A stretch of DNA of 64,000 nucleotides from Candidatus Rokuibacteriota bacterium (GTDB lineage Bacteria > Methylomirabilota > Methylomirabilia > Rokubacteriales > CSP1-6), in NCBI GenBank assembly GCA_003221695.1, contig QHSX01000039.1, positions 93,637-157,636 of the forward strand. The letters run 5' to 3'. Of the stretch, positions 1-64,000 are shown in pieces. Positions within the stretch are counted from its first letter, which is position 1. Every line of letters begins with the position of its first letter. The translations under genes and the position numbers were made by a program. The notes beneath the pieces are model-generated. The model was given only the letters and a program-made list of their open reading frames with translations. It was not told where the DNA came from and made no database searches.

Positions 1-71
1 AGGTCGTGCCGGTCACGCGCGAGCGGATCGCCGACCTCGTACGGCAGGGCCGGCGCTTGCTGGCGTTCTGA
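1..71 (+). CDS. 3' end of an upstream gene running off the window (ends ...ADLVRQGRRLLAF*), possibly DsrF/TusC-like
   Basis: Open frame to TGA at 69-71, overlapping the next ATG at 71; family assignment is weak. Confidence 0.25.
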   Translation, partial: VVPVTRERIADLVRQGRRLLAF

Positions 72-295
72 TGGCCATGGTCCTCCACCTGCTCAAGGGC
101 GGGGACGCCGCCCTCGCGCGAACGGTCATCGAGCAGCACGTCGGTGCCGGCGATCGTGTGACGGTCGCCCTCCTGCCCGGCGCCCCCGCGCCCGCGCTGC
201 CGCCCGGCCTGACGATTCGTCGCGTCAGCAGCGATCTCTCCTACTCCGCGCTGCTGGACCTGATCTTCGAAGCTGACCACGTCCTGACCTGGTAG
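71..295 (+). CDS. Small DsrH/TusB-like sulfur-relay protein (74 aa)
   Basis: ORF track; MVLHLL... N-terminus and ...DHVLTW C-terminus are reminiscent of the DsrH/TusB family; weak. Confidence 0.3.
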   Translation: MAMVLHLLKGGDAALARTVIEQHVGAGDRVTVALLPGAPAPALPPGLTIRRVSSDLSYSALLDLIFEADHVLTW

Positions 296-321
296 TGCAG
301 GGCCGCGAAAGCCGAGGACGC

Positions 322-525
322 TCACCGGTTCTGGACCTCGTCGAGCCACGCCATCTGGATCGCCTCGAGGATCTTCTCGTTCGACGCCCTGGGATCGTCC
401 CCGAACCCGGGGAGCTCCGTCACCCACTGGTGGAGGTCCGTGAAACGCACCGTCAACGGGTCGAGGTCGGGGAAGCGCTCGGTGAGGGCGATGGCGATGT
501 CCTCGGTGTCCCGCCACGTGATCAC
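322..525 (-). CDS. iscX: Fe-S assembly protein IscX
   Basis: 67 aa; [16 protein letters not shown]...[18 protein letters not shown] matches the IscX/YfhJ signature; last gene of the isc operon. Confidence 0.85.
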
Positions 526-845
526 TCGGGGATCTCCACGACCACGTTGCCGCGGACGATGGCCTGGCAGCCGAGCCGCGAGCGGATCGTCAGCCCCTCG
601 GCCATGTCCAGGCGGTCCTCCTCGTCGGGCTGCATCTCCGAGAGGTTCGCCTCACCCTCCCGGACGATGATATGGCACGTCGTGCACGCGCAGCTGCCGC
701 CGCAGTTGTGCTCGAGCGGGATGTCGTGGGCGAGCGCGATGTCGAGGAGCGACCCGGGCTTGCCGTGGTCGGCGAGCGGGTACTTCGCGTCGTCGACCTC
801 TACCGTGCGGTTCAATGGCAGGAACGTGACCTTGTGTGTGGCCAT
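522..845 (-). CDS. fdx: [2Fe-2S] ferredoxin of the isc operon
   Basis: 107 aa starting [10 protein letters not shown]...; cysteine motif [11 protein letters not shown]...C; ATGA overlaps with iscX and hscA. Confidence 0.85.
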
Positions 846-2716
846 CAGGACGTCCCCGGTGAGGCGGGATCCTCCGTCGGCTCGGCGCCCCCGGCCATGA
901 TCTCCGCCGCGCGCTTGCTGCTGAGGGCTCCCTTGAGCGCCGCGTCCATCATGACTTCCGCGAGATGCTCGGTCGCGCGATTCAGGGCGGTGGTCGTCTC
1001 GCGGATCCGCTCCCGGTCTTCGGTCGCGCGGACGCGCCGGAGCTCCCCGAGCGCCTCCCGGATGGACTCTCGCTCTTCGCCTGACACGAGCCCGCCCCCC
1101 TGGCGCAGGGCGCGCTCGACGTGGGTGATCACCGTGTCCGCCTCGTTGCGCGTCTCGATCAGGAGCCGCGCCTCGACGTCGGCCTCCGCATAGGCGAACG
1201 CCTCCTCCACCATCCGCTCGACCTCGGTCTCCGAAAGCCCGTAGGTCGGCCTCACCTCGATCGCCGCGGCTTTCCCGGTCCGGAGCTCCTTCGCCTGGGC
1301 CTGCAAGATCCCGTTGGCGTCGATGAGGAATGTGACCTCGATCTTCGGCATCCCCGCCGGCATCGGGTCGATCCCGGAGAGCTCGAAGCGCGCGAGGGAG
1401 CGGCAGTCCTTGGCGAGCTCGCGCTCGCCCTGGACCACGTGCAAGTCGACGATGGTCTGCCCGTCCACCGACGTCGTGAACATCTCGCGCGCGCTCGTCG
1501 GGATCGTCGTATTGCGTGGGATCAGCACGCTCACGATGCCGCCGAGCGTCTCGATCCCGAGCGACAGCGGCGTCACGTCGAGGAGCAGCATGCTCGTGAT
1601 CCCGCCCGCCAGGATATGCGCCTGGACCGCGGCGCCGAGGGCGACGACCTCGTCGGGATTGAGCTGGCTGTGCGGGGTCTTGCCGAACAGGTCCTCGACG
1701 CGGCGTCGAAGGAGCGGCACCCGCGTCGAGCCGCCGACCAGGACGACTTCGTCGATGTCCGAGGGAACCAGGCCGGCGTCCGCGAGCGCCACCCGGCACG
1801 GCCCCAGCGTCGAATCGACGAGCTTCCCGATCAGCCCCTCCAGCTCGACGCGCGTGATCTCGCGGTGGTAGGTGAACCCGTCGAACGGAATCGTCAGCGT
1901 CGCCCGCTCCTCTGCAGACAAGCGGATCTTGGCCGCCTCGGCGGCCAAGCGTAGCTCCTGCATCGCCTCGCTGTCGCGCCCGAGGTAGACGCCGTGCTTG
2001 GACAAGATGTCGTCGAGGAGCCACACGAGGATGGCGCGGTCGAAGTCGTCGCCCCCGAGGTGGGTATTACCGTTGGTCGCCAGGACCTCGAAGACGCCGT
2101 CCTTCACGCGCAGGATCGAGATGTCGAAGGTCCCGCCACCCAGGTCGTAGACGGCGATCACCCCCGCCTTGAGGCGGTGGAGTCCATAGGCGAGCGACGC
2201 CGCGGTCGGCTCGTTGACGATGCGCACGACGTCGAGGCCGGCGATCCGTCCCGCGTCCTTCGTCGCTTGGCGCTGGCTGTCGTTGAAGTAGGCCGGGACC
2301 GTGATGACGGCCTTCTCGATCGGCTCCCCGAAGTGCTTCTCGGCGCGCTCCTTGAGCGACCTCAGCACGATCGCGGACACCTCGGGCGGCGTCACCTCAC
2401 GATTCTCCACCTGGATCTTCACGATCCCGTCGCACGGGACGACCTTGAACGGGAGGTAGCAGAGCTCGTCCTTGATGTCCTCGTACCCTCGCCCCATGAG
2501 CCGCTTGACGGAGTAGATCGTCGTCGCCGGCCGCCGGACGAGCAGCCGCTTGGCCGCCTCGCCGACGAGCACGCCCTCGCGCGCAAACGACACCACCGAC
2601 GGCAGGAGCACGCGCCCCTCTGCGTCGGGGATCACCCGCGGGAGTCCCGTCGTCTCGTCGACGTACCCGACGAGGCTGTTCGTGGTCCCGAGGTCAATGC
2701 CGACGATTCGTGACAT
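845..2716 (-). CDS. hscA: Fe-S protein assembly chaperone HscA (Hsp70 family)
   Basis: [14 protein letters not shown]... DnaK-like ATPase signature and position in the isc operon. Confidence 0.9.
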
Positions 2717-3284
2717 AGCCTTCCTGGCTCTCGCCGAGGGCATCGTTCAGGTCGTCGACGACCGTGCGGAGATAGGCTCGGATCGCGAGCGATTCCTTTA
2801 TCGTCGCGAGCGCGCGCTGCCGCTCCGCGGGTCGGGAGGCGTCCCATTGCTCGCTGAGCGGCCCGACGAGCCGCGCCTCTTCGTCCCGCAACCGCGTCGC
2901 CAGGCGATCGCGCTGGGCGACGAGCGCCGCCCGGCCGGCCTCGTCGAGGCCGCCCGCCTTCGCCTCTGCCAGCGCCTCCTGGATCTCGAACATTTCCTCC
3001 AGTAGCTCGGGCGGCGCCTTGGGCTTGACCGTGGCCCCCTCCTTCGTGTCGCGGCCCTCCTCGAGGCGCACGAGGTACTCGACGCGTGCGATCGGGTCAC
3101 GGAGGGCGCGGTAGGCGGCGTTCAGCCTCGCCGAGGCCTCGAGCGCTCGCGCCTGCTCCTCGGGTGGCGCCGCCTGATGGAAGTCGGGGTGGTACCGCCG
3201 CGACAGCTCGTAGAATCTCCGCTGCAGCTCCGCCGTGTCGATGGCGAGCCGCCGTGGCAACCCGAACACCTCGAAGTGGTCCAT
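2694..3284 (-). CDS. hscB: Co-chaperone HscB (J-domain)
   Basis: MDHFEVFGLP...HPD motif (YHPDF); follows iscA; start at ATG 3284 (an alternative GTG is at 3293). Confidence 0.8.
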   Translation of the reverse strand: MDHFEVFGLPRRLAIDTAELQRRFYELSRRYHPDFHQAAPPEEQARALEASARLNAAYRALRDPIARVEYLVRLEEGRDTKEGATVKPKAPPELLEEMFEIQEALAEAKAGGLDEAGRAALVAQRDRLATRLRDEEARLVGPLSEQWDASRPAERQRALATIKESLAIRAYLRTVVDDLNDALGESQEGYVTNRRH

Positions 3285-3321
3285 CCCGCTCACGCCCTCC
3301 GGCTCACGCCGTCAAAATAAG

Positions 3322-3345
3322 AACGGGCCCTCTGCCGGGCCCGTT
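3322..3345 (-). terminator. GC-rich hairpin plus U-tract between iscA and hscB, a putative intra-operon attenuator/terminator
   Basis: AACGGGCCC-(6 nt)-GGGCCCGTT stem; followed on the minus strand by CUUAUUUUG. Confidence 0.35.
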
Positions 3346-3367
3346 TTCGGTGGTTCGACCGACCCGG

Positions 3368-3697
3368 CTACGCCGAGAACGACGTGCCGCATCCACAGCT
3401 CGACTTTGCGCTGGGGTTTTGGAACGTGAATCCCCCCGTCAACCCCTGCTGCACGTAGTCGAGTGTCGTGCCGTTGAGGTACAGGTAGCTCTTCTTGTCC
3501 ACGACGACCTTGATGCCGTCGATCTCGAACTCTTTGTCGTGCGGCCCGATCTCGCTGTCGAACTCGAGCGAGTACGAGAGCCCCGAGCATCCCCCACCCT
3601 TGACGCCCATCCTCAGGAAGACGGTGTCGGGCAAACTCTGGGCCCGCTTGAGCTCCCTCACCTGCTTGGCCGCGGCTTCGGTCAGCGCCACCGCCAT
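3368..3697 (-). CDS. iscA: Fe-S cluster A-type carrier IscA
   Basis: 109 aa from MAVALTEAAAK...; C-terminal CGCGTSF motif. Confidence 0.85.
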   Translation of the reverse strand: MAVALTEAAAKQVRELKRAQSLPDTVFLRMGVKGGGCSGLSYSLEFDSEIGPHDKEFEIDGIKVVVDKKSYLYLNGTTLDYVQQGLTGGFTFQNPSAKSSCGCGTSFSA

Positions 3698-3714
3698 ACG
3701 GCTCCCCCAGTCCT

Positions 3715-4128
3715 TTACGTCGAGGACGCGGCGGCCGCGCCCTCCTTGATCCACTTCGTCTTGTAGTCCGCCAGCGCCGCCTTGATCGCGTCCTCGGCGA
3801 GCACCGAGCAGTGGATCTTGACGGGCGGCAGCTTCAGCTCGTTCACGATGTCGGTGTTCTTGATCTTGCCAGCCTCGTCGACCGTCTTGCCCTTCAGCCA
3901 CTCGGTGGCCAGGCTCGACGACGCGATCGCGCTGCCGCACCCGAACGTCTTGAACTTCGCATCTTCGATGACCCCGGTCTGGAGGTTCACCTTGATCTGC
4001 AGCTTCATCACGTCGCCGCACTCCGGCGCGCCGACGAGGCCAGTCCCCACGCCAGGCGCGTCCTTCGCGAAGGACCCGACGTTGCGCGGGTTGTTGTAGT
4101 GATCGACGACCTTCTCGCTGTACGCCAT
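3715..4128 (-). CDS. iscU: Fe-S cluster scaffold IscU
   Basis: MAYSEKVVDHYNNPRNVGS...GAPECGDVMKLQ...FKTFGCGSAIASSS...HCSVLAEDAIKAA signature. Confidence 0.9.
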   Translation of the reverse strand: MAYSEKVVDHYNNPRNVGSFAKDAPGVGTGLVGAPECGDVMKLQIKVNLQTGVIEDAKFKTFGCGSAIASSSLATEWLKGKTVDEAGKIKNTDIVNELKLPPVKIHCSVLAEDAIKAALADYKTKWIKEGAAAASST

Positions 4129-4140
4129 CCCCGTCCCCCT

Positions 4141-5367
4141 TTACTCAGCCTTCCACTGGATGGACTTGATATCAACACCTTCCTTCGCCAGCTCGTAGAG
4201 CGGCGACATATCCCGGAGCCGCTTCACCACCTCGATCGTGCGCCTGGCGACCCACTCCACCTCCTCCTCGGTGTTGAACCGGTGGAGGCTGAACCGGATC
4301 GACGAGTGGGCCAGCTCTGAGCTCGCTCCGAGCGCGGCGATCACGTACGACGGTTCGAGGGTGGCCGACGTGCACGCCGAGCCGGACGACAGCGCGGTCT
4401 CCTTGTTGAGCCCCATCAGGACCGACTCACCCTCGACGTAGGCGAACGAGATGTTCAGGTTCTGCGGCAGACGCCGCTCCGGATCGCCGTTCAGGAACGC
4501 CTCGTCCACGCTCCCGAGGATGGCGTCTTGGAGTCTGTCGCGGAGCTTCGCGAGCCGCGCGCGCTCCTCCGGCATGACCTCCTCGCAGATCGCCGCCGCC
4601 CGCCCAAAGCCCACAACGAGCGGCACCGGCAGAGTCCCCGACCGCATCCCGCGCTCGTGCCCGCCACCGTCGATCATGGGCGCGAGCCGCACGCGCGGCC
4701 CCTTGCGCCGCACGTAGAGCGCGCCCACGCCCTTCGGGCCGTAGATCAGGTGCGCCGTGCAGGAGAGGAGGTCGATGCCCATCGCCTCGGCGTCCACCGG
4801 GATCTTGCCGACGGCCTGGGTGGCGTCCGTGTGGAAGATGATCCCCTTCTCCTTCGCGAGCTTCCCGATCGCGGCGATGTCCTGGATCGTGCCGATCTCG
4901 TTGTTCGCGAACATGACCGAGATCAGGATCGTCTTGTCCGTGATCGCCTTCCTCACCTCGTCCACGTCCACGAGACCGTTCGGCTGCACCGGGACGTACG
5001 TGACCGCGAGCCCCTGCCGCTCGAGCCGCTTGCAGGTATCGAGCCCCGCCCGTTGCTCGATCGCCGTCGTGACGATGTGGTTCCCCTTCTCGCGGTACAT
5101 CTCGGCGACGCCCTTCAACGCGAGGTTGATCGCCTCGGTCCCGCCCGACGTGAACACGACCTCCTTGGGATCACGCGCGCCGATGAGGCGCGCGACCTTC
5201 GCCCGCGCGGCGTCCACGGCGCCCTCGGCTTCCCACCCGAAGGGATGGTTCCGGCTCGCGGGATGACCGAATTTCTCGGTGAAGTAGGGCAGCATCGCCT
5301 CGACGACCCGTGGGTCGCACGGCGTCGTCGACTGCGCGTCCATGAAGATCGGGAACTTCAGGGCCAT
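4141..5367 (-). CDS. iscS: Cysteine desulfurase IscS
   Basis: PLP-dependent class V aminotransferase; SSGSACTS active-site loop; start at MALKFPIFMD (ATG 5367) inside the longer track ORF. Confidence 0.9.
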   Translation of the reverse strand: MALKFPIFMDAQSTTPCDPRVVEAMLPYFTEKFGHPASRNHPFGWEAEGAVDAARAKVARLIGARDPKEVVFTSGGTEAINLALKGVAEMYREKGNHIVTTAIEQRAGLDTCKRLERQGLAVTYVPVQPNGLVDVDEVRKAITDKTILISVMFANNEIGTIQDIAAIGKLAKEKGIIFHTDATQAVGKIPVDAEAMGIDLLSCTAHLIYGPKGVGALYVRRKGPRVRLAPMIDGGGHERGMRSGTLPVPLVVGFGRAAAICEEVMPEERARLAKLRDRLQDAILGSVDEAFLNGDPERRLPQNLNISFAYVEGESVLMGLNKETALSSGSACTSATLEPSYVIAALGASSELAHSSIRFSLHRFNTEEEVEWVARRTIEVVKRLRDMSPLYELAKEGVDIKSIQWKAE

Positions 5368-5381
5368 CGGCACGCTCCCCC

Positions 5382-5813
5382 TCACGCCCGGATCGACAAG
5401 AGTTCCGGGACGTCCTCGTTCGTCAGCTCCGCGAGACTCATCGTGTCGAGCATCTGGGTGATCGCCACCTGGAGCTTCTGGACCGGTCGGCGGAGGTTGC
5501 ACCGCGGCTCCTGCGGGCAGCCTCCGTGGTCCAAACAGCTCACGATGCTGATGGGTCCCTCGAGCGCGCGGATCACTTCGCCCACCGTGATCTTGGACGG
5601 GTGGCGCGAGAGTGCATACCCGCCCTTCGGGCCGCTCTGGCTCATGATCAGTCGCCGCTTCGCGAGGCGTTGCAGGATCTTGGCGAGGAGCTCCGGTGGA
5701 ATGCCGAACTCCTCGGCGATCCGCTTGGCGCTCACCGCCCCGACGTCGTCGTGGACGGCGATATAATGGATCGCCATCAGGCCGTAGTCGGCGCGCTTGG
5801 TGAAGCGGAGCAT
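5382..5813 (-). CDS. iscR: Rrf2-family Fe-S regulator IscR
   Basis: 143 aa; HTH followed by the three-Cys cluster ligand motif CLDHGGCPQEPRC; first gene of the operon. Confidence 0.85.
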   Translation of the reverse strand: MLRFTKRADYGLMAIHYIAVHDDVGAVSAKRIAEEFGIPPELLAKILQRLAKRRLIMSQSGPKGGYALSRHPSKITVGEVIRALEGPISIVSCLDHGGCPQEPRCNLRRPVQKLQVAITQMLDTMSLAELTNEDVPELLSIRA

Positions 5814-5900
5814 CCGGTTAACCCTCGCTCAACGGCGATGTTTTTTATCGGCGATCATTTCAGTCGTACTTTACACCAACCGGGGGGCCTGTCAAGCAAA
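5814..5900. promoter_or_regulatory. Divergent iscR / gdh promoter region containing an IscR-box-like CAGTCG half-site
   Basis: 87-nt, comparatively AT-rich intergenic region; partial match to the type-1 IscR site consensus. Confidence 0.25.
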
Positions 5901-7172
5901 ATGGCTGAGATGACGGATATATCCGAGTTCGAGTCGCCGCTCTACCGCACCGCGCTCGTTCAACTCGACCGGGTGGCAGCCCGGCTCGACCTCGAGTCTA
6001 ACATCCACGAGAGGCTCCGCCATCCCAGACGGGCCCTGGTGGTCTCGATTCCGGTCCGGATGGACGACGGGAACACCAAGGTTTTCCGGGGGTATCGAGT
6101 CCAGCACAGCACGGTGCTGGGGCCCACCAAGGGCGGCCTCCGTTACGACGCCGACGTCAACCTGGGCGAGGTCACCGCCCTGGCGATGCTCATGAGCTGG
6201 AAGTGCGCCCTGGCCGGACTCCCTTACGGCGGCGCCAAGGGAGGGGTCCGCTGCAACCCGAGAGCAATGTCGGTGACGGAGCGTGAGAACCTCACCCGTC
6301 GATACACCGTCGAGATCATGCTCGTGATCGGGCCCGACCACGACATCCCGGCCCCGGACCTCGGGACCGACGAGCAGACGATGGCGTGGATGATGGACAC
6401 CTACTCGATGACCCAGGGCAAGACCGTCCCCGGGATCGTCACCGGCAAGCCGCTCATCGTCGGCGGCTCCGCCGGGCGGCGGGAAGCCACGGGCCGGGGC
6501 ATCGTGTACGCCCTCTACCAGGCGGCGCGCCACCTCAGCCAGCCGCTCCGCGGGCAGCGCGTCGTCGTCCAGGGGTTCGGCAACGTCGGCAGCGTCGCGG
6601 CCCGCCTGCTCTGGCGTGAAGGCTGTGTGATCTCCGGCGTGGGCGACGTCAAGGGCGGCATCGTCAACCCGCACGGGATCGATATCCGCCAGCTCGAGGC
6701 TCACGTCGCCGAGGCGGGCACCGTCGCGGGGTTCCCCGGCACGGAGCCGGTCTCGAACGCCGAGCTCCTTGAGCAGCCGTGCGACATCCTGGTGCCGGCC
6801 GCGATCGGCTCCCAGATTCGCGAGGACAACGCCGACCGCATCAAGGCGACGATCGTCGCCGAGGGGGCCAACGGGCCGACGACCCCGGAGGCCGACGCGA
6901 TCCTGCGCGACCGAGGGGTGACGGTGATCCCCGACATCCTCGCGAACGCCGGCGGCGTCATCGTCTCGTACTTCGAGTGGGTCCAGGGGCTCCAGTACTA
7001 CTTCTGGCGCGAGAGCGAGATCACGACACGGCTGCAAGAGATCATGACGCGCGCCTTCAACCGCGTCTGGGCGCTCGGTGCCAAGGAAGGCACGGACCTC
7101 AGGACGGCCGCCCTCATGGAGGGCGTCCGTCGCGTTGCGGAAGGCTACCGGGTGCGGGGACTCTACCCTTAA
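5901..7172 (+). CDS. gdhA: Glutamate dehydrogenase (Glu/Leu/Phe/Val dehydrogenase family)
   Basis: 423 aa from MAEMTD...; GGAKGG and GFGNVGS motifs; the upstream part of the track ORF is 5'-leader artefact. Confidence 0.85.
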   Translation: MAEMTDISEFESPLYRTALVQLDRVAARLDLESNIHERLRHPRRALVVSIPVRMDDGNTKVFRGYRVQHSTVLGPTKGGLRYDADVNLGEVTALAMLMSWKCALAGLPYGGAKGGVRCNPRAMSVTERENLTRRYTVEIMLVIGPDHDIPAPDLGTDEQTMAWMMDTYSMTQGKTVPGIVTGKPLIVGGSAGRREATGRGIVYALYQAARHLSQPLRGQRVVVQGFGNVGSVAARLLWREGCVISGVGDVKGGIVNPHGIDIRQLEAHVAEAGTVAGFPGTEPVSNAELLEQPCDILVPAAIGSQIREDNADRIKATIVAEGANGPTTPEADAILRDRGVTVIPDILANAGGVIVSYFEWVQGLQYYFWRESEITTRLQEIMTRAFNRVWALGAKEGTDLRTAALMEGVRRVAEGYRVRGLYP

Positions 7173-8164
7173 CCAGCGTCGCGCGGCCAGGCGTCGCGGA
7201 GGCGCACGGCGGAGACCTCGGGCGGCGCCTCGTTGACGAAGATGCCGCCGACCCGGTTGGTCTGCTCCGGCTGGACGACGACCTCGAGGTGCCAGTGGTA
7301 GTCGTCGCGGATCGTCGCCCAGTCCCCCTGTAAGATTCGCGACCGGAGGTTCGGGGCCGTGTGGAGCACCATCTCGTAGCCCGGATCGCCGAGGCTCGTC
7401 GCGAGCGCGCGGAAGTAGTCCGAGAGCAGACGCGCGAGATCACGCGCGGTCTCCGCGGTCAGTCCCTCCTCGAACGAGCAGCCGTGCTGGCGCGGGAGGA
7501 TCCAGGTCTCGAGCGGGCCGCGCGCGGCGTACGGCACGAGCGCCGCGAACGTCGGCGTGAGACTCACGACGCGCTCCTCGGCGGCGATCTCCTGACGGAG
7601 CATGTCGCAGTAGAGACAGCGCCGCTTGTACTGATAGTACTCGCGCGCCTCCCGGAGCTCGCGGCGCGTCTCGTCGAACACGATCGGGATCGCGCTCACG
7701 CGCGAGTACGGATGGTGCGGCGGCACGCCGGGCTTCTTGTGGCGCCGCGAGACGAGGATGTCGCGGATCTGCCCGTCACGCTTGAGGTCCACGAGCCGGT
7801 CGCGGTACATCCACAGCACCGCCTCGAGCGCCGCGGGCGCCATCGTCGCGAGCGTGTCGTCGTGGCGCGGCGACTCGACGACGAGCTCGGAGGCGCCGCG
7901 CGGTGTGAGCATGTCGAACATCCCCACGCCCTCACGGACCAGCTCCCACTCGATCCGGAAATACGCGTCCCCCTCCGGCACGACGCGCACAGACCAGCCC
8001 CGGCCGTTCGGCGGGGAGCCGTCCTTACGGTACGCCGCGATCTCTGGACCGGTGAGGTGCTCGGCGCCGGGGCAGTAGGGACAGTCGCCCGCGGACGACC
8101 ACTTGCCCTTCGGGCGGATCAGCACCCAGTGGCCCCGCGTCGGGTCCTTCCTCAGCTCGTCCAC
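7169..8164 (-). CDS. Galactose-1-phosphate uridylyltransferase-like HIT-superfamily nucleotidyltransferase
   Basis: 331 aa; DCPYCPG zinc-type motif and GalT-like C-terminal half. Confidence 0.6.
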   Translation of the reverse strand: MDELRKDPTRGHWVLIRPKGKWSSAGDCPYCPGAEHLTGPEIAAYRKDGSPPNGRGWSVRVVPEGDAYFRIEWELVREGVGMFDMLTPRGASELVVESPRHDDTLATMAPAALEAVLWMYRDRLVDLKRDGQIRDILVSRRHKKPGVPPHHPYSRVSAIPIVFDETRRELREAREYYQYKRRCLYCDMLRQEIAAEERVVSLTPTFAALVPYAARGPLETWILPRQHGCSFEEGLTAETARDLARLLSDYFRALATSLGDPGYEMVLHTAPNLRSRILQGDWATIRDDYHWHLEVVVQPEQTNRVGGIFVNEAPPEVSAVRLRDAWPRDAG

Positions 8165-8257
8165 ACGCTTCCCCGAAACGGCGTGGCGGTCGGCGGCATC
8201 TCAACTATGATACTCATGGCCGCACGACGGCCGACACAGATTAACGCGGAGGCCGAG

Positions 8258-8500
8258 ATGAGCAGTCACGCCGTCACCGTGTATTCGAGCCCCACCTGAG
8301 GGCCCTGCAAAGCGGCGAAAGAGTTTCTTTCGTCTCAGGGGGTGCCCTTCGAGGACGTCAACGTGATGGCGAACGCCGATGCGCGCGAGGAGCTGGTCCG
8401 GCTCACCGGGCGCATGGCCGTCCCCGTGATCGTCGTCGATGGCCAGGTCGTCGTGGGCTTCGACCGGGCCAGACTGCAGGCGCTCCTGGCTACTCCTTGA
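8258..8500 (+). CDS. Glutaredoxin/NrdH-like selenoprotein (80 aa) with in-frame UGA (Sec) at 8297-8299 in the motif T-U-G-P-C
   Basis: ATG 8258 with GGAGG Shine-Dalgarno; translation MSSHAVTVYSSPT-U-GPCKAAKEFLSSQGVPFEDVNV...VPVIVVDGQVVVGFDRARLQALLATP is a complete Grx fold; Sec sits at the first Cys of the CxxC motif. Confidence 0.8.
8314..8334 (+). promoter_or_regulatory. Candidate SECIS hairpin for the Grx-like selenoprotein
   Basis: GGCGAAAGA-GUU-UCUUUCGUC, 9-bp stem starting 14 nt after the UGA. Confidence 0.5.
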
Positions 8501-9842
8501 TCTGACCCTTCAGTTTCCGGAGGTGCTGTCGGGCGACGTCCACCCAGTCCTTCTCGGACTGGAGCGGCGAGGCGAGCTGGATGTAACGCTCCCAGTGGGT
8601 GATGGCTTCCTTGGGATCGATCTTCTCGTAGACGAGGGCCATGTTGTAGAGCGCGCCGGTGTGCGCGTTGTCCACCTCGATCACGCGCTTGTACTCGTCC
8701 ACCGCCTCCTTGTACAGGCCCTTCTCCTCGTAGACCTCGCCGAGCCCCATCCGCGCCTCGACGAGCTGCGCGTCGAGCTCGATCGCCTTCTTGTAGGCGT
8801 TGACGGACTCGTAGTAGAGCCCCTTCTCCGAGTAGTAGATCTTGCCGAGGCTCAGATAGACCTTGGGGTTGACCGGGTTGAACACGAGCGCCTTCTGGTA
8901 CGCCGCGATCGCCGCGTCGGTCTCACCCTTCGCGGCGCGCGCGTCCCCCAGCCCGACGTGGGCGTCGGCATAGAAGGGTCGGAGCTCGATCGCCTTGTTG
9001 TACGCCTCGACGGCCTGGTCGAAGAGGCGCCGGGGCGCCGCGAGGAACAGGTCCCCGAGCGCCTTGAACGGCTCGGGGTACGCCGCGTCGAGCTGGGTCG
9101 ACGCACGGAATTGCGCGGCCGCCTTCCAGCGGTTGCCGAGCGCCTGGTGGACCGCCCCGAGGGTGTAGTGCGCGACGACGAAGTTGGGGTCGGCCTCGAT
9201 CGCCCGTGCAAGCAGGTCCACCGCGGTCTCGTTGCCGTCCTGGGTCCCGCGCTGGAGCGCGAGCGCGCCCCGAGCGAAGAGCTCGAACGCGCGCAGCGAC
9301 CGCGTCGGCAGCCCCGCGCGCTCGATCCGCGCGGTCTCGGCGGGCGTGACCGGGATCTTGAGGGTCCGCGCGTAGGCCATCGGCAGGCCCGCGAGCTTCA
9401 CGAGGAGCTCGCCCTCCGGCGCCACGACCGGCTCGAGCTGCACCGTCTCGACCCCCGTCGCCTTGACGTCGAAAAGCCGCGGCTGGATCACGAGCTCCGT
9501 GGACCGTCGGGTCATCGTGCCAAACAGCGCGGCGTCGGCGCGCACTGCACGCGCCGCCTGAGAGAGTGCCGCCTCGCCCCACGCCTCTGGCTGGCCGTAG
9601 GCGCGCAGGCGCGACCGCTCGATCTCAACGAACGCCGGGTGCTGCGCGAGCCCGAGCGACAGGACCTGGGCGATCGCCTCGCCGATCCACTGCTCCTCGC
9701 GGTCGAGCGCGCTCGCGTCGAAGGGCGCGATCAGGACGATGCGCGGCTTGACGCTCGGCGCCGCGTCGAGAGACAACGAGAGCACGATCAGACTCCCGAG
9801 CACCGGGACCCCGAGCCTCCACCGCCACCCGCGTCCACGCAT
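8490..9842 (-). CDS. TPR-repeat protein with signal peptide (BatC-like), last gene of the MoxR/vWA operon
   Basis: 450 aa from MRGRGWRWRLGVPVLGSLIVL...; multiple TPR units (AYNKAIELRPFYADAHVGLG...); ATGA overlap with the upstream vWA gene. Confidence 0.75.
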   Translation of the reverse strand: MRGRGWRWRLGVPVLGSLIVLSLSLDAAPSVKPRIVLIAPFDASALDREEQWIGEAIAQVLSLGLAQHPAFVEIERSRLRAYGQPEAWGEAALSQAARAVRADAALFGTMTRRSTELVIQPRLFDVKATGVETVQLEPVVAPEGELLVKLAGLPMAYARTLKIPVTPAETARIERAGLPTRSLRAFELFARGALALQRGTQDGNETAVDLLARAIEADPNFVVAHYTLGAVHQALGNRWKAAAQFRASTQLDAAYPEPFKALGDLFLAAPRRLFDQAVEAYNKAIELRPFYADAHVGLGDARAAKGETDAAIAAYQKALVFNPVNPKVYLSLGKIYYSEKGLYYESVNAYKKAIELDAQLVEARMGLGEVYEEKGLYKEAVDEYKRVIEVDNAHTGALYNMALVYEKIDPKEAITHWERYIQLASPLQSEKDWVDVARQHLRKLKGQIKE

Positions 9843-12800
9843 CACCGGACCTCCTTCCGCTTCCCTCCCCGTCGGAGGAGACCCACCACCCATCCGAAGG
9901 CACCCGGGCCGAGACGGCGCAGCCCGATGTCCGGGATTAACAGAACCGCGACGAGCCCGACGAGCCACGGCCAGACCTCCACCGTGATGCGGGACCGCCG
10001 CCGCCCCTTGAGGAAGGCGTCGCGCGGGGTCTCGAGCGCCGACCCGCCCGTGAGCTCCGCCAGCTCGCGGAGGAGTGCCTCGTCCACCCCGAGGTCTCGC
10101 AGCTCCTGGGCGTAGGGTACCACCAGCCCCGCGAGCTGCGAGCCGATGACCCGATCGCCACGTCGCTGCGCCATGCCGACCAGGTACACGCCCTCCTGCG
10201 TGACCGGGAAACGACCGCGGTAGCGGCCCGGCCCCACCTGCTCGAGGTCGATCACGGTGCGCTCCCGGTTGGGCGCGACGACTCCCACCTGGGAGTCCAG
10301 GAAGTTGATGAACTCGCCCTTGGTGTCGACAGCGTCGACCACGATCTCACCGAGATCCTCGTGCCGCTCGACGAGCGCCACCGTGTCGCTGCGCGACCCG
10401 CTCCGCAGCGTCCAGCGAACGAGCTGCGACCAGAACTTGTTGAAGTCACGCCAGCGGAGCCAGAGGACCGCCCACTTCGCCTTGGCGTCGGACGTGAAGG
10501 CCGCCGTGCGACCGAGCCCGTACCGCCACGTCGCGAGCACCGGGTCCTCCTGATGGCTCATCAAGACCAGCTCGGCCGTGGACTTGAGCGTGGTCGCGAC
10601 GTAGCCGCCGAGCGGCGGCACGTTCTTCCAGTCGATCTCCTGCATCGCTTCGTGGTTGGGCGACGTGAGCTGGGGCTTGAAGGGCTGCTCGATGAGCGAG
10701 GCCTTCGACGCGAGCTGCGTCTCGAGCGTGAAGATACGCGGGATCGTCTGCGAGTCCTCGGTGTAGTAGAAGCGCCCTCTGCCCCACTTGGCGATATCCA
10801 CCATCAGCTGGACGTCGGCGTCCTTGCCGATCGCCACCGTCGACACGGTGATCTTGTCCTTCGCCATCCGGCGCAGCAGCCCCTGGAAGTCGCCGCGCGT
10901 CATCTGGCCGTCGGAGAGGAAGATGACGTGCTTGAGGAGCGCGGGCCGCTCGAACAGGACCGCGTACGACTCCTTGAGCGCCGGGTAGCCGTCCGTGCCC
11001 CCGCCCGCCTTGATCGTCGCGACCGCGTGATGGATCGCCTGCCGGTCCTTCGCCGACCTCACCGGCGCGTCCCAGATGAACTCGGTGTCCCAGCTCATGA
11101 CGCCGACTTCGTTGCGCTCGTCGAGGAGGTCCACGACGAGGTGGGCGGCCTCCTTCGCCAGGTCGAGCTTGGTGACCTTCTCGTCGGTCGCCATCGCCAT
11201 CGAGCCGGAACGGTCGATCGAGAGCACGACGGCCAGGCTCGGGATCTCGACCTTCTGCTTGACCTCCATCGTGACCGGCAGCGCCTCCTCGATCGGCGTG
11301 CGGTAGTAGCCGCCGAGCCCGAAGCTCTCCTCGCCACCGACCATCAGGAGCCCGCCGCCTCCATCGCGGACGTAGTCGCGGATGTGGGCCATCTGCGTCC
11401 GCGTGAGCTTGAGCGAGGAGACGTTGGAGAGGATGACGCCGTCGTATTTCTGCAGGCCCGCGACGTCGCTCGGGATCTGCGGCGGCTCGACGACGGTGAC
11501 CTCAATGTTCTGCGACCGGAGCGCGCCGGCGAGGGACTGCGCGTGGCTCCGGTCGCGGTCGGCGAGGAGCACCTGCGGCCGGCCGCGGACAACCACCGTC
11601 CCGACGGCGCGGTTGTTCTCTTCGATCGTGTCGCCCTCGACCTCGATCAACGCCTGGTAGACGTGGATGCCGCTGGCGTCGAGCGCCTGACGGTAGCCGA
11701 AGACGTTCTTGCCCGCGCTGAGCCGCACCACCTGCGAGCCGAGAAACTCGCCGTTGCGGAAGAGCGAGAGCCGGCCCTGTGCGTCCTTGTGACTCCACGC
11801 GACCACCTTCGCCTGGAACGGCTCGCCGTATTTGACCTCCTGCGGGAGCACGAGCGCCTCGGCCACCACTTCCTGCGTGAAGGTCAACGGCGCGGCGATG
11901 TAGTGGATGTCGCTGCCGGCGTTCTTGGCGGCCTGGGCTCCGGCGAGCGCGTTGCCGGCGTTCTGCCGCCCGTCCGTCAGCATCACGATCCGGTTCGCCT
12001 GCCCCGGCGGCAGCATCGCGAGGGCGAGCTGGATCGCCTGGAAGATGTTGGTCCCGCGCCCGTCCACCTGCGCCTTCGGCCGGTCCACCGTGGGCCGGTT
12101 CGCGAGCTGCTGGTCGACGACGGCGGCGTCGCCGAACACGATGAGGCCTTGCCGGTCGCCCGGCCTCATCGACCTGACGCCTTCGGCAACGAACCGGTAC
12201 GCGCGCTCGCGCGCGGCAAGGCTCACGCTGTCCGACACGTCGAGGAGAAAGACGACGTTCATCCGGTCCACCCAGCGCGGCAGCGCGGGACGCGCGAGCG
12301 TCAGGAAGAGGACGACGATGAGCGCGCCCCGGAGTGCCAGCGCCCAGCGGTCGCCGGCGCCCGTCGGCGCCTGGAGCCGCCCCGCGGTCTGGCGCCGCCA
12401 GTAGAGCAGCCCCTCGACCGCGAGCAAGACTGCGGCGATGAGCACGAACAGCGGCCAGAGCTCACGTTGGATCGGCACGGGCGCCGGCGGACCGACGGCG
12501 GGCCCAGACGACGCCGGCAGGGGGCGCGGCTGGAGATTCGATTCCTCGGTGTCCATCAGATTCACCGCGACCCGCGTCTCCCCCCGCGCGCTCGACAGCG
12601 TGTAGACGCCAACCTCGTCGGTCTCGGTGAAGCTCACCATGCCGCGGGTCACGAGCGCCTTGACGACGCGCCCGCGCGGGGTCGTCACGTTCACGCTCGT
12701 CACGCCGTGCGCCACCGGGAGGAGGATCGGCTGGCCGGCCGCGAGCTGCAGGCTCGACTGGTCGAGCGCCGCCGGGTGGAGCCAGCGCAGGCTGTTAGAG

Positions 12801-14218
12801 AGGATCAGCGGGAAGGCGACGCGCAGCGGGAAGTCCGTCTTGAAGAGGTCGAAGCCGATGAAGATCGCCTTCCGGTCGGGCTCCTCGAGCGCGTAGATGA
12901 GCGGGCCGCCGACGGCCTCCACGAGCGGCCGGCCCGCGGCGAGCGGGCGGATCCGGATGGCGTCTTCGATCGCGACCTTCGCGAACTCAACGTGGCGCAT
13001 GATCGGATGCGCGCGATCCCAATCCATGATGGTGGGTCGCTCGATCCTGCCGAGGACTTCGAGCGGGACGTCCGCGGGTACCGCGTTCACAAACACGAAG
13101 CGCCCCGCGCCCACGCGCGGCGGCGTGATGGAGTCCAGGACGACGACGTCCGCGTCGGCCATGCCACCCGCGTACTGGTCCGACGTGCGAACCTCGAGCG
13201 ACACCTGCGGGTCCGTCCTGAGGACCTTCTCGAGGAAGAGGTTCCCCGGGCTCACGAGGAGGACGTTGATCTTGCGCGGCGGCGGCAGCACCGCGTAGGC
13301 GACGTCGTCCACCGCCAGGTCGTCGTCGATCCGGAGGCGCGCCGTGACGAGCCCACCGCCGCCGTGGCTGAAGGGCAGGACGATCGAGCGCCGGACGCTC
13401 GGCTCGAGCGTCACGTCCTTCTCGGCGATCGTCCGGCCGTCGAGCTCCAGGGCGAACGTGAAGGTCTGAGCCTCGGGCGAGTAGTTCACGAGCGAGACGA
13501 ACGCCTGGTAGTCGGACCCGCCGACGGAGATCTTCCGGATCGCCAGGCTCGCGATGCCGACGTTCCAGCTCCGTCGCCCCACGCCGACCCAGCGGATGCG
13601 CGGGTCGGCGACGGCATGGGCCGAGGGCTGCGCGAACGCGCCGTCGGTGAAGACGTGGATCTCGGCGCGCGGGTCGGCGCCGACCAGGGCGCGCGCGGTC
13701 CGGACGGCCTCCGCGAGGCGGGTCGGGAGGTCCCGTGCCTGCGCCTGGCCGATGGCCGCCAGGGCACGCTGGCGGTCGCGCCCCAGCGCGGCCGTCACCT
13801 TCGGCTGGACGCCCGTCTCGATCACCATCACCTCGGCGCCCTCGCCCAGGCGACGCACGAGCTGGACCGCCGCCGCCTGCGCGATGTCGAAGCGCGACGG
13901 ACTGACGTCCCTCGCCTTCATGGAGGCCGAGGTGTCGAGCACCACCACGACCTTGCGAGCGCCGTCGCCCATCACCGTGACGGCCGGCCGCGCGAGGGCG
14001 AGGGACAGCGCGAGGAGGGCGAGGATCTGGAGAATCAGCAGCGGATCGCGCTGGAGCCGCTGGAAGAACGCCGACGCCTCGCGGTCGCGCAGCGACGGAT
14101 CCCACAGGAGCAGGCTCGGCACCCGCCGCTCGCGCCGGCGAATCTTGAGGAAGTAGAGCAGGATGAGCGGGAGGACCAGCGCCGTGAGAGCGAACGCGAG
14201 CGGCGAGAGGAAGCTCAT
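9842..14218 (-). CDS. Giant (1458 aa) membrane-anchored protein with BatA-type N-terminal domain and three von Willebrand factor A domains (fused BatA/BatB-like)
   Basis: N-terminus LILLYFLKIRRRERRVPSLLLW (BatA_N); vWA cores at VVVVLDTSASM, VVFLLDVSDSVS and LSIDRSGSMA; C-terminal TM segment. Confidence 0.8.
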   Translation of the reverse strand: MSFLSPLAFALTALVLPLILLYFLKIRRRERRVPSLLLWDPSLRDREASAFFQRLQRDPLLILQILALLALSLALARPAVTVMGDGARKVVVVLDTSASMKARDVSPSRFDIAQAAAVQLVRRLGEGAEVMVIETGVQPKVTAALGRDRQRALAAIGQAQARDLPTRLAEAVRTARALVGADPRAEIHVFTDGAFAQPSAHAVADPRIRWVGVGRRSWNVGIASLAIRKISVGGSDYQAFVSLVNYSPEAQTFTFALELDGRTIAEKDVTLEPSVRRSIVLPFSHGGGGLVTARLRIDDDLAVDDVAYAVLPPPRKINVLLVSPGNLFLEKVLRTDPQVSLEVRTSDQYAGGMADADVVVLDSITPPRVGAGRFVFVNAVPADVPLEVLGRIERPTIMDWDRAHPIMRHVEFAKVAIEDAIRIRPLAAGRPLVEAVGGPLIYALEEPDRKAIFIGFDLFKTDFPLRVAFPLILSNSLRWLHPAALDQSSLQLAAGQPILLPVAHGVTSVNVTTPRGRVVKALVTRGMVSFTETDEVGVYTLSSARGETRVAVNLMDTEESNLQPRPLPASSGPAVGPPAPVPIQRELWPLFVLIAAVLLAVEGLLYWRRQTAGRLQAPTGAGDRWALALRGALIVVLFLTLARPALPRWVDRMNVVFLLDVSDSVSLAARERAYRFVAEGVRSMRPGDRQGLIVFGDAAVVDQQLANRPTVDRPKAQVDGRGTNIFQAIQLALAMLPPGQANRIVMLTDGRQNAGNALAGAQAAKNAGSDIHYIAAPLTFTQEVVAEALVLPQEVKYGEPFQAKVVAWSHKDAQGRLSLFRNGEFLGSQVVRLSAGKNVFGYRQALDASGIHVYQALIEVEGDTIEENNRAVGTVVVRGRPQVLLADRDRSHAQSLAGALRSQNIEVTVVEPPQIPSDVAGLQKYDGVILSNVSSLKLTRTQMAHIRDYVRDGGGGLLMVGGEESFGLGGYYRTPIEEALPVTMEVKQKVEIPSLAVVLSIDRSGSMAMATDEKVTKLDLAKEAAHLVVDLLDERNEVGVMSWDTEFIWDAPVRSAKDRQAIHHAVATIKAGGGTDGYPALKESYAVLFERPALLKHVIFLSDGQMTRGDFQGLLRRMAKDKITVSTVAIGKDADVQLMVDIAKWGRGRFYYTEDSQTIPRIFTLETQLASKASLIEQPFKPQLTSPNHEAMQEIDWKNVPPLGGYVATTLKSTAELVLMSHQEDPVLATWRYGLGRTAAFTSDAKAKWAVLWLRWRDFNKFWSQLVRWTLRSGSRSDTVALVERHEDLGEIVVDAVDTKGEFINFLDSQVGVVAPNRERTVIDLEQVGPGRYRGRFPVTQEGVYLVGMAQRRGDRVIGSQLAGLVVPYAQELRDLGVDEALLRELAELTGGSALETPRDAFLKGRRRSRITVEVWPWLVGLVAVLLIPDIGLRRLGPGAFGWVVGLLRRGGKRKEVR

Positions 14219-15102
14219 ACCAGTAGGCGGCCTCGGATCTGCGCGAGCACGAACTCCTCGACCGGGGTGTCGGTCGTCACCCGGTGGTACCCGATCTCCT
14301 GGGTGCGGCTGAACGTCTCGACGCGCTCGAGGAATTGCCGAAGGCGCTCGCGGTAGGTACGGAGCGCCTCGCCGTCGACGGAGAGCTCGCGGGTCTCGCC
14401 GGTCTCGGCGTCGACGAGCCGCAGATCGCCGGCGAGCTCGGGGTCCATCTCCTCGGGCGCCAGCACGTGGACCAGGTGGACGTCGAACCGCCGCTCGAGC
14501 AGGGCGCGCACCCCCGTCTCGAACCCGGCGGGATCCATGAGATCGGAGACCACGACGGCGAGCCCCGGCTCGCGCGCTCGCATGGCGTAGTTGCCGAGCC
14601 CGTCGTTGAGACTCGTGCCGCCGGCAGGCCCGACGCGACCCAAGAACTCGAACAGGTTCACCACCTGGTTACGCCCGCGTGTGGGCGACCAGCCCTCGGC
14701 CACGCGCTCGCGCAGCACGCCCACTCCCACGCGCTCCATGCCGACCAGGCCAACGAAGCCGAGCGCGGCCGCGAGCCGCGCGCCGTACTCGAGCTTCGTC
14801 GGCGCGCCGAAGTCCATCGACGCCGAGGCGTCCAGGAGGAGGTGCAGGCACAGGTCCTCCTCGTCCACGAAGAGCTTGACGTGGAGCCGGTCGAGGCGCC
14901 CGTAGATGTTCCAGTCGACGTAGCGGAGGTCGTCACCTACCCCGTAGGCGCGGTAGTCGCAGAACTCGACGCTGTGCCCGCGGCGCGGGCTACGCCGTTC
15001 CCCCCTCACGCGTCCGCGAAACACGCGACGCGAGAGCAGCGCCAGGCGCTCCAGCTGCGCCAGGAACTCCGACGAGAAGGGGGCGGGGCGCGTGGTGGGC
15101 AT
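14215..15102 (-). CDS. DUF58-family protein (vWA-like), MoxR partner
   Basis: 295 aa; HLLLDASASM motif and DUF58 context between MoxR and the vWA genes. Confidence 0.75.
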   Translation of the reverse strand: MPTTRPAPFSSEFLAQLERLALLSRRVFRGRVRGERRSPRRGHSVEFCDYRAYGVGDDLRYVDWNIYGRLDRLHVKLFVDEEDLCLHLLLDASASMDFGAPTKLEYGARLAAALGFVGLVGMERVGVGVLRERVAEGWSPTRGRNQVVNLFEFLGRVGPAGGTSLNDGLGNYAMRAREPGLAVVVSDLMDPAGFETGVRALLERRFDVHLVHVLAPEEMDPELAGDLRLVDAETGETRELSVDGEALRTYRERLRQFLERVETFSRTQEIGYHRVTTDTPVEEFVLAQIRGRLLV

Positions 15103-15105
15103 GAA

Positions 15106-16557
15106 CTAGCGCTCGTCGAGCGCCTGGAAGTAGTTCCGGATCTGGTCGTGATAGTCGCGCGGCACTTGCTCGCGCGTGATCGCGTCCTCCATCATCTTGC
15201 GGTACTGCCCGACGACCCCGAGGTACATGAGGCGCGAAGGCATCTGGCCTGCCCGGCCGGTGAGGTTCGTGTCGTAGCCCTCCTTCTTGCCGCGACGCGA
15301 TTCGCCCTCGACGCCGACGTCGTAAGGACTGGCGCGGAGCCGAGCCGTCGCGTCGCCCTTCGGCATGGTGCTCCGTCCCTTGCCCGGCAGGAGCCCCTCG
15401 CCCTCCCCGAAATCCTGGTCCTCGGGCCCGTTACCCTCCCCGCCCCGGGCGTGGTCGCGCCCCCGGACGCCGCGCTCGTTCTCACGGCCGCCGCGCAGGC
15501 CCTTCCCCGAGCGTTGCGCCTCCTCCATCGCACGCATCTTGTCGAGGGCGCGCTGCATGGCCTCGAGGGCACGGTCCGTCTGCCCGCCCTCGAGCGCCTC
15601 CATCCCCTCGGTCGCGTCGCCGCTCCAGTTACCGCCCTTGCGTCCGAGGCGCTCCATCTCGTCGAGCAGCTCGCGGAGCTTCCGGGGCGAGATGTCCGGA
15701 GAGAGCCCGCTCAGCAGCGACTTGGACTTGCGGTAGACCATCTTGTACTGGGAGCTCGTGAAGTCCGACTGGAGGTCCGGCAGCCTATCCACCTGCTCCA
15801 GCAGCTTGAGCCGCTCGTCGCCCTTCTTCAGGAAGCTGTTGAAGTCGGGCCGCTGGCTCGACAGCGCGGTGTCCTTGAAGATCGCCGAGAGGTCGCCCGC
15901 GGTCGACCCGCTGCCCGTACCACTCTTCTGGGCGAAGTCGCGCTCCTCGACCGACGGGCGCTTGAGCGGCGTCGTCTGCAGCGGCCGCGATCGCTCCTCC
16001 ATCAGCTCGGTCGTGGTCCGCTCCTCACGCTGCTCCGGCTCGGTGGACGGGGTGAAGTCGCCGATCGTTCCCAGCGGCAGGTGCATCGCCGGCGCGAACG
16101 CCAGGACCAGCCCCGCGAGGAGCGGCGCCGGCAGCCAGCGCCCTTCGAGCGGAATCGCGCGGCGCACGATCCATCGCGACTCGAGGGTGGAGACGCGCGC
16201 CGCGGTGTCGGCGACGAGCGCGTCCACGAGCGGCGTTCGGTCGGGGCGGTCGGCCCACTCGAGCACGGTGGCGACGCGGTCGGCGAGGCCGAAGGCGCGG
16301 TCGGCGAGCCGCGCGACATCCTGAACGATGACTCGCTTGGTGAACCCGTAGGTGGTGCCGGCGATCGCGCCCAGCGCGACGAGCGCGGGAGCCACGGCGA
16401 GCGCGGCGAGACCCAGGGCGGCCTTGAAGACGAGCACGGCCGCGGCGACGAGAGCGCCCCAGAACGCGCCGCGCAGGCCCCAGTGCTCGGCGCGGCGGAC
16501 CCGGACCTCCCGCGCGACCCGCCGGACAAGGACTTCGATCGTCTGCGGATGATCCAT
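15106..16557 (-). CDS. Hypothetical membrane protein with a long low-complexity charged C-terminal region
   Basis: 483 aa; N-terminal TM helices, then a region rich in R/E/G/K; no recognisable catalytic motifs. Confidence 0.55.
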   Translation of the reverse strand: MDHPQTIEVLVRRVAREVRVRRAEHWGLRGAFWGALVAAAVLVFKAALGLAALAVAPALVALGAIAGTTYGFTKRVIVQDVARLADRAFGLADRVATVLEWADRPDRTPLVDALVADTAARVSTLESRWIVRRAIPLEGRWLPAPLLAGLVLAFAPAMHLPLGTIGDFTPSTEPEQREERTTTELMEERSRPLQTTPLKRPSVEERDFAQKSGTGSGSTAGDLSAIFKDTALSSQRPDFNSFLKKGDERLKLLEQVDRLPDLQSDFTSSQYKMVYRKSKSLLSGLSPDISPRKLRELLDEMERLGRKGGNWSGDATEGMEALEGGQTDRALEAMQRALDKMRAMEEAQRSGKGLRGGRENERGVRGRDHARGGEGNGPEDQDFGEGEGLLPGKGRSTMPKGDATARLRASPYDVGVEGESRRGKKEGYDTNLTGRAGQMPSRLMYLGVVGQYRKMMEDAITREQVPRDYHDQIRNYFQALDER

Positions 16558-16572
16558 GGGGTCCTCTCGCGC

Positions 16573-17586
16573 TCAGCGAAGAAAGACTTCTCTACCGCTG
16601 GCCGTAATGGCCTCTGCAGCCTCCACGATCTGGCCGATCAGGGTGTCGGCGTCCACCCCCTCGGCCTCGCCCTCGAAGTTCAGGATGACCCGGTGACGCA
16701 GGGCAGGCATGGCGAGGGCCTTGATGTCCTCCGCGCTCACGTTGTAACGCCCCTCCGCGAGGGCCCGGACCTTGGCGCCCAGCACGAGCGCCTGGGCGCC
16801 GCGCGGGCTGGCGCCGTACCGCACGAACCGACGCGAGACCTCGGGCGAGCCGGCCCAGGACGGGTGCGTCGCCATCACGATGGTGGACGCCAGGTCGCGG
16901 ACGTGCGAGGCGATCGGCACCTCGCGGATCAGCTCGCGGAGCGAAAGCACCGTGGGCCCGTTCATCACGCGGCTCACCGTCACGTGCCGTGATTGAGTGG
17001 TGCGGTCGATGATCGCGTTCAGCTCGTCGATTGCGGGGTACCGAACCCGCAGCTTGAACAGGAACCGGTCCAGCTGCGCCTCGGGCAGCGGATAGGTGCC
17101 CTCCATCTCGATCGGGTTCTGGGTCGCAAGCACGAAGAAGGGCGCGGGGAGCGGCCGCGAGGCGCCTCCGACGGTGACGGCGCCTTCCTGCATCCCCTCG
17201 AGCAGCGCCGACTGGGTCTTCGGCGTGGCGCGGTTGATCTCGTCCGCGAGGAGGATGTGGGCGAAGATCGGCCCCTGCTGGAACTGGAAGTGCTTTCGGC
17301 CGTCCACGTCCTCAACGATGATGTTCGTACCGATGATGTCGGCGGGCATCAGGTCGGGCGTGAACTGGATCCGCGAGAACGACAGCTCGAGGCCTTCGGC
17401 GAGCGTCTTGATGAGCAGCGTCTTGCCGAGACCCGGCACGCCTTCGAGGAGGACGTGACCGCCGGCGAACATGGCGGTCAGGACGTGGGTGATGATCTCG
17501 CGGTGGCCGACGATGACCTTCTCGACCTCCGCCCGCAGCGCCTCGAACGCGGTGACGAACGCTTCCACCCGAGCGTCCTGAGTCAT
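16573..17586 (-). CDS. moxR: MoxR-like AAA+ ATPase
   Basis: Walker A GVPGLGKT and Walker B LLADEINRA; 337 aa; heads the vWA/DUF58 operon. Confidence 0.9.
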   Translation of the reverse strand: MTQDARVEAFVTAFEALRAEVEKVIVGHREIITHVLTAMFAGGHVLLEGVPGLGKTLLIKTLAEGLELSFSRIQFTPDLMPADIIGTNIIVEDVDGRKHFQFQQGPIFAHILLADEINRATPKTQSALLEGMQEGAVTVGGASRPLPAPFFVLATQNPIEMEGTYPLPEAQLDRFLFKLRVRYPAIDELNAIIDRTTQSRHVTVSRVMNGPTVLSLRELIREVPIASHVRDLASTIVMATHPSWAGSPEVSRRFVRYGASPRGAQALVLGAKVRALAEGRYNVSAEDIKALAMPALRHRVILNFEGEAEGVDADTLIGQIVEAAEAITASGREVFLR

Positions 17587-17885
17587 TCAGGTCTCCTCTC
17601 TCGGACGATCACGCCGACGTCGCCATTAAAGACGCCAAATCACCCGAGCGGGTTTCCGGCCAAACCCCTAAAACTCGCTGCGACCTCCCCTGACGTCGAT
17701 ACGGAATGCCGTCGAGCCGGGGCGGCTGCCAGTCGCCGCCCGCTAACCCCATCGTAACCCCAGGTGGCTCGTAATGCGCGCGTCATTTGCGTCGGGGGCG
17801 CGCGCCGAGCAAGTGACCGCCCCGCTTGACCTAGCGCTCCGGCCGCCGCGGCGCCCCGGGGCGAGCCCCGCCGCCAGCCCGGAGC

Positions 17886-18929
17886 TCACGCGGAAACCGG
17901 TACCAGCTGGCGGTAGACGTCGATGTAGCCGTCGATCTCGCGCGCCGCCGGGTACCGACGCGTGATCAACTCGCGTCCCGCGGCGCCCAGGCGGGCGCGG
18001 AGGGCGGGGTCGGAGGCGAGCAGCTCCGCGCGACGCTCGAACTCGGCCTCGTCGCGGAAGTGGAAGCCGGTGACGCCGTCCTCGATCAGAGATCGGTTGC
18101 CCTCGATGTCAGACGCCAGCACCGCACGACCCAGCGCCAGCGCCTCGAGCACGGAATTGGCCATCCCACCCTCGGAGATCGAGCAGTTCAGCACGACGTC
18201 GCCCGTGGCGAGGAGCCCGCCCATCTCGGCGTGGGGCACGGCACCGATCCAGCGGGCCCACGGCCGCCCCCGGAGGGCCCGGCGGAGCGCGTCGCCCTCG
18301 TCGGCGTCGAGCGTGGGCCCGACGTAGAGGAGGCGCACGCGCGGGCGTCGGGCGACGAGCCGTTCGAGCGGCTCGAGCGGGAAGCGTGGGCGCTTCACCA
18401 TCCGGATGCCGGCGGGGAAGACGAACAGGTCACGCTCCCGCGGGAGGTCCCAGCGGGCGCCGAGGTCGAAGGGCTCCGTCGTGTCGACCAGGGTGGACTG
18501 CGGAACGACGACGAGCCGCCCCCGGAGGTCGGGCAGCGCTCCGGCCACGCGCTCGGCGATCGAGTCATGGAAGGCGGTCAGACGCGCGGCGCCCTCGAGC
18601 ACACGGCGTACGACAGAGGCACGCTCGGGATCGAAGAGGTCGTGGTTGGCATCGGTGCCGGTCAGCGTCACGACCAGCGGGATCTCGGCCCGTCGGGCCT
18701 GGCGCAGCGCGAGCGGCCCCGCGCGATAGGCGTGGAAGGCGTGGACGACCGCGGGCCGAAACGCGTCCACCTCGGCCTCGACGGCCACCCCGGGGTGGAG
18801 CGAGAGGTCCCAAACGTCGACCTCGACACCGCGCGCGCGAAGGCCATGCGCCACCCGGGCGGCGGTCACGGCGTTGCCGCGCACCGAGGGGAACGCAAAC
18901 GGGGTGAGCAGCGCCACGCGCGGCGACAT
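17886..18929 (-). CDS. GT4-family glycosyltransferase
   Basis: GT-B fold; ...LSEGGMANSVLEALALGRAVLASDIEGN... EX7E-like C-terminal domain; start taken at MSPRVALL (ATG 18929). Confidence 0.7.
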   Translation of the reverse strand: MSPRVALLTPFAFPSVRGNAVTAARVAHGLRARGVEVDVWDLSLHPGVAVEAEVDAFRPAVVHAFHAYRAGPLALRQARRAEIPLVVTLTGTDANHDLFDPERASVVRRVLEGAARLTAFHDSIAERVAGALPDLRGRLVVVPQSTLVDTTEPFDLGARWDLPRERDLFVFPAGIRMVKRPRFPLEPLERLVARRPRVRLLYVGPTLDADEGDALRRALRGRPWARWIGAVPHAEMGGLLATGDVVLNCSISEGGMANSVLEALALGRAVLASDIEGNRSLIEDGVTGFHFRDEAEFERRAELLASDPALRARLGAAGRELITRRYPAAREIDGYIDVYRQLVPVSA

Positions 18930-19043
18930 CGGCCCCGAGCATACGGGCATCGGCGCGCTCCGTCCAGACGCCACGCGACGGGCCGCGGGTCCGGAATCTC
19001 TCACCCCGGCTCGACCGTCCTATATAATGTGCTGGGATCTTAG

Positions 19044-19313
19044 ATGTCTGAGTGCGGAGCGTCAGGACCCTCATCGATCGAGTGTCGGCAGATCGCCGAA
19101 CTCTTGGGCGAGTATCTCGAGGGAACTCTCCCCCAACAGACGCGCGAACTGCTGGAGTGGCACATCGAGGGCTGCGCCCCCTGCGTCGCCTTCGTCAACA
19201 CGTACCGCGGCACGATCACCGCCGCCCGCAAGCTCCGCGACGTCGACATCCCTCCCGAGCTGAAGAAACGGCTGCTGGCCGTTCTCCGCGCCCAGCGCGC
19301 CGCTAAGCCGTAA
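19044..19313 (+). CDS. Putative zinc-finger anti-sigma factor (zf-HC2/RsrA-like, 89 aa)
   Basis: H-x3-C-x2-C motif (HIEGCAPC) plus upstream Cys; no sigma-factor gene adjacent. Confidence 0.6.
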   Translation: MSECGASGPSSIECRQIAELLGEYLEGTLPQQTRELLEWHIEGCAPCVAFVNTYRGTITAARKLRDVDIPPELKKRLLAVLRAQRAAKP

Positions 19314-20367
19314 CCCGGATCACCGGCTCCGAAACAACCTCACCGATCTCCCAGCACTGCTCCCCGCGGCGGCGGAAGGCGTCCATCACGCCCCGCGCGC
19401 GAGCAGGCGCGACCGAGAAGAGGAGGCCGCCCGACGTCTCCGATTCCGTGAGCAGCGAAACGAGCGGCGCCGGGATCGACGGATCGATGCGCAGGCCCTC
19501 GCCGAAGACGGTGTCGACGTGCCGGCGATTACGCTTCATTCCGCCGCTCCAGTGGCCGGCCTCGGCGAGCTCGCGCGTGCCGGGAAGCAGGGGCAAGCGG
19601 GAGGCGCTGATCGCGATGCCGACGGCCGACGCCCTCACCATCTCACCGGCGTGACCGAGAAGACCGAAGCCCGTGATGTCGGTCGCTCCGCGGGCGCCGG
19701 CCTCGCGCGCGACCTCCGCCGCCACACGATTCAGCCTGAGCATGCTCGCGACGGCGCCCTGGAGCACCGCCAGGCTCGCGGCATTGTCCTTCGCGGCGGT
19801 CGTGATCACGCCAGTCCCCAGCGGCTTCGACAGGAAGAGCCGGTCGCCCGACCGGAGGCCGCCCTTGATGAGGATGCGGTCGGGGTGGACGCGTCCGGTC
19901 ACGCAGAGACCGTACTTGGGCTCGGCGTCGACGACCGTGTGCCCCCCCGCGATCACGCCGCCCGCCTCCGCGACCTTGTCACTGCCTCCCCGGAACACCT
20001 CCGCGATGATCGCCTTTGACATGTCGCGCGGGAAGCCCGCGACCGCGAGGGCGAACAGCACCTCGCCGCCCATGGCGAAGACATCGGACATGGAGTTCGT
20101 GGCCGAGATCGCGCCCCAGGTCCACGGGTCGTCGACCACCGGCGGGAAGAAGTCCACCGTCGCGACGATCGCCACGTCGGCGGTGATGCGGTAGACCGCG
20201 GCGTCGTCGGCCGCCCCCAGACCGACGAGCAGGTCCGGCTGCGCGCGACCCAGGGGCTTGAGCGCCTCGAGCACCTCCTGGAGATCTCCAGGAGCCATCT
20301 TGGACGCTCAGCCGGCGCAGGTGGCGTACGAGGTGAGTCGGACCTCCGTATGGGTGTGACTGGTCAT
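19303..20367 (-). CDS. selD: Selenophosphate synthetase SelD, selenocysteine-containing (UGA at 20308-20310)
   Basis: Extending the track ORF upstream through an in-frame TGA gives MTSHTHTEVRLTSYATCAG-U-ASKMAPGDLQEV..., collinear with E. coli SelD [21 protein letters not shown], with Sec at the Cys17 position; the rest of the protein has SelD/AIR-synthase-like motifs (DAAVY, DFFPP, NSMSDVFAMGG). Confidence 0.85.
20274..20293 (-). promoter_or_regulatory. Candidate SECIS hairpin in selD
   Basis: Perfect palindrome CUCCUGGA-GAUC-UCCAGGAG (8-bp stem) starting 14 nt after the UGA. Confidence 0.5.
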
Positions 20368-20374
20368 CGCGGTC

Positions 20375-21280
20375 TTAAGACGGCTCCGCCGGGGACTCCG
20401 ATTCGACGAACTGGACGAAGGCCTGGGCGAGCGGTGAGCGGCTCCGGTCGCGGTGGGTGACGAGATAGAACGCGCGCCCGACGCGCAGGTCGTGCACCCG
20501 GAGACAGAAGAGGAGCCCCGCGCGGCACTCGTCCTCCACGGCCCGCTTCGAGACGAGCGCGATCCCGACGCCCGCGCGCACGCCCTGCTTGATCGCCTGG
20601 GTCGAGCCCATCTCACCGACGACACGGAACGCCGACAGATCGGTGTCCGCCTGGTCGAGCGCCCGCTCGAGCGCCTCGCGCGAGCCCGAGCCCTGCTCGC
20701 GCACGATGAGGGGCTCGCGCCGAACGTCGGCGAGCGTCACGGTCTTGCGGTTGGTCCACGCGTGCCCCGCCGGGACGACGAGGACGAGCTCGTCGGCCAT
20801 CAACTCGCGCGCCAGCAGGGTCTTCGGACCGGGCGGCGCGCCGACGACGCCCACCTCGGCGCGTCCCGCCTCCACCCACTCGGTGACTTGGCGGCTCGAG
20901 CCGATCAGGAGGCAGATCGAGATGTCCGGATACTTGCCCTTGAACCGTCCGATCAGCGCGGGCAGCACGTACTCGCCCGGGATCGTGGAGCCGCCGACGA
21001 TGAGCTCGCCCGACATGCGTCCCTGGAACTGGTCGAGCGCCTGCTGCGCCTCGCGCTGGAGCGCGAGCATGCGGCGCGCGTAACCGAGCAAGAGCCGGCC
21101 CGCGTGGGTCGGCGTGGCGCCGCGGCCGAGCCGGTCGAGGAGCGGGACGCCGAGCTCGTCCTCGAGGGCGCGGACGTGTTCGGAGACGGTCGGCTGCGTC
21201 AGCGAGAGGGCGTCGGCGGCGCGGGAGAAGCTCCCCAACTCGGCCACCTTCGCGAACACCTCGAGGCGGCGAAGATCCAT
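20375..21280 (-). CDS. LysR-family transcriptional regulator
   Basis: N-terminal HTH (LEVFAKVAELGSFSRAADALSLTQPTVS) and LysR substrate-binding domain; 301 aa; stop lies 7 nt upstream of the selD start. Confidence 0.85.
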   Translation of the reverse strand: MDLRRLEVFAKVAELGSFSRAADALSLTQPTVSEHVRALEDELGVPLLDRLGRGATPTHAGRLLLGYARRMLALQREAQQALDQFQGRMSGELIVGGSTIPGEYVLPALIGRFKGKYPDISICLLIGSSRQVTEWVEAGRAEVGVVGAPPGPKTLLARELMADELVLVVPAGHAWTNRKTVTLADVRREPLIVREQGSGSREALERALDQADTDLSAFRVVGEMGSTQAIKQGVRAGVGIALVSKRAVEDECRAGLLFCLRVHDLRVGRAFYLVTHRDRSRSPLAQAFVQFVESESPAEPS

Positions 21281-21308
21281 GGGGAGCCGGAAGGGGGGGA
21301 GGCTCGGG

Positions 21309-21521
21309 TCAGTGGCAGCCGCAGCCGCCGCCGCAGCAGCCGCCGGTCGACATGGTCGACGACGGCGTGAAGCTACCGGCGGCCCGGAGACCGAACACCG
21401 ACAGCTTGCGCGTCACATTCGGGCTCGCGCACGCCCGGCACGCGACGGCGGTCGCGTGCCCGGCGACGTACGTCTCGAACTCCTCTCGGCACTCGGTGCA
21501 GCGGTACTCGTAGATCGGCAT
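21309..21521 (-). CDS. FmdB-family zinc-ribbon protein
   Basis: MPIYEYRCTECREEFE...CRAC... and a Cys/Gly-rich tail; 70 aa. Confidence 0.7.
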   Translation of the reverse strand: MPIYEYRCTECREEFETYVAGHATAVACRACASPNVTRKLSVFGLRAAGSFTPSSTMSTGGCCGGGCGCH

Positions 21522-21524
21522 CTG

Positions 21525-21728
21525 CTACTCACCGCCGCGCTGGACGTAACTCTTGACGAACTCCTCGGCGTTCTCCTCGAGGATGTCGTCGATCTCGTCC
21601 AGGAGCTTGTCGATGTCTTCCTTGATCTTCTTGCCCTTCTTGGCGAGTTCCGGGCTGCCGGCAGCCCCGTCACCCCCCTCGGCGGGCTTGGTGGGCTTGG
21701 TCTCCTTCTTCTTCTGCTGCTCAGCCAT
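21525..21728 (-). CDS. pup: Prokaryotic ubiquitin-like protein Pup homolog (C-terminal GGE)
   Basis: 67 aa; disordered N-terminus; C-terminus KLLDEIDDILEENAEEFVKSYVQRGGE matches the Pup consensus (DDLLDEID.VLE.NAE.FV..YVQKGGQ/E). Confidence 0.75.
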   Translation of the reverse strand: MAEQQKKKETKPTKPAEGGDGAAGSPELAKKGKKIKEDIDKLLDEIDDILEENAEEFVKSYVQRGGE

Positions 21729-21775
21729 CGCGCCCTCCCTTGAGGCATTCTACCATCGTTCCCGGGCTTTCCCCG

Positions 21776-22912
21776 TCAACGACGGAAGTGTTTGCTGAGC
21801 GTCAAGGTCTGGTGCTGGTAGGAGGAGCCGAGGCCGGCTCCGTAGACCCGCTCCGGGCGGGATCGGAGCCGCTCGAATCCCACCTTGAACGAGGTCTGGC
21901 CGTCGTAGATCAGGAACGGCACCTCCCGCGCCCTCACTTCCATCACCACCTTCGTGCCCAGCACGCTCCCGTCGCCGAAGCCGAAGCCAGGGTCGAAGAA
22001 GCCCGCGTAGTGGGTGCGGATCTCTCCCGCACCCGCGTCGTAAACGACCATCTCCGCCGCGAATTCCGGCGGCACACGGATGCGCTCCTTGGACACGAGG
22101 ATGTAAAAACGGTTGGCTTCCAGAATATACGCGTCGCGGGCGGCCCACTTGATCGGCTCCCAGAATTCGGCCGGGTCGTAGTGGGCGAGCCGACCGAGGT
22201 CCACCGCCGGTGGGTTCGGCTGGGCGCGGTAGCCGATGATTGAGCCCGTCAGCCGTCCGGAGAGGTCGACGCCCATACACAGGCCGTCGTTGAAGGCCGC
22301 GCGCTCGACGGGGATCGGACGCCCGTCGTCGTCGTAGAGCAGCGGCGTCTCGCGGTACATCCGTGCCAGTTCGGCGTCGGTCACCGCGGTTTGCCCGGAG
22401 AGGAGACGGAGCTGATTGAGCGAGGCGCCCGCGTGCACACGGATCGGGAAGGACTGCGGCGAGACCTCGAGATAGAGCGGCCCTTGATACCCCGGGCGAA
22501 TCTCGTCGAAGCGCGGCGTCGCGTCGGTGATGACCCGTGTGAAGATGTCGAGGCGGCCCGTCGTGCTCTTGGGATTCGAGCGGCCCCTCACCCCTTCCGG
22601 GAGCGCCAGCGACTCGAGGAGTGGCACGAGGTAGACCGAGCCGCGCTGCAGCGTCGCGCCAGACTCGAGCGGCAACCGCTCGATGACCAGGTCGCTGTCG
22701 GTCGGGTCGTGCGTCTCGAGCCGGCTCTGGACCGTCTGCCGGAACGGCAGGAAGCTCGCGCGGAGCTGATACGCGCTCGGGCCGAGCCGGAGGTCGAGGC
22801 TCGCGGGCTGGTACTGGTCGTCGCCGATCGGCTGCTCCGCCTGGACCCACCCGTCGCGGACGGCGGCCCGAAGCTCGTGGTCGGGCAGGACGCCGCCGGG
22901 CACGTCGCTCAC
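21776..22912 (-). CDS. 2'-deoxycytidine 5'-triphosphate deaminase family protein (long form, PF06559-like)
   Basis: GTG start at 22912 (GTGA overlap with the thrB stop); GVLPDHEL...QPASLDLRLG...NPKSTTGRLDIFTRVI...GPLYLEVSP motifs; the N-terminal half of the track ORF is artefact. Confidence 0.7.
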   Translation of the reverse strand: MSDVPGGVLPDHELRAAVRDGWVQAEQPIGDDQYQPASLDLRLGPSAYQLRASFLPFRQTVQSRLETHDPTDSDLVIERLPLESGATLQRGSVYLVPLLESLALPEGVRGRSNPKSTTGRLDIFTRVITDATPRFDEIRPGYQGPLYLEVSPQSFPIRVHAGASLNQLRLLSGQTAVTDAELARMYRETPLLYDDDGRPIPVERAAFNDGLCMGVDLSGRLTGSIIGYRAQPNPPAVDLGRLAHYDPAEFWEPIKWAARDAYILEANRFYILVSKERIRVPPEFAAEMVVYDAGAGEIRTHYAGFFDPGFGFGDGSVLGTKVVMEVRAREVPFLIYDGQTSFKVGFERLRSRPERVYGAGLGSSYQHQTLTLSKHFRR

Positions 22913-23811
22913 CCTGTCACGCGGCTGAGGGCGCCCGACGTGTCCACGTCGAACGCGCGCGCGGCGCCGGGGATTCCCGCGCGGCGCAGCGCCGCCTCCA
23001 TCGCGGCCGCGACCGGCGCACCGTCGCCCGCGACCACGGCGAGAAGCGACGGTCCGGCGCCACTCAGGACGCAGCCGAGGGCCCCCGCGACGCGCGCCGC
23101 TTTGACGACGTCGGGCATCCACGGGAACAGCCGGAGCCGGTAGGGCTCGTGCAGCCGATCCTCGAGGGCCACGCCGAGCGCCTGTGGCGGCCCCACCCAC
23201 AGGCTCGCGAGGAGCAGGGCCACGCGCTGGAGGTTGAAGACCGCGTCCCCGTGGAGCACCGACGCCGGGAGGACGGCCCGTGCGTCGGCGGTGGCGTTGG
23301 TGACGTCCGGGATGAGGACGATCCAGCGCAGACCCGCGGGCACCGGGAGCGCAACCGCCGTCACCGTCGAGCCGCTCGCGCAGGCGACGGTGAGCCCGCC
23401 GAAGATCGCCGCGGCGACGTTGTCGGGATGCCCTTCGGCGCGCGCGGCGAGCGCGAGGAGGGCGTCTTTCGTGAAGGGCGCGCCGAGCAGGGCGTTGCCC
23501 GCCATGAGGCCGCTCACCCACGCCGCGGCGCTCGAGCCGAGCCCGCGCGCCGAGGGCACGCGGTTCGTACACGCGAGCGCGCACCCCCCGAACGGTCGCC
23601 CCGCTGCGTCGTAAGCGAGCTTCACGCCGCGCGCGACGAGGTTGTCGGCGCTCCGCGGCAGTCGTGCGGCGCCCTCGCCCTCGATCTCGACGCTCACCCC
23701 CTCGGCTTCGGCGGCGACGACCTCGTTGCGGAGTGTCCACGCCAGGCCGAGGGCGTCGAAGCCGGGGCCGAGGTTGGCGGACGTCGCGGGAACGCTGACG
23801 TGGACGCGCAC
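22909..23811 (-). CDS. thrB: Homoserine kinase (GHMP family)
   Basis: PATSANLGPGFDALGLA motif; 300 aa. Confidence 0.85.
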   Translation of the reverse strand: MRVHVSVPATSANLGPGFDALGLAWTLRNEVVAAEAEGVSVEIEGEGAARLPRSADNLVARGVKLAYDAAGRPFGGCALACTNRVPSARGLGSSAAAWVSGLMAGNALLGAPFTKDALLALAARAEGHPDNVAAAIFGGLTVACASGSTVTAVALPVPAGLRWIVLIPDVTNATADARAVLPASVLHGDAVFNLQRVALLLASLWVGPPQALGVALEDRLHEPYRLRLFPWMPDVVKAARVAGALGCVLSGAGPSLLAVVAGDGAPVAAAMEAALRRAGIPGAARAFDVDTSGALSRVTG

Positions 23812-23815
23812 GCGG

Positions 23816-24553
23816 CTAGAGCCGCTTCAGGAGCCAGTCGGGCGTGAGCGAGATGGTCCAGCTGTTGAGAACGACGTAGTAGTTGGTGACGACGAGCACG
23901 CCCACCACGACCAGGATCACACCCGCCACCCGCTCCACGACCGGGATGAACGCACGGTAGCGCTTGAAGAACTTCAAGAACGGGCCGAGCGCCGCGGCCG
24001 CGAGGAGGAACGGAACGCCGAGCCCCGCCGAGTATGCGGTCAGTAGACCGACGCCCCGTCCGACGTCGTTGGCCGTCGACGCGAGGGAGAGAATCGCGCC
24101 GAGGATGGGCCCGACACACGGCGTCCAACCAATCGCGAACGTGACACCGACCGCGAGGGAGCCGAGGTAACCGGCCGGCTTCTCCCGGAGCTGCCACTGC
24201 TGCGTGCGCCCGAGGATCCCGACTCGAAGCACGCCGACGATGTAGAGGCCGAAGACGACGATGAGGATCCCGCCGATCCGACGGATCCAGTCGCGATAGT
24301 CGAGCAGGACCTGGCCGATCGCGCTGAACGAGGCGCCCAGAGCGACGAAGACGACCGCGAACCCCACGACGAAGGCGAGCGCGTGACCGAGGATCCGCCA
24401 CCGCACCCGCCCCGAGACCTCTCCGGTGAGGTCGGCGACGGACATGCCCGTGATGAACGACAGGTACGACGGAAAAAGCGGCAGCACGCACGGCGACAGG
24501 AACGAGAAGAGCCCTGCGCTGAACGAGACGGCAACCCCGAGCGACTCGCCCAT
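23816..24553 (-). CDS. ccdA: Cytochrome c biogenesis thiol-disulfide transporter CcdA (DsbD family)
   Basis: 245 aa; two conserved Cys in TM regions (LSPCVLP, GWTPCVGP); real start MGESLGV inside the long track ORF. Confidence 0.8.
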   Translation of the reverse strand: MGESLGVAVSFSAGLFSFLSPCVLPLFPSYLSFITGMSVADLTGEVSGRVRWRILGHALAFVVGFAVVFVALGASFSAIGQVLLDYRDWIRRIGGILIVVFGLYIVGVLRVGILGRTQQWQLREKPAGYLGSLAVGVTFAIGWTPCVGPILGAILSLASTANDVGRGVGLLTAYSAGLGVPFLLAAAALGPFLKFFKRYRAFIPVVERVAGVILVVVGVLVVTNYYVVLNSWTISLTPDWLLKRL

Positions 24554-24555
24554 CG

Positions 24556-25218
24556 CTACCGCAACAGCCCTTCGATCAGCGAGTGGGACGCGTCGCTGTC
24601 CCACTCGCGCGGCCCGAGTGCGATCGCGGTGAGGTAGCCCTGCCGGTTCACGATGAAGCTCGACGGCACCGCACGCACGCCGTAGGCGTTCGCGAGATCC
24701 ATCCGCGGGTCGAGCCCCACCGGGAACGTGAGCTTGTGCTCCTCGAGGTAGGGCCTGACGTTCTTCGTGTCCACGTCGACCGACACGGCCACGAGCACGA
24801 AGCGCTGGCCTTTCTGCGCTTGCCAGAGGCGCTCCATCGCCGGCATCTCCTCGCGGCAGGGCGGGCACCAGGTCGCCCAGAAGTTGATGAACACGACCTT
24901 TCCGCGCTCCGCGGCGAGCCGGAGCTTGGCGCCCCCCACGAGCGGCAGCGTGAAGTCCTCGGCGAGCTTCGCGCGCGACGGCGCGATGAGGTCGAGCTCC
25001 TTCATCGCGTGGGCGACGCTGAGGACGCGCCCCTTGCGGGGCTTGAGCGCCACTGGCGCGGAGGCCGGGGCGTCCGCCGGCGCGTCCTCGGCGCGGCGCG
25101 CGACGACCGGACCCGACGTCACGACCTCCGGCGCCGGCCGCACCGCGACCGCGAGCATCGCACCGGCGACCGCCGCGGCGACGGCGATGACGACCGTCAG
25201 CGCCAGCTTCTGCGACAT
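24556..25218 (-). CDS. Thioredoxin-like thiol:disulfide oxidoreductase (TlpA/ResA family), membrane-anchored
   Basis: N-terminal TM helix; WCPPC active site; adjacent to ccdA. Confidence 0.8.
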   Translation of the reverse strand: MSQKLALTVVIAVAAAVAGAMLAVAVRPAPEVVTSGPVVARRAEDAPADAPASAPVALKPRKGRVLSVAHAMKELDLIAPSRAKLAEDFTLPLVGGAKLRLAAERGKVVFINFWATWCPPCREEMPAMERLWQAQKGQRFVLVAVSVDVDTKNVRPYLEEHKLTFPVGLDPRMDLANAYGVRAVPSSFIVNRQGYLTAIALGPREWDSDASHSLIEGLLR

Positions 25219-25320
25219 CCCCGCCCCGCAATGATGAGCATCGTCACGGTCCAGAACACCGAGAGTATACCCCCACATTCCGTGAACCTTCCGTCAACCC
25301 TTGCTATAGTAAGCGGCCCC

Positions 25321-26361
25321 ATGGCCCTCACGATCGTGGCCGACGATCTCACCGCCGCCTGCGACACGGGGACGCTGTTCGCGGGCCAGGCTCCCGTCCC
25401 CGTCACGGTCTGGCCCGCCGCGCCTGTCGCCGCGAAGGTCACCGTCGTGGACACGGAGTCGCGCCACATCGATCGCGCCGCCGCGGCCGCGCGCGTGAGG
25501 AGCGCCGCCGAGCGGCGGCCGGCGGCGACGTCGTGGTTCAAGAAGATCGACTCGACGCTCCGCGGCCACGTGGGCGCCGAGATCGCGGCTCTCCTCGACG
25601 CGACCGGCGCCCCGAGCGCCGTCGCCTGCCCCGCGTTCCCGTCCGAGGGCCGCGTCGTGCTCGATCGGTTGCTGCGGGTCGACGGGGCTGTGTCCGCGCA
25701 GGTCGTGGACGTGATCGGCGCCGGGAGCGACCGGCCGCTCGCGTGGGTCCCGCTCGCCGAGGTGCGCGCGGGCGCCGCGACCCTCGCCGCGCGTCTGGCG
25801 CGGCTGGCGGGAATGATCGCGGTGGTGGACGCCGAGACGGACGACGATCTCGACACGATCGTCGGCGCCGCGCTCACGCTCGAGCAGGTACCGCTCCTCG
25901 CCGGCGCCGCCGGCCTGGCACAGCCCCTCGCCGCGCGCCTCGGCCTCCGTGCCGGGCTCACGCCGCTGCCCGGCGGGCGGTGGTTGATCGTCGCGGGGAG
26001 CCTGCATCCCGCGACGCGGCGCCAGCTCGTCGAAGCGCGGCGCGCCGGCCTCCGCGTGCTCGCGACCACCGATGCGGCGGACTCCGACACGGGTGAGGCC
26101 GCTCGGACGCTCGCCCGGGAGGCCGCCTCTCTGCTGGCGAGCGAATCCTTCGATCTCATCGCCCTCATCGGGGGCGACACCGCCGTCGCATTCTATCGGA
26201 CGCTCGGCGCCACGCGCATCGACCTCGTCGGCGCCCCGCGCCCTGGACTGGCGTTCGGCTACATCCGAGCGCCCGGCCATCCCGTGCTGCCGGTGCTGAC
26301 CAAGGCCGGCGGCTTCGGCCCGCCCGCCCTGTTCGTCTCGCTCCAGAAGGAGGCGGCGTGA
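25321..26361 (+). CDS. Four-carbon acid sugar kinase family protein (OtnK/DUF1537-like)
   Basis: MALTIVADDLTAACD... N-terminus typical of the family; paired with pdxA2; ~347 aa. Confidence 0.65.
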   Translation: MALTIVADDLTAACDTGTLFAGQAPVPVTVWPAAPVAAKVTVVDTESRHIDRAAAAARVRSAAERRPAATSWFKKIDSTLRGHVGAEIAALLDATGAPSAVACPAFPSEGRVVLDRLLRVDGAVSAQVVDVIGAGSDRPLAWVPLAEVRAGAATLAARLARLAGMIAVVDAETDDDLDTIVGAALTLEQVPLLAGAAGLAQPLAARLGLRAGLTPLPGGRWLIVAGSLHPATRRQLVEARRAGLRVLATTDAADSDTGEAARTLAREAASLLASESFDLIALIGGDTAVAFYRTLGATRIDLVGAPRPGLAFGYIRAPGHPVLPVLTKAGGFGPPALFVSLQKEAA

Positions 26362-27383
26362 AGAACCCGATCCTCGGCGTGACGATGGGCGACCCCGCGG
26401 GCGTGGGGCCGGAGATCATCGTGCGCGCGGCTGCCGAGCCCGAGGTTCAGCGCGCGAGCCGGCCCGTCGTCATCGGTGCTGCGTCGACGCTGACGGAGGC
26501 GGCCGCGCTCGTCGGTTCGCCGCTCCGCCTGCACGGCGTCACACGCGTCGCGGACTGCCGCTGGCAGCCCGGGACCCTCGAGGTCCTCGACCTCGCCAAC
26601 GTGGACATGGCGACCGTGCCCCGCGGGCGGGTGAGCGCCGCCGCCGGACGCGCGGCGTACGCGTACATCGAGACGGCTGTGGACCTCGCGAAGGCCGGCG
26701 CGATCCACGGAATCGTCACCGCGCCGATCAACAAGGAAGCGCTCGCGGCGGCCGGCCTGACCCACTCGGGCCACACCGAGATCCTCGCGAGCCTGTCCGG
26801 CACGCGCGACTTCGCGATGCTCTTGATGGGCGACGAGCTCCGCGTGATCCACGTGACGACCCACGTCGCGCTCCGGCGCGTGCCGGAGCTGGTGACGCGC
26901 GATCGGGTCCTCCGGACCATCGAGCTCGCCCAGCGTACGCTCGAGGACCTCGGGATCCCGCGAGGCCGCATCGCCGTCGCCGGGCTCAACCCCCACGCGG
27001 GCGAAGACGGGCTGTTCGGCGACGAGGAGAAGACCGCGATCGAGCCGGCGATCGAGGCGGCGCGCGGGGCGGGCCTGAACGTCACGGGGCCCCTGCCCGC
27101 CGACACGCTCTTCTCCCGCGCCCGCGGCGGCGAATTCGAGATCGTCGTGGCCATGTATCACGACCAGGGGCACATCCCCGTGAAGACCCTCGGCTTCAAC
27201 TACGACGAGGCGACCAAGCGGTGGGTCGGGCTCTCCGGCGTCAACGTCACCGTGGGGCTACCATTCCTCCGCGTCTCCGTGGACCACGGCACGGCGTTCG
27301 ACCGCGCGTGGAAGGGCATCGCGAACCACGAGAGCATGGTCGAAGCGCTCGAGGTCGCCGTCCGCATGCTGAGCGCGCGGTGA
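26358..27383 (+). CDS. pdxA2: PdxA-family 4-hydroxythreonine-4-phosphate dehydrogenase-like (PdxA2)
   Basis: MGDPAGVGPEII...HSGHTEIL...GLNPHAGE motifs; 341 aa. Confidence 0.8.
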   Translation: MKNPILGVTMGDPAGVGPEIIVRAAAEPEVQRASRPVVIGAASTLTEAAALVGSPLRLHGVTRVADCRWQPGTLEVLDLANVDMATVPRGRVSAAAGRAAYAYIETAVDLAKAGAIHGIVTAPINKEALAAAGLTHSGHTEILASLSGTRDFAMLLMGDELRVIHVTTHVALRRVPELVTRDRVLRTIELAQRTLEDLGIPRGRIAVAGLNPHAGEDGLFGDEEKTAIEPAIEAARGAGLNVTGPLPADTLFSRARGGEFEIVVAMYHDQGHIPVKTLGFNYDEATKRWVGLSGVNVTVGLPFLRVSVDHGTAFDRAWKGIANHESMVEALEVAVRMLSAR

Positions 27384-27433
27384 GGCGCCCGGGACCTCTG
27401 CCAGGGTAGGGCCGAACGAGGAGGCCTCTCTCC

Positions 27434-29233
27434 ATGGACGAACGGCAGCTTCGCGAGCTCCTCGAGGACGTCCGGACCGGTGGGCTCTCCCGCCGCACGT
27501 TCGTCACCACCATGATCGGGCTCGGGCTCACCGCGCCCCTCGCCGCCCGGATGCTGACGGCTGCCGGCGTGGCCGACGCGCAGCCCCGCGGTGACCCGTT
27601 CGCTCCGACGCGGCGAGGCGGCGGAGGCCAGCTCAAGGTCCTCTGGTGGCAAGCGCCCACGCTTCTGAACCCGCACTTCGCCAACGGCACCAAGGACGAG
27701 GACGCGTCCCGGATTTTCTACGAGCCGCTTGCCGGCTTCGACCCGGACGGCAACGTGGTCCCCATCCTCGCCGCCGAGGTGCCGACCGTCCAGAACGGGG
27801 GCCTCGCCAAGGACCTCACCTGGGTGAGGTGGCGGCTTAAGAAGGGGGTGACCTGGCACGACGGCAGGCCCTTCACGGCTGACGACGTGGTCTTCAATTG
27901 GGAATACGTGGCCGATCCCGACACGGCCGCGTGGACGAGCGGCTCGTACCGGGAGATCTCCCGGATCGACAAGCTGGACAGCCACACGGTCAAGGTCAGC
28001 TTCAACGCGCCGCAGCCGTTCTGGTCCGACGCCTTCTGCGGCAACCGCGGGATGATCATCCCCAGGCACGTCTTCGGGCCCTACAAGGGGGCGAAGTCGC
28101 GCGAGGCGCCCGCCAACCTCAAGCCCGTCGGCACGGGCCCCTACCGCTTCGTGGACTTCAAGCCCGGCGACGTCGTGCGCGCAGAGCTCGATCCGGCTTA
28201 CCACGTGCCGAACCGTCCCTTCTTCGACGCGCTCGAGATGAAGGGCGGCGGGGACGCGGCGTCCGCCGCGCGCGCCGCGCTTCAGACCGGCGAGTATGAC
28301 TACGCCTGGAACATGCAGGTCGAGGACGACATCCTGAGGCGCCTCGAGCAGGCCGGCAAGGGCCGCGTCAACATCTGGGCCACGGGCAATCCCGAGCACA
28401 TCCAGTGCAACTCCACCGACCCGTGGAAGGAGGTCGACGGGGAGCGTTCGAGCATCAAGACGACCCACGCGCTGCTCTCGGACCCCGCCGTCCGTCAAGC
28501 CCTGAACCTCCTCGTGGACCGCGCGGCGGTGCAGGAGCAGATCTACGGCCGCCAGGGTCAGACGACCGCGAACTTCCTCAACGCCCCGTCCCGTTTCTCC
28601 TCGCGGGCGACGCGCTGGGAGTTCAGCCTCGAGAGAGCCAATCAGATCCTGGACGCGGCCGGGTGGAGGCGCGCGGCCGACGGCGTCCGCGTCAAGGACG
28701 GCAAGCGGCTCACGATGGTCTACCAGACGTCGATCAACGCGCCACGCCAGAAGACCCAGCAGATCGTCAAGCAAGCGGCAGCCAAGGCGGGCATCGACCT
28801 CGAGCTGAAGTCGGTGGTCGCGTCGGTCTTCTTCTCCTCCGACCCCGCCAACGCCGACACCTACCCGCACTTCTACGCCGATCTCCAGATGTATAACACC
28901 ACGATGACGGCGCCGGACCCGCAGTACTTCATGAACCAGTTCACCTCGTGGGAGATCGCCTCGAAGGCGAACAAGTGGCAGGGCCGCAACATCACCCGCT
29001 GGCGCAACGAGGAGTACGACCGCGCGTACCGCGCGGCCGACTCGGAGCTCGACCCCGTGAAGCGCGCCGCGCTCTTCGTCAAGATGAACGACCTCGTGAT
29101 CCAGAACGTCGTGGTCATCCCGGTGCTGTGGCGCAACGGCGTGTCGGCGTCCAGCGTCCGTCTCAAGGGGATGGACCTCTCGGGCTGGGACTCGACGTTC
29201 TGGCGGCTCGCCTTCTGGCACAAGACGTCGTGA
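27434..29233 (+). CDS. ABC transporter substrate-binding protein, family 5 (peptide/nickel/opine type), Tat signal
   Basis: SRRTFVTTMIGLGLTAP twin-arginine signal; SBP_bac_5 fold; 599 aa. Confidence 0.8.
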   Translation: MDERQLRELLEDVRTGGLSRRTFVTTMIGLGLTAPLAARMLTAAGVADAQPRGDPFAPTRRGGGGQLKVLWWQAPTLLNPHFANGTKDEDASRIFYEPLAGFDPDGNVVPILAAEVPTVQNGGLAKDLTWVRWRLKKGVTWHDGRPFTADDVVFNWEYVADPDTAAWTSGSYREISRIDKLDSHTVKVSFNAPQPFWSDAFCGNRGMIIPRHVFGPYKGAKSREAPANLKPVGTGPYRFVDFKPGDVVRAELDPAYHVPNRPFFDALEMKGGGDAASAARAALQTGEYDYAWNMQVEDDILRRLEQAGKGRVNIWATGNPEHIQCNSTDPWKEVDGERSSIKTTHALLSDPAVRQALNLLVDRAAVQEQIYGRQGQTTANFLNAPSRFSSRATRWEFSLERANQILDAAGWRRAADGVRVKDGKRLTMVYQTSINAPRQKTQQIVKQAAAKAGIDLELKSVVASVFFSSDPANADTYPHFYADLQMYNTTMTAPDPQYFMNQFTSWEIASKANKWQGRNITRWRNEEYDRAYRAADSELDPVKRAALFVKMNDLVIQNVVVIPVLWRNGVSASSVRLKGMDLSGWDSTFWRLAFWHKTS

Positions 29234-29247
29234 CGCGGAGGACCTCC

Positions 29248-31041
29248 ATGGACGAGCGCGAACTGAGAGAGCTGACCGGTCGGGTGAAGGCGGGAAGCCT
29301 GAGCCGACGTCGCTTCGTGCAGACGATGCTCGGCCTGGGGCTGACCGCGCCTATGGCCGCGGAGATGCTGGCGACGGCGGGCGTCGCCCGGGCGGAGACG
29401 AAGTGGTCGTTCAACCCGACGAAGCGCGGTGGCGGGGGGCTCCTGAAGACGCTCTGGTGGCAGGCGCCCACGCTCCTCAACCCGCACTTCGCCACCGGCA
29501 CCAAGGACCAGGACGCGTCGAGGATCTTCTACGAGCCGCTCGGGTCGTACGATCCCGACGGCAATCTCGTCCCGATGCTCGCGGCCGAAGTGCCGAGCCT
29601 CCAGAACGGTCAGGTCGCGAAGGACGGGACGTCGGTCACCTGGCGACTCAAGAAGAACGTCGTCTGGCACGACGGCAAGCCGTTCACCGCCGACGACGTC
29701 ATCTTCAACTGGGAGTACGTCATGGACCCCGCGACCGCAGCGACCACGCAGGGTTCGTATCGCGACATCGAGCGGATCGACACGCTCGACAGCCACACGG
29801 TCAAGATCGTCTTCAAGAAGCCGACCCCCTTCTGGGCCGCGCCCTTTTGTGGCACCGAGATGATCATCCCGAAGCATCTCTTCCAGGCATACAAGGGCGA
29901 CAAGTCGCGCGAGGCGCCGACCAATCTCAAGCCCGTCGGCACCGGGCCGTTCCGCTTCGTGGACTTCAAACCCGGCGACATCGTGCGCGGGGAGCTGAAC
30001 CCGAGCTACCACGTCCCGAACCGACCGTTCTTCGACGCGATCGAGATGAAGGGGGGCGGCGACGCCGTCTCGGCGGCGCGCGCTGTCATCCAGACCGGCG
30101 AGTACGACTACGCGTGGAACATTCAGGTCGAGGACGAAGCTCTCAAGCGGATGGAGCAGGGCGGCAAGGGGCGCGCCGACATCGTCGCCAGCGGCAACAT
30201 CGAGCACATCGGGCTCAACACGACCGATCCGTGGACGGAGGTGGACGGCGAGCGGTCCTCCATGAAGACCGCGCACCCCTTCCTCACGGACCCCGCCGTG
30301 CGGCAAGCGCTGAACCTGCTCGTGGACCGTGGGTCGGTCCAGGACCAGATCTACGGACGCACCGGGATCGCGACCGCCAACTTCCTCAACGCGCCCTCGC
30401 GGTTCGTCTCGACGAACACGAGGTGGGAGTTCAGTGTCGACCGCGCCAACGCGATCCTCGACGGCGCCGGCTGGAAGCGCGGCGGCGACGGGATCCGGAC
30501 GAAGGACGGCAAGAAGCTCCGGCTCGTCTACCAGACCTCGATCAACCCCCTGCGCCAGAAGACCCAGCAGGTCGTCAAGCAGGCGTGTACCAAGGCGGGG
30601 ATCGACGTCGAGCTGAAGTCGGTGACGCCGTCGGTGTATTTCTCGTCGGACCCGGCGAACCCCGACACCTATGCGCACTTCTACGCCGACATCCAGATGT
30701 ATACCACGACCATGACGCGGCCGGACCCACAGCGCTTTATGGACCAGTTCACCTCCTGGGAGATCGCCTCCAAGGAGAACAAGTGGGCGCTGACGAACAT
30801 CACGCGATGGCGCAATGCGGAGTACGACCGTGCGTGGAAGGCGGCGGAGACCGAGATGGACCCGCTCAAGCGCGCGGCGCTCTTCGTCAAGATGAACGAC
30901 CTCGCCATCCAGCACGTCGTCGTCATTCCGGTCGTTTTCCGGCCGTGGGTCCAAGTGATCTCCCTCAAGCTGCGCGACGCCGTCAAGAGCGGCTGGGACT
31001 CCGATTTCTGGGCGCTCGCGTACTGGTCCAGACACGCGTAG
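29248..31041 (+). CDS. ABC transporter substrate-binding protein, family 5, a tandem paralog of the preceding gene
   Basis: SRRRFVQTMLGLGLTAP Tat signal; ~75% identical to the upstream SBP along its full length. Confidence 0.8.
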   Translation: MDERELRELTGRVKAGSLSRRRFVQTMLGLGLTAPMAAEMLATAGVARAETKWSFNPTKRGGGGLLKTLWWQAPTLLNPHFATGTKDQDASRIFYEPLGSYDPDGNLVPMLAAEVPSLQNGQVAKDGTSVTWRLKKNVVWHDGKPFTADDVIFNWEYVMDPATAATTQGSYRDIERIDTLDSHTVKIVFKKPTPFWAAPFCGTEMIIPKHLFQAYKGDKSREAPTNLKPVGTGPFRFVDFKPGDIVRGELNPSYHVPNRPFFDAIEMKGGGDAVSAARAVIQTGEYDYAWNIQVEDEALKRMEQGGKGRADIVASGNIEHIGLNTTDPWTEVDGERSSMKTAHPFLTDPAVRQALNLLVDRGSVQDQIYGRTGIATANFLNAPSRFVSTNTRWEFSVDRANAILDGAGWKRGGDGIRTKDGKKLRLVYQTSINPLRQKTQQVVKQACTKAGIDVELKSVTPSVYFSSDPANPDTYAHFYADIQMYTTTMTRPDPQRFMDQFTSWEIASKENKWALTNITRWRNAEYDRAWKAAETEMDPLKRAALFVKMNDLAIQHVVVIPVVFRPWVQVISLKLRDAVKSGWDSDFWALAYWSRHA

Positions 31042-31053
31042 CCGCACGCGTGC

Positions 31054-32013
31054 ATGTCGAGATACCTGCTCCGGAGAGCGCTGGTCTCCATGCCCGCACT
31101 GCTGGGCATCAGCGTCGTGCTGTTCACGGTGCTGGCCCTCGCCCCCGGCGATCCCTTCGAGGAGCTGGCGACGAACCCGAACGTGCCGCCCGAGGTGCGC
31201 CAGAACCTCCGGGCGAAGTTCGGCCTCGACGACCCGCTGCCCGTGCGGTACGCGCGGTGGTTCACGTCCATGCTCCGCGGCGACTGGGGGTTCTCGTTCG
31301 TGAGCCGCGTCGACGTGAACACGCTCATCCTCCAGCGCCTCCCCGTGACCCTCGTCGTCCTCGGCTCGGCGCAGCTTCTGGCGATCATGATCGCCGTCCC
31401 CATCGGGACGTACTCCGCGCTCCGTCCCTACTCCCTCTTCGACCAGCTCGCGACGACGCTCGCGTTCATCGGCTTCTCCCTGCCGACCTTCTTCACGGGG
31501 CTGCTCTTCATTCTCCTGTTCAGCATCTATCTCGACTGGCTCCCGTTCATCTTCCGCGCCGACATCGGCGCGATCGGATGGCGGTGGTACTGGGAGCACC
31601 TCCGGCAGTCGATCATGCCCGTCGCGGTCCTGGGGCTCTTCCAGGCCGCCGCGATGACGCGCTTCATGCGCGCGGCGGTGCTCGACGTGATCCGGCTCGA
31701 CTACGTCAACACGGCACGGGCCAAGGGGCTCCCGGAGAAGACGACGCTCGTGAAGCACGTCGTCAGGAACGCGCTCATCCCCGTCGTCACGCTCGTCGCG
31801 CTCCAGATCCCCAACATCTTCGGGGGCGCGATCGTCACCGAGCAGATCTTCCGGGTGCCCGGGATCGGCTCGCTCTTGATCAGCTCGATCCTCGCGAACG
31901 ACACGCCGGTGGTCATGGCGGTCACGTTCGTCTATTCGGTGCTGGTCGTGGTCTCGAACCTCGTGGCGGACCTGCTCTACGGCTGGCTCGATCCGAGGAT
32001 CTCGTACCGGTGA
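31054..32013 (+). CDS. ABC transporter permease (DppB/OppB family)
   Basis: 319 aa; six TM helices; permease signature ...NTARAKGLPE... Confidence 0.85.
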   Translation: MSRYLLRRALVSMPALLGISVVLFTVLALAPGDPFEELATNPNVPPEVRQNLRAKFGLDDPLPVRYARWFTSMLRGDWGFSFVSRVDVNTLILQRLPVTLVVLGSAQLLAIMIAVPIGTYSALRPYSLFDQLATTLAFIGFSLPTFFTGLLFILLFSIYLDWLPFIFRADIGAIGWRWYWEHLRQSIMPVAVLGLFQAAAMTRFMRAAVLDVIRLDYVNTARAKGLPEKTTLVKHVVRNALIPVVTLVALQIPNIFGGAIVTEQIFRVPGIGSLLISSILANDTPVVMAVTFVYSVLVVVSNLVADLLYGWLDPRISYR

Positions 32014-32020
32014 CCCTGAC

Positions 32021-32950
32021 GTGACGGCGAGAGCCGTCGAGAAGCTCCCCGTCGCGCTCGCCGCCCCGCGCGCCTTGCTCTGGCGCGAAGCCGTCCGCCG
32101 CTTCCGGCGCCACCGCCTGGCGATGATCGGCGCCACGGTCCTGCTCGTGCTGGTCGGCGCCGTCGTCGCGGGCCCGCTCGCCTGGCGGTTGCCGGTCAAC
32201 GAGATCGACTTTACGCAGAAGCTCAAGGGCCCGACGTGGGGCCACCCGCTCGGGACCGACGACCTCGGCCAGGACCTCCTCGCGCGGGTGCTCTACGGCG
32301 GGCGCATCTCGCTCGCGGTCGGCGTCGCGGCGATGCTGATCGCGATCTCCATCGGGACCGCGATCGGCGCTGCGTCCGGGTACGTGGGGGGCGCCGTGGA
32401 CCACACGCTGATGCGCATCACCGATCTCTTCCTCTCGCTGCCGCAGCTCCCGCTCCTGCTCTTGATCGTCTACCTCTTCCGCGACGCGTTGAGGAAGGCG
32501 CTCGGGCCCGAGGGCGGGGTCTTCGTGCTGGTCGTCGCGGTCATCGGGGGTCTGCGCTGGATGCCGGTTGCACGGCTCGTCCGGGCCCAGTTCCTGTCGC
32601 TCCGCGAGAAGGAGTTCGTCGAGGCGGCACGGAGCCTCGGCGCGCCGCCGCTCAGGCAGGTCGTCCGGCACATCCTGCCCAACTCGATGGGGCCGGTGAT
32701 CGTCGCGGGCTCGCTCGACGTCGCCGCCGCGATCATCGCGGAGTCCACGCTCTCGTTCCTGGGCCTCGGCTTCCCTCCCGATATTCCGACCTGGGGGCGG
32801 CTCCTGTTCGACGCCAAGGACAACCTGGACTTCGCCCCCCACTGGGCCATCTTCCCGGGCACGGCGATCTTCCTCACCGTCCTCTCCATCAACTACATCG
32901 GCGACGGGTTGCGCGACGCGCTCGACCCGAGAAGGGTCTTGAGTCGATGA
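32021..32950 (+). CDS. ABC transporter permease (DppC/OppC family)
   Basis: GTG start; 309 aa; permease signature ...EAARSLGAP... Confidence 0.85.
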   Translation: MTARAVEKLPVALAAPRALLWREAVRRFRRHRLAMIGATVLLVLVGAVVAGPLAWRLPVNEIDFTQKLKGPTWGHPLGTDDLGQDLLARVLYGGRISLAVGVAAMLIAISIGTAIGAASGYVGGAVDHTLMRITDLFLSLPQLPLLLLIVYLFRDALRKALGPEGGVFVLVVAVIGGLRWMPVARLVRAQFLSLREKEFVEAARSLGAPPLRQVVRHILPNSMGPVIVAGSLDVAAAIIAESTLSFLGLGFPPDIPTWGRLLFDAKDNLDFAPHWAIFPGTAIFLTVLSINYIGDGLRDALDPRRVLSR

Positions 32951-34365
32951 CCGACACCGATCTCTGCTTCACGCCGGCCACCGAGCTCGCCGCGCTCATC
33001 CGCCGTCACAAGGTCTCGCCCCTCGAGGTGACCCGCGCGGCCCTGGCTCGGATCGAGAAGGTGAACCCGAGCCTCAACGCCTACTGCACGGTCGCAGCCG
33101 AGCAGGCGCTCGCCGACGCGAAGCGCGCGACCGGCGCGCTCAAGCGTGGCGCCAGGCTCGGCCCGCTCCACGGCGTACCGGTCTCGATCAAGGATCTGAC
33201 CCTCACGCGGGGGATCCGCACGACGGAGGGCTCGAAGATCTTCGAGCACCGCGTCCCCGCCGAGGATGCCCTGGTCGTCGAGCGGTTGAAGGCGGCGGGC
33301 GCGATCGTCCTCGGCAAGACCAACACGCCCGAGTTCGGCGCCGGCGCGAACACCTTCAACGCCGTCTTCGGCCCGACGCGCAACCCGTGGAACCCGGCGC
33401 TCACGTGTGGCGGGTCGAGCGGCGGCGCCGCGGTCGCGCTCGCCACGGGCCTGGGCCCTCTCGCCCAGGGCTCGGACCTCGGGGGCTCGCTCCGGATCCC
33501 CGCCGCGTTCTGCGGCGTCGTGGGCTTCCGCACCACGCCCGGGCTCGTCCCCGTCTGGCCGGCCATGCTCGCGTGGGATCCGTGGAGTGTGCAGGGACCG
33601 ATGGCCCGTACCGTCGCCGACACGGCGCTGATGCTTTCGGCGATCGCAGGCCCCGATCCGCGCGCGCCGCTCTCCTACGCCGTGGACACGCGGGCGTTCA
33701 CGCGCGCGGTGCGGGCGCCCGGGATCAAGGGCCTGCGCGTCGCCTGGGGTGGGAGCCTCGGGATCACGCCCGTGGACGACGAGGTGCTGAGGATCTGCCA
33801 CGCCGCGACCGCGGTGTTCCGGCGGCTCGGCGTGCGCGTCGACGAGGCCCACCCGGATTTCGACGGCCTCCACGAGATTGTCAACGTGAGCCGCGGCGCC
33901 AGCATGGTCGCCCGCCACGCTGACAAGCTCGGCCCGTGGCGCGGCGTCATGCAGGAGAACCTCGTGAAGAACATCGAGTACGGACTGACGCTGACGCCGA
34001 CCGACATCGGGCGCGCCGAGCGGATCCGCACCGCGCTCTGGCACCGCGTCCGCGAGTTCTACGATCGCTACGATCTGCTCGTGACGCCGACCACCGCGGT
34101 GCCGCCCTTCCCGGTCGAGATCGTCTCGCCGACGGAGATCAACGGAAAGCCGATGACGCACTACATCGAGTGGGTGCTCCTGACCTACGCCTTCACCGTC
34201 GTCGGCCTCCCCGCGATCTCCGTGCCGTGCGGCTTCACGCGCGCGGGCCTGCCCGTCGGGCTGCAGCTCGCCGGGGGATGGCGGGACGACGCCGGGGTGC
34301 TACGCGCGGCGGCCGCCTTCGAGGCGGCGCAGCCGTGGGCGCATCGGTGGCCGCCCGAGCGGTGA
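32947..34365 (+). CDS. Amidase (amidase-signature family)
   Basis: GGSSGGAAVALATG and LGTDLGGSIRIPAAFCG-like AS motifs; ATGA overlap with the permease stop; 472 aa. Confidence 0.85.
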   Translation: MTDTDLCFTPATELAALIRRHKVSPLEVTRAALARIEKVNPSLNAYCTVAAEQALADAKRATGALKRGARLGPLHGVPVSIKDLTLTRGIRTTEGSKIFEHRVPAEDALVVERLKAAGAIVLGKTNTPEFGAGANTFNAVFGPTRNPWNPALTCGGSSGGAAVALATGLGPLAQGSDLGGSLRIPAAFCGVVGFRTTPGLVPVWPAMLAWDPWSVQGPMARTVADTALMLSAIAGPDPRAPLSYAVDTRAFTRAVRAPGIKGLRVAWGGSLGITPVDDEVLRICHAATAVFRRLGVRVDEAHPDFDGLHEIVNVSRGASMVARHADKLGPWRGVMQENLVKNIEYGLTLTPTDIGRAERIRTALWHRVREFYDRYDLLVTPTTAVPPFPVEIVSPTEINGKPMTHYIEWVLLTYAFTVVGLPAISVPCGFTRAGLPVGLQLAGGWRDDAGVLRAAAAFEAAQPWAHRWPPER

Positions 34366-34465
34366 TCGTCAGTTCCCGGCGGGCCTGAGCCGGCCGTCCA
34401 CCGGCGCGATCGCGCCCCGCGTGGCGATCGCATCGCCGTACGCGTCCGCCCGCGCGGACGGCATG

Positions 34466-35356
34466 CTAGTAGACGCCCCGGCGCTCGGCGAGCGCCGCGC
34501 CCAGGAATTCGACCGCGCGCCGCTCTGTCCAGGACGCGACGCGCCACGGCCAGCGCCCCTCGATGAAGCCCGCGTGGCCGCCCCGCGGCGTGAACTCGGC
34601 GCGCACCCACGGCGGCAGCGTCGAGGGGTTCGGGAGTGCATCGGGCGGCACGAGCGGGTCATCGAGGGCGCTGATCAGAAGCGTCGGCCGGTGGATCCGC
34701 GAAAGGTAGGGTCCGCTCGACGCCCGCACCCAGTAGTCGTGTTCGTCCGCAAAGCCGTGCAGGCGGGCGGTCACGGCCCGGTCGTACTCGCCGAACGTCC
34801 GGGCGCGCAGGGCCAGCTCGAGGTCCACGCGGGTCGCGAAGTCCGCGTCGCGCTCGGCCTTGCGGCGGACCTTGTCCCGCATGTAGGCGAGGAAACTCGC
34901 GGTGTAGACATACTTCCGCACGCCGCCATCGAGCACGCGCGCGCACGGGACGAGGTGGAACGGCGCCGAGATCGCGACCGCCGCGACCACCTGCTTCGGC
35001 GTGTCGAGCTCTCGCTCGCCGAGCCACTTGAGGAGGACGTTGCCGCCGAGCGACACGCCGACGACGCCGATCGGCGCGTCGGCGTCGCGCTCGAGCAGGT
35101 GCCCGACAACGTGATCGAGGTCGTCGGTGTGACCCGAGTGATAGAACTGCGACCGCCGATTCAGCTCGCCGCTGCACGAGCGGAAGTTGAGCGTGAGCGC
35201 GCGCCACCCCCGCGCCGCGGCGTGGCGCATGAGGCCGACGGCGTAGTGCGAGCGCGAGGAGCCCTCGAGGCCGTGAAGGACGAGAAGTCGGGGGGCGCCG
35301 GGCGGTGCCTGACCGTCCACCCAGTCGAGGTCGACAAAGTCGCCGTCGGGCAGCAC
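34466..35356 (-). CDS. Alpha/beta hydrolase (YheT/ABHD1-3-like); N-terminus uncertain, conserved sequence continues upstream of the first canonical start
   Basis: GVSLGGN nucleophile elbow; the in-frame upstream peptide ...PFRPPWWCRNGHLQTIWGPLF matches the family N-terminus but no ATG/GTG/TTG precedes it. Confidence 0.6.
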   Translation of the reverse strand: MLPDGDFVDLDWVDGQAPPGAPRLLVLHGLEGSSRSHYAVGLMRHAAARGWRALTLNFRSCSGELNRRSQFYHSGHTDDLDHVVGHLLERDADAPIGVVGVSLGGNVLLKWLGERELDTPKQVVAAVAISAPFHLVPCARVLDGGVRKYVYTASFLAYMRDKVRRKAERDADFATRVDLELALRARTFGEYDRAVTARLHGFADEHDYWVRASSGPYLSRIHRPTLLISALDDPLVPPDALPNPSTLPPWVRAEFTPRGGHAGFIEGRWPWRVASWTERRAVEFLGAALAERRGVY

Positions 35357-35463
35357 GACGCGCTCCCGCCGCGACCGGATCCGGTCACGGCGGAAGAGCG
35401 GGCCCCAGATGGTCTGGAGATGGCCGTTCCGGCACCACCAGGGCGGCCGGAACGGAGCGGGGA

Positions 35464-35994
35464 CTACTCCTGACCCTGCAATAAGAGCTTCACGACCTCC
35501 GGCGCAATCTCACGGGCGCGCCGGTCGAGCTCGGGCTCCGTGAGGTTCGCGATCGGGTGGGGCATGAGCAGGAACTTATAGGTCGGGACGCCCCACTGCG
35601 TGGCCATCGCCCGACCGGTCACCTCGAAGACGTCCGTCACGATGGACGCCGACGGTACGCTCGCCTTCTCCAGCAGGATTCCGTCGAGCACACTGCCCGA
35701 CGAGCAAGAGCCTCAGTCGCCGATGCCTGCGACCATGACGTCGCAGGTCTTCCGGACCTCCGCGATGATCTCCTCGTGGGCGGGCACCGACGCGTTGTGC
35801 TTGCGGAATAACTTCCAGTCGGCCGCGCCGTACTCGGCTTTCAGGATGTCGCCGATCTTGGCGAGGAGCCGGTCGGAGTTGAACTTCGTGTTCTCGATCA
35901 GCCCGACGCGCTTGCCTTCGAGCGACGCCGGCCGATCGACGAACGCGATGGTCTGCGTCCGGACCTCCGCGGTGGGGTCGAGGAGCTCGATCAT
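35464..35994 (-). CDS. UGSC-motif selenoprotein (paralog 1), ~176 aa, Sec encoded by TGA at 35713-35715
   Basis: ATG 35994 preceded by AGGAGG; two track ORFs (35713..36033 and 35464..35691) are in the same frame, separated only by TGA; read-through gives ...VMVAGIGD-U-GSCSSGSVLDGILLEK..., a UxxC redox motif; homologous to the N-terminal domain of 39451..41040, which has the same UGSC motif. Confidence 0.75.
35681..35704 (-). promoter_or_regulatory. Candidate SECIS-like hairpin for UGSC paralog 1
   Basis: CUCGUCG-(11 nt loop GGCAGUGUGCU)-CGACGG beginning 9 nt after the UGA; weaker than the other three. Confidence 0.3.
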
Positions 35995-36110
35995 TGTCGC
36001 ACCTCCTTGGTCCGGGAACTCCAATCGGGCCAATCACGCCACAAAAAGTGGCCGTCCGCAAGTGGTTGAAGGGACTCGCTCCGTTCGTGACCTCGCTCGC
36101 GTATGGCGCG

Positions 36111-38270
36111 TCAGCGCCGCGGCGGTCGACGCGGCTGTATCCGTGTCACACGGAGCGTGGCCAGGCGTCGCCAGCGCCGGGCCTGGCCGGGTCGCCGCGC
36201 CTGCTCCCAGTGATGCGCGATGAGGGCGGCACACTCCCCGAGCCGCTCGGCAAACACCTCTTCGAGGGCTCGTGCCACCGCGGCGTGCAGCGCGATGCGC
36301 TGCTCGAGGAGTTGCGATCCATAGGCGACCTCCTGGGTGAGCGGATGGCGGAAGACGTACTCGCTCTCAGTTTCGCCGCGGATGAATTCCACATGCTCGA
36401 GCATCGCGAGCGACCTGTCGACCTCGCCGGTGGGGAGACCGACGATGGATCGTAGGATAAGCCCGGAGAAGCGCTTGCCGATGACGGCCGCGGTTTGGAG
36501 CACGAGCTTGTCGCTGTCCGCGAGAGCGTCCACGCGTGCCGCGAGTAACGACTGCACCGTGGCGGGGACGTCGAGGTCGGCAGCTGAGCTCGTCCGGCGG
36601 TACGCTCCGCGCTCCCCAGCCAGGGCGCCCGATGCGGCGAGCGCGTGTACGACCTCTTCGATGAAGAACGGATTACCCTGCGTGCGCTCGCGGATCAGCT
36701 CGCGGAGCTCGACGACGCTCGGATCGTGGCCGAGGAGGTCGCTGATCATCTCGCGCGTCGCTTCGCGCCCGAGCGGTGCGACGGAAAGCTGCTGGTAGTA
36801 CGAGCGACCCATCCATGCGGCGTGGAACTCCGGCCGGAAGTTCAACAGGAGCAATGCCCGCGTCGTGCTGGCCACGTCGGCGAGCTCCGCAAGCAGCCGT
36901 TCGCTCTGCGGGTCGATCCAGTGGGCATCGTCGAGATGGACCACGAACGCACCGGCGGCGCCGCGGGCACGGAGCAGGCGTCGGAGTAAGCCTGCGACCG
37001 CACGCTCCTGCGCGAGGGGATCTCCCGCCGGCTCTGCCGAAGATGGATCCGACACGGCGAGGAGGTCGTGGGCGAGCGGCAGCGCGTCGACGAGCGAGGG
37101 GTCGAGCGCGACGAGACGTTCCGAGATCCTCTCACGTGCCAGATCCGGCTCCGCGTCCTGATTCACGCCGAGGGCGCCACGCAGGAGCTCGCGCAGCACG
37201 CCAAGGGGAGCCGTCCGTGCGTGCGACAGGCAGTGCACCTCGACGACGGGGAGGCTGCGTGAACGACAACGCTCGACGAACTCCTGGCACAGACGGCTCT
37301 TGCCGACGCCCGCCGCGCCCACGACACCCATCGCGAGGCCGTGCCCATCGAGTGCACGTCGCAGGCCGGCGTCGAGCGCGGTCAACTCGTCGCCGCGACC
37401 GACGAACCGCGTGAGACCGCGTGCGGCTGCCGCCTGGAATCGGGTTCGTGCCGTGCCTGCCCCGATCACCTCGTAGGCGTCGACCCCTTCGCTCAGACCC
37501 TTGATGGCCAGCGGGCCAAGCGATTTGACGGTGACAAAGCCCTCCGCCAGTCGCATCGTGTCGGCGGTGACGAGAATTGAACCCGGCAGCGCCGCCTGTT
37601 CCATCCGCGCGGCGAGGTGCGTCGTCTGACCGACTGCCGTGTAATCCATGTGGAGGTCGCTTCCGATCGAGCGGACGACGACCTCGCCCGAGTGCAGGCC
37701 GATCCGGACGTGGATCGGGATGTCTTCGACGCGCTGTCTCTCGACCGCGTATCGCTTGACCGACTCTTGCATTCTCAACGCCGCGTAGCAGGCCCGCACC
37801 GCGTGATCCTCGTGGGCAAGTGGCGCGCCAAAGAGCGCCATGACCCCATCGCCCATCACCTGGTTGACCGTTCCCTCATAGCGATGCACCGCTTCCATCA
37901 TTCGTTCAAGGACAGGATCGAGAATCTTGCGCGCTTCTTCAGGGTCACGATCGGCGAGCAGCTCCATCGAGCCCTTGAGGTCGGCAAAGAGCACCGTCAC
38001 CTGCTTGCGCTCACCCTCCAGGGCGCTCTTCGACGTGAGAATCTTTTCGGCGAGGTGCTTCGGGGTGTAGGACTCCGGGACAGCGAAACGTGCCGGCCCG
38101 GGACCGGCCGCTCCAGGGGGGGCAAGGAGCACTCCGCAGCCATCGCAGAACTTGCTTCCAGCCTCCACGTCGGCACCACAGCTCGAACAGACGTGAGCGA
38201 AGGTCGCCCCGCACTCTCGGCAGAATCGTGCCGCTTCACGGTTCTCCGCTTGGCACCGGCGGCACTTCAT
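36111..38270 (-). CDS. Class III adenylate/guanylate cyclase with N-terminal zinc ribbons and AAA_16-type ATPase domain; apparently C-terminally truncated
   Basis: CxxC x4 N-terminus; cyclase core (VTVLFADLKGS...GDGVMALFG); Walker A GAAGVGKS; ends in an Arg-rich tail just where TPR repeats normally start. Confidence 0.75.
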   Translation of the reverse strand: MKCRRCQAENREAARFCRECGATFAHVCSSCGADVEAGSKFCDGCGVLLAPPGAAGPGPARFAVPESYTPKHLAEKILTSKSALEGERKQVTVLFADLKGSMELLADRDPEEARKILDPVLERMMEAVHRYEGTVNQVMGDGVMALFGAPLAHEDHAVRACYAALRMQESVKRYAVERQRVEDIPIHVRIGLHSGEVVVRSIGSDLHMDYTAVGQTTHLAARMEQAALPGSILVTADTMRLAEGFVTVKSLGPLAIKGLSEGVDAYEVIGAGTARTRFQAAAARGLTRFVGRGDELTALDAGLRRALDGHGLAMGVVGAAGVGKSRLCQEFVERCRSRSLPVVEVHCLSHARTAPLGVLRELLRGALGVNQDAEPDLARERISERLVALDPSLVDALPLAHDLLAVSDPSSAEPAGDPLAQERAVAGLLRRLLRARGAAGAFVVHLDDAHWIDPQSERLLAELADVASTTRALLLLNFRPEFHAAWMGRSYYQQLSVAPLGREATREMISDLLGHDPSVVELRELIRERTQGNPFFIEEVVHALAASGALAGERGAYRRTSSAADLDVPATVQSLLAARVDALADSDKLVLQTAAVIGKRFSGLILRSIVGLPTGEVDRSLAMLEHVEFIRGETESEYVFRHPLTQEVAYGSQLLEQRIALHAAVARALEEVFAERLGECAALIAHHWEQARRPGQARRWRRLATLRVTRIQPRRPPRR

Positions 38271-38291
38271 GCCGAGTCGGCGACGAACCGA

Positions 38292-39329
38292 CTACCCTCG
38301 CCTGATCTCCTTGGTGACGGCCTGAGAGCTTCGACTGCTGGACCAGCCGGGGATGTAGGCCGAGAAGGCGCCGGCCCGGCCGCCGGCGGCGACCACAAGA
38401 ATCTCGTCGGGCGAGGCGACGAGGCAGCGCAGCTTCGTCTCGTCGCCGGGCTGGATCGGGCCGGCCATACGCTGCGTGCGCTTGAGATGCGCGTGGGAGT
38501 TTTGCGTGTGCTCCCAGACGAACTGTCGTATGCGCTTCTTGTCCCAGCCGTCACCGGCGATCGTCCGCATGTGCTCGCCGGCGAGCACGAGCGCGTAGTG
38601 TGGCTGCCCCATCACGTTCCCCGAGATCCGCATGTCGTCGCACAACGTGGTGAGCACCCCTTCGGCGGTGTTGGAGAGCTGGTTGTAGAACTGGTGGGGC
38701 GCCTCCGCCGCCATCACGGTGACCGTGGACTGGTCGGCGCGAAAGCCGCGCTCGACGTGGAGCGGGGTCCACGGACTCTCCGCCTCGTTCTCCGCGATCA
38801 CGTACGAGAGCTTGCCCGGGTGGCCGAGGGTTCCGCGATCGAGCGTCCCGGGCATGGAGCCGCAGACGTTTCGCATCACGAGACGCACCGCGCGGCCGAT
38901 CGTGAGGTTCGCGCGCCAGCCGGGGCCGAAGAGGTTGTCGCCCGCGTTGACGTCGAGCTCGCGGGCGATCGGCCCGTTGACGATCATCAGCACGCCCGCG
39001 CCCGCCGTGGACGTCCCGGGGCCGTGGTAGCTCCAGCGTGGGTCGGCGATCCCCTCGACCGCCGCGACGACCACGGGCATGAAGTCGGGCGTGCAGCCCG
39101 CCATCACCGCATTGATCGCGACCTTCTCCGCCGTGATCGAGACCGCACGATGGGCGACGAAGCCGATCTCCTGCGTCGGGTCGAGCCGCGCACCCGCCAG
39201 CATCGCGCCGACGCGGTCGGCTGTCGGCGGTACGGCGGGCAAGCCGTCGGTCCAGCCCTGCCGGAAGCAGAACTCGATGGCGTCGCCGTCTTCGACTTGG
39301 TGGCGCGTGGCGGTGAGCTGAGCCGGCAT
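38292..39329 (-). CDS. Uncharacterised conserved protein (~345 aa), a free-standing paralog of the C-terminal domain of the UGSC fusion protein
   Basis: Shares GW(T/S)DG(L/M)P..PPTA(D/E)RV, IGRAVRL, TLGHPGK.SY, AENEAESPW.PLHVERGF blocks with 39451..40450; no recognisable known family. Confidence 0.6.
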   Translation of the reverse strand: MPAQLTATRHQVEDGDAIEFCFRQGWTDGLPAVPPTADRVGAMLAGARLDPTQEIGFVAHRAVSITAEKVAINAVMAGCTPDFMPVVVAAVEGIADPRWSYHGPGTSTAGAGVLMIVNGPIARELDVNAGDNLFGPGWRANLTIGRAVRLVMRNVCGSMPGTLDRGTLGHPGKLSYVIAENEAESPWTPLHVERGFRADQSTVTVMAAEAPHQFYNQLSNTAEGVLTTLCDDMRISGNVMGQPHYALVLAGEHMRTIAGDGWDKKRIRQFVWEHTQNSHAHLKRTQRMAGPIQPGDETKLRCLVASPDEILVVAAGGRAGAFSAYIPGWSSSRSSQAVTKEIRRG

Positions 39330-39450
39330 GTCGTCCTCCCCTTTGCGGTTGGCGCCACGCTACCACCGCGGCGACCGCAGGTGCAACTGGAAGGCGTGGC
39401 GCCGGGCGACCGCGGGCCCGGCGGCGCTCGATCGGATGCCCGCCTGTCGC

Positions 39451-41040
39451 TCAGTCGCCGATGGTGACGGTGACCGAGCGCGTGGCCCCGAAGGTCGGGA
39501 TGATCGCGGAATGTTTGCCCGGCCCTCCGGCGACGATCACCATGAGGTCGTCCGGGCTGGCGCAGAGCGCCACGTCCTCCGCGAGGAGCCGTCCCCTGAA
39601 GCGCTCGGGGTCGATCACCCCGAAGCGCTGGCGATTCTCCGGACTGAAGCGGTCGAGCCTCACGCGGGCGCGCTCCCAGATCGCCCGCTTGACGTCGGCC
39701 TTGGACCAGCCCGAGTCCGCGAACGTTCGCGCGTGCTCTGGGCCGAGGACGACGAGCGGCTCACCGCCGAGATAGACGTCGTTGCTCCCCGTCGTCGCCG
39801 CGGTGCCCGCGATCGCGAAGAGGAGCGCCTCGGCACTCGTCGAGCCGTGGTCGTTCACGTTGTGGGGCGCCTCCGAGCCGCACACGGTGACGCAACTCTC
39901 CGTCGCCCCGAACCCACGCTCGACGTGGAGCGGCGCCCACGGGCTCTCCGCCTCGTTCTCGGCCAGGCAGTACGAGTACTTCCCCGGATGGCCGAGTGTC
40001 GCCCGGTCCTCCCGTCCCGGCCGCGCGCCGCCGATATTCTGGAGGGTCAGGCGCACGGCGCGACCGATCACCGCGTTGGCGCGGTGGCCCTGGCCGAGCG
40101 CATTGGCGCCGGCGTTGATCGCGAGGTACCTCACGATCGGACCGTTGACGATGAGGAGTGGCGTGCACGGGTGCGTCGTCGTCTGGATCGCGTTCAGGTT
40201 GAAGCGCGGGTCGGCGAGCGCGCGGATCGCGGCGACGACGACCGGCAGGTGCTCGGGCAGGGCGCCCGCCAGCGCAAGGTTGGCCGCGATCGTCTCCAAG
40301 GTCGCCACGCCCCGGCGGGGTGCCAGCGTCGCGATCACCTCGGCGCGACGGGCCGCGAGGGCGCCGAGGATGCGCTCGACGCGCTCCGCCGTCGGTGGGA
40401 GCACGGGCATCCCGTCCGACCAGCCCTCGGTGAGGGCGAAGTCCTGGAAGAGGTCGATGTCCGCCGGCGCCCTGGCGATCGTGGTGGGGGTGGCCGACGT
40501 CAGCGCAGGCGGCGCGGGGTCGCGCGTGAGCGCGGCGATCACGCGATCGACGGCGTCGTCGGCCTTCGCGCGGGCGAGCTTCGGGTCGATACCCCCGAGC
40601 GGGTGCGGCACCGCGACGAGCCGGAGGTGCGGCACGCCGAGCGCCGCCGCGGCGGCCTCGGCGAGCGAGGCGAAGGCGTCGGTGCCCAGCACGGCGACCG
40701 GGACGCCGCGCGCCTCGATCTCCGCCGCGTCGTGGAAACTCCACGACGTGCAGGACCCTCAGTCGGCGGAGCCTGTGAGGACGACGTCCGACCCGGCGAC
40801 GACCTCGGCGATCACCGTCGCGGGGCGTGACGCGCCTGGCTTCCGCCATACGGTGACCGGCCCGGCGCCCGCGCGCTCGACGAGCAGCTCCGCGACCCGG
40901 CCGAGCAGCACCTCGGCGTTGGGCTTCGAGTTGTCGAGGATGCCGACGCGGAGGCCGGCGAGGCTCCCGCCGCGCCGTGCGGGCGGCTTGACCTCGCCGG
41001 TCGTGGCGCCGAGCGGGCTCAGGACGTCGACGCGGCTCAT
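39451..41040 (-). CDS. Fusion selenoprotein (529 aa): N-terminal UGSC-motif domain (Sec at TGA 40759-40761) joined to the ~340-aa uncharacterised domain
   Basis: The two track ORFs 40759..41040 and 39451..40692 share a frame; the 66-nt gap after the TGA has no stop; read-through gives ...VVLTGSAD-U-GSCTSWSFHDAAEIEARGVPVAVLGTDAF...; ATG 41040 immediately follows the MFS stop. Confidence 0.75.
40728..40748 (-). promoter_or_regulatory. Candidate SECIS hairpin for the UGSC fusion selenoprotein
   Basis: CGUCGUGG-AGUUU-CCACGACG, a perfect 8-bp stem starting 10 nt after the UGA. Confidence 0.5.
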
Positions 41041-42212
41041 CGCCCGGGAGTATAAGCCCGCGCGCGGCCGACCGCGAGGCCGGCCACCGCCGCGCCTGCG
41101 ACCGCGAGGGCGGCGAGCGTGAGTGCCTCGGCGAACGCCGGCTGGAGGCCGACGACCGCCCGGCGCGCGGCGAAGACCGCCGCGAGGATCGTGACGCCCG
41201 TGACGACACCGACCGTCCGCGCCAGGAACGTGAGCCCTCCTGCCGCGCCCGCGTGGCGCGCGGGGAACGCCGCCATCACGCTCGCCATGTTCGGCACCTG
41301 GAAGAGGCCGAGCCCGAACCCGGCCGCGCCGAGCGCGAGCGCGACCGCGGCGAGCGGCGTCGCCGCATCAGCGCGGCTCAGCGCGCCGAGCCCGACCGCC
41401 TCGAGGGCGAGCCCCGCCACCATCGGCGCGCGGGCGCCCAGGCGATCGTTGAGCCACCCCGCGAACGGGGCCGCCGCCGCGGTGCCGAGCGGCGTCAGCA
41501 TGAAGAGCACGCCGCCTGCCGAGGCCGACAGGCCCCGCACGCCGACGATGTAGAAGGGCGCCAGGAGCCAGATCGCGAAGATCGCTCCGTTGGCGACGAA
41601 GGACAGCCCGCTCGCGGTGAGGACCGGGGAGCGCAGGACGTCGCGCGCCGCGACGAGCGGGTGCGTGGATGCGCGCTCCCCGCGCCAGCGCACCAGCAGC
41701 GCCCAGGCGAGCGCGGCGAGCCCCGCCGGGACGCGCGCATGGAAGACCGCGCGCCAGCCGAGGGCGTCGATCAGGACGCCCGCGAGCACGGGCCCGGACG
41801 CGAAGCCGAGACCGATCGCCGCGTTGAGGAAACCGAGCCGGCGGCCGTGCAGGGACGCGGCGGCGCCGAGCGTTGCGAGCGCGGGCGCCGTGCCGTAGAC
41901 GAGCCCCCCCGCGACCCCCTGCACCGCGCGCCCGACGAGGAGGAGAGGGAAGCTCGGCGCGAGACCGCAGAGGGCGAAACCGGCGACGGAGAGGGCAAGC
42001 CCCGCGCGGAACACGGGCACGTGGCCGATACGATCCGCCGCCGCGCCGGCGACGAACGACATGACGGCGTAGCTGCCGGTGTAGCAGATGATGACCCAGC
42101 GCACCCGCTCGGGCGGGGCGCCGAAGGCGGCGGCCATCGCCGGAAACGCGATGTTGACCATGGAGTCGAGCGAGACGACGAAGGCGCCCGCAGCCGCGAC
42201 CCAGCGCACCAT
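41037..42212 (-). CDS. MFS transporter
   Basis: 391 aa from MVRWVAAAGAF...; 12-TM profile; stop TGA abuts the ATG of the UGSC fusion gene. Confidence 0.8.
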   Translation of the reverse strand: MVRWVAAAGAFVVSLDSMVNIAFPAMAAAFGAPPERVRWVIICYTGSYAVMSFVAGAAADRIGHVPVFRAGLALSVAGFALCGLAPSFPLLLVGRAVQGVAGGLVYGTAPALATLGAAASLHGRRLGFLNAAIGLGFASGPVLAGVLIDALGWRAVFHARVPAGLAALAWALLVRWRGERASTHPLVAARDVLRSPVLTASGLSFVANGAIFAIWLLAPFYIVGVRGLSASAGGVLFMLTPLGTAAAAPFAGWLNDRLGARAPMVAGLALEAVGLGALSRADAATPLAAVALALGAAGFGLGLFQVPNMASVMAAFPARHAGAAGGLTFLARTVGVVTGVTILAAVFAARRAVVGLQPAFAEALTLAALAVAGAAVAGLAVGRARAYTPGR

Positions 42213-42296
42213 GCGCCGCGTATCATGACACGGCTTGCGGTTCCCGCTCGTTCCGGCAGTGCGAGCCGCAGGCGAGGCGAGTCTATAATCCTCATC

Positions 42297-42695
42297 ATGG
42301 ACCTCGAGCCCGGCGCCACCGCCGAAGTCACCACGACCGTCGGCCCTGACCGCACGGCGCACGCCATGGGGAACCACGGCGTCCACGTCTTCGCCACGCC
42401 CTTCGTCATCGGGCTCCTCGAGGACGCCGCGGCCGCGGTGCTCCGGCCCCACCTGCCGCCGGGCGCGGGCACGGTCGGCACGATGGTCGAGATGAAGCAC
42501 CTCGCGGCGACGCCGGTGGGCATGAAGGCGCGCGCCAAGGCGACGCTGCTCGAGACCGACGGCAAGCGGTTTCTCTTCGCCGTCGAGGCGTGGGACGAGA
42601 AGGACAAGATCGCCGAGGGGCGACACGAGCGGTTCGTCGTCCCGGACCTCCAGAAGTTCCTCGCGCGCGCCATGGGCAAGAAGGCCGGCGGCTGA
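42297..42695 (+). CDS. Hotdog-fold thioesterase (PaaI/FlK-like)
   Basis: 132 aa; thioesterase-superfamily pattern ...GNHGVHVFATPFVIGLLEDAA... Confidence 0.6.
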   Translation: MDLEPGATAEVTTTVGPDRTAHAMGNHGVHVFATPFVIGLLEDAAAAVLRPHLPPGAGTVGTMVEMKHLAATPVGMKARAKATLLETDGKRFLFAVEAWDEKDKIAEGRHERFVVPDLQKFLARAMGKKAGG

Positions 42696-43150
42696 TGCCG
42701 ATCCAGGTCAACACGTCCGTCGTCGGCAAGGAGTACCCGCCCTTCCCGGTGACGGTGGAGCGCGGGAAGATCAAGGACTTCGCGCGAGCCATCGGCGATC
42801 TGAATCCGTTCTATCTGGACGATCGAGTCGGAGCGGCCTCCGAGTGGGGCGATGTGATAGCGCCGCCGACCTTTGCCGTGACCTTCCGCGACGAGCGCGC
42901 GGACGCGGGCGCGCTGCTCCGCGATCTCGGCGTCGACATCGCGCGCGTGCTCCACGGCGAGCAGGAGTTCGAGATCGTCCGGCAGCTCACCCCGGGTGAG
43001 ACGTACCTCTGCCGGACGAAGGTCGTGGACATCTACGAGAAGACCGGCAAGAGCGGCCCCATGGCGTTCGTCGTTCGTGAGACCGCGATCACCGACCGGA
43101 CGAACGAGATCGTCGCCACCATGCGAAACGTCATGGTGATCCGGCTCTGA
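42695..43150 (+). CDS. MaoC/FAS1-like dehydratase, N-terminal-type hotdog subunit
   Basis: 151 aa; ATGA overlap with the upstream gene; paired with the following MaoC subunit. Confidence 0.65.
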   Translation: MPIQVNTSVVGKEYPPFPVTVERGKIKDFARAIGDLNPFYLDDRVGAASEWGDVIAPPTFAVTFRDERADAGALLRDLGVDIARVLHGEQEFEIVRQLTPGETYLCRTKVVDIYEKTGKSGPMAFVVRETAITDRTNEIVATMRNVMVIRL

Positions 43151-43157
43151 CGGGCCG

Positions 43158-43592
43158 ATGAAGTACGCGAAGGTCTCCTTCGAGGACGTCACGGTCGGCG
43201 ACGAGCTGCCGCCGCTCCACAAGGGCCCGATCGAGCAGATCCAGCTCACCCGCTACGCCGGTGCCTCGGGCGACTTCAACCCGATCCATCAGGACGACGC
43301 GTTCGCGCGGGCGGCCGGCATGGGCGGCGTCTTCGCGCACGGCATGCTGTCGATGGGCTTCGTCGCCCAGGCGCTGACCGACTGGGCGGGCGTCGGCACC
43401 GTGCGCAAGCTCGGCGTCCGCTTCGCCGCGCTCGTGCGGCTCCGAGACGTCGTGACCTGCCGGGGGCGCGTCCTCGCGAAGTCGTCGAAGGACGACGTCC
43501 ACACGGTCGAGCTCGAGGTGTGGGCGGAGAATCAGCGCGGTGAGAAGGTCGTCTCCGGGCGGGCGACCCTCGCCCTCGCCGCACGCGCCTGA
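43158..43592 (+). CDS. MaoC-like (R)-specific enoyl-CoA hydratase subunit
   Basis: 144 aa; GDFNPIHQDDAFA motif. Confidence 0.75.
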   Translation: MKYAKVSFEDVTVGDELPPLHKGPIEQIQLTRYAGASGDFNPIHQDDAFARAAGMGGVFAHGMLSMGFVAQALTDWAGVGTVRKLGVRFAALVRLRDVVTCRGRVLAKSSKDDVHTVELEVWAENQRGEKVVSGRATLALAARA

Positions 43593-43598
43593 CCCCGA

Positions 43599-44144
43599 CT
43601 AGCCCCCGGGCACCTCGCCCCGCGCGGCGACCCACTCACGGAGCGCGTCGCGCGTGGACGGGAACGCGAGCTCCCCCCACGGGATCTCGGCCGGCCGCAT
43701 CCACTCGAGCGCGTCGTTCTCGTCGCACGTCGTCAGCGCGCCGCCGGTGACGCGCGCCCGGTAGACGACGATCACGGGCGCCCCCGGATACGTGTACACG
43801 TTGTGCAGCCCCGTGAGGTCCACCTTGAGGCCCGTCTCCTCGAACGTCTCCCGCACGGCGGCGTCGGTCACGCTCTCGCCGAAATCGACGAAGCCGCCGG
43901 GGAACGTCCAGAGTCCGCGCCCGGGATTGATCGATCGGCGCGTCAATAAAATCGTGCCATCCTGCTCGGGGAGCGTGGCGCCAACGACCTTTGGGTTCAG
44001 GTAGAAGACGAACCGGCAGCGCGAGCACACGTGCTGCTCGCGCTGGTCCGGCGGGACCGGCTCGCGGACGGTCGGGGCGCCGCAGAGCGGGCAGAAGCGG
44101 ACCGTGTGCGGCCCGAGGACGCCTGGCGCGGGGTCGTCGCTCAC
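43599..44144 (-). CDS. NUDIX hydrolase with N-terminal zinc ribbon (NudC-like)
   Basis: CPLCGAP...CSRC zinc ribbon; NUDIX box GGFVDFGESVTDAAVRETFEETG. Confidence 0.8.
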   Translation of the reverse strand: MSDDPAPGVLGPHTVRFCPLCGAPTVREPVPPDQREQHVCSRCRFVFYLNPKVVGATLPEQDGTILLTRRSINPGRGLWTFPGGFVDFGESVTDAAVRETFEETGLKVDLTGLHNVYTYPGAPVIVVYRARVTGGALTTCDENDALEWMRPAEIPWGELAFPSTRDALREWVAARGEVPGG

Positions 44145-44247
44145 GTGCCCGAGTCTAGCACCGCGGCCTACCTTGACACTCGACGCGGCCGGGTGCTACA
44201 ACCCGGCCGTCGCCTCGAAGCGGCTCCGACAAACCAGGAGGTTCCGT

Positions 44248-45510
44248 ATGCGTCGCCGGACCATCGTCGTCACCACGCTCGCCGTCGTCCTCGGCGCCAG
44301 CGTCGCCCACGGCGAGACGCTCTCGGGCGAGTACAAGGTCGGCGTGCTCGAGCCTCTCACCGGCGCGCTCGCGGGCGAGGGCAAGCGCCACCTCGAGGGG
44401 TACGAGATCGTACGCGACCTGATCAACGAGCGCGGCGGCGTCATGGGCAAGAAGCTCGTGTTCGTGGTGGCCGACGCCCCCGACCCCACCGCCGCGGCGA
44501 GCGAGGCGAACCGCCTGATCACGCGCGAAGGGGTGAAGATCATCACCGGCACGTTCTCGTCGCGGCTCTGCGGCGCGGCGAGCGAAGCGGCTGCGCGTCA
44601 CGACGTCATCTACTGGGAGACCTCGTGCGTCGACCCGCGGTTCAACAAGCGCGGCCTCGCGACCGTCTTTCGCACCGAGATCGATGCCACCGGCTTCGGC
44701 TGGTACAACATCGAGTTCATCGCCAAGCACCTCGCCCCCCGCTTCAACCTGAAGCCGAACCAGCTCAAGATCGCCTTCCTCTCGGAGGACTCCTCGTACG
44801 GCCAGGGCGTGACGGAGTCGGCGCGGCTCCGGGCGAAGCAGGAGTTCGGGATGCAGGAGGTGGCGGCCGAGTACTACTCCTTCACCTCCATCAACGACTT
44901 CACGCCGATCATCACCCGGTTCAAGCAGCTCAACCCCGACGTGGTCCACCACATCGGCTACACCAACGACGCGCCGCTCTTCTGGCGCCAGGCCCGCGAG
45001 CAGAACTTCCTCTTCAAGGCGCTCGTCCACGCGGGCGCGACCGGGTACGGCTCACCCGACTTCGGCCGGGCCCTCGGCAACGACGCCAACGGCGTCTTCG
45101 CGCTGCTCGAGCCGGGCCCCGGTTTCCGCCTCGAGGCGCTCAAGCCCGAGGGCCAGAAGCTCGAACGCGAGTTCCGCGAGGCCGTCCAGAAGCGGACCGG
45201 CTCCTACCCGCTCGGTGGCCACCAGCTCGCCGGGAGCGGGCTCTGGCTCCTCAAGGTCGTGCTCGATCGGGCGAAGAGCGACGACCTCGCCAAGTTCCGC
45301 GACGCCGTGATGTCGCTCGATCTCCCCGTCGGCTCGATGATCAACGGCTGGGGCGTGAAGTTCGATGCGAACGGCCAGAATTCGAACGCGCGGGTCCAGC
45401 ACTACATGCTCCAGTGGCAGAACGGCCAGCTCGTCACGGTCTGGCCGGAGGAGTTCACGACGAACCGGGCGAAGTGGATTCCGCTCGGCGCCTGGGACGC
45501 GCGCAAATAG
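44248..45510 (+). CDS. Branched-chain amino-acid ABC transporter substrate-binding protein (LivJ/K family)
   Basis: Signal peptide MRRRTIVVTTLAVVLGASVAHG; type-I periplasmic binding fold. Confidence 0.8.
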   Translation: MRRRTIVVTTLAVVLGASVAHGETLSGEYKVGVLEPLTGALAGEGKRHLEGYEIVRDLINERGGVMGKKLVFVVADAPDPTAAASEANRLITREGVKIITGTFSSRLCGAASEAAARHDVIYWETSCVDPRFNKRGLATVFRTEIDATGFGWYNIEFIAKHLAPRFNLKPNQLKIAFLSEDSSYGQGVTESARLRAKQEFGMQEVAAEYYSFTSINDFTPIITRFKQLNPDVVHHIGYTNDAPLFWRQAREQNFLFKALVHAGATGYGSPDFGRALGNDANGVFALLEPGPGFRLEALKPEGQKLEREFREAVQKRTGSYPLGGHQLAGSGLWLLKVVLDRAKSDDLAKFRDAVMSLDLPVGSMINGWGVKFDANGQNSNARVQHYMLQWQNGQLVTVWPEEFTTNRAKWIPLGAWDARK

Positions 45511-45524
45511 ACGTCCTCGCGCAG

Positions 45525-46388
45525 CTGGGGGTCTCGACCGTCCTCCTCGGCGGGATCTATGCGCTGATCGCCGTCGGCCTCACGCTGATCTTCGGGATCA
45601 TGCGCGTGGTCAACTTCGCCCACGGCGAGTTCCTCATGCTCGGGATGTACGCCGCCTTCTGGGCGTACGATCTCGCCGCGCTGGACCCGTATCTCGTCCT
45701 GCTCGGGGCCATCCCGCTCTTCTTCGCGGTCGGCCTTCTGACGTACGTGCTGGTCATGCGGGGCGTCATTCATGCCTCCCACAACGCCCAGATCTTCACG
45801 ACCGTCGGGCTGTCCATCGCGCTGCAGAACGTCGCGCTCGTCGTCTGGACGGGGGACTTCCGCACGCTGCGGCCGTGGCACTCCTCGGTCGTGATCCGCG
45901 TGCTCGGCACGGCGTTCAATCTCTCCCAGGTGGTCGCGTTCGCCATCGCCGTCGCCCTCACGCTCGCCCTCTTCGCCTTCATGAAGTGGACCCATTCCGG
46001 CCGGGTCATGCGCGCCACCGCGCAGGACCACGACGCCGCGACGCTGATGGGCATCGACACCGACCGCGTCTACCGCCTGACGTTCGCGATCGGGATCGCG
46101 TGCGTGGGCGCCGCGGGCGTACTGGTGTCGCCGCTCTACGCCGTCTACCCCACGGCCGGGCTCCAGTTCGTCCTCCTCGCCTATGTCGTCGTCGTGCTCG
46201 GGGGTCTCGGCGACATGGTGGGGGCGATGCTGGGGAGCCTGATCGTGGCGGCGGTGGAAGTCCTCGGCTCGTACGTCTTCGGCGTGGCCTGGAAGGAAGT
46301 CTTCTACTTCGTCCTGTTCATCGCCGTGCTCGTCTTCCGCCCGGCCGGGCTCTTCGGCCAGCGCGGCGCCGAGACGCTCGGGGTGTGA
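45525..46388 (+). CDS. livH: Branched-chain amino-acid ABC permease LivH; start codon uncertain (no canonical start before the first TM helix)
   Basis: GIMRVVNFAHGEFLMLG signature; the frame is open from the SBP stop; candidate start codons are CTG 45525 and ATA 45507. Confidence 0.7.
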   Translation: MGVSTVLLGGIYALIAVGLTLIFGIMRVVNFAHGEFLMLGMYAAFWAYDLAALDPYLVLLGAIPLFFAVGLLTYVLVMRGVIHASHNAQIFTTVGLSIALQNVALVVWTGDFRTLRPWHSSVVIRVLGTAFNLSQVVAFAIAVALTLALFAFMKWTHSGRVMRATAQDHDAATLMGIDTDRVYRLTFAIGIACVGAAGVLVSPLYAVYPTAGLQFVLLAYVVVVLGGLGDMVGAMLGSLIVAAVEVLGSYVFGVAWKEVFYFVLFIAVLVFRPAGLFGQRGAETLGV

Positions 46389-47365
46389 TGACATCGTTTC
46401 CGCCCCGGCGCTGGGCCGCGCTGGCGCTCCTCGGCGTCGCCACCCTCCTGCCGCTGGTCGTGCGCGATGCGTTCGTCCTGGACAGCCTGATCCTGATCCT
46501 CATGTGGGGGGCGCTCTCGGCCGCCTGGAACGTGGCGGGCGGCTATGCGGGCCAGGTCTCGCTCGGCCACGCCGCCTTCTTCGGCATCGGCGCCTACTCC
46601 ACCGCCCTGATGACGGCGCGTTTCCAGCAGAGCCCGTGGCTCGGGCTCCTCCTCGGGGTCGTGCTCTCGATCGTCGCCGGCGGGGTGATCGGCTACCTCT
46701 CGAACCGCCTCCGCGGCCCCTACTTCGCGCTCTCCACGATCGCGTTCTCGCAGGTGCTCCTGATCCTCGCGAGCCGCTGGCGCGGCTTCACGGCCGGCTC
46801 GGAGGGGATCCCGGTCCCCTTCCGTCGCGGCTTCTGGACGCTCGGCCTGAGCCACGTCGCCTGGGTCTACGTGGCCCTCGGCGTCGCGCTCATCTACTAC
46901 GGCGTCGAGGCCTGGCTCGAGAGCTCGCGCCTCGGCTACCAGCTCGCCGGCGTCCGCGAGGACGAGGACGCCGCCGAGGCGCTCGGCATCGCGAGCCGCC
47001 GATTGAAGATCCACGCGGTGACGCTCAGCGCCGCGATGACGTCGGTCGGCGGCACGCTCTGGGCGCAGTACGTCGGCTTCGTCGACCCGTTCTACGTCTT
47101 CTCGATCGACCTCTCGATCAGGTTCGCGCTGAACACGATCATCGGGGGGATGGGCACCGCCCTCGGCCCCTTCCTCGGCTCGATCCTGATCACGTCGCTC
47201 GAGACGTACCTGCGCGCGACCTTCTCGGGCCTGAAGACCGGGTTCGCCGGAACCTATCTCGTCATCTACGGCACGGCCCTCATCCTCGTCGTCCGGTTCG
47301 CCCCCGAGGGCTTGACCGGCCTCGCCGATCGCCTTGGAGCCTGGAGAGCCCGTGCTGACGCTTGA
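46388..47365 (+). CDS. livM: Branched-chain amino-acid ABC permease LivM
   Basis: MTSFPPRRWAALALLG...; 10-TM permease; ATGA overlap with livH. Confidence 0.8.
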   Translation: MTSFPPRRWAALALLGVATLLPLVVRDAFVLDSLILILMWGALSAAWNVAGGYAGQVSLGHAAFFGIGAYSTALMTARFQQSPWLGLLLGVVLSIVAGGVIGYLSNRLRGPYFALSTIAFSQVLLILASRWRGFTAGSEGIPVPFRRGFWTLGLSHVAWVYVALGVALIYYGVEAWLESSRLGYQLAGVREDEDAAEALGIASRRLKIHAVTLSAAMTSVGGTLWAQYVGFVDPFYVFSIDLSIRFALNTIIGGMGTALGPFLGSILITSLETYLRATFSGLKTGFAGTYLVIYGTALILVVRFAPEGLTGLADRLGAWRARADA

Positions 47366-48077
47366 GGGGGTGACGAAGCGCTTCGGAGGTCTCACGGCGG
47401 TGCGCGCGGTGAGCCTCGACGTCCGCCGGGGCGACCTCCTCGGGATCATCGGACCGAACGGCGCCGGCAAGACCACGCTCTTCAACGTCATCGCGGGCTA
47501 CTACCGTGCCGACGGTGGCCGCGTCGTCTTCGAGGGCCGGGACGTGGGCGGCCGGCCCCCGCACGCGATCTGCCGCCTCGGCCTCACGCGCACGTTCCAG
47601 CTCGTGAAGCCCTTCGGCAACCTCTCGGTCGCGGACAACGTGATGATCGGCGCGCTCACGCGGCTCGGCAGCGTGCGCGCGGCGCGCCTCGAGGCCGAGC
47701 GCGTGGTCGAGACGTGCGGCCTCGCCCCGCACGCCGGTGCGCGCGCCAGGGCGCTGCCGATCGGGCTCCGCAAGCGCCTCGAGGTCGCGCGGGCGCTCGC
47801 CACGCGGCCGCGTCTCCTCCTGCTCGACGAGGTGATGGCGGGCCTCACCCCGTCCGAGCTCGCGGGGATCGTCGAGCTGATCCGGCGCCTGCACGCCGAC
47901 GGCCTGACGCTGATCGTGATCGAGCACATCATGGCGGCGATGATGCGTCTCGCCGAACGCATCGTCGTGCTCCACCACGGCGAGGCGATCGCCGAAGGCA
48001 CGCCGGGCGAGGTCGCGCGCGACCGCCGCGTCATCGACGCCTACCTCGGCGAGGAATTCGTCCTTGCTCAGGCTTGA
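47334..48077 (+). CDS. livG: Branched-chain amino-acid ABC transporter ATP-binding protein LivG
   Basis: Walker A GPNGAGKTT; LivG-type C-terminus. Confidence 0.85.
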   Translation: MEPGEPVLTLEGVTKRFGGLTAVRAVSLDVRRGDLLGIIGPNGAGKTTLFNVIAGYYRADGGRVVFEGRDVGGRPPHAICRLGLTRTFQLVKPFGNLSVADNVMIGALTRLGSVRAARLEAERVVETCGLAPHAGARARALPIGLRKRLEVARALATRPRLLLLDEVMAGLTPSELAGIVELIRRLHADGLTLIVIEHIMAAMMRLAERIVVLHHGEAIAEGTPGEVARDRRVIDAYLGEEFVLAQA

Positions 48078-48768
48078 CGCGATCGACGCCTTCTATGGCG
48101 ATGTGCAGGCGCTCGCGGCGGTCTCGCTCGAGGTGGGCCAGGGCGAGATCGTCGCGCTCGTCGGCGCCAACGCTGCGGGCAAGTCCACCACGCTGCGCGT
48201 CGTCTCCGGCCTCGTGGCGCCGCGGCGGGGACGCGTCCTCTTCGGCGGCGAGGATCTGACCCCCGTCGCCGCGCATCGGAGGGTCGAGCGCGGGATCGTC
48301 CAGGTGCCGGAGGGGCGCCGCCTGTTCCCCTTCATGAGCGTCGTCGAGAACCTGCTCCTCGGGGCGCACCCGGCGCGCGCGCGGGCCGAGCGCGCGTCGA
48401 CGGTCGAGTACGTCTACTCGCTGTTCCCCGTCCTCGCCGACCGGCGGACGCAACTCGCGGGCTCGCTCTCGGGCGGCGAGCAGCAGATGTGCGCGATCGG
48501 CCGTGCACTCATGGCCCGCCCCCGCGTGCTCATGCTCGACGAGCCGACGCTCGGCCTGGCGCCCGTGCTCGTCTCGAGGATCTTCGAGACGGTGCGGGCG
48601 ATCAACGCGGACGGTGTCACGGTCCTGCTGGTGGAGCAGAACGTCCGCCAGGCGCTCACGCTCGCCCACCGGGCGTGCGTGCTCGAGAGCGGGAAGCTCG
48701 TGCTCCAGGGGCGGGCGCGCGAGCTGCTGGGCGACGAGCGGCTCAAGCGCGCGTATCTAGGATTGTAG
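48064..48768 (+). CDS. livF: Branched-chain amino-acid ABC transporter ATP-binding protein LivF
   Basis: TTG start; Walker A GANAAGKST; LSGGEQQM signature. Confidence 0.85.
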   Translation: MLRLDAIDAFYGDVQALAAVSLEVGQGEIVALVGANAAGKSTTLRVVSGLVAPRRGRVLFGGEDLTPVAAHRRVERGIVQVPEGRRLFPFMSVVENLLLGAHPARARAERASTVEYVYSLFPVLADRRTQLAGSLSGGEQQMCAIGRALMARPRVLMLDEPTLGLAPVLVSRIFETVRAINADGVTVLLVEQNVRQALTLAHRACVLESGKLVLQGRARELLGDERLKRAYLGL

Positions 48769-48845
48769 GCACATGCGCATCGACCGGGCGCGACTCGAGG
48801 GATCTATCGAGGGCCTGGGCAGGATCGGCGAGACGCGTGGGCGCG

Positions 48846-49607
48846 TTACTCCGCGGGTGGCAACGCGTCGCCCGTGACGTACGGGACGGCGTGCGCCAGC
48901 CGGTGACGCACGGCGAGCCGTCCCACGACCGGCAGGTGGTCCGAGGCCACGCGGGCGATGCGGCTCCGGTGGACGTGGAACTCTCGGCCCTGGAGCTCGA
49001 CGTCCCAGTAGATCCGGTCGAGCGCGAACAGCGGGAACATCGCCGGATGCGTGCGCCGCATCCGGCGCATCGGCGACGAGAACTCGCGCCGCAGGACGCG
49101 CGTGATGGGACCGCGGTGCCATTCGTTGAAGTCGCCGAGGAGCACGCGCGGCCCGACGAGCCGCGCGGAGTCACGGATGAACCGGCCGAGCAGCTCGAGC
49201 TGCTGACGTCGCTCGGAGAGTGCCAACCCCAGGTGGCAGTTGAAGACGTGGAGCGGCGTGCCCTTCACGTCGAGATCCACTCGCAAGGCTCCGCGGGGCT
49301 CGCGCGCACCCCGGGACAGGTCGCGCCGCTCCGAGCCGAGGATGGGCAGGCGTGTGAGCACGGCGTTGCCGTAGATCCCCGTGCCGTGCGCGCGCGTCGC
49401 GCCCATGATGAGCTCCATGCCGAGCTTCATCGCGAGATACGCCGCCTGGTCGCCGGCGCCCCCGCCGGCCTCGCGGATCACTTCCTGGAGCCCCACGACG
49501 TCGGGCCCCGTCTCGGTGATCACGTCGGCGATCCGGTCGAGGTCCAGGCGGCGGTCGAGGCCGACGCCCCGGTGGATGTTGTAGCTCACGACCGTAAGGG
49601 GGATCAC
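48846..49607 (-). CDS. Endonuclease/exonuclease/phosphatase (EEP) family protein
   Basis: VVSYNIHRGVG...GLQEV...LLGDFNE...SDHLPVV catalytic motifs; GTG start in GTGA overlap with the upstream stop. Confidence 0.75.
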   Translation of the reverse strand: MIPLTVVSYNIHRGVGLDRRLDLDRIADVITETGPDVVGLQEVIREAGGGAGDQAAYLAMKLGMELIMGATRAHGTGIYGNAVLTRLPILGSERRDLSRGAREPRGALRVDLDVKGTPLHVFNCHLGLALSERRQQLELLGRFIRDSARLVGPRVLLGDFNEWHRGPITRVLRREFSSPMRRMRRTHPAMFPLFALDRIYWDVELQGREFHVHRSRIARVASDHLPVVGRLAVRHRLAHAVPYVTGDALPPAE

Positions 49608-51232
49608 GCCGCCTCGCGGGCGTGGAGGAAGTGCGCGTACAGCTCGACCGGATGAGCGATCGTCGACGGGAGCGTCACGGTCGGCGGATGGATGACGAAC
49701 GTGTGCAGCTCGTCGTACGACGTTCCGGCATGCGCGCCGACCTCGTCCACGAACGACACGTGACCCTCGGGCGCGTCGATCCCGTAGACGACGAGGTCGC
49801 CAGCGCTCTCCATCGCCATCAGGTCGCGGAGGCCTTCGAGGACTCGGTCCAGGTCGTCGCGGCCGGCGAACGGCCCGGTCCCGAGCTCGTGGAGACGATA
49901 GCACTTGCCGCGCCAGGCGCAGACGGGCCCGTCGGCGGCGCGGGCCAGCACGAACCCGATCCCGGGGCTCCGCGAGAGCTCCTCCGCGAGCCCCGGGAAG
50001 CGCTCCTCGATCCACGCGATCTCCACCGGCGCCGCGACCTCCCGGAAGTAGACGAACGCGTTCGGCCCGGCCGACACGACGCGGATCCCGCCGTGCTCGC
50101 GGACCCCACGCGTCCCGCCGAGGACCCAGGGGAAGTCCCGCTCGAGGTAGTTCACGAAGCGCTGGAAGAACCCGGGCGCCCGGTGGGCGCGATACGCGGC
50201 GAGCCCGCGCGCGACGCGCCGCGCGCGACCGGCGAGCGCGGGCTCCGCGTGCACCGCGAGCGGATCGAGGAAGTCGTCGAAGAGGGCCTGCTCGATGGGC
50301 TTGCCGCCGGAGAGGCGCACGTACGGCGTGCACTGAGCCTGGCCGTGGTCGGACAGGACGTAGAGGTCGTAGTGGTGCTCCGGAACGCGCCGCAGGACGC
50401 GCCAGAGCCGGTGGATCGAGCGGTCGACGCGACGGAGGGCACGGAGCGCGCGCCGGTGACGCGGGCCGTGCGCGTGCGCGACCACATCGTAGTCGAGGTA
50501 GTTCACGTAGACCGCCGGCGCGCCCGCGTACAGGTCGCGCGCGACGACCAGCGTGAACAGCTCGCGGAGCCACACCGAGATTCCGACCTTGATGGCGAGC
50601 CAGCGCCATCCCCGCGCGGTCTCCCTGACCGGGTCGGCGACGAGGCGGAGGAGGGCGCGGGCGAGCTCGATCCCGGAGAGCACGCAACACTTCACGAGGA
50701 CCCAGCCGACGACGACGAGCTGCGAGACGAGGCAGAGCAGGCCCGCGCCACTCGGCCGCCGCATCATCGCGAAGGTCAGGAGGTTGCTCGTGGCGCCGCC
50801 GGTGAACACGCAGCCGTAGGCGCTGCCCTCCGCAAGGATGCCGCGGCGGCCCTGCGCGTGCGCCGCCTCGACCCGGAGGGCGTCCTGCCCCCGCGGGAAG
50901 TAGACATCGGCGTGGCGACGTTTGTCGTGGTAGTGGAAGCCGGGGATGTCCGGCCGCACGCCGTACATGACCGACATCTGGAAGGCCGGCGTCGAGGTGG
51001 GCAGGCCGACGCTCATCGGCGTGAGCCGCCAGCCGCGCCGCCGGACGAGCCACGCGAGGAAGGGCGCCGTGCCGTCGGCGAGCGCCTGTGCGAGCACCGC
51101 GCGCGACAGGCCGTCGATCTGCACGATCAGCACCCGGCGGCGCGTCGCCTCGGGTGCCCGGCCGCGGTGGAGCCGCCGCACGACTCGGTCGAGCCCCCGC
51201 TGCAGGCGCAGGACGAGGTCATCGAGGGACAT
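49604..51232 (-). CDS. Alkaline-phosphatase-superfamily protein (type I phosphodiesterase/nucleotide pyrophosphatase-like), membrane-associated
   Basis: 542 aa; AlkP-core-like metal ligands (VLSDHGQ), TM segment in the middle; the opposite-strand long ORFs are artefacts. Confidence 0.55.
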   Translation of the reverse strand: MSLDDLVLRLQRGLDRVVRRLHRGRAPEATRRRVLIVQIDGLSRAVLAQALADGTAPFLAWLVRRRGWRLTPMSVGLPTSTPAFQMSVMYGVRPDIPGFHYHDKRRHADVYFPRGQDALRVEAAHAQGRRGILAEGSAYGCVFTGGATSNLLTFAMMRRPSGAGLLCLVSQLVVVGWVLVKCCVLSGIELARALLRLVADPVRETARGWRWLAIKVGISVWLRELFTLVVARDLYAGAPAVYVNYLDYDVVAHAHGPRHRRALRALRRVDRSIHRLWRVLRRVPEHHYDLYVLSDHGQAQCTPYVRLSGGKPIEQALFDDFLDPLAVHAEPALAGRARRVARGLAAYRAHRAPGFFQRFVNYLERDFPWVLGGTRGVREHGGIRVVSAGPNAFVYFREVAAPVEIAWIEERFPGLAEELSRSPGIGFVLARAADGPVCAWRGKCYRLHELGTGPFAGRDDLDRVLEGLRDLMAMESAGDLVVYGIDAPEGHVSFVDEVGAHAGTSYDELHTFVIHPPTVTLPSTIAHPVELYAHFLHAREAA

Positions 51233-51318
51233 TCGAGACCTAGTGTAGCCGCCCTGGCCCGCCTTCCGGAAGCGTCCTGACGCGCTCCCGACCTGCCACG
51301 GCGCTCGGCGAGACTGCC

Positions 51319-53583
51319 GTGTTGTACTATCGGGTCGGTGTGGTTCAGCCGCTGATCGGCCGGGTCCGGGAGTTCGTCGAACGTGAGGTGCGCCCGAGCG
51401 CCGCGGCGCTCGAGCACGCCGATCGCTATCCTCACGAGCTCGTCCGACGCATGCGCGACCTCGGCCTCTTCGGCGCCCTCGTGCCCGCGGCCTACGGTGG
51501 CCTCGGCCTCGACGTCACGACGTACGCCCGGCTCGTCGAGGAGCTGTGCCGCGGCTTCATGTCGCTCGCCGGCGTGATCAACAGTCACACGATGGCCGCG
51601 CTCATCGTTCTCCACCACGGCACCGAGGAGCAGCGCCGACGCTTCCTCCCCCGCTTCGCACGCGGCGAGGCGCGGGGCGGCCTCTGCCTCACCGAGCCGC
51701 ACGCCGGCTCGGACGTGCAGGCCATCCGGACCGTGGCGCGCCGGGCGGGGGCCGACTACGTCATTTCCGGGACGAAGATGTTCGTGACCAACGGTCGCGA
51801 GGGCAACACGTTCGCGCTCCTGGCGCTGACCGATCCGACGGCCGAGCCGCGCCACCGTGGCATGTCGTGCTTCGTCGTCGAAAAGGGCCACCCCGGCTTC
51901 CGCGTCGCCAAGTCCATCGCGAAGCTCGGCTACAAGGGCGTGGACACCGCCGAGCTCCTGTTCGAGGAGTGCGTCGTGCCGGTGGCGAACCTCGTGGGAG
52001 GCGTCGAGGGACGCGGCTTCGGGCACGTGATGAGCGGTCTCGAGATGGGCCGAATCAACATCGCCGCGCGCGCGGTCGGTGTCGCCCAGGCGGCGTACGA
52101 CGACACCCTCCTGCACCTGGCGGGCGCGTCCGGCGAGCCACCTCCGGCGCTCGCGGACATGGCGACCAGGCTCGAAGCCGCGCGCCTCCTCACCTACTGG
52201 GCGGCGGCCATGAAGGACCGCGCCGAGCGTTGCGATCTCGAGGCTGGCATGGCGAAGCTCTTCGCGTCGGAGGCGGCACAGGAGCTGGCCGTGACGGCGC
52301 TCCGGTTGCACGGCCCGGGCGGCACGCGCGCCGATCGTGCCGTCGAGCGCCACTACCGCGACACGCCGCTCATGATCATCGGCGAGGGCACGAACGAGAT
52401 CCAGCGGACGCTCATCGCGCGACAGCTCGTGGACCGACACGGCGAGCGCCTCGGCGCCCTCACCTCGCGCGAGGGCGAGCCCCGCGAGCGACGCGAGATG
52501 GTGCTCGCCGTCCGCCAGTTCGTGGACAAGCGCGTGGCCCCCGTGGGCCAGGAACTCGATCGTGCGGGGGCCTACCCGGCGGAGCTCGTCGCGGCGCTCG
52601 CCGAGCTCGGTTTCCTCGGCGCCGCCGTGCCTCAGGAGTTGGGAGGCCTCGGGCTCGACCCGCGGACCTACGCGATCCTCGTCGAGGAGCTGGCGCGCGG
52701 CTCCGCGGCTCTCGCCACCGTCGTCGCCGGGCACGCGGCAGTGGCGCACGCGCTCGCGCGGCTCGGCACCGACGCGCAGAAGCGCCGGGTGCTGGCGCCA
52801 ATGGCGGGCGGAGAAGCCCTCTGGATGTGGGAGGGCAGCGGCGCGCCTGCGGCGGTCCGCGTCGGCGACGGCTGGCGTCTCGACGGCACCGCCCCGCCCG
52901 TGGACAACGCGTCACGCGCGGCCGGGTTCCTCGTCGGAGCGCGCGTCGACGGGGGCACCGTCGCGCTCCTCGTCGGTCGCGACACGCCGGGCGTACGACT
53001 CGGCGAGCCCGTCGCCACGCTCGGCCTTCGCGGCGTGGACCCGTGCGCGCTGATCTTTGACGACGTCAGGCTCCCGGCGAGCGCCGTCGTCGGCGCCCCC
53101 GGGCGCGGCGACGAGTCGATCACCGCCGCCCTCGCCCTCGCGCGCCTCGGCGCCGCCGCCACCGCCGTCGGCGTGGCCCAGGCGGCCTTCGAGGCGGCGC
53201 TCCGCTACGCGCAGCAGCGCACGGCGTTCGGCAAGCCGATCGCCCAGCATCAGGCCATCCAGCTCAAGCTCGCCGACATGGCGACGCGGATCACCGCGGC
53301 GCGTCTGCTCACCTACGAGGCCGCCGACCGCGGGCTCGACCCCGACCGGCTCGCGATGGCGAAGACCTACGCCTCGGAGACGGCGTACGACGTCACGCTG
53401 GAGTCGATGCGGACGCACGGCGGCTACGGCTACACGGCGGAGTTCCCGATCGAGCGCTACTACCGCGACGCCGCGCACCTCCTGGTGGCGCCGACGGGCA
53501 ACGACGCCGAGCGTCGCGCGCTCGCCGCGCGGCTCGCCCGGGCGCCACGTCCCGCGACGGGGGCCGATCCCGTCGGGCGCTGA
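51319..53583 (+). CDS. Fused tandem acyl-CoA dehydrogenase (two ACAD domains, 754 aa); second domain lacks the catalytic Glu
   Basis: Domain 1 ends IIGEGTNEIQRTLIA (Glu present); domain 2 has the corresponding LLVAPTGNDAERR (Glu replaced by Pro). Confidence 0.8.
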   Translation: MLYYRVGVVQPLIGRVREFVEREVRPSAAALEHADRYPHELVRRMRDLGLFGALVPAAYGGLGLDVTTYARLVEELCRGFMSLAGVINSHTMAALIVLHHGTEEQRRRFLPRFARGEARGGLCLTEPHAGSDVQAIRTVARRAGADYVISGTKMFVTNGREGNTFALLALTDPTAEPRHRGMSCFVVEKGHPGFRVAKSIAKLGYKGVDTAELLFEECVVPVANLVGGVEGRGFGHVMSGLEMGRINIAARAVGVAQAAYDDTLLHLAGASGEPPPALADMATRLEAARLLTYWAAAMKDRAERCDLEAGMAKLFASEAAQELAVTALRLHGPGGTRADRAVERHYRDTPLMIIGEGTNEIQRTLIARQLVDRHGERLGALTSREGEPRERREMVLAVRQFVDKRVAPVGQELDRAGAYPAELVAALAELGFLGAAVPQELGGLGLDPRTYAILVEELARGSAALATVVAGHAAVAHALARLGTDAQKRRVLAPMAGGEALWMWEGSGAPAAVRVGDGWRLDGTAPPVDNASRAAGFLVGARVDGGTVALLVGRDTPGVRLGEPVATLGLRGVDPCALIFDDVRLPASAVVGAPGRGDESITAALALARLGAAATAVGVAQAAFEAALRYAQQRTAFGKPIAQHQAIQLKLADMATRITAARLLTYEAADRGLDPDRLAMAKTYASETAYDVTLESMRTHGGYGYTAEFPIERYYRDAAHLLVAPTGNDAERRALAARLARAPRPATGADPVGR

Positions 53584-53611
53584 CCCGGCGGGGCTCCCAG
53601 GAGGAAGCTCG

Positions 53612-54094
53612 TTGGCCTACGGACGTTACCTCGAGGAGTTCAGGGTCGGCGAGGTCATCCGCCACTGGCCCGGGCGAACGATCAGCGAGGCGGACTGCAC
53701 CTGGTTCGCCCTCCTGACGATGAACCAGCACCCGGTCCACTCGGACGCGAACTACGCCGAGAAGTACACCCAGCACAAGCAGCGTCTCGTCCTGGGGCCG
53801 CTCGTCTTCTCGATCGGGATCGGCATGACCGTGGCGGACGTGTCGGGACGCGCCATCGCCAACCTCGAGATCGAGAAGATCACCCACGACGCGCCGGTGT
53901 TCATCGGCGACACGCTCTACGCCGAGTCGACCGTGCTCGACACGCGCGAGTCGAAGCGGGGCGACCGCGGGACGGTCACCGTGGAGACGCGCGTGCGGAA
54001 CCAGAAAGACGAGCGTGTCATGACCTTTCGCCGCACGGCGCTCGTGCCGAAGAAGAACCACGCGACCCTCGGCGAAGGAAGGCTTTCGACATGA
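53612..54094 (+). CDS. MaoC-family (R)-hydratase/dehydratase
   Basis: TTG start with GGAGGA Shine-Dalgarno; NQHPVHSDANYA hotdog motif; 160 aa. Confidence 0.75.
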   Translation: MAYGRYLEEFRVGEVIRHWPGRTISEADCTWFALLTMNQHPVHSDANYAEKYTQHKQRLVLGPLVFSIGIGMTVADVSGRAIANLEIEKITHDAPVFIGDTLYAESTVLDTRESKRGDRGTVTVETRVRNQKDERVMTFRRTALVPKKNHATLGEGRLST

Positions 54095-55383
54095 GCTTCG
54101 ACCCCGGCCTGTTCCGCGCCGTCAGCCTCGACGACTTGACCATGCCCGGCGGCTGGTGCGTCTCGAGCGGCCAGACGTTCCTCTACACGCCGGAGGAGCA
54201 ACGGCTCATGCACACGGTGCGGGCCTTCGCTCAGCGGGAGATCCTGCCGACGTCCGCCGCGGCGCACCGTCGGGTGAAGGAGATCAAGGCCCAGCACCCT
54301 CCGGGGCCCGAGCGGCGTCGCCTGCTGCGCGAGCTGGCGCGCGCGTACCTCGCGCTCATCGGGGAGGCGGGCCTCAGCGGCGCGCTCTTCCCCGAGGCGT
54401 ACGGCGGCAACGGCCGGGGCGTCGTCGCCGAATGCATCGTCGACGAGGAGCTCGCGGCCGCGGGCCACCCGGGCGACACGATACGGTCGGTCTCGCTGAC
54501 GCTGGGCACGATCTCGATCCTTCGATACGGCACGGAGGCGCAGAAGCGGCGGCACATCCCGCCGCGCCTCCGGGGTGAGGAGCTCGCCGCGATCGCGATC
54601 ACCGAGCCCCAGATCGGCAGCGACACCTCACGCATGCAGACGCGCGCCGCCCTCCAGGGCGACCGCTGGGTCATCAACGGCCAGAAGCGATTCATCACGG
54701 GCGGCGGCCTCGCCGACTTCGTGACGCTCTTCGCGATCACCGACACGGCGACGCACCCGCACAAGGGCATGTCCACGTTCATCGTGCCCATGGATCACCC
54801 GGGCGTGACGATCCGGCGGCAGCTCGACGAGGTCATCATGGCCGACTGGATGGACAACGCGCTCATCGAGTTCAACGACGTGGACATTCCCCGCGAGAAC
54901 CTCCTGGGGCCCCTCAACGGCGGCTACCACGTCCTGATGGACGAGCTCGACACCGAGCGCGTGACCTACTGCATGGCGGCGCTCGGCAGCGCGCGCCGTG
55001 CCCTAGAGGTCGCCGCGGAGTATGCGACCAAGCGTGTCCAGTTCAAACAGCCGATCGCGATGTTCGAGGGGGTCTCCTTCAAGCTCGCCGAGATGTACAC
55101 GTACCTCGACGCCGCGCGGCAGCTCGTCTACCGGACGGCTAAGATGATCGAGGCGGGCGTGCCGGCCCAGCGCGAGAGCGCGGTGACCAAGCTCTTCACC
55201 GCCGAGGCCGTCTGGAAGATCGTGGACCACGCGATGCAGGTCCTGGGCGGGATCGGCTACACGACCGACTTCCCGGTCCAGGCGATCTTTCGCAACGCGC
55301 GCCTCATGCGGATCGGCGCGGGCTCGGACGAGATCATGAAGTTCCTCATCGCGCGGGAACTCCTCAAGGAGGTCAAGGGGTAA
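54091..55383 (+). CDS. Acyl-CoA dehydrogenase
   Basis: 430 aa; ACAD N/M/C domains; ATGA overlap with the MaoC gene. Confidence 0.85.
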   Translation: MSFDPGLFRAVSLDDLTMPGGWCVSSGQTFLYTPEEQRLMHTVRAFAQREILPTSAAAHRRVKEIKAQHPPGPERRRLLRELARAYLALIGEAGLSGALFPEAYGGNGRGVVAECIVDEELAAAGHPGDTIRSVSLTLGTISILRYGTEAQKRRHIPPRLRGEELAAIAITEPQIGSDTSRMQTRAALQGDRWVINGQKRFITGGGLADFVTLFAITDTATHPHKGMSTFIVPMDHPGVTIRRQLDEVIMADWMDNALIEFNDVDIPRENLLGPLNGGYHVLMDELDTERVTYCMAALGSARRALEVAAEYATKRVQFKQPIAMFEGVSFKLAEMYTYLDAARQLVYRTAKMIEAGVPAQRESAVTKLFTAEAVWKIVDHAMQVLGGIGYTTDFPVQAIFRNARLMRIGAGSDEIMKFLIARELLKEVKG

Positions 55384-55404
55384 ACTGGTCCAGGGGGCGG
55401 CGGT

Positions 55405-55692
55405 ATGGTCGAACAGGTCGTCCCGAAGCCCGAGACCGAGGACGTCGTCGCCGAGGCGGTCGCCCCGCCGTGGATGACGATCCTGCACAACTGCGACTGT
55501 CACACCTTCGAGCAGGTGGTGAAACAGCTCCAGAAGGCCATCGCGTGCAGCGAGGCCGAGGGCTGGGAGATCGCCTGGCAGGTCCACAACACCGGGAAGG
55601 CCGTCGTCAAGATCGGCCCCGAGGCCGAGTGCGTCCGCGTCGGGAACATCCTCGCGTCCATCGGCCTCGTCGTCACCGTCGTCCAGTCCTGA
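55405..55692 (+). CDS. clpS: ATP-dependent Clp protease adaptor ClpS
   Basis: TILHNCDCHTFEQVV...VHNTGKAVV ClpS core (cf. ILHNDD.T.M.FV...VH..G.AV); 95 aa; no clpA adjacent. Confidence 0.75.
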   Translation: MVEQVVPKPETEDVVAEAVAPPWMTILHNCDCHTFEQVVKQLQKAIACSEAEGWEIAWQVHNTGKAVVKIGPEAECVRVGNILASIGLVVTVVQS

Positions 55693-55722
55693 GTGGGTCG
55701 GAGCCGGGGGGCGACCAGTCCC

Positions 55723-56886
55723 TCAGTCCGACGCGACCAATGCGAGCACGGCGAAGGCCGTCGCCGCATCGGACATGAACATCCTCCGCCAGGGTTCGCC
55801 TTTCTCGCCACCGTGTTCGCGGTCAAAGTTGAGCGAGTATGCCCGCCACGCGGGGCGGATCCCTTGACTGACCTGAACGTCCTCCTGGTGAGCCCTGAGC
55901 CACTGGACACCCTTTCTCACCACCGGCTGATCGACCGGCACGCCCGCTTCTCTGAGCGTGTACACGATGAGCCCGGTCGCGAAGCCGTCCGCCTTCGCCA
56001 GGAGCGAGGCGTCGACCGTTCCGGGCGCCCGGGCGCGCCAGGCGGGCTTGCTCCACCTCCACGTGCCCAGCGTGTGCAGGGACCAGCCCCCATCGTCCCG
56101 CTGTCGACTCTGGATCTCCGTGATCAGCGCCTCCCGTTGCGCTGGTGTGAGCACGTCGTTCAGCCGAGTCGACGCCAGCAGCAGCCATATCCGGTTGAGA
56201 AGGCTTTGCGCGGCGTAGTGGTCCGCCAGATAGCCGCGCAGCTTGCCGAGGCCAACCGTCGCGTCGGTCGCCTGAGTCGTGGAGGACGCGGTGCCGACCG
56301 CCAGGGCCGCGAGGGTGGCGCCATAATAGGTGGCGTCAACGCTCTCGAACGGCTCGAGTCCGAAATCGAGCCAGTCCCACGCCCCGTCGGACCGTTGGAT
56401 CTCCCACAAGTGCCGGAGGGCCTTTCGTGTGGGCTCGCTGGCATCTCGACGATGGTGCTCGGCATCCGCTCTCGCGAGGATCAGGGCGTTGAGCACGGCT
56501 TCGGTACCACGAGACTCGGTCTTCTTCCGCTCGTCGGAATCGTAGTAGAGCTGATGAGCGTCGTAGGTCTCCACGCGCCTGGTGACGTCCTCGAGCACGC
56601 GCACTTCTTGCGGCGTTGGGCGGCTCACGTGCATCGCCCGCCGCAGGGCGGGCCGCGCGAGCACATACGGGAGGGTCGTGTGACAGGAGACACACGCCGC
56701 CTTACCCTGACCCGTCTGCAGCTGTTTGGCCCTGGCGAGCCAGGTGTCCATCTGCTCGTCCAGATACCTCGCGGCGCCCTCCCGATTCCAGCCGCCACGC
56801 CCGGTGGGGGACTCCTGAGGATCCACCCCGCGCGCGGTGAATCCCAAGAAGAGGGTCGCGACCACGACGGTGAGGGCCAGCCTCAT
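55723..56886 (-). CDS. Secreted prenyltransferase/squalene-oxidase-repeat (alpha/alpha toroid) protein with an N-terminal CxxCH heme-binding motif
   Basis: Signal peptide; ACVSCH; QW-like repeats (RQRDDGGWS, RSDGAWDW). Confidence 0.55.
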   Translation of the reverse strand: MRLALTVVVATLFLGFTARGVDPQESPTGRGGWNREGAARYLDEQMDTWLARAKQLQTGQGKAACVSCHTTLPYVLARPALRRAMHVSRPTPQEVRVLEDVTRRVETYDAHQLYYDSDERKKTESRGTEAVLNALILARADAEHHRRDASEPTRKALRHLWEIQRSDGAWDWLDFGLEPFESVDATYYGATLAALAVGTASSTTQATDATVGLGKLRGYLADHYAAQSLLNRIWLLLASTRLNDVLTPAQREALITEIQSRQRDDGGWSLHTLGTWRWSKPAWRARAPGTVDASLLAKADGFATGLIVYTLREAGVPVDQPVVRKGVQWLRAHQEDVQVSQGIRPAWRAYSLNFDREHGGEKGEPWRRMFMSDAATAFAVLALVASD

Positions 56887-56908
56887 CGCGCGCGGTCCCG
56901 CATGACGA

Positions 56909-58453
56909 TCACATCACGGGGCCGATGATCCACGGCGCGAACTCCTCCTCGCCGACACCGGAGAGCTCGCTCTTGCTCTTCTTGCCGGACGCCACGGCGA
57001 CGACTTCCTCGAAGATCTGCCGGCCGACGACCGGCAGCGGCGTGCCCTCGAGGATCACGCCGCAGTTGATGTCCATGTCCTCCTCCATGTGGCGGTACAC
57101 GAGGGAATTCGTCGCGAGCTTGATGGACGGCACGGGCTTGCACCCGAAGACCGAGCCGCGCCCGGTCGTGAAACAGATGATGTTGCAGCCGCCGGCGACG
57201 AGGCCGGTGATCGACACGGGATCGTGGCCCGGCGTGTCCATGAAGACGAAGCCACGGGTCGTGATGGGCTCGCCGTAGAGGAAGACGTCCATCATGGGCG
57301 TCGTCCCGCCCTTGGTCACGCCGCCGAGGGACTTCTCGAAGACCGTGGTGATGCCGCCCGCCTTGTTGCCGGGTGCGGGATTGTTGTCCATGGCCTCGAT
57401 GCCACGGCAGTACCACTCCCACCATTTGTAGCGGTCAATGAGCTTCTTGGCGACGCCCTCGTTGATCGCGCGCCGGATCAAGAGGTGCTCGGCGCCGTAG
57501 ATCTCGGGCGTCTCGGCGAGGACGCCGGTGCCGCCGTAGCGCACCAGCTCGTCCACCGCCCAGCCGAGCGCGGGGTTCGCGGTGATGCCGGAGTTGCCGT
57601 CGGACCCGCCACAATTCGTCGCGAGCACGAGCTCCGAGACCGGCTGCCTCGTTCGCCTGGCTGCGTCGGCCCGCGGCAGGAGCTTCGCGACCTCGGCGGC
57701 GGCGCGCTCGACCGTCTTCCGGATGCCGCCCGCCTCCTGGATGTTGACGATGAAGGGCTTGCGCTCGGGGTACCCGGGCGCCGCCATCCGCTGGCGCTCG
57801 ACCATCACGGCCGACTGGTTCACCTCGCAGCCGAGGCCGATCAGGATGTAGGCGGCGACGTTCGGGTGCTTGGCGTAGCCGGCGAGCACGCGCTGGAGCG
57901 CCAGGTGGTCCTCGCCGAAGAGCTTCGTCCCGCAGCCCGATTTGTGCGTGATCGCGAGCACGCCGTCCACGTTCGGGTAGTCGCGCTGGACGTCGCGAAA
58001 CTTGTCCTTGACGAACGCGCTGACGCTCGCCGAGCAGTTCACGCCGGAGATGATCGCGACGTAGTTCCGCGTCCCCACGCGCCCGTCCTCCCGCTTGAAC
58101 CCGTCGAAGGTGCGCATCGCCTCGGGCGGGTAGGGCTCGACCGGGTGCACGTCGGTGCAGAACTCGTACTCGCGCTGGAGCTCGCCGACGGAGAGGTTCT
58201 GGGTGTGGACGTGGTCGCCCGCCTCGATGTCCTGCGTGGCGAAGCCGATGACCTGGCCGTAGCGGCGCACCGGAGCGCCCGTTCTCACCCGTCGCCGTGC
58301 GACCTTGTGGCCGGGCTTGATGTCGTGCCGCACCTCGATCCGCGCGGGACCGTCCTCGAGGATCGTGCCCGTGGCGAGCTCTTTCTTCGCGATCGCAACG
58401 TCGTCTTCGGGCCTCAGCACGATGGCTCGCTCGGTCAGCGGGAATGTCGCCAT
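56909..58453 (-). CDS. Altronate/galactarate dehydratase family protein (UxaA/GarD-like, SAF domain + hydrolase domain)
   Basis: 514 aa from MATFPLTERAIVL...; conserved Cys cluster region; ATG 58453 with GGAGG Shine-Dalgarno. Confidence 0.75.
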   Translation of the reverse strand: MATFPLTERAIVLRPEDDVAIAKKELATGTILEDGPARIEVRHDIKPGHKVARRRVRTGAPVRRYGQVIGFATQDIEAGDHVHTQNLSVGELQREYEFCTDVHPVEPYPPEAMRTFDGFKREDGRVGTRNYVAIISGVNCSASVSAFVKDKFRDVQRDYPNVDGVLAITHKSGCGTKLFGEDHLALQRVLAGYAKHPNVAAYILIGLGCEVNQSAVMVERQRMAAPGYPERKPFIVNIQEAGGIRKTVERAAAEVAKLLPRADAARRTRQPVSELVLATNCGGSDGNSGITANPALGWAVDELVRYGGTGVLAETPEIYGAEHLLIRRAINEGVAKKLIDRYKWWEWYCRGIEAMDNNPAPGNKAGGITTVFEKSLGGVTKGGTTPMMDVFLYGEPITTRGFVFMDTPGHDPVSITGLVAGGCNIICFTTGRGSVFGCKPVPSIKLATNSLVYRHMEEDMDINCGVILEGTPLPVVGRQIFEEVVAVASGKKSKSELSGVGEEEFAPWIIGPVM

Positions 58454-58472
58454 GGCGTTCCTCCGGCCTCTC

Positions 58473-58485
58473 ACTATACCGGATT
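58473..58485 (-). promoter_or_regulatory. Putative -10 element/operator AATCCGGTATAGT upstream of the altronate dehydratase gene
   Basis: TATAGT hexamer 26 nt upstream of the ATG; the 13-mer is identical to the one at 59883..59895. Confidence 0.35.
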
Positions 58486-58496
58486 CGCCAGGCCCC

Positions 58497-58910
58497 TCAA
58501 GGCTCGGCTTGGAGCGGGTGATCGGTCCGGGCGCGCGCAAGCTCGCGGAAGACGTTCTCGTACCCGGGCGGCGAGAGGGTGAACGTCAGCCGAAGCTCGA
58601 CGGCTCCGACGTTCTCGATCGAATGAGAGACGTCGACCGGAACGAACACTGCGGTCTCCGGACCAACCTCGTGCGGGACGTCGCCAACCGTAATCCGCGC
58701 ACGCCCCTGGTAGACGAACAGGATCTCCTCATAGGGATGCCGATGCGTCGGCACGCGCCCGCCGGGCGGCAGGTTCTGCGCGCCCATCGTGAACGCCCTG
58801 GTTCCCGTCGTCCCGGGTTCCACGAGGATCTCGACCGGGCGACCGCCATTCTCGCCGCCTCCGAGCCAGAGCATCTCACCGTTCCCGCGCCGAATGACGT
58901 TGTTCATCAC
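58497..58910 (-). CDS. Cupin-domain protein
   Basis: 137 aa; cupin motifs G(X)5HXH-like (PTHRHPYEEILFVYQG) and ...AVFVPVDVSHSIEN. Confidence 0.7.
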   Translation of the reverse strand: MMNNVIRRGNGEMLWLGGGENGGRPVEILVEPGTTGTRAFTMGAQNLPPGGRVPTHRHPYEEILFVYQGRARITVGDVPHEVGPETAVFVPVDVSHSIENVGAVELRLTFTLSPPGYENVFRELARARTDHPLQAEP

Positions 58911-58949
58911 TCCACCTCCTCCTCGACTCGTCCCGGAGCAAAAAGATGT

Positions 58950-59399
58950 CTACCGCAGCCCAATCCCCCGAGCCATGAAGCTTGCGACGAACACGATCAC
59001 GACAACGAGGCCCATCTGCACGTGGTTGATGACGTGCAGACGGGGCGCCGCCCCGGTGTCCGGGGCCTCGCCTCGTCGAAGCGCACGCCGCCATCGAATG
59101 AAGGTCACCATCGGCCAGACTTCGAGCAGGACCACCGTCGCGAAAAGTACCATCTTCAGCCAGAACAGCGGCGAGGCGAGGTAGAAGGCGGTCCCTTTCT
59201 CGAGACCCCCGAACGCGCGCGCGAGGCCCGTCGCGAGCCAGAGCGCCGCGGCGATCCCCCAGACGGTGTCGGCGGCGAAGAGTTGCTGGAGCCCCGGGCG
59301 GTCGAGTGGGCCCCTGAGAGCGCGCCCGCGGAAGAAGACGCTCGGCAGGCCAAGCGCGAGCGCAAGGACGTGGAGAGCGGAGACGATCGCCGGGATCAT
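58950..59399 (-). CDS. DUF2214-like small membrane protein
   Basis: 149 aa; four predicted TM helices. Confidence 0.5.
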   Translation of the reverse strand: MIPAIVSALHVLALALGLPSVFFRGRALRGPLDRPGLQQLFAADTVWGIAAALWLATGLARAFGGLEKGTAFYLASPLFWLKMVLFATVVLLEVWPMVTFIRWRRALRRGEAPDTGAAPRLHVINHVQMGLVVVIVFVASFMARGIGLR

Positions 59400-59869
59400 G
59401 GTCTTGTCACGGGCCAGCTCGCGACCATCGCCCGAGTCGCCTCAAGCTGCGCCAGGTGTTCGAGGTCGTGGTCGACGAGGTAACGGGCGTAGGCCTCGAT
59501 CGTCAGCGTGCCCCGCGTCGGCGTGGTCCCGATGCGCTGCCAGTCGGCCTCGCCGAGATTCTCCAGGAACGCGACGGTCTGGCGCCGCACCTGACGGAAC
59601 GCCGCGAGATCCCCACCGAAGTCTGGGGAAGCGGGCTTGGCTGGGTCACCTGTCCGATTGGTGGCCGAGGATGGGAACCTGGGGGCCGGCTCGAGCAGCA
59701 TGCGCTTGAGCCGGGGGAAAATCACCTCCCGCTCGCCTACCAGGAGGTGATTCAGAACCTCTGCCATGGACCACTCGCCCTCCTTGGGCCGCCGCGCCAA
59801 CTGGGTCGTTGACAGACCATGGGCGAGGCGCTCTATCCGGTCGGGTGTGGTACGGAGCGTCTCCAGCAA
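59396..59869 (-). CDS. DinB/DUF664-family (DinB_2-like) protein
   Basis: TTG start; ...GEWSMAEVLNHL...YLVDHDLEHLAQL metal-binding helix-bundle pattern; only the C-terminal part of the long Arg-rich track ORF is real. Confidence 0.6.
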   Translation of the reverse strand: MLETLRTTPDRIERLAHGLSTTQLARRPKEGEWSMAEVLNHLLVGEREVIFPRLKRMLLEPAPRFPSSATNRTGDPAKPASPDFGGDLAAFRQVRRQTVAFLENLGEADWQRIGTTPTRGTLTIEAYARYLVDHDLEHLAQLEATRAMVASWPVTRP

Positions 59870-59882
59870 TGTGTGGCGTCCA

Positions 59883-59895
59883 ACTATACCGGATT
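59883..59895 (-). promoter_or_regulatory. Putative -10 element/operator AATCCGGTATAGT upstream of the DinB-like gene
   Basis: 13-mer identical to 58473..58485; TATAGT lies 13 nt before the TTG start (a near-leaderless transcript). Confidence 0.35.
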
Positions 59896-60786
59896 GGACC
59901 CCTGGATGCGCAGCACGACGGGCGGCTCGGTCTCGAGTTGAACCGTGGTGTGGTCGATGCCGAACCGTGCGTGCAGGACCGCGTGCAGCTCGCGGAGCAG
60001 CCGGTCGCTCTCGCCGACGTCCGCGACGACCACGTGGGCGCTCATCGCCTCGCGCCCCGACGTCAGCGTCCACACGTGCAGGTCGTGCACGCGCCGCACG
60101 CCGTCCACGCGGACGATCGCCGCCTCGACCTCCGCGAGGTCGAGGTGCGTCGGCGTCCCCTCGAGCAGGACGTTGACCGCCTGGAGCAGGAGCCCCCACG
60201 TGCGCGGCAGGATGATGAGCGCGATCGCGACGGACGCGAGCGGATCCGCGAGGGCCCAGCCGGTCCCGACGACGACGAGCGCGGCCACGACGACGCCGAC
60301 CGAAGAGAGGGCGTCGCCGAGGACGTGCAGGTACGCGCCCCGAACGTTGAGGCTGCTGCCCGCGTCCGCGTGGAGGAGCCAGGCGCATCCGAGGTTCGCG
60401 GCGAGCCCGACGACCGCGACGGCGAGCATCGGCCCCCCGAGCACGTCCGGGGGCGCCCGCAGGCGTCGGTAGGCCTCCACGAGAATCGCGCCGGCGACGG
60501 CGAGCAGCACGAGCGCGTTGACGAGCGCCGCCAGAATCTCGGCACGGTAGTAGCCGTAGGTCTTGGCGGGCGTCGGCGGGCGGGCCGCGACCCAGATGGC
60601 GAAGAGCGCGAGGGCGAGCGCGCCCACGTCGGTGAGCATGTGGCCCGCGTCCGCGAGGAGCGCGAGGCTTCCCGTGAAGAGCGCACCCAGCACCTCGACG
60701 ACAAGGAACGCGGCCGTGAGCCCGAGCGTCGTGAGGAGCCGACCGCGTGAGCGGGCGGCGGCCGTCGGCCGGTCCGCGTGCGCCAT
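59884..60786 (-). CDS. Cation diffusion facilitator (CzcD-like) metal efflux transporter
   Basis: 300 aa; six TM helices with HxxxD motifs (HMLTD, HVLGD) and cytoplasmic C-terminal domain. Confidence 0.85.
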   Translation of the reverse strand: MAHADRPTAAARSRGRLLTTLGLTAAFLVVEVLGALFTGSLALLADAGHMLTDVGALALALFAIWVAARPPTPAKTYGYYRAEILAALVNALVLLAVAGAILVEAYRRLRAPPDVLGGPMLAVAVVGLAANLGCAWLLHADAGSSLNVRGAYLHVLGDALSSVGVVVAALVVVGTGWALADPLASVAIALIILPRTWGLLLQAVNVLLEGTPTHLDLAEVEAAIVRVDGVRRVHDLHVWTLTSGREAMSAHVVVADVGESDRLLRELHAVLHARFGIDHTTVQLETEPPVVLRIQGSNPV

Positions 60787-60843
60787 GACGCGGATCGTAA
60801 CAGGTTCCTGCTACAATCGAGCATCCACCACGACCGTTCGCTC

Positions 60844-61647
60844 GTGCTGCACGGCCAGCAGTTTCACTTCTTGGACTGGGGAGCCCCCACGGCGCCCGCC
60901 GTGGTGCTGCTCCACGGGATCACCGGTCACGCCCGGTCCTGGGACGACGAGGCGCGCACGCTCGCCGCCGGCTACCGGGTTCTGGTCCTCGACCAGCGCG
61001 GTCACGGCGACTCGGACCCGGCCCCCGACGGCGACTACACGGTGACAACGATGGCGGGCGACCTGACGGCCTTCGTCGACACGGTCGGGCTCCCGCGCAT
61101 CTCGCTCGTCGGGCTCTCGATGGGCGGGCGCGTGGCCATCGCCTTCGCCGGCACCCACGCCCGGCGAGTGGAGCGCCTCGTGATCGTGGACATCGGCCCC
61201 GAGATCGCGCCGGCCGGCCGCCTGCGTGTCGGCTCGCTGATGGCACAGACGCCCGAGCGCTTCGACGACCTCGAGGCGGCCCTCGCGTGGGCGCGGGCGA
61301 CGAATCCCCGTTACACCGACGCGATGCTCCGCCACCGGGTCGCCCACGGAACGCGCCCGAGCCAGGGTGGCCTCGTCTGGAAGTACGATCACGCGATCCG
61401 CGACGCCGTCCGCTCGGGACAGTGGCGCGATCCCGTGGACCTCTGGCCGCTCTGGAGCGCGATCGCTTGCCCGACGCTCATCGTGCGAGGCGCCGAGTCC
61501 GACGTGCTCGCGCCGGAGACCGCCAAGCGGATGCTCACGACGAATCCCCTCGCGCGGCTCGTCGAGGTGGTGGGCGCGGGCCATACGGTGCCGGGCGACC
61601 AGCCCGCCGCGTTCCAGCAGCTGCTCACCGAATTCCTCGGCGCTTGA
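60844..61647 (+). CDS. Alpha/beta hydrolase (start may be GTG 60778)
   Basis: VVLLHGITGHARSW...GLSMGG nucleophile elbow...GAGH C-terminus. Confidence 0.75.
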   Translation: MLHGQQFHFLDWGAPTAPAVVLLHGITGHARSWDDEARTLAAGYRVLVLDQRGHGDSDPAPDGDYTVTTMAGDLTAFVDTVGLPRISLVGLSMGGRVAIAFAGTHARRVERLVIVDIGPEIAPAGRLRVGSLMAQTPERFDDLEAALAWARATNPRYTDAMLRHRVAHGTRPSQGGLVWKYDHAIRDAVRSGQWRDPVDLWPLWSAIACPTLIVRGAESDVLAPETAKRMLTTNPLARLVEVVGAGHTVPGDQPAAFQQLLTEFLGA

Positions 61648-62780
61648 CCGCGCCGCAGCGCCTCTTGTGGCTCGGCGCCTTCGCCTTCTTCCTGTCCTTC
61701 TTCCTGCTGCTCGCGGTCCTGCCCCTCTACGCCCGCGCGGTCGGCGTCGGCGACCGAGCGATCGGCGGGGTGCTGGGCGCCTTCGCCTTCGCGTCGATGC
61801 TGATGCGGCCCTGGGCGGGCTGGGCCGCCGATCGCCACGGGCGCCGCCCCCTGATGCTGGCGGGCGGGCTCGTCTTCGTCGTGGCCTCGCTCGCCTATAA
61901 CGTGACCGCCGGCGCGTTCGGGCTCCTCGCCGTGCGCGTGCTCCACGGCTGCGGCATGGGGCTCTACCCCACGGCGGCCAGCGCGGTCGTCGCCGACCTC
62001 GCCCCGCCCGACCGTCGCGGCGCCGTGATGGGGACCTTCGGCGCCGCGGCGAACATCGCGATGGCCCTGGGGCCGATCGCGGGGATCGCGATCACCGACC
62101 GGCTGGGCTTCGTCTCCGTCTTCTGGCTCGCCGGCTGCGTCGCCGCCGTCGCGGTGCTCCTGACCCGGCGCCTGCCCGAGACGGCGCGGCGCCGCGAAAA
62201 GATCCCCTTCACGCCGGGGGCGATGGTGAGTGTCGAGGCCCTCGTCCCCTCCGCGGTCCTCTTCCTGGTGATGCTGGGCTACGGTGCCCTCGTGACGTTC
62301 CTGCCGATCCACGCCCGGGATCAGGACGTGAATCCCGGGCTCTTCTTCCTCGTCTTCGCGCTCGTCGTGACCGCCGTCCGCAACTACGCCGGTCGGCTCT
62401 CGGACCGGCTCGGACGCGTCGCCGTCGCCGTCGGCGGGCTCTGGCTGGCGGCGGCTGCCCTCGCCGCCCTGGCGGTCGCGCGCGGCGCCGGGATCCTCAT
62501 GGCTGCCGGCGTCCTCTACGGCGCCGGCTTCGGCGCGCTGACGACAGCCCTGCTGGCCTGGTGCGTGGACCTGGTGGACGAGGCGAACCGGGGCCGCGCG
62601 ATGGGTACCTACTACACCGCGCTCGAGCTCGGCATCGGGCTCGGATCGCTCGGCGCCGGCTTCGCCGTGGAGGCGGTCGGCTTCGCGCCGACCTTCTTCG
62701 GTGCCGCGGCCACGACGCTCACCGGCGCGGCGCTCGCGTTGAGCCGCCGGCCAGCACGTCCCGAGGCCGCCGCCCGGTGA
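61644..62780 (+). CDS. MFS transporter
   Basis: TTG start in TTGA overlap with the hydrolase stop; 12-TM MFS pattern (DRHGRRPLM loop motif). Confidence 0.75.
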   Translation: MTAPQRLLWLGAFAFFLSFFLLLAVLPLYARAVGVGDRAIGGVLGAFAFASMLMRPWAGWAADRHGRRPLMLAGGLVFVVASLAYNVTAGAFGLLAVRVLHGCGMGLYPTAASAVVADLAPPDRRGAVMGTFGAAANIAMALGPIAGIAITDRLGFVSVFWLAGCVAAVAVLLTRRLPETARRREKIPFTPGAMVSVEALVPSAVLFLVMLGYGALVTFLPIHARDQDVNPGLFFLVFALVVTAVRNYAGRLSDRLGRVAVAVGGLWLAAAALAALAVARGAGILMAAGVLYGAGFGALTTALLAWCVDLVDEANRGRAMGTYYTALELGIGLGSLGAGFAVEAVGFAPTFFGAAATTLTGAALALSRRPARPEAAAR

Positions 62781-63522
62781 CCGGAATGCTGTAGGGGATG
62801 TCGAAGAGCCACCGTACCCACGCCTGCGAGCGCCGGCCCGCGGGCCAGGCCAGCGCGCGCTGGAGATCGGTGATCGTGAGCCGGATCCACGCCCTCCAGA
62901 CGTCGAGCTCGCCGGGCGGGACGATCCGGACGAGCCGCCAGACGAGCCGACCGCTCGGCCCGAGATCCGCCGCCACCGGCTCGTCGCCACGCGCCATCGG
63001 CGACAGGACGCGCTCGACGATCCACAGGTGCGTTCGGATGATCAGTCGACGGCGTACCTCGGGCTCGACCGCCAGCCAGCACGGCGCCATGTCGCGGTAC
63101 CAGTCGAGCAGCGTCGAGGAGATCGGCGGGGCGCCGGGCAGGCGTTCCTCGCCGCCCGCGCGCGGCGGGGACACGGCCGACGGCTCGCGGTCGACCAGGC
63201 GCGCGCCGACAATGTCGGAGAGCTGCGCGCAGCGCTCCGGGTCGCCGAGGTAGCGGCAGAGCCAGCCCGTCAAGACCGCGGCGACGTCCGCGAGTTGCCG
63301 CCACTGGAGCACGGACACATCGTCGGTGACGCCCGCCGCGCGGAGGCTCGTCACCACCGCGCGGGCGGCGCGCCGGGTCTCGTTGAACCAGCGCCCACGC
63401 TCCTCGTGGAGCGGGACGAGCGTCTGTCGGAGCAACAGCGCCAGCCCCCCGTCGGGCGCTTCGTAGATCGCCACGAGGTCGGGATGCCGCCGGCACACCG
63501 ACGCGAGCTCACCGTTCCACAT
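62719..63522 (-). CDS. Hypothetical protein (267 aa)
   Basis: ORF track only; no recognisable motifs; C-terminal 60 nt overlap the convergent MFS gene, so the exact end and start are uncertain. Confidence 0.4.
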   Translation of the reverse strand: MWNGELASVCRRHPDLVAIYEAPDGGLALLLRQTLVPLHEERGRWFNETRRAARAVVTSLRAAGVTDDVSVLQWRQLADVAAVLTGWLCRYLGDPERCAQLSDIVGARLVDREPSAVSPPRAGGEERLPGAPPISSTLLDWYRDMAPCWLAVEPEVRRRLIIRTHLWIVERVLSPMARGDEPVAADLGPSGRLVWRLVRIVPPGELDVWRAWIRLTITDLQRALAWPAGRRSQAWVRWLFDIPYSIPVTGRRPRDVLAGGSTRAPRR

Positions 63523-63526
63523 GGCC

Positions 63527-64000
63527 TCAGGACTCCACGGCGATATAGAGGTCGCCGCCGTTCCGGTGCACGAAGAAGAGGACGGGCGCGCCGGGCCTGA
63601 CGCCGGCGAGCTCCCGCTCGAGGTCGTCCACGCTCTGCACGGGCTTCTTATCGATCTCGGCGATCACGTCGCCGGGCTGGACGCCGGCGCTCGCGGCGGG
63701 ACTGCCGTCCTCCACGCCGCTCACCAGGACTCCTTGCTGCGCCGGCAGGCCGAGCTGCGCCGCGAGCTCCCGCGTCACGGTCTGCACGGCGATGCCGAGC
63801 GAAGGCCTCCCGCCGGTCTGGGCGGTTCGCTGCTCTTCCGGCTCCGCGAGCTTCACAATCATGGCCCGGAGGGTGAGCGTCTTGCCGTCGCGCACCACGG
63901 TCAGCGGGACGTCACGGCCGAGCAGCGTCTCGCCCACCAGGCGCGGCAGCTCGTCGGAGCGGGCGAGCCTCCTCCCGTCGTACTCGACGATGACGTCGCC
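63527..64000 (-). CDS. C-terminal PDZ-domain portion of an HtrA/DegP-family serine protease; gene continues beyond the window
   Basis: PDZ motifs (GVLVSGVEDGSPAASAGVQPGDVIAEIDKKPV; ...DVIVEYDGRRL...); frame is open to the window edge. Confidence 0.65.
   Translation of the reverse strand, partial: GDVIVEYDGRRLARSDELPRLVGETLLGRDVPLTVVRDGKTLTLRAMIVKLAEPEEQRTAQTGGRPSLGIAVQTVTRELAAQLGLPAQQGVLVSGVEDGSPAASAGVQPGDVIAEIDKKPVQSVDDLERELAGVRPGAPVLFFVHRNGGDLYIAVES

Follow-up and report, generated by a model that had tools for sequence, protein, structure and literature searches.

The analysis covered one 64-kb stretch of DNA (hereafter referred to as the window), and all coordinates refer to that stretch unless a related locus is named. 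On its plus strand, a gene of 80 codons plus a stop codon, encoding a glutaredoxin (Grx)-like selenoprotein, extends from 8258 to 8500 when the UGA at codon 14 is read through. In this frame MSSHAVTVYSSPT is followed by TGA at 8297-8299 and then by GPCKAAKEFLSS...; the full translation after the UGA, GPCKAAKEFLSSQGVPFEDVNVMANADAREELVRLTGRMAVPVIVVDGQVVVGFDRARLQALLATP, runs up to the next stop, the TGA at 8498-8500, giving 80 sense positions. A Shine-Dalgarno-like GGAGG (8248-8252, plus strand) was located 5 nt before the ATG at 8258-8260. When read as selenocysteine (Sec), the UGA supplies residue 14 and opens a U-G-P-C redox motif (8297-8308, plus strand). A bSECIS-like hairpin lies within the coding sequence at 8314-8334 on the same strand (codons for AAKEFLSS). 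The initial annotation, which had described an ATG with a good Shine-Dalgarno sequence, a TGA reached after 13 codons, an 80-aa frame free of further disruption and a 9-bp hairpin 14 nt past the UGA, was thus accurate on each of these features, with one of the nine hairpin pairs being G-U.

It had also stated that stop-to-stop ORF calling misses this gene, and the ORF listing at the locus indeed contains only a 52-aa ORF with a GTG start (8342-8500, plus strand) and a 312-aa ORF (7361-8299) that ends at the TGA. The 312-aa ORF had been described as antisense and ending at this TGA; its end was placed correctly, but it is encoded on the plus strand, in the frame shared with the Grx start, and it ends in 13 residues that form the Grx N-terminus. 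The one gene to which it is antisense is GalT-like (7169-8164, minus strand) and is real as judged by NCBIfam matches. GC contents at the three codon positions of the 312-aa ORF (0.93/0.49/0.71) are the mirror image of those of the GalT-like gene (0.71/0.48/0.93), and the ORF is therefore a shadow ORF over most of its length. The 52-aa fragment, which is also the product in public annotation, is identical to P0014, an NCBI 'hypothetical protein' from Candidatus Rokuibacteriota. The NCBI contig encoding this identical product (L037) differs from the window at about 18% of ungapped positions, and is thus either a relative or shifted by indels and not demonstrably the source. Public records of this gene and of dozens of its orthologues hold fragments of 50-66 aa under the names 'hypothetical protein', 'glutaredoxin' or 'NrdH-redoxin, partial'; these fragments lack the catalytic residue, and the reading given here provides an annotation fix for them.

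Profile searches were run on the 80-aa product with U replaced by C. The product matched Pfam PF00462 (Glutaredoxin) with 76.7 bits (cutoff 22.9; E = 1.6e-21; residues 6-65 on profile positions 1-60 of 60), and NCBIfam TIGR02196 (GlrX_YruB; glutaredoxin-like, YruB family) with 92.9 bits (cutoff 88.55), the latter match spanning profile positions 2-73 of 74. Its best match among solved structures was PDB 7C10 (E = 1e-16). The 51% identity to this structure over 73 residues settles the Grx fold of the predicted product, and the Grx-like fold that had been proposed from the letters alone was in this way confirmed. A G-P dipeptide followed by Lys, as in the U-G-P-C-K motif here, is a thioredoxin-type active-site sequence, and glutaredoxins have P-Y or P-H at the dipeptide.

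In order to compare the Sec column across relatives, a scan with one genome per species was used, and the resulting 33 loci were translated in register. The column is occupied by TGA in 26 related loci, which represent at least three lineages, and by Cys in six. The TGA loci comprise 18 of Rokubacteria/Methylomirabilota type, four labelled Dehalococcoidia/Syntrophaceae, three from Clostridia (L024-L026, which read T-U-P-H-C and have a downstream hairpin of their own) and a truncated copy (L033). The Cys loci are from Brassicibacter (L022, 'TSNTCGYC'), Saccharibacteria (L027), Phycisphaeraceae (L028 and L029) and two alphaproteobacteria (L031 and L032). A further Cys-form protein, P0005, reads 'SSPTCGPCK'. 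The TGA had been placed at the first Cys of a CxxC motif, and alignment to Cys-containing homologues had been suggested as a check; the alignment bears the placement out, with Cys opposite the TGA in all six Cys loci, in P0005 and in many other homologues. The second Cys of the redox motif is invariant in an alignment of 25 proteins. An ATG with a GGAGG/GAGG-like element recurs 10-15 codons before the TGA in most of the related loci.

Several further observations were made in this comparison. The codon before the UGA (8294-8299 for the two codons here) is ACC in 19/19 Rokubacteria sequences and the codon after it is GGG in 16/19; both are four-fold degenerate, and their constancy may point to an influence of codon context on Sec decoding. 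In L033 (5001-5078; Rokubacteria), a copy with start, TGA and hairpin breaks off after about 26 codons, and is either a decayed paralogue or the result of an assembly break. In the Dehalococcoidia-type loci (L018, L020, L021 and L023), the Sec Grx domain (T-U-G-Y-C) runs on into a C-terminal extension. This extension is a PDZ domain by Pfam in L023 (4087-4602), the sole locus scanned, where the gene adjoins dxr and an M50/PDZ protease.

The hairpin downstream of the UGA consists of GGCGAAAGA (8314-8322), a GUU loop (8323-8325) and UCUUUCGUC (8326-8334), and has a free energy of -9.2 kcal/mol when folded alone. The published bSECIS consensus specifies a loop of 3-9 nt, a stem of 4-16 bp, a UGA-to-loop spacing of 16-37 nt, a G in the first two loop positions that is usually followed by G or U, and a minimum free energy (MFE) of -7.5 kcal/mol or lower (PMC13188914). 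With its 3-nt GUU loop, 9 bp and spacing of 23 nt, the Grx hairpin fits this consensus fully, so that the bSECIS prediction suggested as a check places 8314-8334 within the published model; the loop has the minimum length that the model allows, and the stem is A-U rich.

Codon usage across the hairpin is unusual in two respects. Across 19 orthologues, the synonymous diversity of codons +5 to +11 (GCG GCG AAA GAG TTT CTT TCG) is 0-0.11, whereas typical degenerate codons in the rest of the Grx gene reach 0.4-0.7; the hairpin itself runs through TCT at codon +12. Furthermore, the hairpin is built from codons that are rare in the confident genes of this 70% GC window (AAA 4.7%, TTT 4.4%, CTT 3.2% and TCT 4.0% of their synonymous families), and the other Phe and Leu codons of the Grx gene are TTC and CTG/CTC. 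This codon choice is the strongest evidence for selection on the hairpin at the RNA level.

Hairpins in other lineages were built from different sequences. At the same place, the Dehalococcoidia sequences form GCCAAGA/GUUU/UCUUGGC or GUCAAGA/GUUU/UCUUGAC, which differ by one exchange of a C-G for a U-A pair, while the amino acids encoded there are different (QAKSFLGG). In Clostridia the hairpin is UACCUUUC/GGA/GAAAGGUG and is positioned a few nucleotides more 3'. Among Cys-form genes, P0005 has AAG and CTG in place of AAA and CTT, giving a stem mismatch, and the Phycisphaeraceae genes read AAG GAG TTC CTG and are without the hairpin. Covariation on the hairpin alignment was not significant (score 0.132 versus 0.122 in shuffles, with 66/500 shuffles scoring as high), owing to a stem that is nearly invariant in Rokubacteria and to a 1-nt shift in Dehalococcoidia. 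The evidence at the RNA level is therefore that of synonymous-site freezing and of the independent hairpins in other lineages. The MFE fold of a 60-nt segment (-26.6 kcal/mol; z = -2.2; 4/200 shuffles fold as well) adds a possible extended lower stem at 8298-8349 on the plus strand, which is weakly supported and varies between orthologues. A scan of the whole window at Rfam gathering thresholds returned no match, and the Grx hairpin thus lies outside every curated Rfam family.

Sec use in the window is not confined to the Grx gene. About 11 kb away, selD (selenide, water dikinase; 19303-20367, minus strand) was identified by TIGR00476 (323.8 bits; cutoff 125). It has an in-frame TGA at 20308-20310 (…SYATCAG-U-ASKMAPGDL…), at which stop-to-stop ORF calling truncates it; this TGA occupies the catalytic Cys position (Cys17-equivalent) of the Cys-type SelD encoded in L035 (GGGCGCK). 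Directly upstream of selD is a selenium-metabolism-associated LysR-family regulator (20375-21412 by stop-to-stop bounds, minus strand; NF040786, 302.2 bits against a cutoff of 250). A GC3-based read-through scan then revealed two further in-frame TGAs on the minus strand, at 35713-35715 and 40759-40761. The former lies in a gene for a 176-aa UGSC-family selenoprotein (35464-35994; …AGIGD-U-GSCSS…; NF041046, 138.6 bits against 125), and the latter in a gene for a 529-aa selenoprotein with an N-terminal UGSC domain (39451-41040; …TGSAD-U-GSCTS…). Both products pass the NF041046/PF24696 models ('UGSC family (seleno)protein'), with the TGA as the U of UGSC; the C-terminal ~350 aa of the 529-aa fusion had no Pfam or NCBIfam match.

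Each of the four UGAs is followed by a hairpin of the same kind, with a G-first loop. The Grx-like hairpin (9 bp, GUU loop) is found 23 nt after its UGA, the hairpin of the shorter UGSC gene (TGA 35713; 10 bp, GUG loop) 19 nt after, that of the UGSC fusion (TGA 40759; 9 bp, GUU loop) also 19 nt after, and that of selD (8 bp, GAUC loop) 21 nt after. When a strict hairpin-plus-open-frame filter was applied to the 1,377 TGA triplets on both strands, seven sites passed, three of which are homology-supported Sec sites; the fourth Sec site (UGSC, 35713-35715) fails the filter only at the limit of one G-U stem pair. Together with the TGA shared by 26 other loci and the rare codons of the hairpin, this places the pattern at the Grx gene beyond chance.

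Other components of the Sec machinery were searched for as well. ARAGORN detected no tRNA genes, and hence no tRNA-Sec, either in the window or in the 33 related loci. When about 40 window proteins were scanned against NCBIfam, selD was recognised but selA and selB were not, and neither these two genes nor tRNA-Sec lay in the flanks examined. Because selD would itself need Sec insertion, the rest of the machinery should exist in the genome, and we infer a complete set from the Sec-type selD. Two side observations concern the same region. A family-4 glycosyltransferase (17886-19019, minus strand), directly downstream of selD, scores 112 bits against a cutoff of 300 for the selenoneine selenosugar synthase SenB, a weak resemblance that may be a coincidence or may mark a selenium-linked sugar transferase. 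A ResA/TlpA-like thiol-disulfide oxidoreductase (24556-25293, minus strand) has weak similarity, far below the cutoff, to a 'WAxxUGC' selenoprotein family.

The best matches to the locus, with full synteny, are in Candidatus Rokubacteria/Methylomirabilota metagenome-assembled genomes (MAGs). The gene order in Rokubacteria is IscS, glutamate dehydrogenase, GalT-like, Grx(Sec), TPR, a giant BatA/VWA protein, DUF58 and MoxR ATPase. These neighbours suggest no redox partner, nor do those in Clostridia and Dehalococcoidia (ArsR, CDF transporter, Crp, Dxr and M50 protease). Three contigs labelled Deferrimicrobiaceae (L012), Limnocylindria (L015) and the archaeon Nitrosotalea (L017) show the complete Rokubacteria gene order, with protein identities of 60-80%, and are probably mis-binned. 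The Cys-form P0005 (L034-L036; 66-67% identical) is encoded divergently beside a Cys-type selD (in L035, gene at 5001-5240 and selD at 3511-4563 on the minus strand); adjacency of Grx to selD was seen with P0005 and at no other locus. By its sequence, P0005 looks like a recent Sec-to-Cys switch in which the hairpin codons have partly reverted (AAG, CTG).

An in-frame TGA at this position could also have arisen by a nonsense mutation at the first active-site Cys (TGC/TGT to TGA), in which case the gene would be a pseudogene making a 13-residue peptide or nothing. For TGC a single base change is enough, selA, selB and tRNA-Sec are not visible in the window, and the copy in one relative, L033, does break off after about 26 codons. 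A mutation of this kind does not account for the same TGA in 26 loci that span 51-94% protein identity and several phyla, for purifying selection on both flanks with no further disruptions, for a frozen hairpin of rare codons, or for synteny of the locus in 17 Rokubacteria genomes. The comparative data effectively refute the pseudogene, which we regard as extremely unlikely. A real but shorter product is equally hard to sustain. It would consist of 52 aa from the GTG at 8342, or of about 66 aa from a start just past the TGA, with the upstream part untranslated, and public collections do hold dozens of calls of 50-52 aa and of 62-66 aa. Such a protein would be without strand beta-1 and the entire redox motif and would cover the Pfam domain in part only, whereas the Cys-form homologues are full length (77-84 aa). 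In addition, amino acids are retained at codons -8 to -2 despite a synonymous pair diversity of 0.44-0.68 (19 Rokubacteria-type sequences), from which it follows that the codons ahead of the UGA are translated in the Grx frame; the 13 upstream codons are thus conserved as protein, behind a conserved ATG and SD-like element. There is accordingly hardly any probability left for the short product.

The UGA might instead be read as a standard amino acid, either Trp or Cys by near-cognate suppression or Trp or Gly under a reassigned code. In favour of such a reading, Trp stands exactly at the Sec position in several database entries (P0003, P0008, P0011, P0077, P0078 and P0111). These residues are most simply explained by a UGA=Trp translation table, and the entries are likely selenoproteins whose TGA was translated as Trp by the source and which are hidden there as apparent full-length proteins. 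Within the window, TGA is the stop of 17/33 confident genes and the commonest true stop, so the genetic code is not reassigned. The column also aligns with a catalytic Cys, not with Trp or Gly, and a SECIS-type hairpin and a Sec-type selD are both present. Decoding as a standard amino acid is therefore very unlikely, if marginally less so than the pseudogene or the short product. In combination, the shared TGA column, the translated upstream codons, the conserved start with its SD-like element and the use of TGA as a genuine stop effectively exclude the pseudogene and the short downstream ORF as well as a genome-wide change of the code.

We conclude with high confidence that the gene at 8258-8500 encodes, as far as can be predicted from sequence, a YruB/Grx1-type Sec glutaredoxin (a thiol/selenol-disulfide oxidoreductase), a known kind of bacterial selenoprotein, here in an uncultured phylum, whose genes are truncated by ordinary gene callers. 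For this selenoprotein we infer the following course of Sec insertion, SelB binding and catalysis. Translation would start at the ATG at 8258. At the UGA at 8297 it would not terminate, and the hairpin at 8314-8334 is proposed to let the ribosome pass this codon by serving as a bacterial SECIS element. If the E. coli system is taken as a guide, SelB-GTP-Sec-tRNA(Sec) would be bound by the hairpin and brought from there to the A site, with selenophosphate, the selenium donor, presumably supplied by the SelD encoded 11 kb away. Based on homology with Grx1 and with the Grx/Trx superfamily, Sec14 would serve as the nucleophile and Cys17 as the resolving residue, and the product would act on partner proteins by reducing their disulfides or sulfenic/selenenic intermediates. 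Its physiological reductant may be glutathione or thioredoxin reductase.

It is improbable, though less so than any of the alternatives weighed above, that the Rokubacteria/Methylomirabilota clade is a distinct 'seleno-redoxin' and not a GSH-dependent glutaredoxin. Such a group may be marked by the thioredoxin-type U-G-P-C-K, the minimal Grx fold and the fixed position between the GalT-like gene and the TPR/BatA-MoxR cluster. A seleno-redoxin could be reduced by thioredoxin reductase, and it could take part in selenium trafficking, e.g., in a selenite/selenotrisulfide reduction that feeds SelD. The sole hint for a trafficking role is the position of P0005, the one Cys-form orthologue examined, beside a Cys-type selD.

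Identification of the Sec glutaredoxin leaves knowledge of Sec decoding unchanged and adds no new mechanism or biological principle. It is of use for describing an uncultured soil and groundwater phylum, which four UGA-Sec genes in 64 kb show to be selenoprotein-rich. This density agrees with a recent report in which 63 selenoprotein genes were predicted for a single Methylomirabilota MAG (PMC13188914). The four hairpins additionally provide a lineage-specific search pattern for the remaining selenoproteins, namely a stem of 8-10 bp and a G-first loop of 3-4 nt located 19-23 nt after the UGA.

Related redoxin families were also compared with the 80-aa product. The NrdH-redoxin model (TIGR02194), whose members are similar in size and fold, gave 58.2 bits, below its cutoff of 85.75, and the Grx neighbours include no ribonucleotide reductase genes. 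A close relative is entered as 'NrdH-redoxin, partial' in one public record. By these model scores, the predicted product is neither a canonical GSH-dependent Grx nor an NrdH. The broad Uxx-star subfamily model (NF041212) gave 68 bits against a cutoff of 66, over profile positions 1-66 of 70 only, and Uxx-star families 1-3 (NF041114, NF041211 and NF047338) all scored below their cutoffs (40-50 bits against 72-100). The name of the Uxx-star family implies a C-terminal Sec three residues before the stop, while here Sec belongs to the redox motif near the N-terminus; the product ends with ...LLATP before the stop, and read-through of the terminal TGA yields no U-x-x-stop. The YruB family (TIGR02196) was defined on Cys proteins of unknown reductant, whereas its Rokubacteria member has Sec at the position of the first Cys.

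Comparison with known Grx-like selenoproteins, a further check suggested in the initial annotation, led to a native selenoprotein as the nearest structure. PDB 7C10 is glutaredoxin-1 of Clostridium oremlandii, which has a U(C)PXC site and was crystallised after replacement of Sec by Cys (PMC7642778). Grx (PF00462, UxxC) is listed among the experimentally verified bacterial selenoprotein families in a 2026 review (PMC13188914), and ten Grx selenoprotein genes were reported in the survey of the Sargasso Sea through which the family was first set out (PMC1088965). The gene described here shares with this family the Pfam domain, the UxxC motif and a SECIS element directly 3' of the UGA with a G in the apical loop; the reported sequences are marine, deltaproteobacterial and clostridial, whereas the present one is from Rokubacteria. 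A selenoprotein MsrA, the proposed partner of C. (Alkaliphilus) oremlandii cGrx1 (PDB 7C10/7C12), was not seen in the 64-kb window. The two proteins differ in the active-site dipeptide, which is P-H in cGrx1 (UPHC) and G-P here, and the host of the present gene is a 70% GC Rokubacteria/Methylomirabilota genome with a SECIS hairpin of different sequence and position. They have in common a small Grx-type fold (about 80 residues) whose UxxC begins with Sec, and the motifs KEFLS, MAVPVI and VVGFDR are found in both cGrx1 and the Rokubacteria Grx.

Follow-up and report, generated by a model that had tools for sequence, protein, structure and literature searches.

A selD gene with an in-frame UGA at the catalytic position, directly behind a selenium-associated LysR regulator gene in Rokubacteria

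The selD locus and its upstream regulator gene

The 64-kb window (the whole stretch of DNA that was analysed) carries on its minus strand a gene for selenide, water dikinase (selD) and, directly upstream of it, a gene for a LysR-type transcriptional regulator. The called selD ORF corresponds to a protein of 331 aa which begins at the ATG at 20298-20296 (MAPGDL...). Upstream of this called start the reading frame continues as MTSHTHTEVRLTSYATCAG-TGA-ASK, beginning with the ATG at 20367-20365, and the A of the called ATG is located 12 nt downstream of the T of the TGA (20310-20308, minus strand). If the TGA is read as selenocysteine (Sec20), the coding sequence extends over 19303..20367 on the minus strand, terminates with a TAG stop (19305-19303), and specifies 354 aa. 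An initial reading of the sequence (the first-pass annotation) had proposed an unannotated N-terminal extension of selD interrupted by an in-frame TGA 12 nt before the called start; both points held when the frame was checked on the minus strand, as it is open from ATG 20367 through the TGA. Judged from sequence and comparison, translation of selD starts at ATG 20367, and codon 20 is a UGA where Cys-type SelD enzymes have their catalytic Cys. The ATG chosen by the gene caller (20296..20298) encodes an internal residue, Met24, which corresponds to Ile21 of E. coli SelD. One observation counts against ATG 20367, namely that inspection of the sequence revealed no Shine-Dalgarno motif at the standard distance before it.

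The identity of the enzyme was assessed by profile and structure comparisons of the full-length protein in which U was replaced by C. It scores 343.3 bits with the SelD equivalog TIGR00476 (cut-off 125; profile positions 1-310 of 311) and 311.5 bits with a second SelD equivalog, NF002098 (cut-off 299), and these models match the extended protein from residue 10 onward. When the protein is aligned with 3U0O, a structure of E. coli SelD (E = 7e-65, 339 residues collinear; E = 1.9e-56 for the Aquifex structure), U20 coincides with Cys17 and K23 with Lys20, a match that presupposes the start at 20367 and read-through of the UGA. This bears out the earlier suggestions that Sec replaces the catalytic Cys17 and that the peptide upstream of it is collinear with the SelD N-terminus. 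The motifs DDAAVY, VDFF, ATNSMSDVFAMGG (pattern ATN..SD.FAMGG) and TDITGFG align with the corresponding motifs of E. coli SelD. In the E. coli enzyme, Cys17 and Lys20 are both essential, and D51, D68, N87, D91 and D227 belong to the ATP- and metal-binding site of the published structures. The predicted activity is the selenide- and ATP-dependent synthesis of selenophosphate, and we consider it highly probable that this selD encodes a selenocysteine-type selenophosphate synthetase.

The gene upstream of selD (20375..21280, minus strand) encodes a protein of 301 aa which matches the family of selenium metabolism-associated LysR-type transcriptional regulators (LysR_Se, NF040786) with 302.9 bits (cut-off 250; profile positions 1-297 of 298), the next best family being YeiE with 194.7 bits versus a cut-off of 480. 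Its TAA stop (20377-20375) is separated from the selD ATG by a spacer of 7 nt (20368..20374), exactly the distance originally reported, and because the spacer is so short there is no room in it for a promoter or terminator. A promoter scan over positions 18900-22000 found no promoter-like site, and a terminator scan found none in the spacer and two overlapping terminator-like sites, at chance level, inside lysR. Among the 80 related genomes, 69 have a full-length lysR immediately before selD, with mostly -4 to +9 nt between the lysR stop and the selD ATG. In five or six related genomes lysR is missing and selD directly follows a zinc-ribbon gene, so the regulator is not indispensable for selD expression. 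As the two genes are on the same strand and only 7 nt apart, they are most likely co-transcribed, and the gene arrangement also suggests translational coupling. A glycosyltransferase gene near selD was considered as SenB and rejected: its score of 112 bits is below the cut-off (300), and it is separated from selD by a convergent gene.

Conservation of the UGA and the hairpin that follows it

The comparison set consists of 80 loci from related Rokubacteria/Methylomirabilota genomes, giving 81 sequences together with that of the window. The TGA is invariant (81/81), and the flanking peptide [IV]RLT[SA]YA[AS]CAG-U-ASKM[AG]PG is kept in 80 of the 80 related loci, although all of these come from one phylum, so that shared ancestry inflates the counts. 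In codons -10 to -1 the amino acid stays constant although the third position differs (Arg, for example, is written with five codons and Leu with four), and because the residues are conserved despite synonymous changes, the stretch upstream of the TGA appears to be translated.

Several readings of the TGA other than Sec can be weighed against these data. Only one base separates TGA from the Cys codons TGC and TGT, and one might thus suspect that a Cys-type selD was altered by faulty sequencing or assembly, or has become a pseudogene with a lesion at this codon; however, the TGA recurs in all 80 relatives, whose genomes were assembled independently, and its flanks are under purifying selection, by which this possibility is effectively refuted and can be regarded as extremely improbable. 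A reassigned genetic code was rejected as well, since more ordinary genes of the window end with TGA than with any other stop codon (17 of 30), and so it is not reassigned.

The same frequent use of TGA as a stop would fit a third reading, in which the UGA truly terminates an upstream ORF of 19 aa and SelD is made from ATG 20298 as the 331-aa protein. This ATG is invariant in the 81 sequences, and the best 120 public protein records agree with the short form: they are 290-333 aa long (nearly all 320-333), with a query coverage of 82-94%, and the first 23 residues are never covered; the five records that were inspected all begin with MAPGDL. However, the starts in the databases come from gene callers that are blind to Sec, a misannotation that has been stated before (PMC4561486), and a 331-aa form would be devoid of the loop that bears the catalytic Cys/Sec and Lys. 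Also, protein-level conservation extends over the 10 codons preceding the TGA, despite synonymous changes, and these codons are collinear with the N-terminus of SelD. We consider it very unlikely that the short form is the SelD protein, and favour Sec insertion at the UGA.

If so, the main value of the present analysis is a correction of annotation, as the closest 120 public records are truncated at the UGA and have lost the catalytic loop. Because of this loss, pipelines that take such records literally would rate SelD as defective or partial in Rokubacteria/Methylomirabilota, and the trait of selenium utilisation along with it. Our own first coding-potential scans missed selD and the Grx-like gene described below, both of which have short upstream segments, and a looser scan recovered the two.

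Directly after the UGA, within the coding sequence, lies a 20-nt perfect palindrome, CUCCUGGAGAUCUCCAGGAG (20294-20275), which can form an upper stem-loop (20275..20294, minus strand) with an 8-bp stem (CUCCUGGA/UCCAGGAG) and the apical loop GAUC, and which encodes A-P-G-D-L-Q-E. It is separated from the UGA by 13 nt and begins at the 14th nucleotide, in agreement with the first-pass annotation. The further claim that the spacing is the same as in the Grx-like gene is true only as a similarity and not as an identity, with 13 nt in selD versus 14 nt in the Grx-like gene from UGA to stem, and 21 versus 23 nt from UGA to loop.

The consensus model for bacterial SECIS elements, that of bSECISearch as summarised in PMC13188914, specifies a loop of 3-9 nt with G at loop position 1 or 2, a stem of 4-16 bp, a UGA-to-loop spacing of 16-37 nt, and an MFE of at most -7.5 kcal/mol. 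The selD hairpin agrees with all four constraints, having a 4-nt loop that starts with G, a stem of 8 bp, a spacing of 21 nt, and an MFE of -22.8 kcal/mol (49-nt element). According to the same source, the loops 'mostly' start with G followed by G or U, which is not a defining feature; the selD loop GAUC departs from this pattern, and its G28 and A29 are invariant in the 81 sequences. As far as can be judged from the sequences, the conserved stem-loop has the geometry of a bacterial SECIS.

In a genome region with 70% G+C, folding energy is less decisive, and it was weakly informative in comparison with shuffled sequences (z = -2.55 for the 49-nt element and z = -0.88 for a 73-nt stretch); codon rarity and covariation were taken as evidence for the hairpin instead. 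The hairpin codons GCT, CCT, GGA and GAT account for 3.2%, 3.4%, 5.7% and 12.5%, respectively, of the usage for their amino acids in the window, and the joint probability of the four from codon usage alone is about 4e-6. The upper stem is paired in 97.5% of alignment cells, versus 38-60% when the 3' partners are slid. Three of the 8 stem pairs have changed on both sides (16 cells, all from one phylum), with compensatory swaps from C-G to G-C in 10 sequences and from U-A to C-G in 4, and the covariation score was reached by none of 500 shuffles. The RNAalifold consensus contained only the inner 6 pairs, with a covariation term of 0, the explicit pair counts on the 8-bp stem being more informative. 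The locus is a clear illustration of a SECIS hairpin that limits the choice of codons and even that of amino acids (A-P-G-D-L-Q-E).

The pairing can be extended (20270..20300, minus strand) by the flanking pairs A-U, G-C, U-G and G-U (columns 14-18 of the alignment opposite 41-44). At pair 14/44 all 81 sequences have AU; pair 15/43 has GC in 64 of them, GU in 7 and AU in 4; UG is present at pair 17/42 in 78 and GU at pair 18/41 in 81. A long lower stem that includes the UGA, as predicted for the window sequence, was dropped, since relatives are only 53-70% paired there. An Rfam scan of the whole 64-kb window at gathering thresholds gave no match to a bacterial SECIS or to any other family.

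Probable selenocysteine decoding and proposed regulation

In addition to selD, three genes in the window carry a UGA followed by a hairpin. One is the Grx-like gene (UGA at 8297-8299; PF00462, 77 bits), and two are UGSC-family genes on the minus strand (NF041046, cut-off 125), with UGAs at 35715-35713 (138.6 bits) and 40761-40759 (125.2 bits). The apical loops of these three are GUU, GUU and GUG. The first-pass annotation had recommended a search for more UGA-Sec genes and for selA, selB and tRNA(Sec); the former yielded these three genes and the latter nothing within the window, as ARAGORN found no tRNA gene there, tRNA(Sec) included, and NCBIfam scans identified neither selA nor selB among the ten window ORFs of 430-697 aa, which encode HscA/DnaK, IscS, glutamate dehydrogenase, ABC transporter substrate-binding proteins, acyl-CoA dehydrogenase and others. 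As all three components are absent from the 64-kb window, the Sec machinery of the host is inferred and not seen; given the three further genes with UGA and hairpin, the organism nevertheless very probably decodes Sec.

The absence of the machinery from the window would be compatible with read-through of the UGA by a near-cognate tRNA (Trp or Cys), the palindrome then being a DNA-level site of the protein-binding or restriction type, and covariation within a perfect palindrome cannot by itself separate a DNA cruciform from an RNA hairpin. However, in each of four independent genes of the window an in-frame UGA is followed after 19-23 nt by a hairpin whose apical loop begins with G, and in the three with a known active site (SelD, Grx-like, UGSC) the UGA occupies a redox or catalytic Cys position; this pattern is the signature of Sec decoding. 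Furthermore, 63 selenoprotein genes have been predicted in a Methylomirabilota genome. Near-cognate read-through is thus a highly improbable cause of the observed pattern, and we retain Sec decoding as the preferred explanation. A literature search for Rokubacteria in combination with selenoproteins returned nothing specific; the window provides a compact example of selenium biology from an uncultured soil phylum, with four predicted selenoprotein genes and a LysR_Se regulator gene within 64 kb.

If the mechanism established for bacteria applies, SelB loaded with Sec-tRNA(Sec) would bind the apical part of the selD hairpin as the ribosome approaches and, competing with release factor 2, would bring Sec to the UGA, such that decoding is predicted to depend on selenium. 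The product would be an enzyme of 354 aa with the N-terminal flexible loop C17-A-G-U20-A-S-K23, in which the selenium-binding Sec and the essential Lys reside. As the production of Sec-tRNA(Sec) requires selenophosphate, the synthesis of SelD would depend on its own product, resulting in a positive feedback.

A variant of this scheme would yield both products: Sec insertion when selenium is available and, when it is not, termination followed by re-initiation to give an inactive truncated SelD, so acting as a selenium switch. It is established that Sec insertion and termination compete at UGA codons in bacteria, and an invariant AUG is located here 9 nt after the UGA. The invariance can, however, be accounted for by a hydrophobic position in the protein (Ile21 in E. 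coli) together with the pairing in the extended SECIS, as Met has only one codon; also, there is no Shine-Dalgarno motif before AUG 20298, and we know of no function for a truncated SelD. On balance we regard re-initiation as very unlikely.

Selenium-responsive regulation by the LysR protein, which had been raised as a possibility at the outset, is suggested by the gene arrangement and by family membership. LysR_Se was described in 2015 (Lin et al., PMC5322559) as a regulator whose gene adjoins selA, selB or selD in Sec-decoding organisms that contain SelD, and which has an archaeal orthologue, HrsM; according to that paper, a conserved proline in the substrate-binding domain is specific to the subfamily. 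By analogy with HrsM, the regulator probably adjusts the transcription of selenium-related genes to selenium status. One may speculate further that in this phylum selenium gates one selD transcript twice, in transcription by a co-transcribed LysR_Se that senses selenophosphate and in translation by a SelD-specific SECIS with an invariant GA loop, to form a self-reinforcing switch. We consider this improbable. Under this reading, the GA loop, as opposed to the GU loops of the other selenoprotein genes, might rank SelD differently from them when SelB/Sec-tRNA(Sec) is limiting; the switch might be bistable, and in the absence of selenium ribosomes might re-initiate at the AUG that follows the UGA by 9 nt.

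Comparison with known systems

Nothing in this locus is new in kind. The combination of a Sec-type selD with a selenium-associated LysR gene in front of it is well known, and is routinely truncated by gene callers; Sec-type SelD, the idea of its autoregulation, LysR_Se, and the selenoprotein richness of Methylomirabilota are already in the literature. Among bacterial selenoprotein families, only one is more widespread than SelD. Of the prokaryotic SelD genes, 19% have Sec at the same position (PMC4561486).

The protein shares its conserved nucleotide- and metal-binding motifs with the Cys-type SelD of E. coli (3U0O), from which it differs in having Sec in place of Cys17 and Ser in place of Cys19; its loop lacks the second Cys of the G-C-G-C-K motif found in E. 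coli. The genetic context differs as well, as the selD gene of E. coli is, to our knowledge, not preceded by a LysR gene.

The protein also resembles the Sec-type SelD/SPS proteins of, for example, Haemophilus influenzae, Aquifex aeolicus and human (SEPHS2), which belong to the same family, have Sec at the same position of the N-terminal loop and the essential Lys three residues after it, and share a SECIS hairpin that follows the UGA immediately and is part of the coding sequence. The Aquifex protein (PDB 2YYE, crystallised with Cys at the Sec site) even shares the stretch G-P-G-D-L-Q-E, which here is encoded by the hairpin. Unlike these, the present protein has the loop C-A-G-U-A-S-K, with a Cys three residues before the Sec, its host is an uncultured Rokubacteria/Methylomirabilota lineage, and the apical loop of its SECIS is GAUC. 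With respect to the bacterial SECIS consensus, loop length, stem length, the G at loop position 1, spacing and stability all correspond, whereas the loop dinucleotide is a clade-invariant GA in place of the commoner GG or GU.

The regulator resembles LysR_Se/HrsM in its above-cut-off HMM match and in that its gene adjoins a gene of the Sec pathway in an organism which presumably decodes Sec. It differs in being co-directional with selD and 7 nt upstream of it, within a thrB-dcd-pup-fmdB-lysR-selD array.

A probable selenocysteine codon in the catalytic loop of SelD

The selD gene as called by a mechanical ORF finder runs on the minus strand from an ATG at 20298-20296 to a TAG at 19305-19303 and encodes 331 residues beginning with MAPGDL. 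Another ATG in the same frame lies upstream (20367-20365, minus strand), from which the frame reads MTSHTHTEVRLTSYATCAG, an in-frame TGA (20310-20308), ASK and then the called "start" methionine. The first-pass annotation had described this upstream frame and its TGA, as well as a palindrome behind it and a 7-nt gap to the preceding lysR gene; read on the minus strand, all of this is correct. The observation is thus confirmed, and its interpretation, that selD itself encodes a selenoprotein, is supported.

With U written as C, the resulting 354-residue protein is matched from residue 10 by the SelD equivalog models TIGR00476 (343.3 bits, cut-off 125) and NF002098 (311.5 bits, cut-off 299), and it aligns from residue 7 with E. 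coli SelD (3U0O, E = 7e-65) and from residue 9 with that of Aquifex aeolicus (2YYE, E = 1.9e-56). The motifs DDAAVY, DFF, ATN..SD.FAMGG and TD.TGFG are kept in the structure alignment. As had been proposed, selenocysteine (Sec) replaces the catalytic cysteine: in the E. coli alignment U20 falls on Cys17 and K23 on Lys20, so that the 23 residues dropped by gene callers represent the catalytic N-terminal loop. Since Cys17 and Lys20 are essential in the E. coli enzyme, the truncated SelD would be expected to be inactive. The loss recurs in public records: the best 120 proteins for this clade are 290-333 residues long (320-333 in nearly all), span 82-94% of the query and always miss its first 23 residues, and all five records inspected start with MAPGDL. 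The value of the finding is an annotation correction, with no new biology.

A GTDB scan limited to one genome per species yielded 80 loci with a SelD 68-93% identical to that of the window, nearly all titled Rokubacteria, Rokuibacteriota or Methylomirabilota. In each of them a TGA stands in frame at the same site, within [IV]RLT[SA]YA[AS]CAG-*-ASKM[AG]PG. An assembly error or a pseudogene can be excluded, as the TGA is conserved in 81 of 81 sequences when the window is included. The ten codons preceding it specify invariant or almost invariant residues, yet their third positions are free to vary (five codons for Arg, four for Leu, three for Thr, three or four for Ala), and conservation drops away 5' of the predicted start codons. 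This pattern of synonymous change marks the stretch before the TGA as translated and under purifying selection. TGA is also the commonest ordinary stop in the window (17 of 30 genes); hence the standard code is in use and the TGA of selD represents a local recoding event.

A probable recoding hairpin and further predicted selenoprotein genes

The perfect 20-nt palindrome CUCCUGGAGAUCUCCAGGAG (20294-20275, minus strand) lies 13 nt from the UGA. At minimum free energy, the 49 nt that start with the UGA fold into an 8-bp stem with a GAUC loop and a few flanking pairs (-22.8 kcal/mol, z = -2.55). At 70% G+C, codon rarity, covariation and model fit are stronger evidence than folding energy. The stem codons GCT-CCT-GGA-GAT make up 3.2%, 3.4%, 5.7% and 12.5% of the Ala, Pro, Gly and Asp codons in window genes, giving a joint probability for the string of ~4e-6 given the peptide, and each is kept in 69-74 of the 81 sequences. 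Three pairs, numbered by alignment column, covary: C20-G39 is replaced by G-C in 10 sequences, U24-A35 by C-G in four and U21-A38 by G-C in one. In the alignment of the stem 97.5% of cells are paired, vs 38-60% with the 3' partners slid by 1-3 columns, and none of 500 shuffles reached the observed covariation score. Some compensations entail residue substitutions (Q to R, E to D, A to G), implying that the RNA constrains the amino-acid sequence. For the window sequence a longer lower stem including the UGA is also predicted, but with just 53-70% pairing among relatives it was not counted.

In the bacterial SECIS model the loop has 3-9 nt with G at position 1 or 2, the upper stem 4-16 bp, the UGA-to-loop distance is 16-37 nt and the free energy at most -7.5 kcal/mol (PMC13188914); the selD hairpin agrees with the four constraints of this model, its loop lying 21 nt from the UGA. 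If selD follows the mechanism established in bacteria, SelB carrying Sec-tRNA(Sec) would bind this hairpin and decode the UGA against release factor 2, and SelD synthesis would depend on SelD's own product.

No tRNA genes, Rfam families, selA or selB were found within the 64-kb window; the evidence for Sec decoding by the host is indirect and strong. A scan for in-frame TGA within coding-like frames of the window revealed three further cases. The first is a glutaredoxin-like gene for 80 residues (8258-8500, plus strand; UGA 8297-8299; PF00462, 77 bits) with the motif U14-G-P-C, a GGAGG ribosome-binding site ahead of its ATG and a 9-bp hairpin whose GUU loop lies 23 nt after the UGA. The suggestion that selD shares its spacing is approximately right, the stem beginning after 13 nt in selD vs 14 nt here and the loop after 21 vs 23 nt. 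The second, a UGSC-family gene for 176 residues (35464-35994, minus strand; UGA 35715-35713), has U94 in D-U-G-S-C (NF041046, 138.6 bits, cut-off 125) and, beginning 19 nt after the UGA, a strong hairpin whose loop is GUG; the gene would be called as two. The third (39451-41040, minus strand; UGA 40761-40759; NF041046, 125.2 bits, cut-off 125) encodes a UGSC protein with a fused C-terminal region of ~355 residues, for which no Pfam family match was found; this fusion partner might provide a hint to UGSC function. All three have hairpins of 9-12 bp with G-first loops (GUU, GUG, GUU) 19-23 nt after the UGA.

LysR and the gene neighbourhood

The lysR gene (20375-21280, minus strand, 301 residues) ends with a TAA at 20377-20375, 7 nt ahead of the upstream selD ATG. 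Its product matches NF040786, [quoted passage not shown], with 302.9 bits (cut-off 250) and is well under the cut-offs of every other listed LysR family. At 69 of the 80 related loci the end of a full-length lysR is no more than 150 nt away from the selD UGA, with mostly -4 to +9 nt from the lysR stop to the nearest selD ATG, including ATGA-type overlaps. Neither promoter-like sites in the lysR-selD region nor terminator-like sites in the 7-nt spacer were found. Given this tight, conserved spacing, we infer co-transcription and translational coupling as the most economical reading. Five or six relatives lack lysR (L022, L042, L067, L072 and L074, while L047 keeps a remnant, a 39-residue LysR fragment), and there selD directly follows the fmdB zinc-ribbon gene; lysR is therefore not strictly required for selD expression. 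The arrangement in these relatives suggests that lysR was gained or lost as a unit at exactly the fmdB-selD junction.

The two genes end a co-directional array, thrB-dcd-pup-fmdB-lysR-selD, whose Pup (prokaryotic ubiquitin-like protein, C-terminus GGE; TIGR03687, 63 bits) and FmdB genes (21309-21728, minus strand) are 3 nt apart; FmdB ends in a tail rich in Cys and Gly (GGCCGGGCGCH). Of the 80 related loci, 71 have Pup, 71 have FmdB and 74 have LysR, in the order Pup-FmdB-LysR-SelD where all are present. A ZAS-type anti-sigma factor gene (19044-19313, plus strand; H-x3-C-x2-C; PF13490, 42 bits), with a relative at 53 of the 80 loci, faces selD in convergent orientation and shares 11 nt with its 3' end. 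A family 4 glycosyltransferase (17886-19004, minus strand), found near selD at variable distance in 47 of the 80 loci, best matches the GPMC-system GT4 model (361 bits, under the cut-off of 400) and is weakly similar to SenB (112 bits, cut-off 300), the selenoneine selenosugar synthase, which uses selenophosphate. Farther along, a co-directional cluster (9842-17586, minus strand) comprises a MoxR-like AAA ATPase (16573-17586), an unassigned 483-residue ORF (15106-16557), a DUF58 protein (14215-15102) and a 1458-residue ORF (9842-14218).

Comparison with known systems

NF040786 corresponds to the LysR_Se subfamily of Lin et al. 2015, whose members adjoin selA, selB or selD in distant organisms, and the archaeal orthologue HrsM is tied experimentally to selenium-dependent gene regulation, with selenophosphate as the proposed effector (PMC5322559). 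By analogy, the LysR of the window would sense selenium status.

Among prokaryotic selenoprotein families SelD ranks second in breadth of distribution (PMC9312934, PMC13188914). Of the prokaryotic SelD genes 19% carry a Sec codon, invariably at the position seen here, and the UGA usually causes genes for selenoproteins to be misannotated (PMC4561486). One Methylomirabilota metagenome-assembled genome has 63 predicted selenoprotein genes (PMC13188914). The window selD is thus of a well-known kind. What is peculiar locally is confined to two features. The protein loop reads C-A-G-U-A-S-K, with Cys present at -3 but absent at +2, and the apical RNA loop (GAUC, 20283-20286, minus strand, alignment columns 28-31) begins with GA; this G and A are invariant in the 81 sequences, whereas GG or GU is commoner in bacterial SECIS elements. 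Set against the GUU, GUU and GUG loops of the other three genes, the GA loop may represent a gene-specific SECIS class of this lineage.

Follow-up and report, generated by a model that had tools for sequence, protein, structure and literature searches.

Members of the Rokubacteriales, an abundant and uncultured order of soil bacteria, probably possess a complete Pup-proteasome system whose genes are spread over at least two loci. The stretch of DNA that was analysed, hereafter the window, is 64 kb in length and harbors the pup gene. On order-level data together with one MAG, we consider it likely that this gene encodes a canonical Pup, that the ligase is encoded elsewhere, and that pup is co-expressed with a Ruc-like proteostasis partner. 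The part of this explanation that concerns a canonical Pup can, when taken alone, be held with high confidence. Pupylation is usually described as an actinobacterial, one-locus system, and in these organisms gene context alone would mislead, pointing either to an orphan tag or to a tag-less proteasome. The features of the window that are relevant to this account are as follows.

22909 to 23811, minus strand: thrB (homoserine kinase), the first gene of thrB-dcd-pup-fmdB (TIGR00191, 241 bits)
21776 to 22903, minus strand: two-domain dCTP deaminase (DCD) of 375 aa, 5' of pup (DCD_N, DCD_C; NF005734, 432 bits)
21733 to 21739, minus strand: Shine-Dalgarno-like GGGAGGG, 4 nt 5' of the pup ATG (read directly from the sequence; putative function)
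21525 to 21728, minus strand: pup, a 67-aa prokaryotic ubiquitin-like protein with a GGE end (PF05639, TIGR03687)
21522 to 21524, minus strand: the 3-nt pup-fmdB spacer CAG, from the TAG stop to the fmdB ATG, which implies translational coupling (from the sequence)
21309 to 21521, minus strand: fmdB/ruc-like gene of 70 aa, with an N-terminal CxxC-N16-CxxC zinc ribbon and the C-terminal tail GGCCGGGCGCH (PF09723, TIGR02605)
20375 to 21280, minus strand: LysR-family regulator of the selenium-metabolism-associated type, 28 nt 3' of fmdB (NF040786, 303 bits; cut-off 250)
19303 to 20298, minus strand: selD (selenide, water dikinase), the last gene of the same-strand run (TIGR00476, 319.5 bits)

As judged by both curated models, the 67-aa ORF is a genuine Pup. 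It scores 79.3 bits against the Pfam family Pup (PF05639; cut-off 27) and 63 bits against the NCBIfam model (TIGR03687; cut-off 41.45), and the ORF is far beyond chance. The full protein is MAEQQKKKETKPTKPAEGGDGAAGSPELAKKGKKIKEDIDKLLDEIDDILEENAEEFVKSYVQRGGE, and its C-terminal end reads ...EEFVKSYVQRGGE. Residues 31-67 can be aligned without a gap to the M. tuberculosis Pup chains of 3M9D, 7PX9, 4BJR and 7OY3, which are complexes of this Pup with Mpa, PafA and Dop solved by crystallography or imaging. In this test of family membership the terminus of the window protein, QRGGE, follows the conserved helix that binds the coiled coil of Mpa and the groove of PafA and Dop. The original prediction had described a Pup homolog with a GGE terminus and a near-canonical binding helix that was to be verified by careful alignment, and it is upheld on each of these counts. 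Because of the GGE end, this Pup should be ligatable without prior deamidation.

The genes thrB, DCD, pup, fmdB, lysR and selD are found on one strand and are separated by short gaps. The spacer between dcd and pup is 47 nt in length and contains the GGGAGGG motif, while the junction between pup and fmdB reads ...GGT GAG TAG CAG ATG.... No Rfam family or promoter-like site was found near pup. The gene 5' of pup had been assigned earlier to the dCTP-deaminase family, and this agrees with its 432-bit match to NF005734, a model named 2'-deoxycytidine 5'-triphosphate deaminase. Similarly, the gene that begins 3 nt 3' of pup had been called an FmdB zinc ribbon, and its product indeed exceeds the cut-offs of both TIGR02605 (48.6 bits; cut-off 31.3) and PF09723 (48.1 bits; cut-off 34.4). 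A dCTP-deaminase-family gene is always found directly 5' of the Rokubacteriales pup. It is the two-domain 375-aa DCD in window-type species, and in around half of the Rokubacteriales species it is a single-domain Dcd (PF22769, 183-210 aa) lying between thrB and pup, as in L084 (9403-9954), L066 (9356-9988), L063 (9409-9960) and L047 (4048-4650). A GHMP kinase takes the thrB position in L084 and L066. In the dcd slot, one type of enzyme seems to have been exchanged in place for another. Further along the window, at 9842-17586, are genes for a MoxR AAA ATPase, a DUF58 protein, a giant BatA/VWA protein (around 1458-1609 aa) and then a TPR protein, which together look like a Bat/aerotolerance-like cluster 4 kb from the pup block.

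The identical Pup is present on at least 23 contigs, including NCBI MAGs, with the same gene order throughout, and the index gave 390 blocks of the collection. The Pup-bearing NCBI MAGs carry the name Candidatus Rokuibacteriota, and NCBI proteins under that name are identical to the ThrB, DCD, FmdB, LysR and SelD of the window, which is accordingly assigned to the Rokubacteriales. When pup was scanned for with one genome per species, 80 loci were obtained; almost all are from MAGs of Rokubacteria, Rokuibacteriota or Methylomirabilota, and a few of the bins were obviously misnamed. Among 74 Rokubacteriales species the last 38 codons of pup have a pS of 0.36 against a pN of 0.024, giving a pN/pS of around 0.07, and the C-terminal 38 residues occur in only 18 peptide variants across 74 different DNA sequences. 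Some 30 C-terminal residues are virtually invariant, and are nearly identical to those of the Methylomirabilales Pup that is encoded inside full Pup-proteasome clusters. The protein ends in GGE in 47 of the 80 species-level loci and in GGQ in 30. In the established pathway a GGQ terminus must be deamidated by Dop (review PMC8223512), so the frequent switching between GGQ and GGE fits a Dop-bearing lineage. In L045 (5412-5708) a frameshift deletes the VQRGGE end of pup and fmdB is intact. Rokubacteriales-type pup-fmdB pairs or PafA proteins are also encountered under odd MAG labels (L048, L023, L062, L081, L086 and members of the PafA clusters), namely Nitrosocosmicus, which is an archaeon, Binatia, Deferrimicrobiaceae, Saccharibacteria, Acidoferrum and Eisenbacteria. 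These labels on loci of the Rokubacteriales type are probably binning or labelling errors.

Within the 64-kb window no gene for PafA, Dop, Mpa or the 20S proteasome was found, as the original prediction had stated for PafA and Dop. Pfam assigned the ten largest ORFs to other families, the annotation of identical contigs was empty of such genes over the 20 kb around pup, and tblastn gave no matches in the window with either Mpa, Dop, PrcB, PrcA and PafA of Methylomirabilales or Dop, PrcB, PrcA and PafA of Rokubacteriales. The window pup lies neither between dop and prcB, as in a canonical locus, nor in a cluster with them. More broadly, none of 77 Rokubacteriales-type loci has a gene of the Pup-proteasome system within 10 kb on either side of pup. 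A homologue search with the Methylomirabilales PafA returned, among its best 120 matches, only proteins of the Methylomirabilales type with at least 72% identity, none of which was named Rokubacteria. With representative sequences and cluster names the nearest representatives were Moduliflexus, Ilumatobacteraceae and Tectomicrobia, in a search where clustering at 50% hides the target. A 464-aa group obtained with the Moduliflexus PafA query was rejected as a Rokubacterial ligase since its amino-acid composition is not that of a 70%-GC genome and one member is named Entotheonellaceae. The divergent PafAs P0222, P0161, P0204, P0175, P0172 and P0186 were likewise set aside, as their contexts are all of the Methylomirabilales type; it was these contexts that revealed three pup/fmdB arrangements.

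The ligase of the Rokubacteriales came from a metagenome scan with a PafA alignment, which yielded a distinct clade of 451-aa PafA proteins whose identity to the Methylomirabilales enzyme is 61-62%. In loci L108-L116 (GC 65-69%) the order is mpa-dop-prcB-prcA-pafA without pup, and the PafA sequences are exactly those of NCBI entries called "Pup--protein ligase [Candidatus Rokuibacteriota bacterium]" (PYN47596.1, PYM24095.1, PYM46534.1 and others). The Rokuibacteriota PafA clusters have 1549, 373 and 308 members, and the neighboring genes are named at NCBI as proteasome ATPase, PafA2 and proteasome subunit alpha of Rokuibacteriota. Ten further contigs have ruvBAC-yebC-...-SBP followed by mpa-dop-prcB-prcA-pafA-glgB-glgX-gdh, and contain neither pup nor the FmdB motif. 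The proteins exceed the cut-offs of the NCBIfam equivalog models throughout (Dop 623 against 492, PafA 630 against 551, Mpa 753 against 505, PrcB 310 against 192 and PrcA 320 against 139). In these Rokubacteriales clusters prcB comes directly after dop, with a 4-nt overlap in most gene calls and no pup, and in some relatives pafA stands alone (L121, L123-L125, L127 and L128).

The two kinds of locus are brought together by MAG AR4 (QHSC01), which has pup-fmdB on QHSC01000078.1 (L057) and the proteasome cluster on QHSC01000137.1 (L191), allowing that bins can be contaminated. L128 and the window-type contig L001 come from the same JGI sample. Counting against a link between the loci, the GC content of the proteasome loci is around 3% below that of the pup loci. 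Accession numbers lie near one another (PYM432xx and PYM465xx), a proximity that is only suggestive. Tetranucleotide correlation makes the proteasome contigs compatible with a Rokubacteriales origin, although we give this little weight because the measure is dominated by GC. A synteny between the left end of the window and the proteasome cluster was also considered, as the window gdh (5910-7169) has 74% amino-acid identity to the gdh of L187 (15748-17010), which is found 4.4 kb 3' of pafA; it was rejected because only gdh matches.

Several of the loci gathered along the way have unusual ligase genes or insertions. L086 (5913-12195; CAZPDF010000006.1, labelled Saccharibacteria) encodes a Pup that is 69% identical overall, with an N-terminus that resembles that of the Rokubacteriales Pup. 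Its pup lies between two divergent genes of the Pup-ligase family (694 and 516 aa; 29-34% identical to PafA/Dop), with mpa before them, and neither 20S subunit genes nor fmdB were found there within 10 kb. With a GC content of 42-51%, it was rejected as a possible Rokubacterial type of ligase. In the Methylomirabilales, the Dop and PafA encoded in a single cluster share 58% identity (L090 12640-14124 and 15823-17181). Here too are found 464-aa hybrid proteins (P0221-P0240) at the dop position that are 81% identical to PafA over residues 1-405 (L095 363-1757; L096 444-1838 and 3551-4945; L097 278-1672), and in L096 the ligase-prcB-prcA unit is present twice in tandem. Such Dop/PafA hybrids could reflect either gene conversion between paralogues or a systematic assembly chimera. 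Finally, L101 (1913-10001; PQAM01000010.1, Methylomirabilota) has around 8 kb between prcA and pafA, holding an ECF sigma/anti-sigma pair, an HMA protein, an MmeI-like fused restriction-modification gene and HEPN/nucleotidyltransferase pairs, and this insert appears to be a defence island within the proteasome cluster.

The original prediction regarded the window Pup as an orphan and left two alternatives, that the ligase is encoded elsewhere or that the protein has a different partner. A true orphan would mean a genome devoid of PafA, Dop and the proteasome, with Pup re-purposed to work with FmdB or another partner. This would agree with the empty surroundings of pup, both in the window and within 10 kb in the 77 loci, and with the PafA homologue and representative searches, whose best matches included none named Rokubacteria. 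However, PafA, Dop, Mpa, PrcA and PrcB named Rokuibacteriota do exist in large clusters, both loci are present in AR4, the exact sequence that binds Mpa and PafA is kept under strong purifying selection, and GGQ termini are frequent, such that we judge a true orphan to be very improbable. On the data for the order and for AR4, the orphan claim does not hold at the level of the genome: the Rokubacteriales clusters and AR4 point to a canonical locus elsewhere, with pup translocated. Since the Rokubacteriales proteasome genes are at another locus, the orphan status would be a local impression rather than a property of the genome. Of the two alternatives, it is that of a ligase elsewhere which is supported, in the form of the mpa-dop-prcB-prcA-pafA cluster. 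Still less credible, to the point of being almost negligible, is the idea that this short reading frame does not produce Pup, or that it is a relic in decay that stayed behind when the cluster relocated. The unusual location and the 3'-end frameshift in L045 could be read in this way, but there is a strong Shine-Dalgarno sequence 5' of pup, the clusters of the same order contain no other pup, and the low pN/pS, with 18 C-terminal protein variants from 74 DNA sequences, effectively refutes a remnant.

The pairing of pup with fmdB is real and conserved, and has apparently not been described before. In 76 of the 80 species-level loci fmdB lies directly 3' of pup. Among the four exceptions, two are masked directly after pup, one is real (L070 5469-6100, where pup is followed by unrelated small membrane-like ORFs and fmdB is absent), and one is L086, a contig of another lineage. 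The gap between the two genes is 0-10 nt in most Rokubacteriales loci, which suggests coupled translation. The original prediction had likewise described pup as coupled to the FmdB gene. Within Rokubacteriales thrB-dcd-pup-fmdB forms a conserved core, and the pair is kept despite a different type of dcd on the 5' side or different genes on the 3' side, where some species have oxidoreductase genes instead of lysR-selD. An in-frame read-through fusion of Pup and FmdB across TAG-CAG-ATG (21522-21527) was rejected, as both the length and the frame of the gap vary among species. Such fusions do occur among database entries, where Q, K or Y replaces the stop (P0072, P0003, P0007, P0062 and P0605); these are error-rich read-level assemblies that were treated as artefacts and were likewise rejected as read-through.

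Elsewhere in the phylum the arrangement is different. In the Methylomirabilales loci L089-L094 the order is MoCF-pup-fmdB-mpa-dop-prcB-prcA-pafA, a complete system headed by the pair. L099 has fmdB-mpa-dop-pup-prcB-prcA-pafA, in which fmdB is directly 5' of mpa and pup is in the actinobacterial position. L104 has the plain order dop-pup-prcB-prcA-pafA, and L098 and L100, relatives of Methylomirabilis at genus level, have a proteasome cluster with neither pup nor fmdB nearby. The zinc-ribbon gene hence adjoins mpa when pup is elsewhere and pup when mpa is elsewhere, and so tracks the system in three arrangements. The FmdB motif was found in none of 90 PafA-anchored loci (945 kb), of which 80 came from a subsequent metagenome scan and are for the most part canonical dop-pup-prcBA loci, actinobacterial in look, while the other 10 are the Rokubacteriales proteasome contigs. 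On this sample, the fmdB association is phylum-specific.

The window FmdB has its two CxxC motifs, C8xxC11 and C28xxC31, near the initiator methionine and around 17 residues apart. They are followed by a low-complexity tail, rich in glycine and cysteine, that contains CCGGGCGCH, that is, four cysteines and a histidine. The N-terminal ribbon is common to the FmdB orthologues, and exactly four cysteines are present in the tail of 72 of 74 of them (CCGGGCxCH). The genes immediately 3' of the stretch encoding this tail (21309-21350) are the selenium-associated LysR regulator and selD. To the same family belongs Ruc, the zinc-binding protein Rv0991c of M. tuberculosis, which has an N-terminal CxxC-N17-CxxC ribbon with a disordered tail and becomes a holdase chaperone upon oxidation (PMC7448276). 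The disordered hydrophilic C-terminal region is required for the chaperone activity, and it is only for the M. tuberculosis protein that zinc binding and oxidation-activated holdase activity have been shown (PMC7448276). Relatives of Ruc often adjoin chaperone and protease genes (PMC7448276). The N-terminus of Ruc scores 67.8 bits against TIGR02605, with a query taken only in part from the primers of PMC7448276. As judged from sequence, the four-cysteine tail sets the pup-linked FmdB subfamily apart from Ruc, and since the two tails are unlike, the chaperone mechanism of Ruc may not transfer.

A serious rival for the part of the explanation that concerns fmdB, which we nevertheless consider unlikely, accepts the canonical Pup and takes the neighboring fmdB as an inherited operon arrangement of small housekeeping genes that is functionally meaningless. 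Most bacterial lineages encode members of the FmdB/Ruc family (PMC7448276), and small genes may be carried along side by side with no function in common; thrB, dcd, lysR and selD are an unrelated housekeeping mix, and the absence of the FmdB motif from all 90 sampled PafA-anchored loci points the same way. Against this, 76 of 80 species keep the pair while the type of dcd and the 3' genes vary, fmdB follows the system through three arrangements (for instance beside mpa in L099), and the 0-10 nt that separate the two genes in most loci speak for coupled translation. That FmdB functions in the Pup system is, in our assessment, somewhere between rather doubtful and about evenly balanced. At the lower end of that range, and advanced here only tentatively, is the proposal that FmdB would be an additional component devoted to the Methylomirabilota Pup system, for example a zinc/thiol redox switch with Pup, Mpa or PafA as its binding partner, which would explain why it stays with pup or mpa through the three arrangements. 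As a switch, it could gate or target pupylation, for example by passing oxidatively damaged clients to tagging, or it could buffer free Pup.

We favor a split system, in which the pup of Rokubacteriales would reside apart from an mpa-dop-prcB-prcA-pafA cluster that is located elsewhere in the chromosome. By homology, PafA from the separate cluster would ligate the Pup of the window locus to lysines, Dop would remove it, and Mpa would recognise it for proteasomal degradation, as happens in Actinobacteria. The pup gene would be co-transcribed, and its translation presumably coupled, with the FmdB/Ruc-family zinc-ribbon gene, in a pairing that was probably inherited from a common ancestor shared with the Methylomirabilales. 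From its family membership and conserved linkage, FmdB would most likely serve this proteostasis pathway as well, perhaps as a zinc/thiol-switch holdase or as an adaptor that is produced together with the tag.

Pup, the Pup-proteasome system and Ruc are already known. What appear to be new are a pup that stands apart from its cluster in an abundant order of soil bacteria, a proteasome cluster without pup, and the linkage, throughout the phylum, of a Ruc-family zinc ribbon to pup or mpa; a search for literature on pupylation in Rokubacteria found nothing. The conserved coupling provides a testable link between a thiol/zinc-switch chaperone family and a tagging pathway, which until now had been connected only indirectly, by way of HrcA regulation in M. 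tuberculosis. Annotation pipelines that rely on gene neighborhood to decide whether a Pup-proteasome system is present can also draw a practical lesson from this case. Should the zinc ribbon turn out to be a functioning part of the tagging system, the case would gain in interest.

In comparison with Ruc, the window FmdB belongs to the same TIGR02605/PF09723 family, and both are small proteins with an MPxYxYxCxxC...CxxC ribbon from residue 1 and a low-complexity C-terminus. In M. tuberculosis, Ruc is induced by heat in a manner that requires the Pup-proteasome system, and the family tends to adjoin proteostasis genes (PMC7448276). However, the M. tuberculosis tail is rich in serine and free of cysteine, whereas that of the Rokubacteriales FmdB is rich in glycine and cysteine, with its four cysteines and a histidine, and linkage to pup or mpa is absent from PMC7448276, as is Methylomirabilota. 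In NC10 a sporadic presence of Dop and PafA was noted earlier, without the linkage to fmdB (PMC7947786). The Methylomirabilales/NC10 system is from the same phylum, and has an almost identical Pup C-terminus, an FmdB orthologue with 40-42% identity and a PafA with 61-62%; the difference is that pup-fmdB or fmdB is contiguous with mpa-dop-prcB-prcA-pafA there and detached in Rokubacteriales. UBact, reportedly described by Lehmann et al. in 2017, is said to comprise Pup homologues of Gram-negative phyla. It resembles the present case in that a Pup-like tag is found beyond the Actinobacteria, in a phylum of Gram-negative type, but the window protein is a bona fide Pup on both curated models, has a GGE end, and is not filed under UBact.

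The closest functional parallel is the actinobacterial system of M. tuberculosis, which has a Pup of the same family and length with the C-terminal helix LLDEIDDxLEENAExFVxxYVQxGG[E/Q]. Of the last 26 residues of the window protein, 20 are identical to the M. tuberculosis Pup, and Rokubacteriales have Dop, PafA, Mpa, PrcB and PrcA at equivalog level. In contrast to that system, the window pup is found in thrB-dcd-pup-fmdB, neither between dop and prcB nor near the cluster, and the Rokubacteriales pafA is followed by glgB and glgX with no pafBC seen adjoining. The host, too, is different, as it belongs to a Gram-negative-type soil phylum, the Methylomirabilota.
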